In this document: positions 1-52,351 of the stretch, piece by piece
Position numbering within the stretch: the stretch's first letter is position 1
Layout: every line of letters begins with the position of its first letter
IMG/VR virus record: IMGVR_UViG_3300045733_000243
Location: 1-52,351 of that record
Reading direction: 5' to 3' (one strand)
Origin: a virus
Taxonomy: Duplodnaviria; Caudoviricetes
Length of the DNA: 52,351 nucleotides
Notes under the pieces: generated by a model
Seen by the model: only the letters and a program-made list of their open reading frames with translations
Database searches by the model: none
What the model was told of the DNA's origin: nothing
Position numbers and translations under genes: made by a program

Positions 1-525
1 TGCTGGTATGCCGTTCGCACGAAGGCCACGGGCCATTGGAACGGCGACCGCAAGCAATCCACCCTCTGGAAGATCGACAAGCCCCAGAAGTCCGAGACGG
101 GCCACAGCACGCAAAAGCCGGTCGAGTGCATGCTCCGCCCCATCCAGAACAACTCCAGCCCAGGACAGGCGGTGTACGAACCGTTCTCGGGATCAGGAAC
201 CACGATTGCTGCAGCCGAACTATCCGGGCGCTGCTGTCACGCTATCGAACTTAATCCGCAATATGTCGATGTCGCGGTTGAGCGCTGGCAGAACCTATCT
301 GGCCAAGATGCCATCCACGCCGATACCGGCAAGACCTTCGCCGCAATGAAGGCTGAACGGTTGGCCAATTCAGACACGCCACCCGCTAAGGAGATCGTGG
401 AGCCGAAGGCTGAGAAGCCCCAGCGGACCACATCGAAGCCGGGCGACGGCAAGCTAACGGAGACAAAGAACCATGGCGCCAAAAACAAGCGCCAAACCCC
501 AAACGAAGCCAAGCCAAAAGCGTAA
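1..525 (+). CDS. DNA N6A/N4C methyltransferase, C-terminal part (5' end outside window)
   Basis: Frame is open from base 1 and contains HSTQKP and the SAM-binding EPFSGSGTT motif followed by IELNPQYVDV. Position just upstream of terS is typical for phage MTases. Confidence 0.9.
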   Translation, partial: CWYAVRTKATGHWNGDRKQSTLWKIDKPQKSETGHSTQKPVECMLRPIQNNSSPGQAVYEPFSGSGTTIAAAELSGRCCHAIELNPQYVDVAVERWQNLSGQDAIHADTGKTFAAMKAERLANSDTPPAKEIVEPKAEKPQRTTSKPGDGKLTETKNHGAKNKRQTPNEAKPKA

Positions 526-958
526 GACTGGCGCTGGAGCCCCGAAAGGCAACAAGAACGCAGTCGGCAACAAAGGCGGTCGCCCCTACAAACTCGTATC
601 CAATGAAAAAACGCTCGAAACGCTTTCCGGGTTGGCCAAAATCCAATGCACCACAAAGGAAGCTGGCGCCGTTTTTAACGTTGACGAGAAAACATTCATT
701 GAGTTTCTCCAGCGAGATGAAAAGGCTAGGAGTGTTTGGGAGTTTGGTAAAGAGAACGGTAAATCGAGCCTTCGCCGTGCGCAGTTGAAGGCTGCGCTTG
801 AGGGCAACACGACCATGATGGTGTGGATGGGAAAGCAACTACTAGGCCAAAAGGATAGGCTAGATGTTGGTGGCGACCCGGATAGTCCGATAAAGAATGA
901 AATATCCTTTAAAATCGAATTTGTGAAGAGCAAAGAGTGCATGGATGCTGGCGATTAA
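473..958 (+). CDS. terS: terminase small subunit (putative)
   Basis: GAPKGNKNAVGNKGGRP N-terminal motif, HTH-like middle, WMGKQLLGQKDR tail; lies upstream of terL. Confidence 0.7.
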   Translation: MAPKTSAKPQTKPSQKRKTGAGAPKGNKNAVGNKGGRPYKLVSNEKTLETLSGLAKIQCTTKEAGAVFNVDEKTFIEFLQRDEKARSVWEFGKENGKSSLRRAQLKAALEGNTTMMVWMGKQLLGQKDRLDVGGDPDSPIKNEISFKIEFVKSKECMDAGD

Positions 959-1028
959 TTCCAACAATGCTAGTTGCGGAAGGTTATCGTTCATGCAAAC
1001 ATAGTGTCGCAATCTAGGAAGTGGCGCT

Positions 1029-1739
1029 ATGAAATACAAATTGAAAAAGCTTCGCGGTCTTGTCGACTTAACTGGTCGGAGGTTTGGCCGACTCGTTGTC
1101 ACGTCCCTCGTTGAAAGGGATTGTAGCGGTCAGAATGACCACCTTTGGATGTTTCAATGCGACTGCGGAAAAGAAAAGGTAATACGCATCAAAAACGTTA
1201 AGTCAGGCAACACCCAATCGTGCGGATGTATCGCGCGGGAGGTGTTGATGAACCGAAGCATTACCCACGGCTTAACCATATCCCATCCAAGAGAATACCG
1301 CGCATGGAAGGAGATGAGATTGCGTTGCTCAAATGAGCACGATGTCGATTGGAAAGACTATGGCGGAAGGGGTATTTCGGTTTGCGATCGGTGGCAGCAT
1401 GGAGATGGGAAGATGTCTGCGCCGGAGTGTTTTGTTTTGGACATGGGCAGGAGACCTCCGCGCACAAGCCTTGATCGCATTGATGTTAACGGGAATTACG
1501 AGCCTGAAAATTGCCGATGGGCTGATGCCAAGCAGCAGGCGTCTAACAAGCGGACAAACGTTTTTATCGATTTTCGCGGCGAGACCCACACTATCACCGA
1601 GTGGTGCCGACGCTTATGCGTTGAACGAACCAGAGTGCAGTATCGCATGAAGGTGGGAATGTCTTTCGAGGAGGCGATAATTGAAACGGATCTGCGAAAA
1701 ACGAATACAAATCGCAGACGGCTTCTCGTTCCTGTTTGA
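1029..1739 (+). CDS. free-standing HNH-type homing endonuclease
   Basis: DLTGRRFGRLVV, CDCG/SCGC, YGGRGISVCDRW and SLDRIDVNGNYEPENCRWA motifs of a common phage HNH family. Confidence 0.85.
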   Translation: MKYKLKKLRGLVDLTGRRFGRLVVTSLVERDCSGQNDHLWMFQCDCGKEKVIRIKNVKSGNTQSCGCIAREVLMNRSITHGLTISHPREYRAWKEMRLRCSNEHDVDWKDYGGRGISVCDRWQHGDGKMSAPECFVLDMGRRPPRTSLDRIDVNGNYEPENCRWADAKQQASNKRTNVFIDFRGETHTITEWCRRLCVERTRVQYRMKVGMSFEEAIIETDLRKTNTNRRRLLVPV

Positions 1740-2985
1740 AAATAAGGCAAGATATCGTGCAGCATACGGGGGGCGCGGCAGTGGAAAATCCCATTCTTTT
1801 GCATCTGCCCTTGTTTTGATTGGGGCAACGCGCCCTATACGCGTCCTGTGTTGCCGAGAGATTCAGAAGTCAATCGCGGATTCTGTCAAAAAGCTACTTG
1901 ATGACTGCATCTCCGCGTTTGGCCTTGGGCCAGTCTACCGCTCCACGCAAACGAGCATCACCACACCAGCCGGGACGGAATTCATCTTCGCCGGGCTGCG
2001 GACGAACGCCGACTCCATCAAGTCCATGGAGGGCATTGACATTGCGTGGGTGGAGGAAGCGAACACCGTCTCACAGCGCTCGATGGATTTGCTCATTCCG
2101 ACCGTGCGCAAGCCGGGGTCTGAGTTGTGGTTCACCTGGAACCCTCGCGACGCGAAAGACCCGGTTGACGCGATGTTTCGCGGCGGCGAACCGCCGCCGA
2201 ACTCGATTGTCCGCAAGGTCAACTTCACGGACAACCCATGGTTTCCCGACGTGCTCCGGGAAGACATGGAGTGGGACAAGCGGCGCGATCCTGACAAGTA
2301 CGCCCATGTCTGGCTTGGGGAGTACCGACGCAACTCCGAAGCGCGGGTGTTCAAGAACTGGCGCATTGGCGTTCTGGAGGTTCCCGAAGATGCGCGGCCG
2401 TACTATGGGGCGGACTGGGGCTTTGCAACTGACCCGTCTGTGCTGGTGCGGTCTTACCTGCTTGACGAGCGCACGCTGTACATAGACCGGGAAGCCTACG
2501 CGGTGGGGTGCGAGATCGATCACACGCCAGCGCTGTTCGCGGGCGATGATACCGCCACGCCGCCACGGTGGGCAAACCCGAAGCGGTGGTCTGGAGTTCC
2601 GGGCGCCGCCAAGTGGCCCATAACTGCGGATAGCGCCCGCCCCGAGACGATTTCGTACATGGCAAAGCGCGGGTTCAGGATTACGGGCGCCCGCAAAGGT
2701 CCTGGCTCAGTTGAGGAGGGCGTCGCCTTCCTGCAATCGTGTGACATAGTTGTGCATCCTGACTGCAAGCATGTAATTGATGAGCTAACTTTGTACTCTC
2801 ACAAAGTAGATAAGCTTACCAATGAAGTGCTTCCTGTATTGGAAGACAAGAAAAATCACTGCATAGATGCAATCAGGTATTCACACGAAGGCTCGCGGAC
2901 CGTTTTCAAGGGCCAAGCTATGTTTGAGCTTGCCCGTCAACGTGCTGAACGGCAACCAACGCGTCAACTAGAGAAGATAATCTAA
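1681..2985 (+). CDS. terL: terminase large subunit, PBSX family
   Basis: Walker A YGGRGSGKS, Walker B WVEEA, nuclease motifs GADWG and HCIDAIRY. TTG start follows GAGGAG at 1668-1673. Confidence 0.95.
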   Translation: MKRICEKRIQIADGFSFLFENKARYRAAYGGRGSGKSHSFASALVLIGATRPIRVLCCREIQKSIADSVKKLLDDCISAFGLGPVYRSTQTSITTPAGTEFIFAGLRTNADSIKSMEGIDIAWVEEANTVSQRSMDLLIPTVRKPGSELWFTWNPRDAKDPVDAMFRGGEPPPNSIVRKVNFTDNPWFPDVLREDMEWDKRRDPDKYAHVWLGEYRRNSEARVFKNWRIGVLEVPEDARPYYGADWGFATDPSVLVRSYLLDERTLYIDREAYAVGCEIDHTPALFAGDDTATPPRWANPKRWSGVPGAAKWPITADSARPETISYMAKRGFRITGARKGPGSVEEGVAFLQSCDIVVHPDCKHVIDELTLYSHKVDKLTNEVLPVLEDKKNHCIDAIRYSHEGSRTVFKGQAMFELARQRAERQPTRQLEKII

Positions 2986-4430
2986 TGCCCCCAAAAGGTG
3001 GAACGCGAACGCCGCTGAACGTTTCCTTTCAGCAGTCGTTTAGCCCCGCGTGGGGCGTATTCGGCCCTGGTGAGCCGCTGGTCCCGCCAGACCCACAACC
3101 GCCCCGCCGCATTGATTTCCCCGTTGGCGTCAACACGATCCAGACGCCACGGGCTTACGAGAGCTTTGGGTTTCCCGAGCTTCGCGCCTTCGCGAACGTG
3201 GAACTGGTGCGGCTCGCCATCGAGACGCGTAAGGATCAGCTTGAGCGCCTCCGCTGGACGGTCAAGCCCATTGAGGGGCGTCGCCTTCGTGCCGATGCGG
3301 AAGAGCGGGCGCGCAAGGTAAAGAAGTTTTTGCGCAAGCCGGACGGGACGACGCACTTTTCGGTGTGGTTGCGGCAGTCGCTTGAAGACTTGTTCGTGCT
3401 CGATGCACCTGCTTTTGAGTGTCGTCGAAATCGAAATGGCGAACTTATCGCGCTAGATTTAGTTCCTGGCGATACGGTGAAACTCCTTGTTGACCAGAAC
3501 GGCAGAACACCAATAGCGCCAGCCCCGGCATATCAGCAGATAATCAAGGGACGCGTCTGGGCAAACCTGACAACGCAAGATTTGCTGTACTTGCCTCGCA
3601 ATCCGCGCGCTGGTAAAATCTACGGGCTTAGCGTTGTTGAGCAGATTATCGTAACGATAAACACGGCGTTACAAAGGCAAGCCTCGCAACTTGCCTACTT
3701 TACTGCCGGAAATGTCCCCGCTGGACTTGCGACCGTCCCCGATGGATGGACCGTTGACCAGTTGAAGGCATGGCAAGAGTGGATGGACGACGCGCTATCC
3801 GGCAACCTTGCCGAACGGCGCAAAATCCTCTGGGCTCCGGCTGGCTCGAAATATCAGGCGTTCAAAGAAGCCCCGATCAAGGATGACTTCGACGAGTGGG
3901 TGGCGCGCATCGTCTGCTTTGCGTTCTCCCTTCCGCCGACGCCTTTCATTCGGCAGATGAACCGGGGGACGGCGACCGACGATAACGAGCGCGCGATGGA
4001 GGAGGGGTTAGCCCCTCTGATGGCGTGGGTGAAGCGCCTGGGCGATTACATCATCCAGGACGAATTCGGCTTTGCGGATCTGGAGTTTGCCCACGAGTCC
4101 GAGCGCGACGTTGATCCCGAGAAACAGGCGCGCTGCAATGACACCTACCTGAAGACGGGCGCTCTCACCATCAACGAGGTGCGCGACAGCGTTGGACGCG
4201 ACCCGATTGATGGCGGAGACAAGCCGCTGATCTACACGGCGACGGGCGTCCAGACCCTTGAGCGAGCGCTTGCCGAGCCTGAACCGGCGCAGATCGCGGC
4301 GCCCGGCAACGAACCGGCTTCCGAGCCATCCGACGCGGCGCCAGCCACCGACCCAGAGTCCGCGGTAAAGCTCGCGGCCGTGGTCGCCGAGCTATTGCGA
4401 ACACATCCCGCCCTTGCGGCGAAAAACTGA
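2985..4430 (+). CDS. portal protein
   Basis: 481 aa directly after terL, with YGLSVVE, YFTAGNVP and LTINEVRDSVGRDPI portal motifs. Confidence 0.9.
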   Translation: MPPKGGTRTPLNVSFQQSFSPAWGVFGPGEPLVPPDPQPPRRIDFPVGVNTIQTPRAYESFGFPELRAFANVELVRLAIETRKDQLERLRWTVKPIEGRRLRADAEERARKVKKFLRKPDGTTHFSVWLRQSLEDLFVLDAPAFECRRNRNGELIALDLVPGDTVKLLVDQNGRTPIAPAPAYQQIIKGRVWANLTTQDLLYLPRNPRAGKIYGLSVVEQIIVTINTALQRQASQLAYFTAGNVPAGLATVPDGWTVDQLKAWQEWMDDALSGNLAERRKILWAPAGSKYQAFKEAPIKDDFDEWVARIVCFAFSLPPTPFIRQMNRGTATDDNERAMEEGLAPLMAWVKRLGDYIIQDEFGFADLEFAHESERDVDPEKQARCNDTYLKTGALTINEVRDSVGRDPIDGGDKPLIYTATGVQTLERALAEPEPAQIAAPGNEPASEPSDAAPATDPESAVKLAAVVAELLRTHPALAAKN

Positions 4431-4438
4431 GGAAAATC

Positions 4439-5848
4439 ATGCGACTATATGGAGAGATTTCCAAAGTCGAGCCGCAGGACGACGGCACGATCAAGGTATA
4501 CGGCATTGCGTCGAGCCCCGCGCTTGACGCCCATGGCGAGGTGGTGACGAGCGCGGCCATGAAGGCCGCCATCCCGGACTATCTTGCGTTCCCAACCATC
4601 CGCGAGATGCACGACGCCACCAAAGCTGCCGGGCGCGCCATTGAAATCGGCGTTGATGACGACGGATCAACCTCCATCGTCGCCCATGTCGTTGACCCCA
4701 TCGCCATCACCAAGGTGAAGAACAGCGTTTACGCGGGGTTTTCCATCGGCGGGCGCATCAAGAAGCGGAACGCCGATGACCGCACGATCATTGAGGGGCT
4801 GGAGTTGGTGGAAATCTCGCTTGTGGATCGCCCAAGTTGCCCGGAAGCCGTGGTGAGCCTCTGGAAGAGCGACACGCCAGCTGAAGGCGACGATCCGGCC
4901 GACGAATTGGCCAAGACTGACGCCCCGACCCAAGTCGAGGAACCGGCTGAGACCGCCGAGGAAATCGCCAAGGTCGATCCGGTCGAAGATCTCACCGACG
5001 CGCAAAAGGCCGCATCCGAAGCTGACGCCATCATGAAGAGCGTCATGGCCACGCTGGAGCGCCTTGAGAAGGGCGCCGAAGTCGAGACTGCCCCGCGCCC
5101 AATCCCGCCCGCTCTTGTGGCTGGCCTGGAGTTGCGCAAAGGCATGTACGATCTGCGCAACCTTGGCTGCATCCTCAGCGATCTGGCCTATGCCATTTTC
5201 AACGCCGATTGGGAAACGAGCGACGAAGGCGACGCCTCGCCAGTCCCGGCAAAGCTCCGCACCGCATTCAATGCGCTCGTGGAAGCCTACCGAGCCATGT
5301 CGGATGAGGAAATCGCTGAACTGGTCGCGAGCGTCAACGGCACGGAGTTGACGAAAGCGGCGGTGATCAGCCTGGGTGATCTGGCCAAGGTGGAAGGCGA
5401 ACTCCCCGCAGAGCAGATCGAAGCCCTGACCGGCGCAATCAAGCCGCTGCTGGCCAAGGGCCTCGCCCTCGCCGACCCCGCAGACGATACCGATCGCTTG
5501 ACGAAGGTCGCGGAGGCTGACGACAGGCTGGCCAAGGCCGAAACCGCTGTCGAGCGCCTGACCACCGAAAACGCCACGCTGCACAAGTCGGTTGGCGACA
5601 TGACGGCCGGACTTGCGGCCCTTCGCGACCGCGTTGAGAAGCTGGCCACCGAGCCTCTGCCGTCAAAAACGGCGGGGAGTGTGCTGGCCCGCGCGGTGAG
5701 CAAGGAAGAGGACGTGGGACGGGCAATCGAGCGTCCGGCTTTCACAGAGGAAGACGTGCAGAAAGTTCTTGCAGCACTTCCGGCAGATGAGAGGGCAATG
5801 CTTCTAATTAAAGCTGCCCACAAGACGCCAAGAGCAGCAAACCGCTAA
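4439..5848 (+). CDS. prohead protease fused to scaffold-like coiled-coil region
   Basis: VYGIAS, REMH, GFSIGG and EISLVDRP protease motifs in the first ~140 aa, then an acidic helical extension. Confidence 0.85.
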   Translation: MRLYGEISKVEPQDDGTIKVYGIASSPALDAHGEVVTSAAMKAAIPDYLAFPTIREMHDATKAAGRAIEIGVDDDGSTSIVAHVVDPIAITKVKNSVYAGFSIGGRIKKRNADDRTIIEGLELVEISLVDRPSCPEAVVSLWKSDTPAEGDDPADELAKTDAPTQVEEPAETAEEIAKVDPVEDLTDAQKAASEADAIMKSVMATLERLEKGAEVETAPRPIPPALVAGLELRKGMYDLRNLGCILSDLAYAIFNADWETSDEGDASPVPAKLRTAFNALVEAYRAMSDEEIAELVASVNGTELTKAAVISLGDLAKVEGELPAEQIEALTGAIKPLLAKGLALADPADDTDRLTKVAEADDRLAKAETAVERLTTENATLHKSVGDMTAGLAALRDRVEKLATEPLPSKTAGSVLARAVSKEEDVGRAIERPAFTEEDVQKVLAALPADERAMLLIKAAHKTPRAANR

Positions 5849-5887
5849 CACAACACAGTTTTCACGGCCAGCAAAAGGCCGAACCGC

Positions 5888-5917
5888 AAGCCGCCCTCGT
5901 TTTGAGGCGGCTTTTTT
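5888..5917 (+). terminator. intrinsic terminator-like hairpin
   Basis: AAGCCGCCCTC-GTTTT-GAGGCGGCTTTTTT. Confidence 0.7.
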
Positions 5918-5939
5918 GTTGGCCAAAAGGAAAGCCAAA

Positions 5940-7466
5940 ATGAACGAAAACGATCTTATCATGAGCCTGATCCGTGATTCTCGCTCGAATCCGTCAGAAG
6001 ACATTGCCACAAAGGTGCTGTCGCTGGCTGGATACGGCGATGATCTGGCGAAGAGCATCACCACTGCTAGCGGACTGGTCGCCTATGACCTCCAGGCCCC
6101 GGCGAAGAACCTCTATCCGTTCGTAACCCCCATCCGCAACCGGCTTCCCCGCGTTGAAGGTGGTCGCGGTCTGGCCACCAACTGGCGTCAGGTTTCCGCG
6201 CTGACCGGCTCGGGCTTCGACAACAGCCCATGGGTGCCGGAAGGCCAGCGGGCGGGCAAGATGGCATACGCCACCGCGAACAAATCAGCTTCATATGTCA
6301 CTCTCGGCGAAGAGGACGACATCACATTTGAAGCCGATCACGCCGGGCGCACCTTCGAAGATCTCCGCGCGTCGATGACCTTCCGCCTGCTCCAGAAAGC
6401 GATGCTGAAGGAAGAGGCTGGCATCATCTGGGGCAATAACAGCCTGTCCGTCAGCGCTCCCGCTACACCGACGCTCTCGGCGTCCGGGTCCGGCGCAACT
6501 CTGCCAGCCGCCACATACTCGGTTATCGCTGTCGCCCTGACCGGCGAAGGCTATTTCAACTCCAGCCTCGTCAATGGCGTCGCCACCAGCGCGACCGTGA
6601 CTGGCGCCGATGGCCAGACTTTCACGCTCAATGGCGGTTCGTCCAACAAGTCGTCTGCCGGTTCTCAGGCCGTGACGCTTGGCCAGACGCTCTTCTGTAG
6701 CGTTCCGGTTGTGTCCGGCGCCGTGGCCTATGCATGGTATGTGGGCGTGTCCGGTTCCGAGAAGCTGGAGCGCATCACCACCATCAACAGCGCGGCTTTC
6801 TCGGCTCCTCTGGCGGCCACACATCAGGCCGCGACCGCGATCACCGCGAATTGCTCCACCAACAGCACTGCGTTCGATGGGCTGGTGTCCACGGCGGCCA
6901 ATTCTGCGAATGGCGCATCCGTGACCGCGTTGGCCACAGGCACAGCCGGAACCGGCACAGTGCTCACCGCGTCGGGTCGGGGTTCGGTCAACGAAATCGA
7001 CAACATGTTGCAGGCGATGTACGACACCTACCAGTTGTCGCCCACCGTGCTGTATGTCAACAGCCAGCAAATCAAGGACATTACCGCGAAGTGCCTGTCC
7101 TCTGGTTCGGGGCCGTTGCTCCAGTACTTCAAGGACGCCAACGCTGGCGAGTATGCGCTTACCGCTGGCGGCGTGATTGAGTACTACTTCAATCCGTTCT
7201 CCAATAACGGCGGGACTAAAATTCCGATCAAGATCCATCCTAAAGCAGTTCCCGGCACTATCTTTGGCTGGTGCGAAGATTTGCCAGCACAGTATCAGAG
7301 TAATAACGTGCCAAATGTTGCTGAAATGCGTATTAGGCAAGCTTTTTATCAGATTGATTGGCCTTTAGTTACTCGTAAGCGCGCTTCTGGCGTGTATATT
7401 GAGGAAGTATTGGCTGTATATGCTCCGTTTGCAATGGGACTTTTACAGAATGTTGCAGCAGGATAA
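5940..7466 (+). CDS. major capsid protein with a Ser/Thr/Ala-rich insertion domain
   Basis: Position after the protease. GLVAYDLQAPAKNLYP...TPIRNRLPR N-terminus and EVLAVYAPFAMG C-terminus. ATG at 5940 follows AAGGA. Confidence 0.85.
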   Translation: MNENDLIMSLIRDSRSNPSEDIATKVLSLAGYGDDLAKSITTASGLVAYDLQAPAKNLYPFVTPIRNRLPRVEGGRGLATNWRQVSALTGSGFDNSPWVPEGQRAGKMAYATANKSASYVTLGEEDDITFEADHAGRTFEDLRASMTFRLLQKAMLKEEAGIIWGNNSLSVSAPATPTLSASGSGATLPAATYSVIAVALTGEGYFNSSLVNGVATSATVTGADGQTFTLNGGSSNKSSAGSQAVTLGQTLFCSVPVVSGAVAYAWYVGVSGSEKLERITTINSAAFSAPLAATHQAATAITANCSTNSTAFDGLVSTAANSANGASVTALATGTAGTGTVLTASGRGSVNEIDNMLQAMYDTYQLSPTVLYVNSQQIKDITAKCLSSGSGPLLQYFKDANAGEYALTAGGVIEYYFNPFSNNGGTKIPIKIHPKAVPGTIFGWCEDLPAQYQSNNVPNVAEMRIRQAFYQIDWPLVTRKRASGVYIEEVLAVYAPFAMGLLQNVAAG

Positions 7467-7584
7467 TCTTTGACATCGCGAAATTAAGTTTCGCTTTTCA
7501 TCGATATTGTGCATACAAACAAGCATCGGCTCTGCTTTCAACAGTGCCGATGCTCTAACTGCCAACTGTTATTGGAGCCGCCCC

Positions 7585-7842
7585 ATGGCCGCAGTAAGAA
7601 GAAAAACCCCCGCTGCAAAGGCCACGACCAGCCAAGCGGCGCCCGAGCCTGAAACCATCGAAATCACCGACCCCGTCGAAGTCCCTCCCGGTTTCGTGGC
7701 CATCTGGACCGACAGCGGGGCCACCTGCATCAGCTTCGCTGGCGTCGTGCATGAGACGGTAGGCAACGGTGTTTTCCACGTCCCCGCCGCCGCTGTGGCT
7801 GATCTCGTGGGTTCCCACGGGTTCTTCCCGGTCGAGGGCTGA
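7585..7842 (+). CDS. hypothetical virion-associated protein
   Basis: GGAG SD before ATG 7585; lies between capsid and connector genes. Confidence 0.65.
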   Translation: MAAVRRKTPAAKATTSQAAPEPETIEITDPVEVPPGFVAIWTDSGATCISFAGVVHETVGNGVFHVPAAAVADLVGSHGFFPVEG

Positions 7843-7845
7843 GCG

Positions 7846-8427
7846 ATGGCGCTGGGCGACCTGACGACACTGGACACCGCGCTCGCGTGGCTCCACCTGG
7901 ACAACGACGAAAACGACACGATCACGCGGCTGATTTCGGCAATCTCCACGCAGACACAGCAGTTTGTGAGCTACGCGTTTGCCTCACAAGGCTACGACAG
8001 GTTTTTCAACGGGCGCGGCTCCCGGTCTGTGTCCCTGCCTGACAGCCCGATCACTGCGGTCGAGTTGGTCGAACTCTGGGGCCGCCCGGTTCCGCCGCGC
8101 GCCGGAACAATCCCCGGCTTCGTGTTCGACGAAAACCGCGTCATGGTCGATGCGCCCTATGTGTTCGACCGGGCGATGCAGAACGTCCGCATCAAATACA
8201 CGGCTGGGTATGCGACGACTCCCGCAGATGTTGAGCAGGCCGTCTTGATGTGGCTCAAGGCAACGCTGGACACGCAAGAAAACGGCGCAAACGTCTCCGA
8301 GCTTCGGGCAGGCGATCATCAGATCAAATACGCCAACACGGCGAACATAGGGCGCGGATTCATCGTCCCCATGCCCGTGCAGGTCTACGCAATATTGCAG
8401 CCGTACCAACGGGTTATTCCGGTGTAG
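7846..8427 (+). CDS. head-tail connector/adaptor
   Basis: DLTTL...N-terminus, NVRIKYTAGY...PADVEQA motif, ILQPY tail; synteny. Confidence 0.8.
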   Translation: MALGDLTTLDTALAWLHLDNDENDTITRLISAISTQTQQFVSYAFASQGYDRFFNGRGSRSVSLPDSPITAVELVELWGRPVPPRAGTIPGFVFDENRVMVDAPYVFDRAMQNVRIKYTAGYATTPADVEQAVLMWLKATLDTQENGANVSELRAGDHQIKYANTANIGRGFIVPMPVQVYAILQPYQRVIPV

Positions 8428-8452
8428 CGCTGCACTCAGCACGAGAATTTCC

Positions 8453-8698
8453 TTGAGAGTCTATCTATTTGGGACAGTCGCAGCTCGCGCGCCCCGCACC
8501 ACGATGGCCGTCCGCCCTGGCACACGTCCCGCGTCCGATCCCGATGAGTGGCACAAAGACGGCAAGCCCGTGCAATTCACCGTCGAGTTTCGGTACGGCG
8601 AAGCTGAAGTTCCAGCCCCGCTCGCCAGATACATGATCCGCCACGGTATGGCGAAAGCAACACGGCTAGTTCTTCCGAGTAAAATCAGGGCGGCGTGA
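8453..8698 (+). CDS. hypothetical protein
   Basis: Fills the gap in the neck cluster with plausible composition; start is uncertain. Confidence 0.55.
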   Translation: MRVYLFGTVAARAPRTTMAVRPGTRPASDPDEWHKDGKPVQFTVEFRYGEAEVPAPLARYMIRHGMAKATRLVLPSKIRAA

Positions 8699-8701
8699 CC
8701 G

Positions 8702-9073
8702 ATGAGCTTTCTCTTTCCCCACAAAATCGACGTGCGGCGGCCAAACAGCCACGCAGCGCTCCCACGCGCTCCCGCTGTAGTTGCGACACTCGGTTATGGC
8801 GGCGTTGAGCCATCGGATGAGTCCACGGTGCTGCGGAGCATCCCCGCATCGATCCAACTCAAAGGCGGCGCGGGCGAACGTCACAACCCGCTCCCGGCGG
8901 ACACTGCCGCGATGGGGTCTTGGGACGTCTACATTCCGAGACGCGCGGTTGCGCAAGGCAAGATCAAGCCGCGCGATATCGTGGTTGATGAAGCTGGCGA
9001 GCGGTATCATGTGACGCATTCGTATTGGTCGCCTCTTGGACATAGACTTCGTTGCCGGTTGCTCGAAGTGTAG
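8702..9073 (+). CDS. head closure/stopper protein (putative)
   Basis: 123 aa with IKPRDIVVDEAGERYHV beta-barrel motif; synteny. Confidence 0.65.
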   Translation: MSFLFPHKIDVRRPNSHAALPRAPAVVATLGYGGVEPSDESTVLRSIPASIQLKGGAGERHNPLPADTAAMGSWDVYIPRRAVAQGKIKPRDIVVDEAGERYHVTHSYWSPLGHRLRCRLLEV

Positions 9074-9103
9074 CACAGACTAACACCGCAAACATCAGAA
9101 TTC

Positions 9104-9128
9104 AGGCCGCCTCGTGCGGCCTTTTTTA
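9104..9128 (+). terminator. intrinsic terminator-like hairpin
   Basis: AGGCCGC-CTCGT-GCGGCCTTTTTT. Confidence 0.65.
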
Positions 9129-9139
9129 TTGGGTATCCC

Positions 9140-9946
9140 GTGCCTGATCTAGAAGAAGTGTCAGAAACGCTCGCGGCGAACATCGCGGCGCTTCTGGCGA
9201 ACGACGACGGGTCGCCCAAGAACGGCGCGCATACCGCCGTGTTCGCGGGATGGCCGGTTCCGAGCGATCTGAAAACGGCTCTCGCGGCCGGACACGTCTG
9301 CGTCTCGGTCTACCCCATGCCGGGCGCCACATCGAACGTCACACGGCACGCTCCCGAGTGGGTGCTGAAGACGCCATCCATCATCACGACCACGGCGGCG
9401 GTCACGGACAACACCATCACATTCGCCGGGGCGATCACATTGCCGCTGAACGTTGGCGTCCAGGTGGGGCCTATCCAAGCGGCATACGCGGCTCAAGTCG
9501 GCGGCACGCTTGAGACCCTGGCCACGGGCGTTGCGGTGGCGCTCCAGGCTGAGGGCATCCCTGCCACAGCAGCCGGACCAACGGTGGTCATCGGCAGTCC
9601 CGACGCGGCGCGCGTGACACTGGGAAGCCGCGCTGTGTTCTGGCGCGAGAGCGTCCAAGTCAAGCAGGTCTACAACATCGGCATTTGGGCTCCAAGCCCC
9701 GCGCTGCGCAAGGCAACTGCGGCGGCGTTTATTGGCAATCTCTTCGCCGATCCAAGAAAAACCCTCACGGATGGGACTACGGGAATACTCCTATACCAGC
9801 GTGAGACTGTGTCTGACCATAGCGAACTCGAAAATTTGTACAGGCGGGATGTGTTCGCCTCCGTTGAGTACCCCATCATGGAAACGACAGAGGCTTGGGA
9901 TGTGGTTGTAGCAACAAGAACCACTGAAGTTGTTGCTTCGATATAG
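9140..9946 (+). CDS. tail terminator/completion protein (putative)
   Basis: Immediately upstream of the sheath gene; assignment is by synteny only. Confidence 0.55.
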   Translation: MPDLEEVSETLAANIAALLANDDGSPKNGAHTAVFAGWPVPSDLKTALAAGHVCVSVYPMPGATSNVTRHAPEWVLKTPSIITTTAAVTDNTITFAGAITLPLNVGVQVGPIQAAYAAQVGGTLETLATGVAVALQAEGIPATAAGPTVVIGSPDAARVTLGSRAVFWRESVQVKQVYNIGIWAPSPALRKATAAAFIGNLFADPRKTLTDGTTGILLYQRETVSDHSELENLYRRDVFASVEYPIMETTEAWDVVVATRTTEVVASI

Positions 9947-9990
9947 CAATTAAGATGGCCGTTGCTACGGCTTAATAGAGGAATTCCACC

Positions 9991-11877
9991 ATGATTACGG
10001 CTTATGGGGACGTTAACAATAACGCCCTGAGTGTTCCTGGCGTTTATGTTGAGATTGTCCCGCCGCAGATTGCAAATCTGAACGGCGTGCCCACCAACAT
10101 CGGCGGCTTCGTCGGAACTGCAAGCTGGGGGCCGGTCAACGCTCCCATCTCCTTCAGCGACGCACAGGGCGGCTTCCGCGCGTTCGGGCCGATGGTCAAT
10201 CGCGCGCACGATCTGACCACAGCCATCAGCGTGGCGGCATTGCAGGGCAACGCAGGCGCATTCGTCGGCGTGCGTGTGACCGATGGCACCGACACCGTGG
10301 CGACCGGCACTATCGGCGATCACGGCAACTCCACGTTTTGGGCCACCATCCGCGACGCCATCAACTCCGGCGCTGGCGTGTCGCGCGGGCCGTCTCAGCT
10401 CATCACGGCTGTGGCGTCGTCCACCAACCTCACGCTCAACGCCAAATACTCGGGCTCCTACGGCGCGAACATCAGCGTCACGCTGGGCAAGGGATCGAAG
10501 GCGGGCAGCTACAAGGTCACCATTGGCGCTCCGGGCCTCACCCCCGAGGTGTTCGACAATCTCGCGGCTGGCGTCGGCGGCGCTGTGGCGGCAACGGGCG
10601 GCATCGCCTTCACGGTCAACCCAACGGCGACCAAAGTGGTCACGTTGAGTGGGACCACCATCACCTTTGTGGCTTCCGGCGCGACCGCGCTTCAGTGCAA
10701 CGTCGGCGCGACATTGGCCGACACCATGGCCGCATTGCTCGTGAAGCTGCGGGCATCGACGGACACCCAGCTCGTCAAGTTCAGCTATGCCACGAGCGGG
10801 AACACCCTGCTTCTGGAAGCTGTCACCGCAGGCACGGCGGGCAACTCCCTGACCACCGTTACTGACGTGGTTGGAGCCACCGCATCGGGCGCGACGCTGT
10901 CCGGTGGAGCCGCTGTCATGTCCGCCCCGACACTGGTGGCGACCACCACGCTCACAGGCGGCACAGACGGCGCTACGGGCGTCACTGGCACGCATCTGCT
11001 TGGCTCCGACACCGTCACCCCGCGCACGGGCATGTATGCCTTGCGCAAGAAAGGGTGCTCGGCGGCTTGCCTGGTGGATTGCAGCGACCAGACCACGTTT
11101 GGCGCACAGGCCTCGTTCGGCTTGGGCGAAGGCATCCTGATGTACATCTGCGGCCCGGCTGGCGACACCATCGCCAACGCGGTCTCGGTGAAAGAATCGG
11201 CGGGCATCGACACCTACGCGCTGGTCTACGCGTTCGGCGATTGGCCAACCTTCAACGACACCACCAACCAGATCCAGCGGAAGATTTCCCCGCAGGCGTA
11301 TTTGGTCGGCCGCAGGATCAACCTGTCGCCCAACAACTCAGCGCTGAACAAGCCAATCTTCGGCATCGTCTGCACTGAGAAGAGCGCGGCCAATCTCGTG
11401 TACTCCGATGCGGAGATCGGGGAACTGTACCGCGCGGGCTTCGAGCTGATCACCAACAACCAGCCGGGCGGGAACTACTTCGGAGCCAGGACCGGGCGCA
11501 ACTCCAGTTCGGACAACGGCACGCACAACGACAGCTACTCCAGCATGACCAACTACATCGCCCGGACTATCGACGCGGGCATGGGGCGGTTCATCGGCCG
11601 GTTGCAGTCGCGCCGTCCGGACGATCCGCTGCGCCGCGACGTGCGCGCCACACTGGATGGCTTCTTCTGGACGATGGCCGATATGAAGCCGACGCCCATG
11701 ATTGACGATTTCCTCGTGGTCTGCGACCGGACCAACAACTCAGACACCACCATCGGCAACGGCTACGTCTACGCGCGCATCCAGGTTGTGTTCATGAGCG
11801 TCGTGGAGTTCTTCGTGGCGACGATTGAGGGCGGGCAGACTGTGGTTATTGAGAAGCAGAGCACTACTGTGCAGTGA
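9991..11877 (+). CDS. tail sheath protein
   Basis: PGVYVE...GFVGTASWGPVN N-terminus and VVCDRTNN C-terminus; GAGGA SD. Confidence 0.92.
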   Translation: MITAYGDVNNNALSVPGVYVEIVPPQIANLNGVPTNIGGFVGTASWGPVNAPISFSDAQGGFRAFGPMVNRAHDLTTAISVAALQGNAGAFVGVRVTDGTDTVATGTIGDHGNSTFWATIRDAINSGAGVSRGPSQLITAVASSTNLTLNAKYSGSYGANISVTLGKGSKAGSYKVTIGAPGLTPEVFDNLAAGVGGAVAATGGIAFTVNPTATKVVTLSGTTITFVASGATALQCNVGATLADTMAALLVKLRASTDTQLVKFSYATSGNTLLLEAVTAGTAGNSLTTVTDVVGATASGATLSGGAAVMSAPTLVATTTLTGGTDGATGVTGTHLLGSDTVTPRTGMYALRKKGCSAACLVDCSDQTTFGAQASFGLGEGILMYICGPAGDTIANAVSVKESAGIDTYALVYAFGDWPTFNDTTNQIQRKISPQAYLVGRRINLSPNNSALNKPIFGIVCTEKSAANLVYSDAEIGELYRAGFELITNNQPGGNYFGARTGRNSSSDNGTHNDSYSSMTNYIARTIDAGMGRFIGRLQSRRPDDPLRRDVRATLDGFFWTMADMKPTPMIDDFLVVCDRTNNSDTTIGNGYVYARIQVVFMSVVEFFVATIEGGQTVVIEKQSTTVQ

Positions 11878-11926
11878 TATCCGGCCAACACTAGCAATAT
11901 CATCCGCTGATAGAAAGTTTTGAGCG

Positions 11927-12361
11927 ATGACGATCAATTATTTAAATGTTGGCAAGGATCTGACCGTTGACCTTGTTGACCCCATGACAGGTGGAGCGCA
12001 AAGCTTCGCCATCATCACATCATTCGAATCCAAGGCGCTAACCAACAAACTTAAGTCAGTTAGTCTTGACGGTATTAGTCGGTATGGGACGGAATACAAC
12101 GGGTTCGAAGGAACTATTACGCTAGACCGCGCAACACCAGCAATGGACAACTTCTTTGCTGAGCGTGAGCGTCTTTATCATTCTGGCGTAAATATGATCC
12201 CGATGACGCTCACTGAAACTATCCAAGAGCAAGATGGCTCATTTACAACGTGGCGCTATTACGGCGTTGACTGTGAATTTCCCGAGCACGGGACTTGGAA
12301 GAACGGCGGACTGATTGTCCAGAAGCTTAGCTTTCGTGCTTCTGGACGGCTTAAAGTCTAA
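11927..12361 (+). CDS. tail tube protein
   Basis: 144 aa directly after the sheath gene, beta-rich, ending KLSFRAS. Confidence 0.8.
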   Translation: MTINYLNVGKDLTVDLVDPMTGGAQSFAIITSFESKALTNKLKSVSLDGISRYGTEYNGFEGTITLDRATPAMDNFFAERERLYHSGVNMIPMTLTETIQEQDGSFTTWRYYGVDCEFPEHGTWKNGGLIVQKLSFRASGRLKV

Positions 12362-12474
12362 GGTTTTCGCCGAATATACTTGAGAATTTAGCGAAAATTG
12401 CGTAGAAATAACGAAGCCGCACAGCGCTATCAACACTGTGCGGCTTCTGACACACAACGAGATGGAGCCTCGCC

Positions 12475-13029
12475 ATGGCTAGGAAAAAACGTACTTCGCC
12501 CGAAACTTTTGTCAAGCCAGTCCTCACGCAAGCGCGCGTCCGGGAGCTTTTTTGCTACAACCCTTATACAGGGGAACTCACCAGAAGGACCAGTAGGGGC
12601 GGAAAGGCAGCCGGTAGCGTTGCTGGCACACTTCGCAAAGACGGTTACATCGGTATCGCTATAGATGAGGCTGAATACCTCATACACCGGGTGATGTTTC
12701 TCTATGTACATGGATACATGCCAGCAGAAGTTGACCATAGAGATCTAGATAAGACCAACAACTGCATTGGCAACCTCAGAGCGTCGAGCCGCCAGCAGAA
12801 TATGGAAAATGTAGGCATTAGGAAAAACAATACAAGTGGGTTTAGGAAAAACAATACAAGTGGGTTTAAGGGTGTAACTTGGCACAACGTTAATTTACAA
12901 TGGCAAGCCAGAATTGCTGTTGGTGGCAAGAGAAAATCTCTTGGTTATTTTAATACCCCTGAGGAAGCCCACAAGGCATACTGCAAAGCAGCAAAGGCCC
13001 ACTTCGGAGAATTCGCGCGAGTAGCATAA
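12475..13029 (+). CDS. HNH endonuclease with AP2 DNA-binding domain
   Basis: VDHRDLDKTNNCIGNLR (HNH) and NTSGFKGV...WQARI...LGYFNTPEEAHKAY (AP2). Confidence 0.92.
   Translation: MARKKRTSPETFVKPVLTQARVRELFCYNPYTGELTRRTSRGGKAAGSVAGTLRKDGYIGIAIDEAEYLIHRVMFLYVHGYMPAEVDHRDLDKTNNCIGNLRASSRQQNMENVGIRKNNTSGFRKNNTSGFKGVTWHNVNLQWQARIAVGGKRKSLGYFNTPEEAHKAYCKAAKAHFGEFARVA
12818..12865 (+). repeat. exact 24-nt tandem duplication (RKNNTSGF x2)
   Basis: TTAGGAAAAACAATACAAGTGGGT occurs twice in tandem. Confidence 0.95.
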
Positions 13030-13071
13030 GCCCCACCCCACCCGAAACCAAAGCAACACAGAGCGACATCG

Positions 13072-13098
13072 AAACCCGACCGAGAGGCCGGGTTTTTT
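13072..13098 (+). terminator. intrinsic terminator-like hairpin
   Basis: AAACCCGACC-GAGA-GGCCGGGTTTTTT. Confidence 0.6.
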
Positions 13099-13126
13099 GT
13101 TGCGCGCAACACCACGGAGCAAAATC

Positions 13127-13519
13127 ATGGCCGGATTAAAGGTCAGAGACAACGTCGCCCCAGAGGCCCCCGCAGAGACTACCACACCCGCCCCCAAGGA
13201 TGAGAATAGGACCGAGGTTGCCACCGACAGCAAGGGCAGGCGCATCGGCGTTCGCCCCACAGACCCGGTCGGCCTCTTCGACATCACGCTGATGCTGGGC
13301 GAAAACGCCAGCAATTCCGCCGCACTCAACCAAGCGTTGGTCGCGTGCAGCGTCGTTTCCATCAACGGCGAAGACGTGCGCCCCCCGGTCACGATGCTCC
13401 AGCTTCGCGCCCGGATGGCATTGCTCGGCTTCCACGGATACTCGGCGGTAAAAGAGGCGCTGGACCGCTTCGTTAGCGATGAGGAAGAAGTCGCGGGAGT
13501 TGAAGCCGCAAAAAACTGA
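13127..13519 (+). CDS. tail assembly chaperone (gpG-like)
   Basis: Between tube and tape measure genes, GGAG SD, ends in the slippery sequence GCA AAA AAC TGA. Confidence 0.85.
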   Translation: MAGLKVRDNVAPEAPAETTTPAPKDENRTEVATDSKGRRIGVRPTDPVGLFDITLMLGENASNSAALNQALVACSVVSINGEDVRPPVTMLQLRARMALLGFHGYSAVKEALDRFVSDEEEVAGVEAAKN

Positions 13520-13689
13520 GCCGCGCGTCGGGCTTCAGGGATTTCTGCGCTCTCCTGAAGAACGGCGTGCCATGGGAACATGCTTACGGGATGAACCCTT
13601 ACAAGCGGATGGCGTTTTTGATTACCTTCGGGGAGCTGGAGGGGCGCAAATTCGACTGGCACTCTATGTCTTGGCTGGAAGAAAAGTAA
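13127..13689 (+). CDS. tail assembly chaperone -1 frameshift product (gpGT-like)
   Basis: A AAA AAC heptamer at 13510-13516. The -1 frame is open to TAA 13687-13689 and reads KLSRASGFRDFCALLKNGVPWEHAYG...GELEGRKFDWHSMSWLEEK. Confidence 0.8.
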
Positions 13690-14964
13690 ACCACCCCACG
13701 GCTAAAGCCGGGGGCTTTGTCCCTGTACTAGGCGGCGGATTTTAGACCGCAATGCCGTTCCGAGACTTGAGGCCAGTTTACTTTGGCCTTGGCGCTGATA
13801 TTCCGCGCCGCGTTAAGATCAGCGTGGGCTTCATGCCCGCAATGCCGACATTTGAACTCTGATTGACTGCGGCGGTTGGCTTTGTCAACTACGCCGCAGG
13901 CGTTGCACATCCGAGATGTATTTCGCGGATCAACGGCAAACACTTCAACACCCGCCAGTTGGGACTTGTACTCTATGAACTGGCGAAGCTGAAAGAAGGA
14001 CCATCCGTGTATACGAGCCCGCTGACGCTTATGAAGCCGTATTCTGTCGCGAATTCCGCTCAAGTCTTCGAGCGCAATCCCGCGTCCAGTGCCTTTGGCT
14101 GTCTCAACGAGATGCTTGGAAATGCAATGATTAGTGTGCGCCCGGAACCGGGCTTCCTTTTTGGACTGGCGTTTAAGCTTGCGTCTGATGCTTTTCGGCC
14201 GCTTTCCCTTGGCCTTGACTGCTGCGGCGGCCTTCTGAAGCGCGCGGCGCGCGGTAGCGAAACGCTGGCGGCAAGCCTCAATGGCGTCGCCAGACAAGAG
14301 ATCGCCGTCGCTCGTGGCTGCAATGTTGGCCACTCCGAGATCAACGCCGAGAAAATCCGTAGTTGGCGTCTTGGTCCCGTCCGGCAACGTCACTGTAACG
14401 AGCAAGAACCACAGCCCGTCCTTGCGCCGGACAAGATCGCATTGACCTTTGGCGGCGGTAAACCGCTCAGACTGATACTGCCCCATGACGAACGGAACAA
14501 TGATGCGACCCTTGAGCGTCAGCAACGACACACGGTCAACGCCCTTGAACGACATCATGCGCTGGTCAAACGGCATGGATGCAAATGGTCGGAAGCTTAC
14601 GCGCTTCGTCTTGTCGCGCTTGTACGCCTCACATGTCTGCGCGATACAGCGAACAGCCATCTGAGAGGAAAGGCTGAAATTGGCGCGAAGCTCAGCATAA
14701 TGAAGCTTCTGAAGCTCAATCTTATTCGTGCATCGGATATCGAACGCCTTACCTGCAAGCCAGTCGGCAGCGCGGTTAAACGCGCGCAACGTCGCCTCAA
14801 GATCGGCGATCTGCTCTTTCGATGGCAACAGTTGTGTTTGCAGGGTCATTTTCATTCCTCATGCATAGGCTGAAAACGTCACAATGTCAATCTTAAAACA
14901 ACAAGACGCGCATTCCTCCCCACGCATAAATGCGGGGGCTTCCAGCGCAAGCGGATTTGCTTCG
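13686..14964 (-). mobile_element. IS200/IS605-family (IS1341-like, tnpB-only) element
   Basis: Minus-strand left end has TAM TCAC and hairpin GAAG-CCCCCGCATTTATGCGTGGGG. Right end is AAAG-CCCCCGGCTTTAGCCGTGGGGTGGT-TTAC. Both guide/cleavage tetranucleotide pairs follow the IS608 pairing rule. Confidence 0.88.
13728..14855 (-). CDS. tnpB: RNA-guided endonuclease TnpB
   Basis: RuvC-I LGVDLG, RuvC-II IALEDL, CxxC..CxxC zinc finger, RuvC-III HADLNAARNI. TTGACA-17-TATGCA promoter upstream. Confidence 0.95.
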   Translation of the reverse strand: MKMTLQTQLLPSKEQIADLEATLRAFNRAADWLAGKAFDIRCTNKIELQKLHYAELRANFSLSSQMAVRCIAQTCEAYKRDKTKRVSFRPFASMPFDQRMMSFKGVDRVSLLTLKGRIIVPFVMGQYQSERFTAAKGQCDLVRRKDGLWFLLVTVTLPDGTKTPTTDFLGVDLGVANIAATSDGDLLSGDAIEACRQRFATARRALQKAAAAVKAKGKRPKSIRRKLKRQSKKEARFRAHTNHCISKHLVETAKGTGRGIALEDLSGIRDRIRLHKRQRARIHGWSFFQLRQFIEYKSQLAGVEVFAVDPRNTSRMCNACGVVDKANRRSQSEFKCRHCGHEAHADLNAARNISAKAKVNWPQVSERHCGLKSAA

Positions 14965-14986
14965 GTGACGATTTGCGAGGCTACCA

Positions 14987-15397
14987 ATGTCAACCCCAGG
15001 TGTGTTTGCGTCATTCCTTGTTGGTGTCGTCGCAGGGTTGCGGCATGATAGGGCATGCATTCTTGACGCTGCGGCCGAGATTATTGAGCGAGACGCCAAA
15101 GCGATCATAGGTACGCATGATGCTGGCTGGCCTCCGCTCCTGACAGAGACTATTGCCAAGAAGAAGACCGGCGACAGCCCCCTGCTTGAGACCGGCGAAC
15201 TGCGCGAAAGCATCCAACACACCGTTGTCGGAGATCACGCTTACGTCGGAAGCAACAGCGACAAGGCCGTGCACAACTTCCTCGGAACGGTGCACATCCC
15301 GGCGCGCGATCCGCTCGTGCCAGCGGCGATGCGGTGTGAGGCGGAGGTGACTGCGAAGGTGGGGAAGATTGTATTCTCGGGTCTGACGAAGGGTTAA
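14987..15397 (+). CDS. neck/virion morphogenesis protein (HK97 gp10 / Mu gpG-like)
   Basis: WPPL...TIAKK...PLLETGELRESI...VGSN...H..GT..IPAR motif. Confidence 0.8.
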   Translation: MSTPGVFASFLVGVVAGLRHDRACILDAAAEIIERDAKAIIGTHDAGWPPLLTETIAKKKTGDSPLLETGELRESIQHTVVGDHAYVGSNSDKAVHNFLGTVHIPARDPLVPAAMRCEAEVTAKVGKIVFSGLTKG

Positions 15398-15544
15398 CGG
15401 CGTATTGTCACCGAATATTTCGCATTTTCGCGCCAAGTTTAAGCTTTGTTCTAATAACTCAACTCGCATTTCTCGCCATCTGATGTTATTCCCGAAAGAT
15501 GATTCGCCCAACCTTGGCGACAAACAATAGGGGATCGATGGCAG

Positions 15545-15883
15545 ATGGCGATAATTCAAAGGTTTGCGGCTTGCTCTTTTATGGGAATGTTTGCGGTTGC
15601 TTTGTGCGCGGGTGGTGCGGCGGCTGGGCCTGCGGACGCCCGCCCGGACCTGTCGAAACCGCTCCGTACTCGCGTTGGGGCGCCCATCTGTGTGTCTCGT
15701 GAGGAATTGCAGGTTCTGATTGGCGGCGGAGAGAGCGACTCGTGCCTTCAAGCCGCGAAGGAGGTCACGGTCACCGTGTCCGAGCGGCCTGCTGTGTTTT
15801 CCGACATTATGCGCATTAGATTCAGAAGTTATGACGGAAAGCTCCTTGATGTATGGACTTTGCACAATGCCCTACAGAATTAG
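15545..15883 (+). CDS. hypothetical exported protein (moron-like)
   Basis: Signal-peptide-like N-terminus ending AAA, AT-rich upstream gap, own terminator. Confidence 0.6.
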   Translation: MAIIQRFAACSFMGMFAVALCAGGAAAGPADARPDLSKPLRTRVGAPICVSREELQVLIGGGESDSCLQAAKEVTVTVSERPAVFSDIMRIRFRSYDGKLLDVWTLHNALQN

Positions 15884-15909
15884 CTGAGATAAAAAACAAG
15901 AATAGTTTG

Positions 15910-15939
15910 AAAAAGGCCCGGCGATGAACCGGGCCTTTT
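15910..15939. terminator. bidirectional terminator-like hairpin
   Basis: AAAAAGGCCCGG-CGATGAA-CCGGGCCTTTT. Confidence 0.75.
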
Positions 15940-15978
15940 GCGTTTTCCCCTCATAGACTACTTCAAGGCTATTTAAAA

Positions 15979-18900
15979 ATGAGCAGTCCTTATCATATAG
16001 CCTTGGAGATCGCTCTTCACGACGGCGCGTCATCTGGTATCGCGGGCATTGCCAGACAAATGCTCGGCCTACAGGGTTCCGTCGATAAAGTCACCAAAGG
16101 GTTCGACGCCATTAAAATCGGCATCCTTGGCGTTGCCTCAGTGATGGCTGGCGGCGCCATCCTGCATGGGATGGGCGGCATCGTGGACAAGGGCAACGAG
16201 CTAGTCCGCGTCCAGCAAGCCATGAAGCTGGCTGGCGTGGACGCCCTCCAGGTGCAGGAAGCCACGAACAAGGCGTGGGAGCAGACCGGCAAGTACCTGA
16301 ACGTCAGTTCAGTCGATGTGCTGAAAATGATCAACGACAGCAGAATGATCTATGGTGATCAAGTTGAAGCCACCCACAAGATTGAGCCATTTGTCCGAAG
16401 TGCAGCCATTCTGAAAGCTATCAACCCTGAGAAAGGTGGCGAGCACGCGGACGCCATACGCGGCGAAATGTTTGCAGCCATAAAGAGTGGTGAACTTGCT
16501 GGCAAACTGACGACCAAGGAGATGGGGGAACATGTTGATCATCTGACAGCTATGAAAGTAGCGTTTGGCGAACAGATCAGCATTTCACAGTATTTGACTG
16601 CGCAAAGGGCTGCTGGCGTCTCCATGCGCAATGTTGATGATAATTTTCGATATGGTGTTTTTCCCGCTTTGGTCCAGGAGAATGGAGTCAACGCTGGCAC
16701 TATGCTCATGTCTGCATACAATAAGGTTGTGGCTGGGGTTGGATGGCGCACTAAAGCCGCTGAAGAGGGTGTGAATTTTGGACTGATCGACCCCAAGCAA
16801 GTAGAGTATGCCAAAAGCGGCCATATCAAGGGACTGACCAGCGCTGACGCCATACGAGGCAATAAGCTTGCCGCCGTCAATCCGCTCACGTGGACTGACC
16901 AAGTTTTGGCTCCACTTATGGCCAATTACATAAAGAAAAGGAAGATTCATGATCCTCTGCATAAAAAAATTGCAGAGGGCCAAGAGATATCAAGGCTATT
17001 TCCGGATCGGAATGTGGCCAAAACATACACTGAGCTTCTCCAACAGTCAAAAAAATTGCACAAGGACGAGAGCTATTCAAACTTAGCCTACAAAAGCGTT
17101 GCATCTGGCGGAGATGAATACCTTCAGAAAAACCTCGATTATCAGCAGCAGGCATTTCATGCGCAATGGAAGGGCTTCTTGGTCGCCCTTGGCTCGCCAC
17201 TTGTCCCAGCGGCAGCGGCGTCTCTCGCCAGCATCAACAAGGCCATGGCGGGTGTTACCGCTTGGGCTTCTGTGCATCCTGACGCTATCCAGGCCATTGG
17301 TATCGGGCTTGCGTCGCTGGCGACAGGTCTCGTAAGCGCTGGAGCAATCATGGTCGGCGGTGTTGTGGTCTCAGCCCTCGCCATGGCCGGGCCTCTCGTT
17401 CTGGCAATCGGTGGCATAGCGTCGGCCGTCGTTGGTCTCGGGGCCGTGCTATGGAGCGCGCTACCGGGCGAAGGCTACACCGGGGATGGAACCAAGGGCG
17501 AAAAGTGGCTGGAGCGTCGCCGGTCGGCCATGCGCCACGGTGACGGCATCCTTGCGCAGATGTGGAACGGCCTCAGCGACAAGGTGGCTTCTGTCCCGGA
17601 CATCGCTTCGGGCGCCGTTGCGCGCATCGCTACCACCTTTCAGCATATCGGCGGTGGCCTTTCAGCGGCGGTTGATGGCGTCATCAACGCGGGCACAGTG
17701 GTCGCGGGAAGGATCTCCGCCGCATTCCCGCAGATCATGGCGTCCATCATTGGCGGCATTCAGGCGGTTCCTGACCTCGCTGGCGGGGCGCTCCAGCGCG
17801 CCACGTCTATGCTGCAAGCTATTCGGGAGGGCATCCCTGCGGCCATCGGTGGCCTTGCGGACGGTGGCGGGAACGCCATCAGCGCGGTTGTGGCCTCCGT
17901 CTCTCGGGTTGCAACGGGCGTCTGGCAGACTATCGAAACGCTTGGGGCGGAGATTGCCAAGGCCGTCCCGCAACTCGCCACCAACGTTGCCAAAGCGCTT
18001 CCTGCCCTGGCCAGCGAATTGGTTGCAACTGGCGCGGCGCTGGCGACAGCCATCGGGGCGGTGATCGGGCGTATCGACTTCGCGTCGATCTGGGATGCTG
18101 TCGCGGCCACAGCGAAGGCAGGTGCAGAGGCCGTAAAGGGCCAGATTGCGGGCGCATGGGACTTCGCGAAAACGCTTCCTGCGATGCTCGCGACGTCAAT
18201 AGCCGCTGTCGGCGATGGGATTGCGGTGGCGGTTCAGAACCTTCCTGCGGTGATCGCCGGGGCTTCTGGCATTGTCGGGCGCTTGATTTCGAGCGGCCTC
18301 GCCACCCTTTGGGATGCTGCAAAATCTGCGGCGGAGAGTGGCGCGGGCCTTGTGCGCGGGATTGCGATGGACGCATGGGGTTTCATAAAGACGCTCCCTG
18401 CCACCATCGCGACGTCGATAGGCTCAATCGGGGAAGGTTTGGCCGCCTCTATGCAGGGACTTCGCGGGCGTGCTGTCGCCGCGATCTCCGGGATGATGCA
18501 GTTCGCCCTTGAAGGCGCGAAAGGGGCGCTGGCGGGCGCTAAAGACTGGGCCGTGGGCATGTTTCCGGGGCTTGGGGGCATGTTCGAGAATATCCAGAAG
18601 CAGATAACGGCGGGGCTATCTCACGTCCAGGGCTTGGCCATGACTGGCTTGTCTTGGGTGCAAGACGGCATGCCCGGACTTGGCGAGGGCATCCTTGCGG
18701 CGTTCGATGGTGTCAGAGGCTTCCTGTCCAATGCCGTTGGCGGGCTTTATCAGTGGTTTACTGGGATGGCTCCGAACCTATCCGGCGCGTTTGCGTCATT
18801 CGGCGGCATTGCTTCGCAGGTTGCAGCGGCGCTGGGCGCGGTCAAGGATCGGCTGCTTGATGGTTTGGTCGCTCTTCCCGGCTTCATCGGGCGGGCGATA

Positions 18901-20265
18901 CCTCACGTTTTAAACACGCTACAGGGAGCTCTCACCGGGCTCATCCGGGCGGTGCCTGTCGTTATCCCAAGGCTGATCGGGGGCATCACTCAAGGCGTTG
19001 CGCTTATCAATCAGTACATCCCTGTCGTGGTTGACAAGATCGTGTCACTGCTTCCCAAGGTTGTTGGGTTCATTGCTACGGCTATGCCCAAGATTATGGC
19101 GGTGGTGATTGGCGCAATCCCCGGCATTGTTGCTGGCTTTGCCAAGATTGCCGGGCCGCTTGCTGTGGGGCTAGTCAAAATTGGCGCCGTCCTGGCGTGG
19201 GAGATTGCGAAGGCGGTCCCGCAAATCGTGTGGGGCGTCGGCAAGGAACTCGCCAAGCTTGGGATTGAACTGGCGAAGACTGGACCAGCGATTGTCGCCG
19301 CAGCCATATCATCGGCAGGGGCGCAGACTTGGGAGGCGGTGAAAGGCGCTTGGGCGTGGACGAAGGATATTGGCACTCAGGCAGGGAACGCCATCAAAAG
19401 CATTGGGGCTGAGTTTATCAGCGCCATCCAATCGCTTCCTGGTCAGGTAGCGGGGGCAATTTCTAGCGCAATCTCGGGAATTGGCGCGAAGATTTCGGCG
19501 GCGCTGGCCAGCCTCAACCCGTTCGGGGCGGCGGCTCCGGCTCCGGCTGCGCCTGCGGCTGGGGTCCAACAACAGTCCGCCCCGGTCGCCCCGGCAGTGC
19601 CGAACGTGACGAAAGCCAGCTTCGTTCCGCAGGTGGCTCCCGTTATGCCCAAGGTCACGAACGTATCGAATGTGACCAAGCAGGCGGTGACGCCAGCGGC
19701 GCCCTCCGTGCCGAAGATCACGAATGTCGTGCCGTTTGCACCACGTCCGCCCATTGTTGCGCCGCAGGTTCTGCCCGTGGCGTATCGCGATAAGCAGCCT
19801 GTGGCGCCCGTGAAGGTTCCGCAAGCGCCTGCCTCAATCGTCAACGTGGTCAACAAAACCCAGGCGTCTCCGGTCAAAGTTGCATCTCCACAGGTGAAGG
19901 TGGTCCCTGAAATCCCGCAGGTTGCTCCGAAGGTGACGAACGTCTCCTACATCACCCAGGGGAAGCAACCGGCGTCGGTCGTTGTCCCGGAAATGCCCCG
20001 GCAACAGCAACAGTCTGTGACGAACGTGCTCAACACCACGCCAAGGCAGCAGATTAGCCCGGTGGATGGCGTCACGACGCGCCAGCCAAGGCCACAGACT
20101 GTCACGGTCAACACGACTGTGGTGAGCATGCTGGACGGGCGGAAGGTGGCCCAGTCGGTCACGCAAAGGCAGGTGGATGCGATGCGGTATCAGTCCAGCG
20201 TTGGGCCGCAAGATAATAGAGGAACTTGGGCTAGTCCTTCGGCACAAACGGGAGTGGCGGTCTGA
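15979..20265 (+). CDS. tape measure protein
   Basis: Longest ORF (1428 aa), Ala/Gly/Ile-rich amphipathic repeats with periodic W/F, LDGRKVA C-terminal motif; synteny. Confidence 0.92.
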   Translation: MSSPYHIALEIALHDGASSGIAGIARQMLGLQGSVDKVTKGFDAIKIGILGVASVMAGGAILHGMGGIVDKGNELVRVQQAMKLAGVDALQVQEATNKAWEQTGKYLNVSSVDVLKMINDSRMIYGDQVEATHKIEPFVRSAAILKAINPEKGGEHADAIRGEMFAAIKSGELAGKLTTKEMGEHVDHLTAMKVAFGEQISISQYLTAQRAAGVSMRNVDDNFRYGVFPALVQENGVNAGTMLMSAYNKVVAGVGWRTKAAEEGVNFGLIDPKQVEYAKSGHIKGLTSADAIRGNKLAAVNPLTWTDQVLAPLMANYIKKRKIHDPLHKKIAEGQEISRLFPDRNVAKTYTELLQQSKKLHKDESYSNLAYKSVASGGDEYLQKNLDYQQQAFHAQWKGFLVALGSPLVPAAAASLASINKAMAGVTAWASVHPDAIQAIGIGLASLATGLVSAGAIMVGGVVVSALAMAGPLVLAIGGIASAVVGLGAVLWSALPGEGYTGDGTKGEKWLERRRSAMRHGDGILAQMWNGLSDKVASVPDIASGAVARIATTFQHIGGGLSAAVDGVINAGTVVAGRISAAFPQIMASIIGGIQAVPDLAGGALQRATSMLQAIREGIPAAIGGLADGGGNAISAVVASVSRVATGVWQTIETLGAEIAKAVPQLATNVAKALPALASELVATGAALATAIGAVIGRIDFASIWDAVAATAKAGAEAVKGQIAGAWDFAKTLPAMLATSIAAVGDGIAVAVQNLPAVIAGASGIVGRLISSGLATLWDAAKSAAESGAGLVRGIAMDAWGFIKTLPATIATSIGSIGEGLAASMQGLRGRAVAAISGMMQFALEGAKGALAGAKDWAVGMFPGLGGMFENIQKQITAGLSHVQGLAMTGLSWVQDGMPGLGEGILAAFDGVRGFLSNAVGGLYQWFTGMAPNLSGAFASFGGIASQVAAALGAVKDRLLDGLVALPGFIGRAIPHVLNTLQGALTGLIRAVPVVIPRLIGGITQGVALINQYIPVVVDKIVSLLPKVVGFIATAMPKIMAVVIGAIPGIVAGFAKIAGPLAVGLVKIGAVLAWEIAKAVPQIVWGVGKELAKLGIELAKTGPAIVAAAISSAGAQTWEAVKGAWAWTKDIGTQAGNAIKSIGAEFISAIQSLPGQVAGAISSAISGIGAKISAALASLNPFGAAAPAPAAPAAGVQQQSAPVAPAVPNVTKASFVPQVAPVMPKVTNVSNVTKQAVTPAAPSVPKITNVVPFAPRPPIVAPQVLPVAYRDKQPVAPVKVPQAPASIVNVVNKTQASPVKVASPQVKVVPEIPQVAPKVTNVSYITQGKQPASVVVPEMPRQQQQSVTNVLNTTPRQQISPVDGVTTRQPRPQTVTVNTTVVSMLDGRKVAQSVTQRQVDAMRYQSSVGPQDNRGTWASPSAQTGVAV

Positions 20266-21014
20266 TGGCGGTTCTCACTCTCGGTGGAATAGTCTTCGAA
20301 GAGTGGGAACTCCCCGAAGAAGTTCCACTCGGCGGCAAGCAGGCCGGGAAGGCTCACAAGCTCCCCGGTGGCGTCCGCATCTTCGACGCGCAAGGGCCGG
20401 ACGATGATGATCCAAGTTGGAAGGGGCGTTTCCGTTCCAACTCCGCTCTTGGACGGGCGCAGCAAATAGACGCCATGCGGCGTGAAGGGTTGCCGCATGA
20501 TCTCGAAGTGCTTGGACTAAGTTACACAGTAGTTATATCTCAGTTCAAGTTCATCATTCGTAGAGCATACGAGGTGGACTATGAAATTACTCTGTTTATC
20601 CTTGAAGACAACTCCCAGGGCCTAGACTTCCTGGATATCTTCGGCGCTCTCGATGATCTTGTGGGCGGCGATCTATCCGTAGGGCTCGGCGCGCTCGCGG
20701 GGCTGAGCGATGTAATCGACGCCGCATCCTACGGGATCAACACCGCAATCAGCGTGACTCCTCTGGCTGGGGCCTCGCTTTCGGCCTTGGCTCCCGTGAA
20801 GACGGCGGCGCACACGCTGAACCGGGCGATTGACTCCGCGATCGATCTCACCGACGCGGCGATCATGGGCGACCCCTACGGCGCTGACCCTCTGGAAACC
20901 GGCGCGGCTGGTCTGGCCTCCACGCTGGCGGCCATGTCCCGGCAGTCATCCTTGCTGGACGGCTCGGCCTATGTCGGGCGGGCCATCGTCAACATAGACA
21001 ACGATCCAGGCTAA
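20265..21014 (+). CDS. tail tube initiator/baseplate hub-associated protein (putative)
   Basis: LTLGGIVF...PEEVPLGG.Q..H.LPGG motif; directly after the tape measure gene. Confidence 0.65.
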   Translation: MAVLTLGGIVFEEWELPEEVPLGGKQAGKAHKLPGGVRIFDAQGPDDDDPSWKGRFRSNSALGRAQQIDAMRREGLPHDLEVLGLSYTVVISQFKFIIRRAYEVDYEITLFILEDNSQGLDFLDIFGALDDLVGGDLSVGLGALAGLSDVIDAASYGINTAISVTPLAGASLSALAPVKTAAHTLNRAIDSAIDLTDAAIMGDPYGADPLETGAAGLASTLAAMSRQSSLLDGSAYVGRAIVNIDNDPG

Positions 21015-21017
21015 GAC

Positions 21018-21251
21018 ATGTCAGCAAACGTCCAAATTCCGGCGCCGCAGACGCTCCGAAAGGTCATCGTCTGCGGCGGCAACCTCTTTGACTTGGCTCT
21101 CGCCCACCTTGGCGACCCGCTTCAGTGGACACGCATCGCCGCGCTGAACGGGCTCGGGCCTGACCCGTGGTTGCCTGCTAACGTGATGCTCGAATTGGCC
21201 ATCCCGCCGACGAACACCAAGTTGCAGGCAAACGGAATATTGGGGGCATGA
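21018..21251 (+). CDS. LysM-like baseplate protein (P2 gpX-like)
   Basis: NLFDLA..HLGDPLQWTRIAALNG...L.IP. Confidence 0.8.
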   Translation: MSANVQIPAPQTLRKVIVCGGNLFDLALAHLGDPLQWTRIAALNGLGPDPWLPANVMLELAIPPTNTKLQANGILGA

Positions 21252-21252
21252 G

Positions 21253-22392
21253 TTGGCTTTCGAAACATCGATGGTGCGCAAACCGCGCGCCTATCTTGTG
21301 TTGGAGGGCGTGCGGCTACTCTGTTCATCCGCATCGGTCACCAACTCATCGACCCGGAACAGCGACACCTTCAACGCGGAAATCTCGCTCGGCTATTCAG
21401 AGGGCGAAGGTTTCGACGCGGCATGGTGGTCCGAGCAAGACGACATGCCCGCCGATGTGATTTTCACGGTGGATGGCACGGGCGGCGAACGCGTGATGAT
21501 CACCGGGCAGGCCGACGAGATCGATATTGATTTCGTCAGCCGGACGGTGACTGTCACAGGCCGCGACAAGTCCGCGAAATTGAGTGAAAAACGCCGCAAT
21601 CAGAAATTCAACAACCAGAAGGCCAGCGACATCGTTTCGCAAATCGCCTCTGACAACGGCCTGACGCCAGTAATCGACACAACGGACGACGACGCGGGCA
21701 AGGAATACAACCAGGACACCGCGCACCTTGCTTTGAACGCCACGGACTTTGAGACGCTGTCCGCCCTGGCTGAGCGCGAAGGTTGCCGCTGGTATGTCCA
21801 GGGTGACGAGCTTCACTTCGAACCGAAGGATATCGACGGCGATGTGTACGAGATACACTATCGCCCCCCGTCTGAATTTGAATACATGTCCGCCAACTTC
21901 GTCAGCCTCAAAGCAAAACGCAATCTCCGCGCGTCAAAGACGGCCAAGGTCAAGGTGAAGTCCTGGCATCCGAAAGACGCCAAGACCTACGAGCACGAAG
22001 AAGAGGCGGCTGGCGGCGGTTCAGAAGCGCTCGAATACCAACACCAAATCCCGATGCTCGATCAGGCGCAGTGTGAGAAGGTCGCCAAGTCAAAGCTGAA
22101 GGACGTGATCCGCCACGAGATGTCGATAACCGTGAACATGCCCGGCGATCTCGACATTGACGTGACGCAGAAAATCTTGCTGACGGGAACCGAGACGGCT
22201 TTCGATCAGGAATACGCGATTGATCACATCGAGTTTTCCATTCATGACGACGGCGCTTTCGATATGACCATCAGCAACAAGGCTCCCAAGAAGGGGCGCG
22301 GCAAGAAGGGCGGCTCCGGCTCCAGCACGTCCAAGGCGGACGCGGAAAAAGCTTGGGCTGACGGCACCAAAGCCATTGAGGACGCGAAATGA
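21253..22392 (+). CDS. baseplate hub (P2 gpD-like)
   Basis: VTGRD, F.NQKASDIV..IA..GL, TDFE.L..LAEREG motifs; synteny. Confidence 0.85.
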   Translation: MAFETSMVRKPRAYLVLEGVRLLCSSASVTNSSTRNSDTFNAEISLGYSEGEGFDAAWWSEQDDMPADVIFTVDGTGGERVMITGQADEIDIDFVSRTVTVTGRDKSAKLSEKRRNQKFNNQKASDIVSQIASDNGLTPVIDTTDDDAGKEYNQDTAHLALNATDFETLSALAEREGCRWYVQGDELHFEPKDIDGDVYEIHYRPPSEFEYMSANFVSLKAKRNLRASKTAKVKVKSWHPKDAKTYEHEEEAAGGGSEALEYQHQIPMLDQAQCEKVAKSKLKDVIRHEMSITVNMPGDLDIDVTQKILLTGTETAFDQEYAIDHIEFSIHDDGAFDMTISNKAPKKGRGKKGGSGSSTSKADAEKAWADGTKAIEDAK

Positions 22393-23000
22393 TTGCCACA
22401 GCAGAGTTGCTGGAAATGATCCGGCGAGAAGCCGCAGCGGCGGCCCAACGCCAGCACGGCGCTGTCATGTCCGTCACGAGCTACGATCCGGACCGCCACG
22501 CGGTGAAAGGCACGCTCCACCCGCACGACGTGGAAACCGGCTGGGTGCCTGTTGGGACACTCGGTGTGGGGGATGGCTTCGGCGTCGTGGTCGGCCCATG
22601 CATCGGCGATCAGCTATCCGTGGAGTTTCAGAACGGCGACCACAACACGCCCATCATCAAGCAGCGGTTGTTCAGCGACAAGGCCAAGCCTCCCAGGGTT
22701 GAGAGTGGCGAGGTGATGATCATCACCAAGTTCGGCCATAGGATTTTGCTGACCAAAGACGGCAAAATGGTGATTGAGGCTAAGAACGACACGCAGTTCA
22801 ATGTCACTGAGGGCAAGCTTGACATCACCATTAAAGGCGACACCACGATAAAGACTGACGGCAAGCTTGACATCGAAGCCAAGGGCGCAACAACGCTGAA
22901 GTCTGACAGTACTCTTGACATCAGTAGCGTTGGTGAGATGAATATTACTTCAACCGGCCCAATCAATATCATTGGTATGCCCACAACTATCGTCAGCTAA
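22389..23000 (+). CDS. baseplate spike (gpV-like)
   Basis: SYDP...ETGWVP...P.IGDQ OB-fold followed by 8-residue beta-helix repeats. Confidence 0.85.
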   Translation: MIATAELLEMIRREAAAAAQRQHGAVMSVTSYDPDRHAVKGTLHPHDVETGWVPVGTLGVGDGFGVVVGPCIGDQLSVEFQNGDHNTPIIKQRLFSDKAKPPRVESGEVMIITKFGHRILLTKDGKMVIEAKNDTQFNVTEGKLDITIKGDTTIKTDGKLDIEAKGATTLKSDSTLDISSVGEMNITSTGPINIIGMPTTIVS

Positions 23001-23023
23001 ATTCACCTCGCGAGGAAGCAACC

Positions 23024-23386
23024 GTGGACATAGACCATCTGTGGGGTGGAGACCTTGCTGTCTCCGCCACTGGCGACCTTGCGCTTGTTGACGGCTCAGA
23101 CCTCACACGGCAACGAATTCTCCGCCGTCTCATGACCGCGCGCCACGGCTACATCTGGCACCCGGAATACGGCGCGGGCGTCCCGCAAATGATCGGCTCA
23201 CCTCTCGATCCGGCCTCGGTTCGGGCTACGGTCCGCGCTCAAATCATGATGGAACGGGCGGTCGCACGCAATCCTCTGCCGCAGATTGAAATAAGCAAGA
23301 TCACATCCGGGCTGTATTGCCACATTACTTTCTGGAACGCTGACACGGGCGCGCAAGAAGTGCTCCAATTCGACTATTCACTATAG
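23024..23386 (+). CDS. baseplate wedge gpW/gp25-like
   Basis: GDL...QRILRRL.T..G.YIWHPEYGAG. Confidence 0.85.
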   Translation: MDIDHLWGGDLAVSATGDLALVDGSDLTRQRILRRLMTARHGYIWHPEYGAGVPQMIGSPLDPASVRATVRAQIMMERAVARNPLPQIEISKITSGLYCHITFWNADTGAQEVLQFDYSL

Positions 23387-23397
23387 GGCGCGCATCC

Positions 23398-24522
23398 ATG
23401 GCTTTACAGTTGAAGAACTTCAAGCGGCTGGTGCAAGACCAAGCCGCTGCTATACAGGCGCGTGCGTCCAATCTCCTCAACTTCACGAAGGGCTCGATCC
23501 TCCGGGCTGTCATTGAGAGCAACGCGGCCATCGTCCTTTGGCTGGAAAGCCTCGTGCTCTACGTGCTGTCCCTGACGCGGGCCTCAACATCGGTCGGGCC
23601 GGACCTCGATAGCTGGATGGCGGATTACAACTTCGAGCGGCTCGGGGCCGGGACCGCTGCGGGCTTCGTGACATTCTCACGCCTCACGCCAACTGCGGCG
23701 GGCTTCGTCCCAACCGGCGCGATCGTCATGACGCAGGACCGGGCGCAACGATATACGGTACTCGCGGACACGACTAAACCCACATATAGCGTCGCACTCG
23801 GCGGATACACCATCGCCCCCTCCATCGCAGACATCACAGTCCCTATCCAGGCGCAGACAGCCGGATCAGCGGCCAACGTGGTCACTGGCGCCATCACAAC
23901 GATATTCGGCGCAATGCCCGGCATCGATAGCGTGGCCAACGACGAAGCGATCACGGGCGGGGCGGACGCGGAGACTGACGAGCAATACCGGGAGCGGTTC
24001 CATCTCTACGTTGCGTCGTTTTCCAAAGCAACACCACCCGCTGTCGGTGAAGCCATCGACAAGATGCGGCTCGGCATCAGCTACACGATCACGGAGAACA
24101 AGACCCCGTCCGGCGTGGCGCGTGAGGGATACTTCTATGTCGTGGTAGACGACGGCTCAGGCGCGCCATCTGACGACATTTTAACCGCCGCGTCCAAGGC
24201 GGTTGAGCGCGTTCGACCTCTCGGGATTACATACGGCGTATTCAAGCCGGAAATTGTCAATGTCTACATTGATATGACGCTCGAAATCAAGGCGGGCTAT
24301 GACGCTAACGCGGTCAAGGCAAGTGTTGGCACGGCCATAGCGGCACACGTCAACGGCCTCACGCTCGGGAATAGTCTGTATTTCAACAAGCTTTCTCAGG
24401 TTGCATTTGATGCTTCAAACGGCGTCAAGAACGTTACTGACCTGTCTCTGAATAACGGCATGTCTGATATTTCAGTTACGCCTCGTCAAGTCATAAAAAC
24501 ATCGGCTGTTACAGTCAACTGA
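23398..24522 (+). CDS. baseplate J-like protein
   Basis: GPDLD, GGADAETDEQYRER and VRPLG motifs. Confidence 0.92.
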   Translation: MALQLKNFKRLVQDQAAAIQARASNLLNFTKGSILRAVIESNAAIVLWLESLVLYVLSLTRASTSVGPDLDSWMADYNFERLGAGTAAGFVTFSRLTPTAAGFVPTGAIVMTQDRAQRYTVLADTTKPTYSVALGGYTIAPSIADITVPIQAQTAGSAANVVTGAITTIFGAMPGIDSVANDEAITGGADAETDEQYRERFHLYVASFSKATPPAVGEAIDKMRLGISYTITENKTPSGVAREGYFYVVVDDGSGAPSDDILTAASKAVERVRPLGITYGVFKPEIVNVYIDMTLEIKAGYDANAVKASVGTAIAAHVNGLTLGNSLYFNKLSQVAFDASNGVKNVTDLSLNNGMSDISVTPRQVIKTSAVTVN

Positions 24523-24534
24523 GGGTTTCCCGAC

Positions 24535-27500
24535 ATGACGACGGCGACGGAAATCCTCGCTCGGCTCAAAGCCGTGGCGCCGAAGTGGTTCGGCTATGCC
24601 GACACGCCAATCATTGACGCGGTGCTTTCCGGCGCTGCTGTGGGCGCGGCGGATATCACAGGCCAGCTTGACGACGTGCATCTACAGACGCGCATCCGGA
24701 CGGCGACCGGCGCTAACCTCGACATGATCGCGGCTGACTTTTTTGGCCGGCGCATCCGGCGCAACCGCAATGAAACGGACGGCAGCTTTCGGCGGCGCAT
24801 CCTGGCGGAGATTTTCCGCGAGCGAGCAACCTTGGCTGGGATGAAGAAGGCGCTTCTCGACCTCACCACGTTCGACGCGCGCATCTGGGAACCGGCCAAG
24901 CCCGCGAACGGCGGCGGCTATTCGACGGGCCGGGGCGGTTACAACTACGCGGGGGCCTATGCCTCGCTGCAATACCCATCGCAGGCGTTCATCACGGTTT
25001 ACAGGCCACTCAACGTCACCAGTGTGCCCGGAATTAACGGATATTCCGGGGTAATCGGTGGCTATGGCGTCGGGCGCAGCCAGTATGCGCGCATTGAAGA
25101 CTCCATCGGGGCCATCGAAGACGCAACCATTCATGACACCGTGGTCAACGTTGCTCCTGCGGGCGTCCGTTGCTGGGTGAACATCCTCAGTTCGGCGGCG
25201 CTACGGAACATTGAACTGCCGTGCAACTGGGCGTCTCGGCTGGACTCCTTGATCACCATTCAGACCACGCGCAGCTTTGCGGCTGGCTGGACGGCGGGCG
25301 GAAGTGCTTCCCTCACCATGCTGGTCGGCAACCTGTTCGCGGTCTCTTGGTCGGCTGGCACGGACGTTTATGTCAACATCGGCGCAGGCAACCTCCCCCA
25401 GGGCGATTGGTCAGCGATTGGCAACGTCAGCGCCAGCGTCCAGACCTCGTGGAGCCCGGCTGTTGCATGGGGCGCACAGGGCAACGCAACTGCGGGCCTC
25501 GATGTGGAGCGCCTGCTGTCGGCTGCATGGACGCCGCAGGGCAATGCAAGCGCAACACTGGCGTCTTCGCTGGATATGGCCAACGCGTGGACATTGGCCG
25601 GAAACACGACCGTCAACGTCTCCTTCGAGCGCCTGGTCATCAACGGATGGGCGGCGTCGGGCAACGCAACGGGCAATATCCAGGTAACCCGCAATCTCGC
25701 GAGCGCCATGACTGCGGGCGGCAATGCGACGGCCGTCATTCCTGACTTCATCGGGAGTGATTGGGCGGTCGGCGGCGATACATCCATCGCCATGACTTAC
25801 GGCACAGCGACGATCATCACGTCGGGCGCCACGACCACATGGACTGTCCCGGCTGGGGCAACGGGCCTCCAGGTTGAGGCTCTCGGGGCAGGCTCGGACG
25901 GCATCAGTAGCGCCTACGCTGGCGGCGGCGCGGCTTATGCCCGGTCGAACAACATCCCGGTTACCCCAGGATCAACGGTTTACCTGTCCATCGGGCAAAC
26001 ACCGATTGCGGCCATGCCCGGATATGCTGGCCAGATGGGCGGCGGTGGCGGCGGCGGCGGCGCAGGCAACCAGAGCGCGGGCGGGGTCGGCAGTTCTGAC
26101 GCGACTTTTGACAGCAGCCACGGTTGCGGCTCAGGCGGCGGCGGCGGCGGCGGGTCAGGCTACGGCGGCGGCGGCGGCAACGGCGGAACTGGCGGCGGAT
26201 ATGGCGGCGGTGGCGGCGGGCGAGGTGGCAACACTTCGACCGGCAGCGGCACGGCTGGTGCGGGCACGGCTGGTCTCATTGTTGCGACATACAGCGGCGC
26301 GCAGCACTTCTACGCGTCCGGAGCGGGGAACTTCGTTGTCCCGGCTGGCGTCACGGCCATCCAGTTTGAGTGTCTTGGTGGCGGCGGTAATGGCTCTACG
26401 GGCAGTTCAGCCATCAACGGCGGCGCGGGCGGCGGCGGCGGCGCGTACTCGATCACGAACAGCGTCACAGTCGTTCCGGGCGGCACGGTTTACTACTCGG
26501 TCGGCGGCGCCGGGACGCAGTCATGGGCGCGATACGCCACGAACGGCGCGCCAACAGGCACATCCGATGGCTGCTTGGCTAAAGGTGGAAGTCCGGCGTC
26601 CAATTACACGGGCGGTGCGGGCGGCCTCGCCTCGACCAGCATCGGCGACACGAAATACGATGGCGGCGCGGGTGGCGCGGGAACTAACAGTTCTGGCGGC
26701 GTAGGCGGCGCGGGCGGCGGCGGTGGGTCGGCCGGGCCTTCGGGCGTTGGCCAAGCTGGCGGCGCGGGAACGTTCGGCCTCACGGCATCCCATTACAATG
26801 CGGGCGGCGGCGGCGGCGGCGGCGCGAACGGAGGATCGTCAACCGCAGGCGCGGCATCAACGACCGGCTCTACAAACGGTGGTCGCGGCGGCGTCGGTGG
26901 CGCTGGAAACAGCGGCGTCGGCGGCGGCTTTGGCGGTTGGGTTGGAGGTCACTCCACCTGGGTCAACGTCAACCGCAACAACTGGCCAACGGCGGCGTCT
27001 GAGGGCTGCTTGGCTGACGGTGGCATCGGCTACAACCCAGCGTCTTCGGGTGGCTTGGCTGCCAAATGCATCGGCGACGTTGCCTACTCAGGTGGCGGCG
27101 GCGCTGCATACAGCGGTTCCGGATATGGCGGCGGTGGCGGCGCGGGCGGGCCATCGGGCACGGGCAAGGACGGCGCTACGGGCCACACCACGTATGGCGG
27201 CGGCGGTGGCGGCGGCGCGAACGGAGGATCGTCAACCGCAGGCTCGGTTGCTGTCTCCGGCGCGGGCGGCGCAGGCGGCGCAGGCACGGCCGGAACCGGC
27301 GCAGGCTCGGGCGGCACATCGGCTGCGCATGCGGGCGGAACCGGCTCCAGTGGCGGCGGTGGCGGTGGCGCGTATCCGTCCGGCGCGGGCGGTGCAGGTG
27401 GCTCCGATACAGCGTTTGACGCAACCCACGGGTGCGGCGCGGGCGGCGGCGGTGGCTCCAGCGGTAACGGCGGCGCGGGTGGCGCTTACGGCGGTGGCGG

Positions 27501-27576
27501 CGGCGCAGGCACCACGGCAGGCGTAGGCGGTAACGGCATTGTTGTTCTGACCAGTCTCAAGACAATCACGAATTAA
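24535..27576 (+). CDS. baseplate wedge gpI-like domain fused to Trp-spaced repeats and glycine-rich domains
   Basis: N-terminal TATGANLD.IA.DFFG...R..ETD..FRRRI, then ~20-aa W-periodic repeats, then TVP..QVE.LG.G type glycine-rich domains. Confidence 0.8.
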   Translation: MTTATEILARLKAVAPKWFGYADTPIIDAVLSGAAVGAADITGQLDDVHLQTRIRTATGANLDMIAADFFGRRIRRNRNETDGSFRRRILAEIFRERATLAGMKKALLDLTTFDARIWEPAKPANGGGYSTGRGGYNYAGAYASLQYPSQAFITVYRPLNVTSVPGINGYSGVIGGYGVGRSQYARIEDSIGAIEDATIHDTVVNVAPAGVRCWVNILSSAALRNIELPCNWASRLDSLITIQTTRSFAAGWTAGGSASLTMLVGNLFAVSWSAGTDVYVNIGAGNLPQGDWSAIGNVSASVQTSWSPAVAWGAQGNATAGLDVERLLSAAWTPQGNASATLASSLDMANAWTLAGNTTVNVSFERLVINGWAASGNATGNIQVTRNLASAMTAGGNATAVIPDFIGSDWAVGGDTSIAMTYGTATIITSGATTTWTVPAGATGLQVEALGAGSDGISSAYAGGGAAYARSNNIPVTPGSTVYLSIGQTPIAAMPGYAGQMGGGGGGGGAGNQSAGGVGSSDATFDSSHGCGSGGGGGGGSGYGGGGGNGGTGGGYGGGGGGRGGNTSTGSGTAGAGTAGLIVATYSGAQHFYASGAGNFVVPAGVTAIQFECLGGGGNGSTGSSAINGGAGGGGGAYSITNSVTVVPGGTVYYSVGGAGTQSWARYATNGAPTGTSDGCLAKGGSPASNYTGGAGGLASTSIGDTKYDGGAGGAGTNSSGGVGGAGGGGGSAGPSGVGQAGGAGTFGLTASHYNAGGGGGGGANGGSSTAGAASTTGSTNGGRGGVGGAGNSGVGGGFGGWVGGHSTWVNVNRNNWPTAASEGCLADGGIGYNPASSGGLAAKCIGDVAYSGGGGAAYSGSGYGGGGGAGGPSGTGKDGATGHTTYGGGGGGGANGGSSTAGSVAVSGAGGAGGAGTAGTGAGSGGTSAAHAGGTGSSGGGGGGAYPSGAGGAGGSDTAFDATHGCGAGGGGGSSGNGGAGGAYGGGGGAGTTAGVGGNGIVVLTSLKTITN
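26815..27243 (+). repeat. 36-nt exact direct repeat (26815-26850 and 27208-27243)
   Basis: GGCGGCGGCGCGAACGGAGGATCGTCAACCGCAGGC occurs twice within the glycine-rich gene. Confidence 0.85.
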
Positions 27577-27644
27577 TCAAACAAACGGGAAAGGGCAATC
27601 ACTCGCCTGTCTTAACTGACGGGCGGGTGATTGCGCGCGAGCCG

Positions 27645-28424
27645 ATGGCAAATCTATCACTTTACTCACAGAATAAGCTTGTTGACTGGATCACCGGCAA
27701 GGCAAACATGCCAGCCAGCGCAACGACGTACTTGGCGCTGTTCAATGGCGACCCGTCCGGCGCGGGCTCGGAAGTCACGCTGACGATCTGCTCGGCGCGC
27801 ATCGCGATCTCGTCCGCCATGAGTAGCAGCACGGGCGGCGCGGGATCATCGTCGAACGCCTCCGATCTCACATGGACCACGTCGGCGCTTGCGGGCGCGA
27901 CCGTGTCCTACGTGGCGGCCTATGACGCTGTGACCGCCGGAAATCTGCTCTGGTATCGCTCCGTGACCAGCAACGCAGTGTCGGCGGGCAACATGGTCAA
28001 GATCCTGGCTGGCCAGCTCTCTGTGACCGCGAGCGGCGATCTGAGCGGCTACAGCAAGGATTACCTCGTCAACTGGATGACCGGCAAGGCGTCGTTCCCC
28101 AGCGCCACGACCCGGTATTACGCGCTCTACAACGGCGATCCGCAGGGTGCCGGTTCTGAAGTCACATCGACCATCCGGCCAGCCGGGCGCGTCGCCTTCA
28201 CAACCCTCATGTCTACAGCCAGCGGTGGCTCATCGTCCGATACCACCATGATTGACTTCGGCAACGCATCGGGCGCGGCGACCATCAGCTACACGGGCGG
28301 ATACGACGCCAGCACGGCGGGTAACTGCATTTGCTCGCATGCAATCACAGGCGGGGCGCAGTCAATCACGTCTGGAAACCCGGTCCGTGTGCCCGTGAGC
28401 AGTCAAACTGTGACAGCGTCCTAA
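27645..28424 (+). CDS. tail fibre-associated protein with two tandem homologous domains
   Basis: LS.YS...LV.W.TGKA..P...T.Y.AL.NGDP.GAGSEVT.TI...YDA.TAGN occurs twice. Confidence 0.75.
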   Translation: MANLSLYSQNKLVDWITGKANMPASATTYLALFNGDPSGAGSEVTLTICSARIAISSAMSSSTGGAGSSSNASDLTWTTSALAGATVSYVAAYDAVTAGNLLWYRSVTSNAVSAGNMVKILAGQLSVTASGDLSGYSKDYLVNWMTGKASFPSATTRYYALYNGDPQGAGSEVTSTIRPAGRVAFTTLMSTASGGSSSDTTMIDFGNASGAATISYTGGYDASTAGNCICSHAITGGAQSITSGNPVRVPVSSQTVTAS

Positions 28425-28462
28425 TCACCATAAAGTATACACCAAGATTTATGAGGTGATCT

Positions 28463-29794
28463 GTGGACAGAGCAATAGTATACGCGGGCGCATTGCCGCT
28501 CGATACAGACTTACTGCACACTCAGCGTTTCACAATGATTGCGCTGGGTAAACTAATGGAAGCTTTCATCGGCACAGACACGCTGATCGACGGCTTCACT
28601 TGCATTCCGACCGTTCCCGCGAGTCTTGTTGTTCAAGTCACTCCGGGATCGATAACCACTCTTGACGTGGTTGACGACAGTTCATTCGCATCATTGGCTC
28701 CCGACAGCACGCCCCTCATGAAGATGGGCATCTTGCTCGAAACGCTGATGTTCACGATCACGCCTCCAACAACGAGCGGCTATGCGCAGAATTACCTGAT
28801 CCAGATCGGGTTTTCTGAGGACAGCGACGTTCCGGTATTGCTGCCCTACTACAATCAGGCAGACCCGGAGCATCCGTTCGAAGGACCAGCCGACTCCGGC
28901 GTTGAGCAGGACACGCGGCGCGCGCAAAACGCCGTGGTCAACCTTAAACCCGGCATGGCGGCTCCGGCGGGGACGCAGACCACGCCCGGCGCGGACATCG
29001 GCTATGTTCCGGCGTTCTATGTGACAGTCGCTCAGGGCCAGACCACGATCACAAGCGCCGACATCCATACATGCGGAAATGCTCCGTTCATCCCGCTGAA
29101 GCTTCCCCAGGTCGCCACGGCGACACAGGGGAACGCCTGGAATTGGACGGGGATCGCTGGCGGCACGGCCAATGCCCTCACAGCGTCCATCGGCCCAACG
29201 ATTACGGCATATGGCTCGGGCGGAATGCGCATTGACGGGCTTGGAGCCTACGACAACACGGCGGCGGCAACGATCAACGTGTGCGGCGTCGGCGCGGTTG
29301 CCATCAAGAAATACGGCTCCTACGACCTCGATCCGGGCGACATCCTGGCCGGTGGCGTGTTCAACGTCGAATTCGACGGCTCGGTGTTTCAGCTGCTCAA
29401 CCCGGCAACCGAGAATAGCCGCATTGATTTGCTGGCAACTTCGGAACTCACCTTCGCAAAAGACAATGGCGGCGTGGTTCTTCCGACTGGCGTAATGGGC
29501 GAACTCAAAGTTGATATCGATTGCACTATTGTTGGCGTCTGGGTTCTCGCGGACCAAGTCGGTAGTTGCGTAATCGATATCTGGAAAGACACGTTCGCGA
29601 ACTTCCCGCCGACTATCGCGGACACTATCTGCGCATCCGCAAAACCCACAATCTCCAGTGACGCTAAGTGCTCAAACATAACACTGACCGGATGGACAAC
29701 ACACATCTCGGCTGGCGACGTGCTTCGGTTCAATCTTGACAGCGTTACCTCGATTTCCCGCCTCTCGATCTCCATAAAAGTTGCACGTTACTAA
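28463..29794 (+). CDS. tail fibre/baseplate-attached protein
   Basis: MDR.IVY.G..PLDTDLL N-terminus and GTANALT...NT.AATINV.G.GA..I.K fibre module; GAGG SD. Confidence 0.75.
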   Translation: MDRAIVYAGALPLDTDLLHTQRFTMIALGKLMEAFIGTDTLIDGFTCIPTVPASLVVQVTPGSITTLDVVDDSSFASLAPDSTPLMKMGILLETLMFTITPPTTSGYAQNYLIQIGFSEDSDVPVLLPYYNQADPEHPFEGPADSGVEQDTRRAQNAVVNLKPGMAAPAGTQTTPGADIGYVPAFYVTVAQGQTTITSADIHTCGNAPFIPLKLPQVATATQGNAWNWTGIAGGTANALTASIGPTITAYGSGGMRIDGLGAYDNTAAATINVCGVGAVAIKKYGSYDLDPGDILAGGVFNVEFDGSVFQLLNPATENSRIDLLATSELTFAKDNGGVVLPTGVMGELKVDIDCTIVGVWVLADQVGSCVIDIWKDTFANFPPTIADTICASAKPTISSDAKCSNITLTGWTTHISAGDVLRFNLDSVTSISRLSISIKVARY

Positions 29795-29812
29795 CGGACA
29801 GGCTCTATAACC

Positions 29813-32029
29813 ATGGCTCAAATCAAGGTATTCATTACCGCCGCTGGTGCGAGTACATGGGTAGTCCCCAGCGATTGCATGTCTGCACAGGTTGAGGCGC
29901 TCGGGGCGGGCGGGAATGGGCGCCCGTTTGGGTTTGCCTCCCCTTCTGCCGGTGGAGGTGGAGGCGGGGCCTATGCCCGGACCGCTTATCTCGAACTCAC
30001 GCCTGGAAGCACAGTTTATGTGAACGTCGGGACGTCAACCGGCGATAGCTGGCTGAACAAGTCGGCGAACGCAGCGCCCACGCTGACAACTCAGGGCTGT
30101 CTCGCCAAGGGAGGCAAGACGGCCACGAGCAATGCGGGGGCTGCGGGCGGCGCATCATCGGCGTGCATAGGCGACATCGTCTATTCAGGCGGCAACGGCG
30201 GAACCGACACCAGCGATGGCGGCGGCGGCGGAGGCGGCGCGGCGGGACCATCCGGGGCGGGCCGCGATGGCGGGAATGGCTCGGGGCCATCGTCCGGCCG
30301 TCAGCATGGAGGCGGCGGAGGCGGCGCAAACGGCGGCCTTGCCACAAATGGAAGCGCCGGGTCCACATATGGCGGCAACGGCGGTTCAGGAAGTGGCGGG
30401 ACGGGCGGCGGCGTGGGCGACCAAGGATCTGGGGTCGGCGGCAATGGAACTTTAGGTGGCGGAGGGGGCGGAGGCTACAACACGCCCAATTCGCTCGGCG
30501 GGAACGGTGGCTCCGACACGGCCTTTGACGCGAGTCATGGTTGCGGCGGCGGTGGTGGTGGCGGCGGCTTTGAAACCACCACGACTTCTTACGGTGGTGA
30601 AGGCGGCATTTACGGCGGTGGCGGCGCGGGCGGCGGCGACGGAACCAGGGGTAAGGGCGCCCAAGGCATCGTTGTCATCACATATCAATCGAACTATGTG
30701 CGTTCGCGCCCTGCGAAAACCATCGTCCTTGATGGCGTTGGCTTTGCGCAATGGACTGTGCCGTCTGACTGGTCATCGCCCGACAGCTATGTCGAAGTCA
30801 TCGGCGGCGGGGCCATGGGTGGCGGGGGTAACAAAGCCTCACTCACGGCGTTGTGGCTGAACTTCTTCTGGGGCGTCACTGGCTTCCCGTGGTCTGGCCT
30901 CTCGGGAAAGACCATTCCCGGCGCGGGCGGCGGCGGCGGCGGCGGATACAGCCGGACCAACACGCTCTCGCTCACGCCTGGCGGAACGATCAACTACGCC
31001 ATCGCGCCGGGCGGAACCGATAGCGTCAACGCATCAGGCGGAAACACTTGGTTCGGCGGCTCCAGCTATTCGACGGCATTGGCGGCGGCTGAAGGTGGGT
31101 TTCCTCCGCCTCCGATAAGACCTGCAACGCAAAAGCTCCCGGTAAATATGCTGGCGGGCGCCGCGAACTGCTTTGGCGGCATGGGCGGCAGCGCTGGCAG
31201 CGGTATCGGGGATATCCGTTATTCAGGCGGCAACGGCGGAATTGACCTGTGGCCACATCCGCAATCTGTGGGTGGCTCGGGCGGCGGCGGCGCGGCCGGG
31301 CCTCTCGGCGATGGATCAAGCGGCGGCTCCCTGCCTTCGGACCCATGCGGCGCAAGCGCGGGATCGGGCGGCGGCGGGGCCAACAGCGGCCAAAGCGGAA
31401 GCGCACCTGCATATGCGGCGTCCGGAGGCTGGACGTTCCCAGTGGGTGGCGTGGGTGGCGGCGGTCGCCTCGGCGGCGGCGGCGGAACCACGAACGGCGG
31501 AACTGGCTCAAACGGCGGCGGAGGTGGAGGCGGAAGCTACCGCACCACGGGTAGTGCTGGCGGGGCAGGAGGCGGCGATAGTTCGTTCATCGACACCACG
31601 AGCGGCCGGATTTATGGCTGTGGTGGAGGCGGCGGCGGCGGTTCTGGCGCCACGACGGGCAACTACGGAGGCAACGGCGGAGACGGCGGGCTCTACGGAG
31701 CTGGCGGCGGAGCTGCGGGCGCTGGCTACCAATGCAACGACATCTATCCGTTTGGCGTCGGTGGACGTGGGGCTCAAGGGCTCATCGTGATCACCTATCA
31801 GCCGGATTTAAAAACACCATGGACTGTCGGCGGGGCCGCTACGCTCGGATCGGGCGGGATCGACGTCACCAGCCAAATGGCCAATGCATGGGCGGCGGGC
31901 GGAAACGTCAGCATCAACCTGTCGTGCATCGGCGTTATCGTCAATACGTGGTCGGCTTTGACGAGCGGCGGAAGCTGTTCGGTCAGCGCAATCCATCATA
32001 CGAGATCGGTGTCTACCAATGTTCTCTGA
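29813..32029 (+). CDS. glycine-rich virion/fibre protein (two glycine-rich domains)
   Basis: Two W.VP...VE..GGG...G.GAQG.IVITY units paralogous to those in 24535-27576. Confidence 0.8.
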   Translation: MAQIKVFITAAGASTWVVPSDCMSAQVEALGAGGNGRPFGFASPSAGGGGGGAYARTAYLELTPGSTVYVNVGTSTGDSWLNKSANAAPTLTTQGCLAKGGKTATSNAGAAGGASSACIGDIVYSGGNGGTDTSDGGGGGGGAAGPSGAGRDGGNGSGPSSGRQHGGGGGGANGGLATNGSAGSTYGGNGGSGSGGTGGGVGDQGSGVGGNGTLGGGGGGGYNTPNSLGGNGGSDTAFDASHGCGGGGGGGGFETTTTSYGGEGGIYGGGGAGGGDGTRGKGAQGIVVITYQSNYVRSRPAKTIVLDGVGFAQWTVPSDWSSPDSYVEVIGGGAMGGGGNKASLTALWLNFFWGVTGFPWSGLSGKTIPGAGGGGGGGYSRTNTLSLTPGGTINYAIAPGGTDSVNASGGNTWFGGSSYSTALAAAEGGFPPPPIRPATQKLPVNMLAGAANCFGGMGGSAGSGIGDIRYSGGNGGIDLWPHPQSVGGSGGGGAAGPLGDGSSGGSLPSDPCGASAGSGGGGANSGQSGSAPAYAASGGWTFPVGGVGGGGRLGGGGGTTNGGTGSNGGGGGGGSYRTTGSAGGAGGGDSSFIDTTSGRIYGCGGGGGGGSGATTGNYGGNGGDGGLYGAGGGAAGAGYQCNDIYPFGVGGRGAQGLIVITYQPDLKTPWTVGGAATLGSGGIDVTSQMANAWAAGGNVSINLSCIGVIVNTWSALTSGGSCSVSAIHHTRSVSTNVL

Positions 32030-32270
32030 TAAAATGCGAGCTGAAGTCCGCGCGTACATCGTGCGGAACTTCCTCGTTGGGGGAAACGACGAGTTCAACG
32101 ATGAAACATCTCTCGTGGATAACGGTATCGTTGACTCCACGGGGGCGCTGGAGATTGTTGAGTTTCTGGAGAAATCGTTCGGTGTGAGGGTTGAGGATTG
32201 CGAGATTACGCCGGATAATCTGGATAGTGTGGTGAGGATTTGTGAACTGGTGGGGCGGAAGTTGGCGTGA
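32019..32270 (+). CDS. acyl carrier protein (phosphopantetheine attachment site)
   Basis: 83 aa, acidic, SLVDNGIVDSTGALEIVEFLEKSFGVRVEDCEITPDNLDSV with the conserved DS serine. Confidence 0.9.
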   Translation: MFSDKMRAEVRAYIVRNFLVGGNDEFNDETSLVDNGIVDSTGALEIVEFLEKSFGVRVEDCEITPDNLDSVVRICELVGRKLA

Positions 32271-32274
32271 TGCG

Positions 32275-32312
32275 AAAAACGGCCGCCTGAGCGTGAACTC
32301 GGCGGCCGTTTT
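32275..32312. terminator. bidirectional terminator between convergent genes
   Basis: AAAAACGGCCGCC...GGCGGCCGTTTT. Confidence 0.8.
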
Positions 32313-32330
32313 GCGTATTGGTGTGGCGCA

Positions 32331-32786
32331 TTAGTTCTTCGCGTCTCGGATATGCTTGCGCCGGTTGGCGTCAGCGCCCCATACGAAGCACACGCGTCCG
32401 GTAATCGCCACTAAAGCCACGTCAGACAGCTTCCCACACATGGCGTCCGCCTCGTCGCGGCTCTTGAACGGGCCAGCCATCACCCGCATCCACTTGCCGC
32501 GACGTGTCCCATCCAGATCAGAGTTGGTGGCAAACACCAGCGATCCGCCGAGTTGCTTCGCGAATTTCGCCCGGATCTCGACGACCGCCCGGCTGGCACG
32601 CCCCGCGTCCTTGTACGCGCCGACCTGGACGAAATACCCGGCCAACGCTGGATCTTGTGCGGCCTTCTGGCTGGCCTTGGCCACATGATGTTGAGGCGCA
32701 TACTCAGGCGCTCCCGCCATTGCATCGGTAGTCGCAACAATAACAAACGCCAACGCAATCGCAGCTGTCGCAAGTTTGTGGTTCAT
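32331..32786 (-). CDS. exported SPOR-domain protein
   Basis: Signal peptide (AMA), YFVQVGAY...A...WMRVMAGPFKSRDEADAMCGKL SPOR signature. Confidence 0.88.
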   Translation of the reverse strand: MNHKLATAAIALAFVIVATTDAMAGAPEYAPQHHVAKASQKAAQDPALAGYFVQVGAYKDAGRASRAVVEIRAKFAKQLGGSLVFATNSDLDGTRRGKWMRVMAGPFKSRDEADAMCGKLSDVALVAITGRVCFVWGADANRRKHIRDAKN

Positions 32787-32803
32787 GTCGCTCAGTCCTT
32801 CTG

Positions 32804-33508
32804 TTAAAATGACGCCCTATAGCGCCGGTTATTTCCGTGACCTTGCTGTGGTCCGCTCATGCAGTCGCCATCCGACACTTCCCGACCGCGCGGCAAGCCA
32901 TCAAGAAAACATGCATCATCTTGCTGCTGTGGCTCAGGAGGCGCTCGCCGGTGTCTGGATCGCGTCGCAGCAACCTGTTGAGGCTCGGGCGCTGATGCCG
33001 GGGCGTCGGCTGCGCGATACCCCGAGCGGCACGGGCCGCGATAAAAAACGTGGTGCCTAAAGCGGGTGGTCTGCCGATATTGGTGCGCCCAACTCGGGTC
33101 GCGTCGTCCAAAACCCGCCTGTGCGCTGGGCGACCAGAAGTGCGTCGCCCCTCCTGTTGGGTCGCTCTGCTTGCCGGACCAAATCGCATCCGCTAGCCGC
33201 AGCGCGGTCTGATAGCTCTGATTGCTCGGCGATAGGGCCATGATCGCGCCTCGCTTCGTGCACCATGGCTCGAACGCGCATGTATTTCCGCGCCGGTGGG
33301 TGACCACGCTCCGGGCTGTTTCCCCGTATCCGCACTTCATCCTGTTGTAGATGGCCCACAGGACAAATCTAATTCCATCTTTTCCATCGATTTTTGCTTC
33401 ATATACGGCAGTCTTCGCGGCATATTCTCGGTCTGACATAACTGCCTGCACTTGCGTCGGGCATGCGGCTACAATCGCCGCGAACACCGCGAGTCGGGAA
33501 ATACGCAT
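32804..33508 (-). CDS. exported cell wall hydrolase, SleB/Hydrolase_2 family
   Basis: Signal peptide (VQA), YEA catalytic motif, I.NR, C.F..WC, DPTGGATHF...PSWA...HVFY. Confidence 0.88.
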   Translation of the reverse strand: MRISRLAVFAAIVAACPTQVQAVMSDREYAAKTAVYEAKIDGKDGIRFVLWAIYNRMKCGYGETARSVVTHRRGNTCAFEPWCTKRGAIMALSPSNQSYQTALRLADAIWSGKQSDPTGGATHFWSPSAQAGFGRRDPSWAHQYRQTTRFRHHVFYRGPCRSGYRAADAPASAPEPQQVAATRSRHRRAPPEPQQQDDACFLDGLPRGREVSDGDCMSGPQQGHGNNRRYRASF

Positions 33509-33542
33509 GACAAAACCTGATGTTGGGGAATTGGTTCGGAGG

Positions 33543-33833
33543 TTAGGCGGCTTTACGCGCAGGAAGGACGGCCCAAGTCTCGGCGTCGTCCGGCTCAACG
33601 CCGTAGCGCTCGGCGAACTCCAGGCGAACGGCTTCCTCAATCTCCCAGCGCTCGGCTTTGAGGACGATCCAGACTTTGTGCTTGGTGTTGCTGGCGCTCC
33701 AGGCAATCCCGCCGCGAATGTCGAATGCCTCGGTGGATGCCGAAGTTTTGGGTGGAATGTGATGGACTTCCATGGCGTTATCCTTGGTGGCGTCTGCGGG
33801 TATGGTGTGAGCGAGGTTCATCGGGGTCTCCAT
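33543..33833 (-). CDS. hypothetical protein
   Basis: Coupled by TGATG overlap to the upstream gene. Confidence 0.55.
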   Translation of the reverse strand: METPMNLAHTIPADATKDNAMEVHHIPPKTSASTEAFDIRGGIAWSASNTKHKVWIVLKAERWEIEEAVRLEFAERYGVEPDDAETWAVLPARKAA

Positions 33834-34162
33834 CAGGCAGCGAGTTTCATGGCTTCAGCGGCGGGCGCCACCTTCGCCCGGAGAGCTGCGATCTGCGCAA
33901 ACAGCTCGCTGCGATTTTCGCCGGTGCGCTGGTTGAGGATCGTCGCATCGTAGCGCGCGTCAAGGTGGGCGAGCATGTTGGCGTCGTTGAGCCAGAGCCA
34001 AGCCTGCGTCTCGCCGGTGCGGGCCTCGGACCAAGCCATCTTCAGCCACTTAGCGGTCATGCGAACCTTCACATTGGCGGACTTACGGTTCATGCGGGCA
34101 AGCTCCCAGGCGCGGCGCATAACGTCGGAGCGGGAGACCGTGTTGTTGAAAAGCTTGCCCAT
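33833..34162 (-). CDS. hypothetical phage protein
   Basis: SDVMRRAW...LKMAWSEAR motif common in small phage proteins; AGGGG SD. Confidence 0.65.
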   Translation of the reverse strand: MGKLFNNTVSRSDVMRRAWELARMNRKSANVKVRMTAKWLKMAWSEARTGETQAWLWLNDANMLAHLDARYDATILNQRTGENRSELFAQIAALRAKVAPAAEAMKLAA

Positions 34163-34352
34163 TTTGCTGCCCCTGTGGTTTGTTGCTGCGCCGTCCTTGA
34201 GACAAGTGATACCCGCTCCAGCCGGGTATGTCAAACGCAAAGTGCAGCAAAATCAGATATTTATATCCAGTGCAATGTAATTCTTGCTGCTGCTCGATTC
34301 CTTCGCTGCACGGGGGCTTGCATTTGTGTTGCGCTGGTGTTAACCACGCCTG

Positions 34353-34646
34353 ATGAAAGAACCAACTCCCACACAGAAGAAAGTCACAGCGCTGATGGCG
34401 CGCTACGACGTTTCGCGCGCCACCTTCGCCGCAATGCTTGGCGTCGATGACACGACGGTTGATGCCTGGGTTGACGGCAAGCGCGAGTTGTTCGGGCTAT
34501 CATTGATCGTGATCGACATGCTGACCGACTGCCCGCCAGACCATGAGTTTTGGCTGGCGGAGCGGCATAAGCAGATGTATGGCGTGGCGCCCAAGAAAAA
34601 GGGTTATCAGCGGGGGGGCAGGAAGCGGAAGGCTGTGGTGGATTGA
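34353..34646 (+). CDS. HTH (XRE-like) DNA-binding protein
   Basis: SRATFAAMLGVDDTTVDAWVDGKR helix-turn-helix. Confidence 0.75.
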   Translation: MKEPTPTQKKVTALMARYDVSRATFAAMLGVDDTTVDAWVDGKRELFGLSLIVIDMLTDCPPDHEFWLAERHKQMYGVAPKKKGYQRGGRKRKAVVD

Positions 34647-34663
34647 GATGGGTGGGGCCGCTC

Positions 34664-36352
34664 CTAAAACCCTGCACATCTCTGCTCATCCCTGAGTAAA
34701 GTTGCGCATGGACGTCCACCGAGCAGTTTTGTGGACGGTTCGCGTGACGGGATCGCACCGTCATGCGTCCGTGGCGGAAACGTCGGGTTCGCAAGGAACG
34801 CGGCGTCTTCCTCCAGAGACCTGTCCCAAGCCGGGGCGGCTTGCGCCGTCCTCGCCTGGGAAGGTCCAGCAGCCTTGCGGCGGCCGGTCGGACGCAGCCC
34901 TTTGAGGGCCGCTTTCCAGGCGCCCATCGCTCTCGCCCATTGGTCCCGCACATGCCTACGGCCGATCCTTGCAGGTCGGGCGAGGGTGACACGGGACTGG
35001 TTGCGCTTCCTGGTGGCGGGGATGTCCCCGGCCGGGAGCGCAAGCGAGAGCGGCAGACGCTCGGAATAATTCATTGCGCGCCTGCCGATAACGACGGCGG
35101 CTGCGTGATGCACGGAAAGGCCGTAGCGCACCATGAAGCGGGCGCGACCTTGGAATGAGGTGTAAGCCGGATCAACGGCAAGCACGGCGACGCCTTCGCG
35201 AGCTGCGCGGCGCTCCAGCATCGTGCGGAAGCCGTTGAAGGCGAAGGCCGAAAGCATGCGCGCCATACGCGGCCGTGCTTCCTCGCGCAGACGGGTTTTC
35301 TTCGCCTCGAAGTCCAGATCCTCGATCACGATAGGCACGCCCCGGCGCTTGGCCAGCGCGACCAGCCGGGCAGCGGCGTTGCCGATGGACGCCTCAACCT
35401 GATCCGTGCGGCGATGCTGCGTCAGCATCGGGACCGTGAACCGGCCTTTGGGATTGCCGTGGGCGTCAAGAAACGCGGCGGCGAGGAAACCGGCGTTCAT
35501 GTCCACCGCGAGACATCCGCGCGCAAAGTCCGGCGCAGCGTCGGGGAGTTCCTGAAAGAGGCTGACGAACACGCGCCAGCCCTTGGCGTCGCGGACAAAG
35601 CGCCAGGACAGCGCTTCGCCTTGGTCCGTGGCGTGCGCCTGGATCGCGGCCGTCACGACGTCGTGGCCGTAACCAAAGCGCACGGGGCCGAGTTCGATGT
35701 ATTTCTTGGAGCCAAGCTCGCGCCATACCGCGTCGGGCAGGCGCAGGCGCAGCATAACCACGCCGTCGGCGGTCAACGTCGCGGTGCAAGTCTGGTTGCC
35801 GGACGCCTCGTCCTTGGAGCCGAGACAAAAGAACTGGCTGGCGCGCCGCTCGCGCCACACGCCTTGCCATTCGGCATGATCGGAGAAGCCGTTCTCTTCC
35901 AAATGATGCTGCGCGTTGAACAACTTGGCTGAGCCGAAGCAGAGCGCGGGAGCTGGGCGCTTTATCTCTGCGCGGATTGCGGTCTGCCGGTCACGCAAAA
36001 TGCCGAGGCGGCGCTTTTTCTGATGCAGCTTCGCGGCGGACGCTTTGCGCTTCTCCAGTTTACGGATGGTCTTGAGCGTCACCTTGATGCGGGCGTCCAG
36101 CTCACGCAACCGAAGCTTGCCGATTTCCTTCAGGCTCGACGCCTTGCCCTTCGCCGCAACCGCCAGCGCGTTGAACTGGCGAGCCGTGATCCCAAACCGG
36201 CGCAAGAATTCGCTCTTGCAGTCGTTGGGTTTACGGCCTTTCGCCATCTCAGCCCACAAGCAGCGCTCCGCACGAGAAAGCAGAGCCGCAGTCGCGTCAA
36301 GAGCAGGATGGCCGTCAATTCGAGCTTGGAAGGTGCTGGCTTGATTGATCAT
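34664..36352 (-). CDS. tnpB: long TnpB-related RuvC protein (562 aa)
   Basis: RuvC-I LAVDMN and RuvC-II IVIEDL; RuvC-III region reads HHAAAVVIGRRA; no CxxC zinc finger. Confidence 0.88.
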   Translation of the reverse strand: MINQASTFQARIDGHPALDATAALLSRAERCLWAEMAKGRKPNDCKSEFLRRFGITARQFNALAVAAKGKASSLKEIGKLRLRELDARIKVTLKTIRKLEKRKASAAKLHQKKRRLGILRDRQTAIRAEIKRPAPALCFGSAKLFNAQHHLEENGFSDHAEWQGVWRERRASQFFCLGSKDEASGNQTCTATLTADGVVMLRLRLPDAVWRELGSKKYIELGPVRFGYGHDVVTAAIQAHATDQGEALSWRFVRDAKGWRVFVSLFQELPDAAPDFARGCLAVDMNAGFLAAAFLDAHGNPKGRFTVPMLTQHRRTDQVEASIGNAAARLVALAKRRGVPIVIEDLDFEAKKTRLREEARPRMARMLSAFAFNGFRTMLERRAAREGVAVLAVDPAYTSFQGRARFMVRYGLSVHHAAAVVIGRRAMNYSERLPLSLALPAGDIPATRKRNQSRVTLARPARIGRRHVRDQWARAMGAWKAALKGLRPTGRRKAAGPSQARTAQAAPAWDRSLEEDAAFLANPTFPPRTHDGAIPSREPSTKLLGGRPCATLLRDEQRCAGF

Positions 36353-36978
36353 GACTCGCCAGCCTCTTCAACTGCACGCTTTACGCCTTCGAGAAGCTTC
36401 TTATTCTTCTTTGAGCGTGCACCGTAAAGTCTAGCGGAAAAAACTGTAATTATTTCAAGAACATCTGTGGCGAGGTCTTGTTCAAACGTGGTGTCTTCGC
36501 CCTTATTCAGGATGACAACCTCAACATTCCGAGCCTCGCAGATGGCGAACACTAACTCAGCGCCAAAGCGTAAGAGTCTATCCTTATGCGTCAAGACAAG
36601 TCGGCCAATGTTGTTGTCAATGATGTTTTCAATTAGGCGCTTTAAGCCCTTTTTATGATAGTTCATCCCCGAGCCGAGATCGGAGACGACTTCGAACGTC
36701 CAGCCTTGGGCGGCGCAATACGCCTCAAGAACCTGCTTCTGACGCTCTAAATCGGCTTTTTGATCGTGGCTTGACACGCGAGCATAGGCGATGGTCTTGC
36801 GCTCGGCATCGTCGGCGGCGCGGAACAACTCCGGGCGCAGCGCGGAAATATCATACCGCCGTTGTCCGCCCTTCGTGCGCTGGGGTATGAGTTTCCCTTC
36901 GCGCTCCCAACGGCGAAGCGTCTGAGGAGATACCCTCAGAGCTTCCGCCGCTTCGCTTATGGTCAATAACTTGTTCAT
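36349..36978 (-). CDS. tnpA: IS607 transposase (MerR-type HTH + serine recombinase)
   Basis: TLRRWEREGK...GGQRRY, YARVSS catalytic motif, DRLLRFG, FSARLYG. TTGACA-17-TACATA promoter just upstream. Confidence 0.96.
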   Translation of the reverse strand: MNKLLTISEAAEALRVSPQTLRRWEREGKLIPQRTKGGQRRYDISALRPELFRAADDAERKTIAYARVSSHDQKADLERQKQVLEAYCAAQGWTFEVVSDLGSGMNYHKKGLKRLIENIIDNNIGRLVLTHKDRLLRFGAELVFAICEARNVEVVILNKGEDTTFEQDLATDVLEIITVFSARLYGARSKKNKKLLEGVKRAVEEAGES

Positions 36979-37031
36979 GGCGTATATGTATGCGCAACTT
37001 TGAGCAATGTCAATGGATCAGTTACTGAACC

Positions 37032-37355
37032 CTTGAGCGAGCGGCAGAGAGCCATGAACCCAGGCTCAGTCATAAAAACGTGCGACGTTGACTCCCCTGT
37101 AGGCTTGGTTAAGTCATTGATTTTAAAGTCCCGAAAATTACGTGCTTTGAAATCATTGGACAAATCAAGGCCACGAATGGCTTGCAGCACGTGGTCGTGC
37201 CGCCTTTTCAACTTCTTCGCCACCTCCCGGCTATCAGCCAGCGGCTCCCCATCGTCTCCGCTGGATAGTTCGACGATAGGTGTGGAAACAGAGGGCAGGT
37301 TCGGCGTATGATCGTTAACCAAATTGGCGTTAGGCTTGCTGTTAGCCTGATGCAT
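37032..37355 (-). pseudogene. Rha-family regulator/antirepressor truncated by IS607
   Basis: DSREVAK...RHDHVLQAIR.L...F...NF...MTEPGF.AL; the frame runs into the IS left end at LKG. Confidence 0.8.
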
Positions 37356-37499
37356 GAGATTGTCCTCATGGTTGATGGTTAGGTCCGGTCCAGAGGTTGA
37401 GCCCTCTCGGCCGGGCTGCTGACTGTCGTCATTGACATCCGTGTTGCAATGTGTGCAAATGTTATCGCCCACAACGAACGCAACACGACGGAACACACA

Positions 37500-37694
37500 A
37501 TGACACAGCATAACGCACCAAGCAAGACCGTTGTCGTGCATATTCGCATTCCGAGCGAGACTAAAGACGTACTTGAGGGGCTTGCTGCGAAGGACCACCG
37601 CACGCTCACATCCATGGTTAACAAGATCATTGCGGAATATTTGGAGGTGGCTAACGCCGTGTCGGAAGGTGGCTCGAATGCATCTGGGGCGTAG
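37500..37694 (+). CDS. Arc-like ribbon-helix-helix protein
   Basis: VVHIRIPSETKDVLEGLAAKDHRTLTSMVNKIIAEYL; divergent from rha. Confidence 0.8.
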   Translation: MTQHNAPSKTVVVHIRIPSETKDVLEGLAAKDHRTLTSMVNKIIAEYLEVANAVSEGGSNASGA

Positions 37695-37732
37695 ATCAAG
37701 CAGCTATCGGGACTTCGTGGCCCACGCAGAAT

Positions 37733-37762
37733 AAAAGCCGCCCATCTCGGAGCGGCTTTTTT
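37733..37762. terminator. bidirectional terminator
   Basis: AAAAGCCGC...GCGGCTTTTTT between convergent genes. Confidence 0.75.
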
Positions 37763-37800
37763 GTTGCCTTGAGTATTGGTCTTCGCTTTAAGCCGCCATA

Positions 37801-38196
37801 CTAAGCCGCCCTACGCTGGCCCAATCCCATTTTCTTGGCGAGTTCTGAGCGCTGTGCAGCATATGCCGGGGAAACCATCGGGTAATCCATCGGTAGTCCC
37901 CACTTTGCGCGATACTCTTCTGGGCTAAGATCGTAGTTGGTGCGGATATGCCTTTTAAGACTGCGGAACTTCTTGCCGTCCTCCAAGCAAATGATGAATT
38001 CAGGCGTTACCGACTTCTTGATAGAGACAGCCGGAACCAGTTCCACCTTCGGCTGAGCGGCACCGTTCAACGCCACATCACTCAACATCGTGTGCACCGA
38101 CGTGATTAAATCGGGCACCTTGTCCGCCTGAATGGTGTTGTGCGAAACATACGCGGCAACAATCCTACCGGTAAGTTCAAGGATATTCTCTTCCAT
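37801..38196 (-). CDS. mucR: MucR/Ros family transcriptional regulator
   Basis: LT..IVAAYVSHN, PAVSIKKSVTP, ICLEDGKKFRSLKRH, YR.KWGLP.DYPMV.P.YA..RS.LAK.MGLG. Confidence 0.96.
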   Translation of the reverse strand: MEENILELTGRIVAAYVSHNTIQADKVPDLITSVHTMLSDVALNGAAQPKVELVPAVSIKKSVTPEFIICLEDGKKFRSLKRHIRTNYDLSPEEYRAKWGLPMDYPMVSPAYAAQRSELAKKMGLGQRRAA

Positions 38197-38326
38197 TCCA
38201 ATATCTTCCATCTGAATTCCATATTAACTGTGTGTTTCTTCGCTGTTACGCACAGTAAACCGCATCATTTCGCGGTGTCAACAATTATTCCAACTTTAGC
38301 AAACAAATCTCAAATGGAGGCTGGCA

Positions 38327-38854
38327 ATGACGGCTCTTCCTGCTGAATACGCATGGCTGGCGCATGAAGGCGCGCCACGCATGCTCGTGGAAGCTCTCAA
38401 GCTATACGGCATAAAAGAGGTGATCGGGAGCGGCGACAATCACGTAATTGTCGATTGGGCCAAGGAGATCGGCGTCTCGTACTCTCACGATGAAACGCCG
38501 TGGTGTGGACTGATGATGGCTGTTGTCGCGAGGCGGGCCGGAAAAGAACTTCCTCCGTGTCCTCTTTGGGCTCTCGACTGGAAAGATCATTTTGGCCACG
38601 CAGTTGCTCAGCCAATGCTTGGCGATGTGATGGTTTTCTCGCGCGCTGGCGGTGGGCATGTCTCGCTATACGTGGGGGAGGACTCTGCCTGCTGGCACTG
38701 TCTTGGAGGCAACCAAGGCGACCGGGTGTCGTTCACGCGCATCCCCAAGACCCGCCAGCACTGGGCGCGCCGCCCGGACTACACCATTCAGCCCGCGAAT
38801 GTCCGCGTGGTTCATCTCGCCGCATCTGGCGCAATATCATCCAAGGAGACCTGA
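38327..38854 (+). CDS. endolysin, NlpC/P60-like (TIGR02594-type)
   Basis: DETPWCG catalytic Cys, GGGHV His, LGGNQGD; GGAGG SD. Confidence 0.88.
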   Translation: MTALPAEYAWLAHEGAPRMLVEALKLYGIKEVIGSGDNHVIVDWAKEIGVSYSHDETPWCGLMMAVVARRAGKELPPCPLWALDWKDHFGHAVAQPMLGDVMVFSRAGGGHVSLYVGEDSACWHCLGGNQGDRVSFTRIPKTRQHWARRPDYTIQPANVRVVHLAASGAISSKET

Positions 38855-38855
38855 A

Positions 38856-39341
38856 ATGACGCGAATTTTCGCAACTCTCGCCGCACTGGTGCTCGTGCTG
38901 GGCGCGCCTGCTCTGGCCGCCGACGTTGTCCCCGTGTCCGTGGTGGTCCCGTATGGCGACTGGATCGGGGCGGCTCTACCATATGTTGGGTATGCTCTGG
39001 CTGCTGTCGCTATATGGGGCGTCCGCATGCTCCCGCCGCAGTTCTCGGCCCTCGCCCACATCATGCAGGCCGAAAGCCTGATCACCGCGGGGATCTCCTA
39101 CGGGATCAACACCACCGCGGGCGCGACACGCGACAAAACGCTTACGCTGCACGTCGCTAATCCTGTGCTTGCCGCGGCGCTGGAGTACGTGCTGACCATC
39201 GCCAAGCCGTCTGTCCTGGCCCAACTCGGAGAGCCCGCGGTTATCGCTCGGATGATTTGGGCTCGCCTCAATCTGCCGGCCGAGTCCGCGGCGCCGGACT
39301 TTGACGCGGTCGTTATCGCGGTCCAGCAACGGGCCGCCTAA
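38856..39341 (+). CDS. holin-like membrane protein
   Basis: Two N-terminal hydrophobic segments, directly after the endolysin; AAGGAG SD. Confidence 0.55.
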   Translation: MTRIFATLAALVLVLGAPALAADVVPVSVVVPYGDWIGAALPYVGYALAAVAIWGVRMLPPQFSALAHIMQAESLITAGISYGINTTAGATRDKTLTLHVANPVLAAALEYVLTIAKPSVLAQLGEPAVIARMIWARLNLPAESAAPDFDAVVIAVQQRAA

Positions 39342-39586
39342 TGTGGTCCATCTGCCTCGCGCTCGCCGAACCCATCATCCAGGCGTTCGCCGCGGCGTTT
39401 GGCCGGGCCCTGGTGGACATGGTGGCCGACTGGCGGAGCGACCAAGCCATTGCTGAGGCTGCGACAGCGACCCAGGCTTTGGCCGCCAGCGAGGCCGCAC
39501 GGGCAGCGGAGCGGGCCATGTCTGCAGCCGCCCAGCCGATAACCGACGCCGAGTTGCTCACCGCCCTGGACGGAGGCGCCGCATGA
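39341..39586 (+). CDS. i-spanin-like protein (putative)
   Basis: Hydrophobic N-terminus and Ala-rich helix; coupled within the lysis cassette. Confidence 0.5.
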   Translation: MWSICLALAEPIIQAFAAAFGRALVDMVADWRSDQAIAEAATATQALAASEAARAAERAMSAAAQPITDAELLTALDGGAA

Positions 39587-39831
39587 ACCCGCTATGCCTT
39601 GGCGTCGAACTGATGCTGCTCGGCGCACGCGTGTGCCTCGGGGATGCCGCCAAGCCGCCGCCGATGGCTGAGATCGTATGCCCGACGCTTGAGGATTGGC
39701 CAGCGGCCGAACAGCGGGCGCTGGCGGCCGAGATGCGGGCGCATCCAGGCCTAGCAACCACAGCGGCGGTCAAGAAGCTGGCGCGCATCCGGGCACAGGT
39801 CCGGGCGTGCCTGAAAGCCCAGAAGAAATAG
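39583..39831 (+). CDS. o-spanin-like protein (putative)
   Basis: Hydrophobic leader with Cys, CP.L..W...EQ..LA.E...R...RAC pattern; overlaps the upstream gene. Confidence 0.5.
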   Translation: MNPLCLGVELMLLGARVCLGDAAKPPPMAEIVCPTLEDWPAAEQRALAAEMRAHPGLATTAAVKKLARIRAQVRACLKAQKK

Positions 39832-39898
39832 CGGCCGATCCAAAGCTTTGGGTGCCAAGGATCGGCCTAACATCGCCAGCCAGTTGAGGGGCTGCACA

Positions 39899-40336
39899 AT
39901 GCTGCACGATGATATACCACTGAATAACCACAAACCAAATAGTCATGAAATGCCCACTGAACATAATGCAAATGGCAGAGAATCGAAGTGGGAACAACAA
40001 CATGCAAATGAGGCAAGAGCGTATCTTCCCTGGCGAAGCCCCGTGTTTTGGGCTGGGGTGACAACAACGGCTGGTCTTTCTGGAGCAATTCTATGGTTCA
40101 TATGGACGGGGATTGCTGGACTCGCGAAGTCCGATTGGATCGAGAAGCCGGTCAAGGACTCCGAATTCAGAACAGAGGTTCGCGGTCTTCGCGAGTCCAT
40201 TACCCGCGTCGAACAGCGGATGGAACGAGTGGAGAAGCATGTGGAGACAAGCGCGGCTAAAGTGGACGCCAAGCTGGATCACATCACAGATTTACTGATC
40301 CAAGGCGGCGCAGCAAAGGGCGGCGCGCCGAAATAG
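39899..40336 (+). CDS. membrane-anchored coiled-coil protein
   Basis: One TM segment followed by heptad repeats; end of the lysis cassette; start uncertain. Confidence 0.55.
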   Translation: MLHDDIPLNNHKPNSHEMPTEHNANGRESKWEQQHANEARAYLPWRSPVFWAGVTTTAGLSGAILWFIWTGIAGLAKSDWIEKPVKDSEFRTEVRGLRESITRVEQRMERVEKHVETSAAKVDAKLDHITDLLIQGGAAKGGAPK

Positions 40337-40362
40337 GTTCCTAAAACCATAGGCCAGAACGC

Positions 40363-40403
40363 AAAAAGCCCGGCCGGAGAAATCCGCGCCGGGCTTTTCT
40401 TTT
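40363..40403. terminator. bidirectional terminator
   Basis: AAAAAGCCCGGC...GCCGGGCTTTTCTTT. Confidence 0.75.
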
Positions 40404-40408
40404 GTGTT

Positions 40409-41822
40409 TCAGGCGACGCCGTATTGCTTGGCAAGCGCCTCATTCAGTGTTTTGGACCGCTTGGCGACCTCGACGCCGGGCCGCGACCGGAACCTGATCA
40501 CTGTGGCAGCCGATGCCGTTGGCGGCGTCTTTATCGCCTTGGGCGCGGTCTTCTTTTTGGCCTTGGGCTTTACCGCAGGCTTGCCGCCCTTGGGGCCGGG
40601 AGGTGTCGCCACGGCGATTTCGGTTCCTGTCGCGGATGCCTCTGGTTCACTGGCAACCGCGAGAGTGGCTCCCGTTGTGTCTGACATTTCTTCTGCCATT
40701 TTTCCTCCGAACTCCATGAACTCGCTCCACATTTCTTCCACTGTGGCCTCAAGGATCGCTTGGGCCAAGGGATCGGTTTCAGGTTCCGCCTCAACAGCTA
40801 CGAACTGCGGGGCGGCTTCGATCTTCGGAGTAGCCAGCTCCACGCGTTCGGCTTCAGCCTGGCGGGCGGCCTCAATGCGGGCCGTCTCTAGTGCTTCAGC
40901 AGCCGCGCGGCGACCGGCTATCCCATTGTTAATGGTCCGCCCAGCGTAGCCGCCGAGCATTTGCAGGATCAGCAGCGTCACGATAAGCATCCCAGTGCGT
41001 CCGACAGTGGACCACTGGGTGGCTGCCGTCTCATCCCAGCCATACGCTACGAAAAATGCTGTGGCTCCGTCTGACTTGGCGGGGCCGCCGATTTGTGCGC
41101 GTTCGGCCTCGGCTCTCTCTGCCTTGGCGTCGGCGCGCGTGGCATCGCCGTCGAATTGACGGGCGCGGCCGTCGTCCTGCGTCGCTTGCGCGAACAGGGA
41201 AACGCGGCTATGGGCTTGCGATAGAGCGTTTTTAGCGGCAGCGGAGGAGTCTAGCGCTGCCTGGCAACCTTCTGCGTCCCTGCACGCCTTCTTTGCCTTC
41301 CCTGCGGCCTTGAGCGCGGTGTCCGCCTTCCCGCTGGCGCGCCTCATGGCGGCTTCTAGGTCGGAGGGAGTTCCGTGCTCGGTGATCGAAGATGCTGCGT
41401 GACGAGCCGTTTCGGCATGGTTGCGGGCAATGACCGCTTGATTGCGCGCCGTCTTGGCTTCGTTCTTGGCCTCTTCAATCTTCCCTAACGCCCTTGCGAG
41501 CGCTTGGTTCTGCGAACTGGCCAACTCAATCGCGTGGCCGGCGTTGCTCATGTGTGCGCCGATCTGACACGACAGCGACAGCAGCGCGCAGGCGATAATC
41601 GCCACACGCGAGATCATGACGTGCCCATTAATCGACGCGGCGAGGGCGATCACCACCAAGGCGATGTCCGCCAATCCGTAAATCCATGGCGGCCTCAATG
41701 GAGACCTCCAATCCAGCCCTCACGTTAAGGGCGAGGGCCACGATGGTTGCAATGACAACGACGAGCAGCAGCGATCTGCCTACCCGCAGTTGCGCTTTCC
41801 AGTTGTGGGTTGTATCGTGCAT
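40409..41822 (-). pseudogene. membrane/coiled-coil protein gene with an apparent 1-nt frameshift near 41686
   Basis: TM segment ...GLEVSIEAA continues as WIYGLADIALVVIAL in the adjacent frame (GCC GCC A TGG ATT). Confidence 0.6.
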
Positions 41823-41934
41823 AGCGCACCATCTTCCTATCCAGGGTTGATATTGCCTACGCCGCCGAGGGCCGCAATCCCTCGGCGGCGTGTTTCTCGC
41901 CGCTGATCGGCTGGATGGTGGGCGTCCAGGCCGA

Positions 41935-42150
41935 TCAGTCTTCGAGCAGTTTGCATCCTCCATGAAGAATTGTCGGGCCGCTTATCACGTAGGAGATCTG
42001 AACATCATCAGTTGAGACCATGATCTCTGTACCATCCTCTTGAAATATTATTTTTGCAAAAGGGGTTTGGTCTCTCTTGATAATATCAGACGCCAAACAG
42101 TCAATGGCGTTACGGAATTCAACTGGAAGATGCTCTGAAGCTAACTGCAT
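41935..42150 (-). CDS. hypothetical protein
   Basis: AT-rich 71-aa ORF co-oriented with its neighbours. Confidence 0.45.
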   Translation of the reverse strand: MQLASEHLPVEFRNAIDCLASDIIKRDQTPFAKIIFQEDGTEIMVSTDDVQISYVISGPTILHGGCKLLED

Positions 42151-42254
42151 TTTACTTGCTCCACGCTTTCAGGCTGCACGATTGCCGCCTGCCTCAACGC
42201 TCGGAAAGCACTGAGGAAGGGGGCAAGGGCGGGACTTCGGTCCCGCCGATGGCC

Positions 42255-42545
42255 TCAAGCCGCCCGCGTCAGCCCGTACTCATGGGCGTCGAGCCGATGC
42301 TCATCCGCTTCAAAGGCAGCCACATCGCGCTCAACGGCGGCGTAATGTTCTTCCGTCTTTGCGACCCACTCATCGACGTTCGCGAGCGTCTCTGTGGCGG
42401 CGATGAACAGCAGGTTGCCGCGAAGCCGCGCAATGTCGTCCTTGCGGTGCTCGCCGCCCGACACATAATCGGGGGCCAGGCGGTCGAAGGCGTCCAAAAA
42501 CGCGTCCAGGGCTTGCGAGTCGATGTTCCGTAGTGATACGTTCAT
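42255..42545 (-). CDS. hypothetical protein
   Basis: Acidic helical ORF MNVSLRNIDS... preceded by a structured leader. Confidence 0.6.
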   Translation of the reverse strand: MNVSLRNIDSQALDAFLDAFDRLAPDYVSGGEHRKDDIARLRGNLLFIAATETLANVDEWVAKTEEHYAAVERDVAAFEADEHRLDAHEYGLTRAA

Positions 42546-42677
42546 TGTGCTGCCTATCCGGTTGGTCCTGGGTGGTTGGCCTCTACCGGCCTCGGGGTTG
42601 TCGCCCTGGGGCCGTTTGTGTTCGGACTGTCGTCCGCTAAGTGGGCCGCCGAAGCAGCCCACGAAAGCATAATTCAT

Positions 42678-42920
42678 TGGGTTAACCCCTTTCTGTCTTC
42701 GCTTGCGCGAGTAATGTTTGCCTCGCCCGGTGTAAAAGGCTTGTCATATCCGAGACCTTCGATGCATCCCCAGACACATCTTCATGATTTCGAACGATAG
42801 AGCGTCAGACTGGCACGCATCCGACGGTATCGTGACCTTCTAAACGTCTCCTCTTGCGAGGGGGCTGGTCAGTAATTGGGGCCTCTACAAGCCCCCGGCT
42901 TTAGCCGTGGGGTTACTGAC
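42678..42920 (-). ncRNA. IscB-type omegaRNA (HEARO-like) scaffold without iscB
   Basis: 5' GTCAGTAA pairs with TTACTGAC and encloses the IS-end hairpin CCCCACGGCTAAAGCCGGGGG. It is followed by CAGCC, a CCTC-GCAA-GAGG hairpin, a CGTCGGA/TCTGACG hairpin whose TGCC loop can pair with GGCA in GGCGAGGCAAACATTAC, a TCGC-GCAA-GCGA hairpin, then SD and MNYAFV. Confidence 0.85.
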
Positions 42921-42969
42921 GGCCCGAAATGGCCTCTGTGTAGGGGTCGGGAGCGCGAATGTCGCCGGA

Positions 42970-43419
42970 TCATGGCGCCTCTCGCGCTCTGAACCGTGGC
43001 GACGCCTCAACGTCAACCGTTGCTGGCGGGGGCGGCAACTCGTGCCAATGTGTTGGAGCCATATCGCCTTCGAGGCGCTCAGCCCCATGCTCACCTATTG
43101 ACCACCAGTCTTCGGCCCAAAATGCTTCCTCTTCGTATTCGTCAACCTCTGGGCTGTTACCATCCACAAGCCAATCGGCGACGCATCCATAATGCCCCAT
43201 AAACACGCCAGCATCTTCGCGATACACGAGCACATCTTGGTGGTGTGGTGCTGTCTCTATTGGTTTCCAGTCATTATCGCCACAAAAGGGGCAACGCTTT
43301 AACGGTGTAACTTCTAGGATAGCGAGCGCCATACTCTGCTTTATGTCATGTTTACGCTTCACATCTTCGAAGTGGGCGTGGCCTGCTGCCATTTCTTCAT
43401 CATAGGGGTCGTTTGTCAT
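42970..43419 (-). CDS. DUF551-like phage protein
   Basis: LKRCPFCG, WKPIETAP and PTHWHELPPPP motifs. Confidence 0.75.
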   Translation of the reverse strand: MTNDPYDEEMAAGHAHFEDVKRKHDIKQSMALAILEVTPLKRCPFCGDNDWKPIETAPHHQDVLVYREDAGVFMGHYGCVADWLVDGNSPEVDEYEEEAFWAEDWWSIGEHGAERLEGDMAPTHWHELPPPPATVDVEASPRFRAREAP

Positions 43420-43472
43420 CGGCGTGCTCTGTGTTTGACGCTGCGGTGGAAGGAGGGGCCGAGGCCCCTGGG

Positions 43473-43766
43473 TTAGGCGGCCAGCTTCCGGCCCCTGTTG
43501 ATCCAGCGATACGCTTTCTGCGCCCACTTGCGAGCATCCTCAATCGTCTCGAAATTTCCCTCGCTGGCGGATTGTGGCTCGCCTTGGACGAATTCCTCGG
43601 GCTGATATTCGAAAACCTGGATGTATTCGCCGGTTTCCTCGTCCCGAGCCCAAGCTTTGACGCCCTCGCGGATTGACTTTGTGTCTGTCATTCCGATGGG
43701 GCTTGTGAACTTTGCTGAGAAGCGGCGGCGGGCTCCGAGAGTGTATGTGGTGGTGTATGCGGTCAT
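43473..43766 (-). CDS. hypothetical protein
   Basis: GGAG SD; first gene after the promoter at ~43806-43848. Confidence 0.65.
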   Translation of the reverse strand: MTAYTTTYTLGARRRFSAKFTSPIGMTDTKSIREGVKAWARDEETGEYIQVFEYQPEEFVQGEPQSASEGNFETIEDARKWAQKAYRWINRGRKLAA

Positions 43767-43805
43767 GCTCGGCTCCATCTGGCTGTGTGCTTGTCTCTGA
43801 TTGAG

Positions 43806-43848
43806 AATGTAGCGCCATCCCGTATTTTTGGCAATACCAAAAATGCAT
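43806..43848 (-). promoter_or_regulatory. sigma70-like promoter with palindromic operator over -35
   Basis: TTGCCA-17-TACATT with the ATTTTTGG-N5-CCAAAAAT palindrome. Confidence 0.75.
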
Positions 43849-43849
43849 C

Positions 43850-44059
43850 TCAGCCGGTTTTTTTCTTCTCCAGCTCCTCGCTGTACCACGCGAGAGCTAT
43901 CCGCACGGCAGAGCACCTGTCAACGTTGCCATGCGCCACCTGGATGGCTTGCAGCGCAGCCAAAGACGCATCATCCAGGCGGAGGGGAACCGAATGTGGA
44001 TAGGCCCTGCCTGCGGGCCTGCCGCGCTCGCGTTTCTTGGGTGTGGGGGTGTCTGTCAT
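43850..44059 (-). CDS. small DNA-binding protein (RGRP + RHH-like)
   Basis: KKRERGRP...VPLRLD...RCSAVRIAL. Confidence 0.6.
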   Translation of the reverse strand: MTDTPTPKKRERGRPAGRAYPHSVPLRLDDASLAALQAIQVAHGNVDRCSAVRIALAWYSEELEKKKTG

Positions 44060-44340
44060 CTGGCGGCCTTTGGCTTGGGATAGCGCGAAAAGCCAGTGTC
44101 GTTGCCGATGATGGTGACGTAAACGCCAATACCCGATGTGTCGCAGCCAATATACCCCTCATCAAGGAAATGCTTGGCCGCTTCGAATGTTGGGGCCGCA
44201 TGTGCATGCCCCCATGCTTCAGCAGTATAGTAGTCGGTATATACGGCGTTGTTATTGTAGCTATCGCGCCATCCAGGGGAAAGTTCAGCTTCGCCAAACT
44301 TCGCCATGTCAGCGATATAAAAATCAAATCCGATTTCCAT
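44056..44340 (-). CDS. hypothetical protein
   Basis: AAGGAG SD; ATGA overlap with the next gene. Confidence 0.65.
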   Translation of the reverse strand: MEIGFDFYIADMAKFGEAELSPGWRDSYNNNAVYTDYYTAEAWGHAHAAPTFEAAKHFLDEGYIGCDTSGIGVYVTIIGNDTGFSRYPKPKAAR

Positions 44341-44393
44341 GGTTTTTGCTCCTTAAGTGGATGGCCGCCGAGCACGACCATCCTTTTCTAACA

Positions 44394-45023
44394 TTACGCC
44401 GCAATCTTGGGGCGCTGGATGAATGTCTGCTTGATGCCGTTATGCTCGGCGTGACTCTTGACCGTGGCGACGATCTTCAGCGTGTCTCCCTTTGCGATAC
44501 CAACCCCGAGCACCTTCGAGCCTTTGTAAACGAAGATGTTTCCGTCCTCAGAGCGGAGGACGTGGAAATATGTGAAGCCGTACACGCCCTCGAAAGCCTT
44601 CACGATACAGACGCACACGCGGACTGTGATGCGATCCTTGACGGAGCCGATATGCTTGGAATTTGCTGCGTCGGCCACGTTCGTCTGGCGCTTCAGCTCG
44701 TCGGTAACCGCCTGGATTTGGGCTTTTGAGCCTTCCCAGCCGACGACCTCTCCGTTGTGCAGCGCCGCAACAGTCCGAATGGAGGAACTGCCGCAGCTAC
44801 CGCGCTCTTCGAGTTCTTCATCGCTCAGTTCCGGCAGGTATTCGCCAGCGCGGAACAGCTTGAACGTGAGCGGGCATTCGTAACCGTCATACGGCGCATG
44901 GTAACGTCCATTGCAGTCAGGCGTAGCCTCTGGGTAAATTTCAAGCATAACATCATTCATTTGGCGGGGAGCCTTGGCAATGTGGATGGCCTCGACTGCG
45001 GCGAAATCGGTGCAAATGTACAT
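44394..45023 (-). CDS. hypothetical protein with C-terminal OB-fold-like domain
   Basis: SKHIG...R.......YG......DGN.FV...ATVK.H.E.NG.KQT.I.RPK; GAGGGAG SD. Confidence 0.7.
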   Translation of the reverse strand: MYICTDFAAVEAIHIAKAPRQMNDVMLEIYPEATPDCNGRYHAPYDGYECPLTFKLFRAGEYLPELSDEELEERGSCGSSSIRTVAALHNGEVVGWEGSKAQIQAVTDELKRQTNVADAANSKHIGSVKDRITVRVCVCIVKAFEGVYGFTYFHVLRSEDGNIFVYKGSKVLGVGIAKGDTLKIVATVKSHAEHNGIKQTFIQRPKIAA

Positions 45024-45064
45024 GGCTGGCTCCCTCTGTTGGCTGTGCCCGTCCTGATGTCTTT

Positions 45065-45107
45065 CTTATACCTCGCACCAATGTTTTTGGCAATACCAAA
45101 AATGCAT
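45065..45107 (-). promoter_or_regulatory. second copy of the promoter/operator
   Basis: TTGCCA-17-TATAAG; shares 24 nt (TTTTTGGCAATACCAAAAATGCAT) with 43825-43848. Confidence 0.75.
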
Positions 45108-45328
45108 TCGGGGTGAAAAATCTCGGAAGGCGACACCAGAGCGATAGCCGCTCCCCGGCGTCTCTTCGGCGCGAAACTGGAGCGTTTCCGGCGTGAACCT
45201 GGCGGGAGAAGGAGGGGAGAGGGGCGGGGGTCGCCCTCTCTGTGCCTGCGGGTCAGGCGGTCTTGCGGCGGTCTCAGCGTCAGCGCCTGGAGGCAACGCC
45301 GATATCCGGCGCCGCCAGCTCTGTGCGG

Positions 45329-46021
45329 TCAGCCCGTCTTCCTGCGCAGATATTCCACAAGATTTCCGTTCTCCATCGCGTCAAACAGCTTTATCTTGGC
45401 GTCATCCTCTGTGCTAAATTGGAGCTTACCACGAACACCATTTACTTTTATTCGATATCCACCATCAAAAAGTGCAATATCAACTATTGAGTTCAGAGTT
45501 TTTATCTGAAGAACTCCCCCATCTGTGCGCTTCCACCTCTTGGAGTTAAGAAACGTCTTTAGTCTTCGGTCCTGCTTTTTGACTTCGTCCATGTATTCGC
45601 TAGCGAATGTAGTCCCTGTTAAATGGTCGCAGCATATCGTGCCCACATCCATTGGATGCCAATCTTCATGCTCGATGGTGAATACGTAGCGGATTGCCGT
45701 TCCGCACAACTCACACGACCCAACTAGTTCCTCAAGATCGTGCGTGTCAGTGTGCTCCCAGCCGCTACTTGGCATTCCCATATCGCGCGGGTGGATTACC
45801 CCGAGTATCCCGTGATGCCTGGCGTGGCATCCTTTGCATAGGGTCACGCAATCGTTGAGGGCGTATTCCCACGGCATCCTCCCCTTGATGTATCTTTTGT
45901 GGTGCACCTGGAGCACGACGCCGTCTTCCCTGCCGCGTCCGCATTGGGAACAGCATCCGCCGTCGAACTCGATCACCTCTTCTCGGAACGTGTTCCAGGC
46001 GGCTTTTCGATAGTTTTTCAT
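45329..46021 (-). CDS. HNH endonuclease-domain protein with extra Cys-rich domain
   Basis: CSQCG...LQVHHKRY...TLCKGCHARHH, then CELCG...VGTICC. Confidence 0.85.
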   Translation of the reverse strand: MKNYRKAAWNTFREEVIEFDGGCCSQCGRGREDGVVLQVHHKRYIKGRMPWEYALNDCVTLCKGCHARHHGILGVIHPRDMGMPSSGWEHTDTHDLEELVGSCELCGTAIRYVFTIEHEDWHPMDVGTICCDHLTGTTFASEYMDEVKKQDRRLKTFLNSKRWKRTDGGVLQIKTLNSIVDIALFDGGYRIKVNGVRGKLQFSTEDDAKIKLFDAMENGNLVEYLRRKTG

Positions 46022-46437
46022 GGCGCGTCCGTGATCAGCTTTTTTCGTCCCGCCGAGAGGAAAGCGAACCTTTTTCCCTGTCTAGAGACAGGGGAAAAAG
46101 ATCGCTTTTCCCTCTCAGCGCAGTGGATTTTTTGGCAAAGTTTTGGCAGATCGCAGGTTCGCATTCGGGTTCGCTAATATTCAAAATTACGTTATTTCTC
46201 AACGTATTAACTGCGAAAAACTTGCCATATCTCATGCCAGTTCGCTGGTTCGCTTTTGGATCGCTTTGCATCGTAAAGTGCTCCGTTTTTCTGCCAAACC
46301 CGGCAAATATTAGAGGTTCGCTAATGTTTGAAATGTGATTTATAATCAACTGCTTAACCCCAAATATTCTGGTTTGCGAATAAGGTTCGCTTTTGGCTAA
46401 AACGAACCTCTGTTTTTGCCAAAAAAACCCGCCACTT
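46022..46437. repeat. AT-rich iteron-like region, putative replication origin
   Basis: GGTTCGC at 46156, 46168, 46247, 46315 and 46384, plus an inverted copy at 46064; directly downstream of the primase-helicase. Confidence 0.6.
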
Positions 46438-48537
46438 TTACCCCCCTGAGGACCACACTTTCTTGTCCTTGACGCCCACCATTTTTGCCGCTTGGAGCTT
46501 GGATCTGAGCTTCCTGAACAAGGCCCCCGACGATTTGTCGTCCTTGCACTCCTCGAACATGCCGATTGACCGGCATTCCTCTTTCCACGCGTCCATGGTG
46601 GTGACCATGTTGACGTGCCTCGGAATGCCTTCGTCGCGCCTTGGGGCCGCCCCTGAGGCGATCAGGGCCTCTCTAAGGGCTCTTAGAGCCAGTCCCTCCT
46701 GCCCTCCAGGGTCGCGCTGTCTCTTCTGTGCGGGGCCGTCCTTTGGTTCCAGAACGCACGAAGTGATGGCGTCGCCGTCTTCGTCAATTCCAACCTCAAC
46801 GATTTTCAAGGTGCTGCTGATGGTGGCGCCGTCCTCTCCGTCCTTCATGTACTCGACGGTGCTGATGATGTTTTTGTATTCATCCTTGGTAACGCCTATC
46901 TGAGTGTCAGCAGCTCCTAGAAGAGACGTGTGTCCTCTCGCTCTTCCTGCTTCAAGGCCGCTGTGGTGGACGACTATCACCACGCAGTTGAACGCCTCTT
47001 TGATGGCGTCGCACGCTGCAATGTATGCAGTCATGTCCGTGTCGCTGCTCTCTGAGCCTGTAAAGGACCGATTAAGAGTATCTAGTATAACAACATTTGG
47101 AGTTTCGCTGCACATCTTTTCTTTGATGCTTTCGATTAGCCTTGCATGATCTGCGACAATGGCAATTTTTGTTGCCATTAAGTAGAATGGCACGGTTCCT
47201 TCGTGGTCTTGCAAAAACTCTTTTTCATATGCCGCTTTCCTGGCCTGAAACCCAGACTGGCCTTCAAACAAGCAGTAAAGAATTTTCCCACTGCGAACCC
47301 TGTGCCCACGGTACTCTCTGCCGAGGGCAACGTGCATAACAAGATCAAAAACCCAGAATGTCTTCCCGCATTTTGGGGGGCCGTACACAACCGCCAGTCC
47401 TGTTGATGGCAATATGTTTTTAACAAGATATTTCGGGTCTTTCGTTACCTTTATATCCGCCCAGTCTATAATGGGTAGAGGCTTTTTGTCTTTAGGCTTC
47501 AGGGCTGTGTGGTGGTCGTTTCGGGGAGGGAAGTTGATTACGGTGTCATCCATCATGGACAATTCTTTCGATGCATTGGCAACCGCATCATTTATGATTG
47601 ACGAGACTGCATCAATGCCCAGTTCTGACGCCATGTCGTTAAAGTCGGAGCCGCCTGTGCGAGTTGGGATGGCCAACGCGCCGCCAACCGCTGTGGCGGC
47701 GTCCCGCCCTGCTTTCATCCCGGCATTGCCTTTGTCAGCAGCCTCCTTCGCATGATCGTCGTCAGCACATATGCAGATGCTGGCGTCTGGGTACCGCTCC
47801 CGTATCGCGCGGGCGACCCTGGGAAGGTTTCCACTATTGAAGGCGCATACTGACGGATGCCCAGTCCCTTCGTGGCATGTCGCCATCGTGGCAAATCCTT
47901 CGCCAATTAGAATGACGCCACTTGGGTCTATGGAGCCGATGATGAACATGCCGCCAGCCGTGCGGCCGTCCTTGAGGAAGAGTTTCGAGCTATCGCTCTT
48001 CTCGTCATCTTGGATGCGTTGCAGGGACATCCATCGGCCGTCAATGTCCATGACGGGAATAAGCAGCGTCACGCCGTCTGTGTCGATTCTGACGCCGTGT
48101 GGGCCTATTCCCTTGTTTTCCAGGTATCTGTGGTCAGTGGCTGGTGGCGCCGCAGCGAAGCGCCTCTCGGCGTCCTGGGAGACTGCTGCTTGCTTAGCCG
48201 CGCGCCTCTCGTCAGCTTCTTTTCGTTCACGCTCAGCATTCAGCTTGGCGTCGAGCTTTTCGGCCTCTGTGCGGGTGTCTGGGGCGTCTGAGAACCATAG
48301 CTGGGCGTCCTCGCCGGTTTCCCAGTTTTGGATCATCCCGCAGCGGCTCTCTGGCCTGAACCAGTATGCTCCGTTGCTGCTGCTGGGGTGATCTGCGGTC
48401 CCGCACCTGTGAATTTCGCCGTCCGTATCGAGCTTACCAATGCGAAGCCCAGCCGCCGTCGCAGCCGTGAGGAAGCCAAGATCTATTCCGTGTGCGTCGC
48501 CGTTGACTTTGGCGCGCGTTTTTTCTACGATGGCCAT
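46438..48537 (-). CDS. primase (TOPRIM)-helicase (RecA-like, AAA_25) fusion
   Basis: GEGFAT and CADDD TOPRIM motifs, DFND, Walker A GPPKCGKT, Walker B ILDT, VHHSG...RG.TSL.GAAD. Confidence 0.93.
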   Translation of the reverse strand: MAIVEKTRAKVNGDAHGIDLGFLTAATAAGLRIGKLDTDGEIHRCGTADHPSSSNGAYWFRPESRCGMIQNWETGEDAQLWFSDAPDTRTEAEKLDAKLNAERERKEADERRAAKQAAVSQDAERRFAAAPPATDHRYLENKGIGPHGVRIDTDGVTLLIPVMDIDGRWMSLQRIQDDEKSDSSKLFLKDGRTAGGMFIIGSIDPSGVILIGEGFATMATCHEGTGHPSVCAFNSGNLPRVARAIRERYPDASICICADDDHAKEAADKGNAGMKAGRDAATAVGGALAIPTRTGGSDFNDMASELGIDAVSSIINDAVANASKELSMMDDTVINFPPRNDHHTALKPKDKKPLPIIDWADIKVTKDPKYLVKNILPSTGLAVVYGPPKCGKTFWVFDLVMHVALGREYRGHRVRSGKILYCLFEGQSGFQARKAAYEKEFLQDHEGTVPFYLMATKIAIVADHARLIESIKEKMCSETPNVVILDTLNRSFTGSESSDTDMTAYIAACDAIKEAFNCVVIVVHHSGLEAGRARGHTSLLGAADTQIGVTKDEYKNIISTVEYMKDGEDGATISSTLKIVEVGIDEDGDAITSCVLEPKDGPAQKRQRDPGGQEGLALRALREALIASGAAPRRDEGIPRHVNMVTTMDAWKEECRSIGMFEECKDDKSSGALFRKLRSKLQAAKMVGVKDKKVWSSGG

Positions 48538-48670
48538 AGATGACAGGCCCCTCCAGGCCGGTTGTTGTGTGCGCAGCCCTCCTAAGGCCGCTAATCGTTG
48601 AGAAGGCCCCTCCCAAAGGCCCTCAAAATCGAATTTCTTGCGTGCAAGTCTTCTGAAAAAGCAAAAACTT

Positions 48671-48713
48671 AAAAGCTCGGCGCCCGCGAACCACCACTTC
48701 GCGCCGAGCTTTT
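48671..48713 (-). terminator. terminator-like hairpin after the cro-like gene
   Basis: AAAAGCTCGGCGC...GCGCCGAGCTTTT. Confidence 0.65.
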
Positions 48714-48924
48714 AGGCTGCCTGCTTCCTGATTTCCAAATCCTCAAGAAAATCATTTGGCGTGACCTCGCCGTTCGTTGCCTCTCGGATGCGGCCCATCA
48801 TCTTGAGGGATGGGCGACGCGCGCCCGTGCAGAACTGGGATAGGGTTGATTGCCCGATGCCGGTTTCCACCGCGAACTGGTCTTGCTTCACCCCATTCCT
48901 CTTCATCCAATCACGCAGTTTCAT
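48712..48924 (-). CDS. Cro-like HTH regulator
   Basis: MKL.DW...Q.QFA...GI.QSTLS....G.R.PS...I..AT.G.VT.NDF. Confidence 0.85.
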   Translation of the reverse strand: MKLRDWMKRNGVKQDQFAVETGIGQSTLSQFCTGARRPSLKMMGRIREATNGEVTPNDFLEDLEIRKQAA

Positions 48925-49814
48925 GTCCTTCCTTCCCGTCGTCATGCAGCTCTCTCTGTGAGCAATATTGCAAAATGCAATTGAAAAGTCAACCCTCCGC
49001 CCAAAGGCGTAAACGCCAATCCGCACCGAGGGGGCGTTTTAACCCCCCGGTTTGGTTCTTGCGTAGAGCGAACGAGAGTGCTATGAATTACCTGCTACTC
49101 AAGCAAGCGCGCATACGCTGTCTCTCGTTCAATCTCAGAACGCTAAGATACGGTTTTTGTGTCGCTACTATACTGTGCGCCCACCAGTCTCTTTCGTAGA
49201 GAGGCTGGTGAGCCACATACAGGAAACCCGCAGCTCACAAGCTCGCGGGTTTCTGTGCGTCTGGAGAAGACGATCAAATGGCGATCAAGAAAGAAAGCCG
49301 TTGCGCGTCAACGCGTTAGCCGATATCTGAGCGGGAAAGCGGGCGGGCGGTCAAATAGGCAACCCGCAAGGATTGCTTGCAGGTTGCTCTGTTACGCCGT
49401 AACGCCCACGCGGCGGACGATGCGGACGATGCGGACGGCGCGACGCAGCACAGCGCCGACGCCAGCAAGCGCTTGCTCGGCTGGTGCAGGCTGCTCCTTC
49501 GTCTCGCAGGGGATACCCGAACGCCAAGCCACAATGGCCTCCCACAGCGGCTTTTCCGCGATATTTGTCCGCCCATACCGGCCGACAAGCTTGGCGACGC
49601 GGCTCCAGTCCGGGCCGGGCCGGTCGAACGGACGCCGGTTACATCGCGGGTTGCGCTCGACGGCCGCATAAGGCACGCCGCGAACGAATGCGAGGGCGAC
49701 CAAGGCGGCGCGCTGCTCACGGGCGACAACTTCGCGGCGGTGATGCTGAAGGTTGCGCAACAGTAGGCAAAATCCTGCCAAATTCTAACTGAAGTTACCG
49801 AATGCGCTTTCCGG

Positions 49815-49850
49815 TTGACAGTGCCGCTTATCGAGTGCATAAATGCACCT
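49815..49850 (+). promoter_or_regulatory. promoter with palindromic operator over -10
   Basis: TTGACA-17-CATAAA with GTGCAT-AA-ATGCAC; ATG follows directly (leaderless-like). Confidence 0.65.
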
Positions 49851-49851
49851 C

Positions 49852-49989
49852 ATGAGCACAACCAAACGACAGTCTGTAGTTCTCACCGAACCACAGCTCA
49901 AGTTTCTGAAGGCTGAGGCTAAGAAGCTTGGAATAAGCATGTCGGATTTGATCCGGCGCATCATTGATCAATACCGGGAAGGCAAATAA
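49852..49989 (+). CDS. CopG-like ribbon-helix-helix protein (45 aa, absent from the ORF track)
   Basis: MSTTKRQSVVLTEPQLKFLKAEAKKLGISMSDLIRRIIDQYREGK. Confidence 0.85.
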   Translation: MSTTKRQSVVLTEPQLKFLKAEAKKLGISMSDLIRRIIDQYREGK

Positions 49990-49992
49990 AGC

Positions 49993-51198
49993 ATGCTCCT
50001 CGTCCACAAAATAGCGCTGAACCCTAACAACAGACAGGCTGGCCTTATGGCCAAGTCTGCCGGTGTTGCACGGTTTGCCTATAACTGGGCGTTAGGAGAA
50101 TGGAACCGGCAGTACGAAGCTGGCGGCAAGCCATCTGAAGTATCTTTGCGCAAGCAGTTCAACGCACTGAAGAAGTCAAATTTCCCATGGTGCTATGAGG
50201 TGACAAAGAACGCCCCACAGCAAGCCATCAAGAACTTGGGGAAGGCGTTCGAGCGCTTCTTCAAGAAGCAAGGCAAATACCCACGGTTTAAGCGCAAAGG
50301 CGTCCACGACAGCTTCCGCGCTGACGATGGAACTGGGAAAACGAAACCGCAGGCTGTCCAGATCGAAGGCAAGCGCGTCAAACTCCCGGTCATCGGCTGG
50401 GTGAGGATGCGTGAAGAACTCCGGTTCAGCGGCCAAGTCCGCTCCGCAGTCGTGTCAAAGACTGCCGGACGCTGGTTCGTTGCATTGAGCGTAGATACTG
50501 AAGACCAACCCGAGACGTGCGAAAACCAAGGCGTCATCGGTGTCGATCTTGGAATAAAGACTATGGCGGTTTGCTCAAACGGAATGAAGTTTGAAGCCCC
50601 GAATGCTCTGCGCAAGCGTCTGAAGAAGCTTGCAAAGCTTCAGAGGATTGTTGCACGGCGCAAGAAGGGATCGAAGAACCGGCGCAAAGCTGTGGCGAAA
50701 GTGGCGAGACTGCACGCGAAGATCGCGAATATTCGCTCCGACGCGCTGCACAAGGCCACCACGGCAATCTGCAAGAGCGGAAGTCTTATCGTCCTTGAAG
50801 ACCTCAATGTCAAAGGAATGATGAAGAACGGCAAGCTTTCGCGCGCCATATCCGACGTTGGGCTGTACGAATTCCGCCGCCAGTCCGAGTACAAGACAGC
50901 TTTATTCGGCTCGGACATCATGTTTGCGCCAAGGTTTGAGCCGACAAGCAAGCGCTGTTCACGTTGCAAAGTCGTCCGCAAGACTTTGCTTTTGAGCGAG
51001 CGCGAGTGGACATGCGACAACTGCGGCGCACATCACGACCGCGACGAGAACGCCGCACAGAATTTAGAAGACTATGGTACCGCCAGATCGGCGGGAACTT
51101 ACGCCTGTGGAGAATTCAGCGCTGACGGCTTGCTTGCGCAAGTCGTGAAACTGAACTCAGTGAAGCAGGAAATATTCACAGGAGCTACGCAATGTTAG
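49993..51198 (+). CDS. tnpB: RNA-guided endonuclease TnpB (IS607-type)
   Basis: HKIALNPN...ARFAYNWAL, IGVDLG, IVLEDL, CxxC..CxxC, HDRDENAAQNL. Confidence 0.96.
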   Translation: MLLVHKIALNPNNRQAGLMAKSAGVARFAYNWALGEWNRQYEAGGKPSEVSLRKQFNALKKSNFPWCYEVTKNAPQQAIKNLGKAFERFFKKQGKYPRFKRKGVHDSFRADDGTGKTKPQAVQIEGKRVKLPVIGWVRMREELRFSGQVRSAVVSKTAGRWFVALSVDTEDQPETCENQGVIGVDLGIKTMAVCSNGMKFEAPNALRKRLKKLAKLQRIVARRKKGSKNRRKAVAKVARLHAKIANIRSDALHKATTAICKSGSLIVLEDLNVKGMMKNGKLSRAISDVGLYEFRRQSEYKTALFGSDIMFAPRFEPTSKRCSRCKVVRKTLLLSEREWTCDNCGAHHDRDENAAQNLEDYGTARSAGTYACGEFSADGLLAQVVKLNSVKQEIFTGATQC

Positions 51199-51434
51199 CA
51201 AATGGTAAGAAATATGGATCGGCGCCACCAGTCCAGTGACGAACGCGGATGCCGCGCTTCTTCCGCGCGGATGATGCGGGCTTCGGCGGCGAGGGACTTG
51301 ATTTTAACGCGGAGTTCAGGGAATTTCGTTGACTTCATTGGAATGTCTCCAGATTTCGCAAGTGGGATTGGCGATTTACCTGAAGGTGTTTTGGCGGGCT
51401 ATGTGCATGTAATCTATAACATTTTTATCTCAGT

Positions 51435-51505
51435 TGGCGAACCACTCCGGGATCGAACCGGACGCCGCTGGGTTAGAAGCCGGGGCGCGCGCCAGCAAGT
51501 GGCTC
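51435..51505 (-). tRNA. degenerate tRNA-like RNA (Arg-TCT-type loop, reduced D arm)
   Basis: Acceptor GAGCCAC/GTGGTTC + GCCA, perfect T arm TCCGG-TTCGATC-CCGGA, loop CTTCTAA on a mismatched stem; TTGATC-17-TATATC promoter just upstream. Confidence 0.6.
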
Positions 51506-51747
51506 GTGGCGAAGATATACTGCGGAGCTGGGCGGAGATCAAGGGGCGGGCGTCAAAACGCTTGACTCTCAGCGCTCCCTGGTCCAATGTGTCCCTGCAC
51601 ACAATCTGTTGAGATGGCCGGGGCGAATGAAATCGCCATCCGGCCTTTTCTTTGCGTGCTTAGCTCATCGGCGACGAAGCGCCAGCCAGATCGCGGATGA
51701 CCTGCGCCGCGCTCGCGACGCCCATCGGTTTCCGGCTCTGCGCGATC

Positions 51748-52351
51748 GTGAATACTCCCCAACTAAGCGCAGAGCGCTGTAGTTGGGGCTTCTCGGTTCG
51801 CGGAGCATTGCGCACCACTCTTGCGAGTTTTGCGGCTTACAGGCTCTCCCCGAGCGTTGGGATTACTCCCGGTTCCGACCATCCCGGCCGTACCTTCCTT
51901 ACGGATATTGGCGCGCTTGCGTTCTTTTGGCGACCATTGACCAGACAGGATAATATCCACGCCCCTGTTCGCAACATTGCGCGAGGCGTTTCTGTCGGCA
52001 TTCTCAATGGCTCCGCAGTCTTGGCAAACAAACAGGCTTTGGCTGACCCGGTTGTTAGGATGTGTGCAGCCACAAAAGCTGCAATCCTGCGAGGAACGAT
52101 AGGGCGTTACGGATATGCTAAGCTTGTGAAGTCTCCGCGCTTTGTACGCGGTGTAGGTTTTAGTCTGGCTCCAGGCGGACGCGAGGATGGAACGATTGAG
52201 GCCAGCTTTCTGGCGGACGTTGCGGCCGGGAGCGTCGGCGGTCCCTTTTGCCGACGCCGTCATGTTCTTGACCTTGAGGTCTTCGAAGACGATCAGCGCA
52301 ACGCGCGGGTCGTTGGCGAGGGCGTGGCTGGCCTTGTGGGCGAAGTCCCGG
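51748..52351 (-). mobile_element. IS200/IS605-family element, right part (runs off the window)
   Basis: Right end GAAG-CCCCAACTA...TAGTTGGGGAGTAT-TCAC, with the guide/cleavage pair GAAG/TCAC. Confidence 0.85.
51763..52350 (-). CDS. tnpB: TnpB, C-terminal part
   Basis: IVFEDLKVKNMTASAKGT...KAGLNRSIL, CSFCG, CQDCG, NADRNASRNV. Confidence 0.93.
   Translation of the reverse strand, partial: RDFAHKASHALANDPRVALIVFEDLKVKNMTASAKGTADAPGRNVRQKAGLNRSILASAWSQTKTYTAYKARRLHKLSISVTPYRSSQDCSFCGCTHPNNRVSQSLFVCQDCGAIENADRNASRNVANRGVDIILSGQWSPKERKRANIRKEGTAGMVGTGSNPNARGEPVSRKTRKSGAQCSANREAPTTALCA

Follow-up and report, generated by a model that had tools for sequence, protein, structure and literature searches.

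An orphan IscB-type omegaRNA in a river phage genome is most likely the recently stranded end of a known mobile element

Results

The window, by which we mean the whole stretch of DNA analysed here, is an entire IMG/VR virus record from a river phage; it is linear, 52,351 bp long and approximately 94% complete. Pfam searches of its 51 ORFs place a tailed-phage structural module on the plus strand (terminase, portal and baseplate proteins) and a replication and regulation module on the minus strand, the latter comprising a Toprim/AAA primase-helicase (46438-48537), a Rha-like protein and a Ros/MucR-family regulator (37801-38211, E = 4e-48). The phage-encoded Ros/MucR regulator hints at an alphaproteobacterial host, and comparison of the primase with GTDB genomes gave partial matches of 41% and 58% to two alphaproteobacterial MAGs. 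The phage has no blastn match among GenBank phages, and a search of IMG/VR with the primase and two flanking proteins returned nothing beyond at most two 14-residue matches. Two plus-strand ORFs, 24535-27576 (1013 aa) and 29813-32029 (738 aa), have GGC-rich, glycine-coding repeats in common and probably encode tail-fibre-like proteins.

Genes of the IS200/IS605/IS607 type are unusually numerous in the window (Table 1), a heavy load for a 52-kb phage. They include a serine recombinase that adjoins an ORF of 562 aa whose match to the TnpB zinc ribbon is weak, and this pair, which spans 34664-36978, looks like an IS607 element. No Y1 TnpA is encoded among the 51 window ORFs. The genome is otherwise GC-rich, but at 12818-12865 an AT-rich unit of 24 nt is exactly duplicated in tandem. 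The subject of this study lies on the minus strand, where a structured RNA is co-oriented with the phage genes on both of its sides.

Table 1. Features of the omegaRNA locus and transposon-related features elsewhere in the window.
Feature	Position	Strand	Basis or remarks
Sister TnpB element	13693-14938	-	Pfam OrfB_IS605 and Cas12f1-like_TNB; hairpins on both sides
TnpB-like ORF	13728-14855	-	Pfam
Serine recombinase (MerR HTH and Resolvase)	36349-36978		Pfam
Downstream phage gene, 96 aa from ATG 42545	42255-42545	-	No Pfam or PHROG match
9-bp hairpin with TTCG loop, starting at the breakpoint	42641-42662	-	Sequence; paired in the MFE structure; phage DNA or junction
iscB start remnant, ATG AAT TAT GCT TTC GTG (MNYAFV), with AAAGGGG before it	42660-42677	-	
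IscB-transposon-derived block (end hairpin, scaffold, terminal GCAA hairpin, ribosome-binding site, first 17 nt of iscB)	42661-42920	-	Repeat unit in river metagenomes
omegaRNA scaffold, HEARO (RF02033)	42711-42920	-	107.8 bits, model 1-211 of 211; 58 of 67 pairs standard
Transposon-end hairpin, CCCCCGGC-TTTA-GCCGTGGGG	42889-42913	+ (as read)	25 nt, 100% complementary to 13693-13717
Guide position, 16 nt of phage DNA abutting the transposon end (GAGGCCATTTCGGGCC)	42921-42936	-	Comparison of flanks; the only window match is its own site
Upstream phage gene, same orientation; stop 49 nt before the scaffold	42970-43419	-	
Promoter-like TTGCCA-17-TACATT, 9 of 12 matches	43806-43834	-	Within a recurring 24-nt motif
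TnpB-like ORF, 401 aa, HTH_OrfB domain	49993-51198	+	Pfam
TnpB fragment, 166 aa, close to the end of the record	51763-52263	-	Pfam

When the whole window was scanned against Rfam with cmscan, the sole match above threshold was to the HEARO family (E = 2.4e-21). The score of 107.8 bits compares with a gathering score of 83 bits, and the entire model is covered. A first-pass annotation, made from the sequence without database searches, had proposed an IscB-type omegaRNA here and named an Rfam scan as a check; the match confirms that proposal. The closing stem that it described, GTCAGTAA/TTACTGAC, is indeed the outer helix of the HEARO model, and this stem, the 5' hairpin and the conserved GAUGC...GCCAGUC...GCUCU core all align to it. 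Besides the standard consensus pairs two more are deleted on both sides; the consensus helices can form. The minimum free energy of 42630-42945 (minus strand) is -123.1 kcal/mol (z = -3.68), and none of 100 shuffled sequences folded equally well. Two GNRA hairpins had also been noted, and both can be read in the sequence as GCAA-capped hairpins (CCUC-GCAA-GAGG and CGC-GCAA-GCG). The TGCC/GGCA pseudoknot is not confirmed as originally described, its pairing being different from that of the pseudoknot annotated in Rfam. By a crude count that took in 136 motif sites, a complementary loop/tail tetramer is present in 13 of the 29 loci with a recognisable tail motif.

From 42920 to the base before the iscB ATG (42678) the scaffold measures 243 nt, in line with the initial estimate of about 240 nt, and IscB omegaRNAs upstream of the ORF are given an average of 242 bp by Meers et al. 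(10.1101/2023.03.14.532601). It is intact, as had been supposed, in the sense that it is complete as far as the iscB start codon. Its HEARO score is lower than those of all 13 IscB-linked matches scored (119.3-156.5 bits). Because an identical second copy exists, as described below, this suggests divergence of the lineage rather than decay.

The scaffold begins at the same GTCAGTAA in four contexts, each of which has a 5' flank of its own: the window, the viral fragment L141/L143, the metagenome contig L142, and runs X1 and X4 with their foreign flank (see below for the last three). As in HEARO RNAs generally, the scaffold of the phage copy begins at the transposon boundary and the copy-specific 5' flank is the guide, which is simply the flank of the insertion. 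The guide length, which we take to be 16 nt, is set by analogy with characterised IscB. These 16 nt match only their own site in the window when up to three mismatches are allowed, in agreement with the original remark that the guide has no second match there.

Beyond the ribosome-binding site, likeness to IscB extends from the ATG at 42677 through six codons and then stops, as the early reading of the locus had it. The N-termini of IscB in the fetched loci follow M..VFVLD..K.PL.PC.PARAR, and the phage sequence departs from them after the sixth codon. The rest of iscB, already reported as missing, is absent from the window: tblastn gave a best E value of 0.029, inside the primase gene, and no RRXRR, RuvC or IscB-type HNH domain was found by Pfam among the 51 ORFs. 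The tblastn queries were 17 ORFs of at least 350 aa that lie downstream of the RNA motif in the fetched loci, chosen with a loose N-terminal filter and including at least two (L029 and L067) that are not IscB-like. An HNH ORF at 45329-46021 was considered as a possible IscB and rejected, being an ordinary phage HNH by PHROGs without likeness to IscB. The phage RNA accordingly differs from typical HEARO loci in its neighbourhood, where no iscB or isrB ORF follows directly in the same orientation and only MNYAFV remains.

The iscB ATG is in frame with the downstream phage gene, and a 140-aa ORF (42255-42677) results. The 88 nt at 42573-42660 have no similarity to the fetched loci or to the remaining window, nor do they recur in the metagenomes. 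At 42587-42614, on the plus strand within this minus-strand operon, a hairpin of 12 pairs precedes a T-rich run; three or four of its pairs are G-T, which become C-A mismatches on the other strand, so that these pairs form on the plus strand only.

Transposon ends shared between the omegaRNA locus and a tnpB gene connect two distant parts of the window. The end hairpin of the IscB remnant recurs over 25 nt, exact and inverted, at 13693-13717, shortly after the tnpB stop codon and hence at the 3' end of the tnpB element. This copy belongs to a sister element in which tnpB (375 aa) has one hairpin upstream at 14918-14938, CCCCCGCA-TTTA-TGCGTGGGG, and another past its stop at 13694-13714. On the presumed top strands the hairpin of the IscB remnant and that at the tnpB 3' end both read CCCCCGGC-TTTA-GCCGTGGGG. 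Meers et al. (10.1101/2023.03.14.532601) trace the IscB scaffold to the right end of its element, with iscB pointing inward, and the hairpin orientation in the phage agrees with a right-end origin as set out there. A loose pattern for the hairpin family, CCC..TTTA..GGG, picks out three sites in the window (42892-42912, 13694-13714 and 14918-14938) and no fourth. Since two of these belong to the TnpB element, the IscB piece is without its far end, as had been recognised at the outset, and it does not show the related subterminal hairpins at both ends that mark an intact IS200/IS605-type element. We suggest that the IscB remnant and the TnpB element were served by one TnpA that is not encoded by the phage. 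The TnpB element at 13693-14938 is itself non-autonomous.

Logan contigs from four river metagenome runs were placed on 41000-45000 of the window. Run X1 contains a 260-nt contig that is exactly 42661-42920, with no differences, and run X4 a 305-nt contig in which the same interval, with one difference, is followed by 45 letters of flank foreign to the phage. The same foreign flank beyond 42920 is present in X1 as a loose end (among the loose ends listed), and it does not occur in the window. In X1, X2 and X4 the phage contigs arriving from the left stop at 42690, which leaves a 30-nt overlap as at a graph branch with k=31. Taken together, the contigs that cover exactly 42661-42920, the stops at 42690 and the foreign flank mean that this community also has the 260-nt block at another site, and that the right edge of the block is the transposon boundary. 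Contig depth in X1 is a poor measure and offers a rough hint only (82.9 for the block, 65.6 and 52.4 for its neighbours), and gaps in some runs, such as the interval 43010-43810 over which X1 has no listed contigs, are not interpretable. The phage copy leaves the shared sequence at 42661, two bases into codon 6, and from the position of this break within a codon we infer that the second copy carries iscB.

The phage junction itself (42465-42690) is without differences in X1, X2 and X4, which are possibly samples of one campaign, and contigs are continuous through 42573-42660 in the same three runs, with the proviso that contigs can hide rare forms. Related community copies of the RNA in X2 and X4 show nine differences, all of which keep or improve pairing and among which are two double compensatory changes. 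The RNA of this family is thus under structural constraint, which is expected from its IscB-linked members and uninformative on the phage copy. Run X2 also contains a phage variant that is approximately 86% identical to 42465-42572 (15 differences), the region of the start of the downstream gene. From 42573 the variant diverges fully, its next 187 letters matching nothing on the examined stretch, and it may represent a relative that lacks the insertion.

Further relatives of the RNA were sought by pattern and by blastn. An exact 25-mer of the RNA was found in none of the genomes and none of the viral contigs searched; a P1-anchored pattern occurred in no genome, in one viral contig and in two metagenome contigs, one of these being the same contig as the viral one. 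The IMG/VR viral fragment L141/L143 (16.3 kb) carries only the first 88 nt of the scaffold, at 97.7% identity, before unrelated DNA begins; it shares nothing further with the phage, and its neighbouring genes are tail-like (Rcc01698_C and DUF2793). Within 959-1264 of that fragment the 88-nt scaffold start passes directly into a 73-aa ORF without a Pfam match which, judged by eye, resembles the C-terminus of an HNH homing endonuclease. In the short metagenome contig L142 the scaffold likewise starts at GTCAGTAA, and 91 nt are shared at 90% identity. When 135 motif loci were compared with the RNA by blastn, they matched in the conserved core only.

HEARO RNAs without a complete iscB are frequent elsewhere. 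Among 40 bacterial loci chosen by the core motif, 27 score above the HEARO threshold; nine of these have an IscB-like ORF of 428-465 aa, two have stubs of 29 or 51 aa, 12 have none and four are cut by contig ends. The 15 viral motif loci include seven above threshold (four with IscB, one cut, and L004 and L008 without). Intact iscB is therefore missing at 14 of 23 assessable bacterial and two of six assessable viral HEARO, with its presence judged by ORF length and N-terminal motif (Pfam for viral L005 and L006 only) and frameshifted genes counted as 'none'. Orphan HEARO RNAs are the commoner state in this sample. For comparison we turned to one proteobacterial MAG and retrieved 16 of its 18 HEARO sites. 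Its multi-copy IscB elements, the G160 family, have near-identical hairpins at both ends. Alongside them are three minis that consist of the RNA part and 51-84 nt of the far end, one internally deleted copy and one copy of the RNA part only; the phage copy is of the one-ended sort, like this last.

In the class to which the host probably belongs, HEARO and IscB are seldom encountered. None of 151 genomes sampled from the alphaproteobacterial class of the nearest primase relative has a HEARO match, and RRXRR was above cut-off in one of 401, while the same search recovered HEARO in four of four known carriers. HEARO was likewise found in none of the five alphaproteobacterial genomes reached via the motif loci. 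The lone class match (G199; L161, 1456-2030) is an 85-aa IscB stub behind an 85.1-bit HEARO; it was rejected as a close relative of the phage RNA, being a decayed element of a different, divergent family.

With respect to expression, the first-pass annotation had placed the RNA downstream of a strong promoter at about 43830. A promoter-like site does exist at 43834-43806 on the minus strand. A scan of that strand found no intrinsic terminator between this site and the scaffold. An exact 24-nt repeat (43825-43848 and 45084-45107), partly palindromic and containing TTTTGGTATTGCCAAAAA on the minus strand, overlaps promoter-like -35 hexamers, and is likely to be a repeated early promoter/operator. 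Among the listed runs that contain the stretch there is no RNA run. Transcription of the phage operon probably runs through the remnant, which by itself probably does nothing.

Discussion

The phage RNA is a genuine and complete IscB omegaRNA on a recently truncated, one-ended remnant of a kind that is already known, and its host phage is heavily colonised by related elements. With HEARO (RF02033), the omegaRNA of IscB in IS200/IS605-type ISC elements, it shares a full-length model match, the outer closing stem, a transposon-end hairpin at the 5' edge, a guide outside the element and, set against the average given by Meers et al., its length. It differs in having six iscB codons in place of a gene of approximately 415-465 codons, and in the loss of the far end. 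Stand-alone omegaRNAs and PATE-like derivatives, as they are described in PMC11610941 and by Meers et al. (10.1101/2023.03.14.532601), resemble it in being scaffolds without a nuclease that need one in trans. However, PATEs in these accounts keep both ends and can be mobilised by TnpA, whereas the phage copy is one-ended and immobile by transposition, and it resides in a phage genome rather than in a host chromosome. A further parallel is provided by the ISGst families of Geobacillus stearothermophilus, where, as reported by Meers et al. (10.1101/2023.03.14.532601), one TnpA serves TnpB and IscB elements with related ends. The phage IscB remnant and TnpB element likewise share an end hairpin (25 of 25 nt), but unlike the ISGst pair they have no Y1 TnpA in the same genome, and the IscB partner is a remnant. 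In a non-exhaustive search of the literature we found no description of orphan omegaRNAs in phages.

We consider it likely that an IscB-type IS200/IS605 element has left one stranded end at this locus after iscB from codon 7 onwards and the far end were deleted. According to the model, the element would have inserted 49 nt behind the upstream phage gene in the direction of transcription, as is usual for elements of this kind, and a later deletion would have taken iscB from codon 7 on together with the far transposon end. Left over would be the end hairpin, the full omegaRNA scaffold and a ribosome-binding site with six codons. The remnant would look perfect through youth and not through any need of the phage, since an identical 260-nt copy with another flank is present in the same metagenomes. 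The outcome that the first-pass annotation had itself named as refuting its proposal, namely a relic of a recent deletion with no match but its own empty site, is the one that fits best. Thus the locus most likely represents what a known mobile element has recently left behind, and not a new weapon of the phage. Counting against a mere relic, the deletion leaves the whole RNA untouched, base for base, along with its ribosome-binding site and start codon, and this neatness, coupled with the in-frame start codon, could reflect selection. The unchanged phage junction across X1, X2 and X4 indicates a stable arrangement, and the orientation is the transcribed one, behind a promoter-like site and with no terminator called in between. 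The original proposal that the phage reprograms or titrates a host IscB with its own guide RNA, as a protein-free hijack or decoy, is speculation, as its sole ground is the intactness of the RNA and youth already explains that.

A different reading, which we regard as unlikely, is that the RNA travels by its guide only. The phage omegaRNA would be loaded, in an infected cell, by the IscB of intact siblings and would cut phages whose site is uninterrupted, given a guide match and a TAM; the remnant would then be copied into the cut genomes by recombination, or competitors would be removed. The RNA is complete and identical to the community copy, so a matching IscB may be near, the pairing-neutral or compensatory changes of the related copies point to constraint on the family, and both orientation and the promoter-like site suit expression. 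There is also precedent in the form of proposals: stand-alone omegaRNAs acting in trans with OMEGA systems, found in host chromosomes (PMC11610941, on Altae-Tran 2021), protein-less PATEs carrying omegaRNAs (Meers et al., 10.1101/2023.03.14.532601) and homing into co-infecting phages, which PMC13565253 treats as a theoretical mode. However, no IscB is seen, and the survey of the nearest primase relative's class, with its control, yielded nothing apart from the single truncated RRXRR ORF. The constraint on the family is what IscB-linked copies would produce, and is silent on the phage copy; the X2 variant is alike only to 42572, so that the RNA is not common at that distance; and the TAM side has gone with the far end. 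The sharper version of this idea, in which a guide-only parasite of IscB is expressed from the operon, borrows the IscB of a sibling and cleaves co-infecting sibling phages that lack the insertion, gaining spread by recombinational repair without transposition or an edge in mixed infections, strikes us as quite improbable.

It is also distinctly improbable that the locus is a complete, nuclease-less mini-transposon of the PATE type, some 348 nt in length (42573-42920), whose far end would be the 88 nt that include the hairpin at 42587-42614. The three G160 minis offer a template for such a unit, the hairpin has its 12 pairs on the plus strand, which is the expected top strand, and the likeness of the X2 variant to the window ends at 42572, precisely where the unit would begin. 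Against this, the far-end hairpin to be expected, CCCCCG..TTTA..CGTGGGG as in the TnpB element and at both ends of G160, is not found near 42573-42660. The repeat unit ends at 42661 in three samples and the contigs are unbroken beyond it, whereas a PATE would keep both ends and be repeated in its entirety, and the 88 nt resemble nothing in the fetched loci or the rest of the window.

Exaptation of the remnant as an expression signal, with its good AAAGGGG site and ATG, in frame from 42677 through to 42255, starting the 140-aa protein or with the structured RNA acting as a leader, is very improbable, given that the 44 extra residues are Gly/Pro/Arg-rich and match nothing in Pfam or PHROGs, that the X2 variant is conserved only from 27 nt upstream of ATG 42545, as fits the 96-aa start, and that the sole leader-like match (L2-Alphaproteobacteria, 18.8 bits against a cut-off of 37.8) is at chance level.

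As the probable stranded end of an IscB element, the locus documents the decay of such elements in phage genomes, with boundaries defined to the base, a sibling copy elsewhere in the community and a TnpB element with the end hairpin in common. Should the RNA prove to work with an IscB supplied in trans, the virus would possess a nuclease-free homing element, and guide RNAs would be seen to be exchanged between mobile elements in nature.
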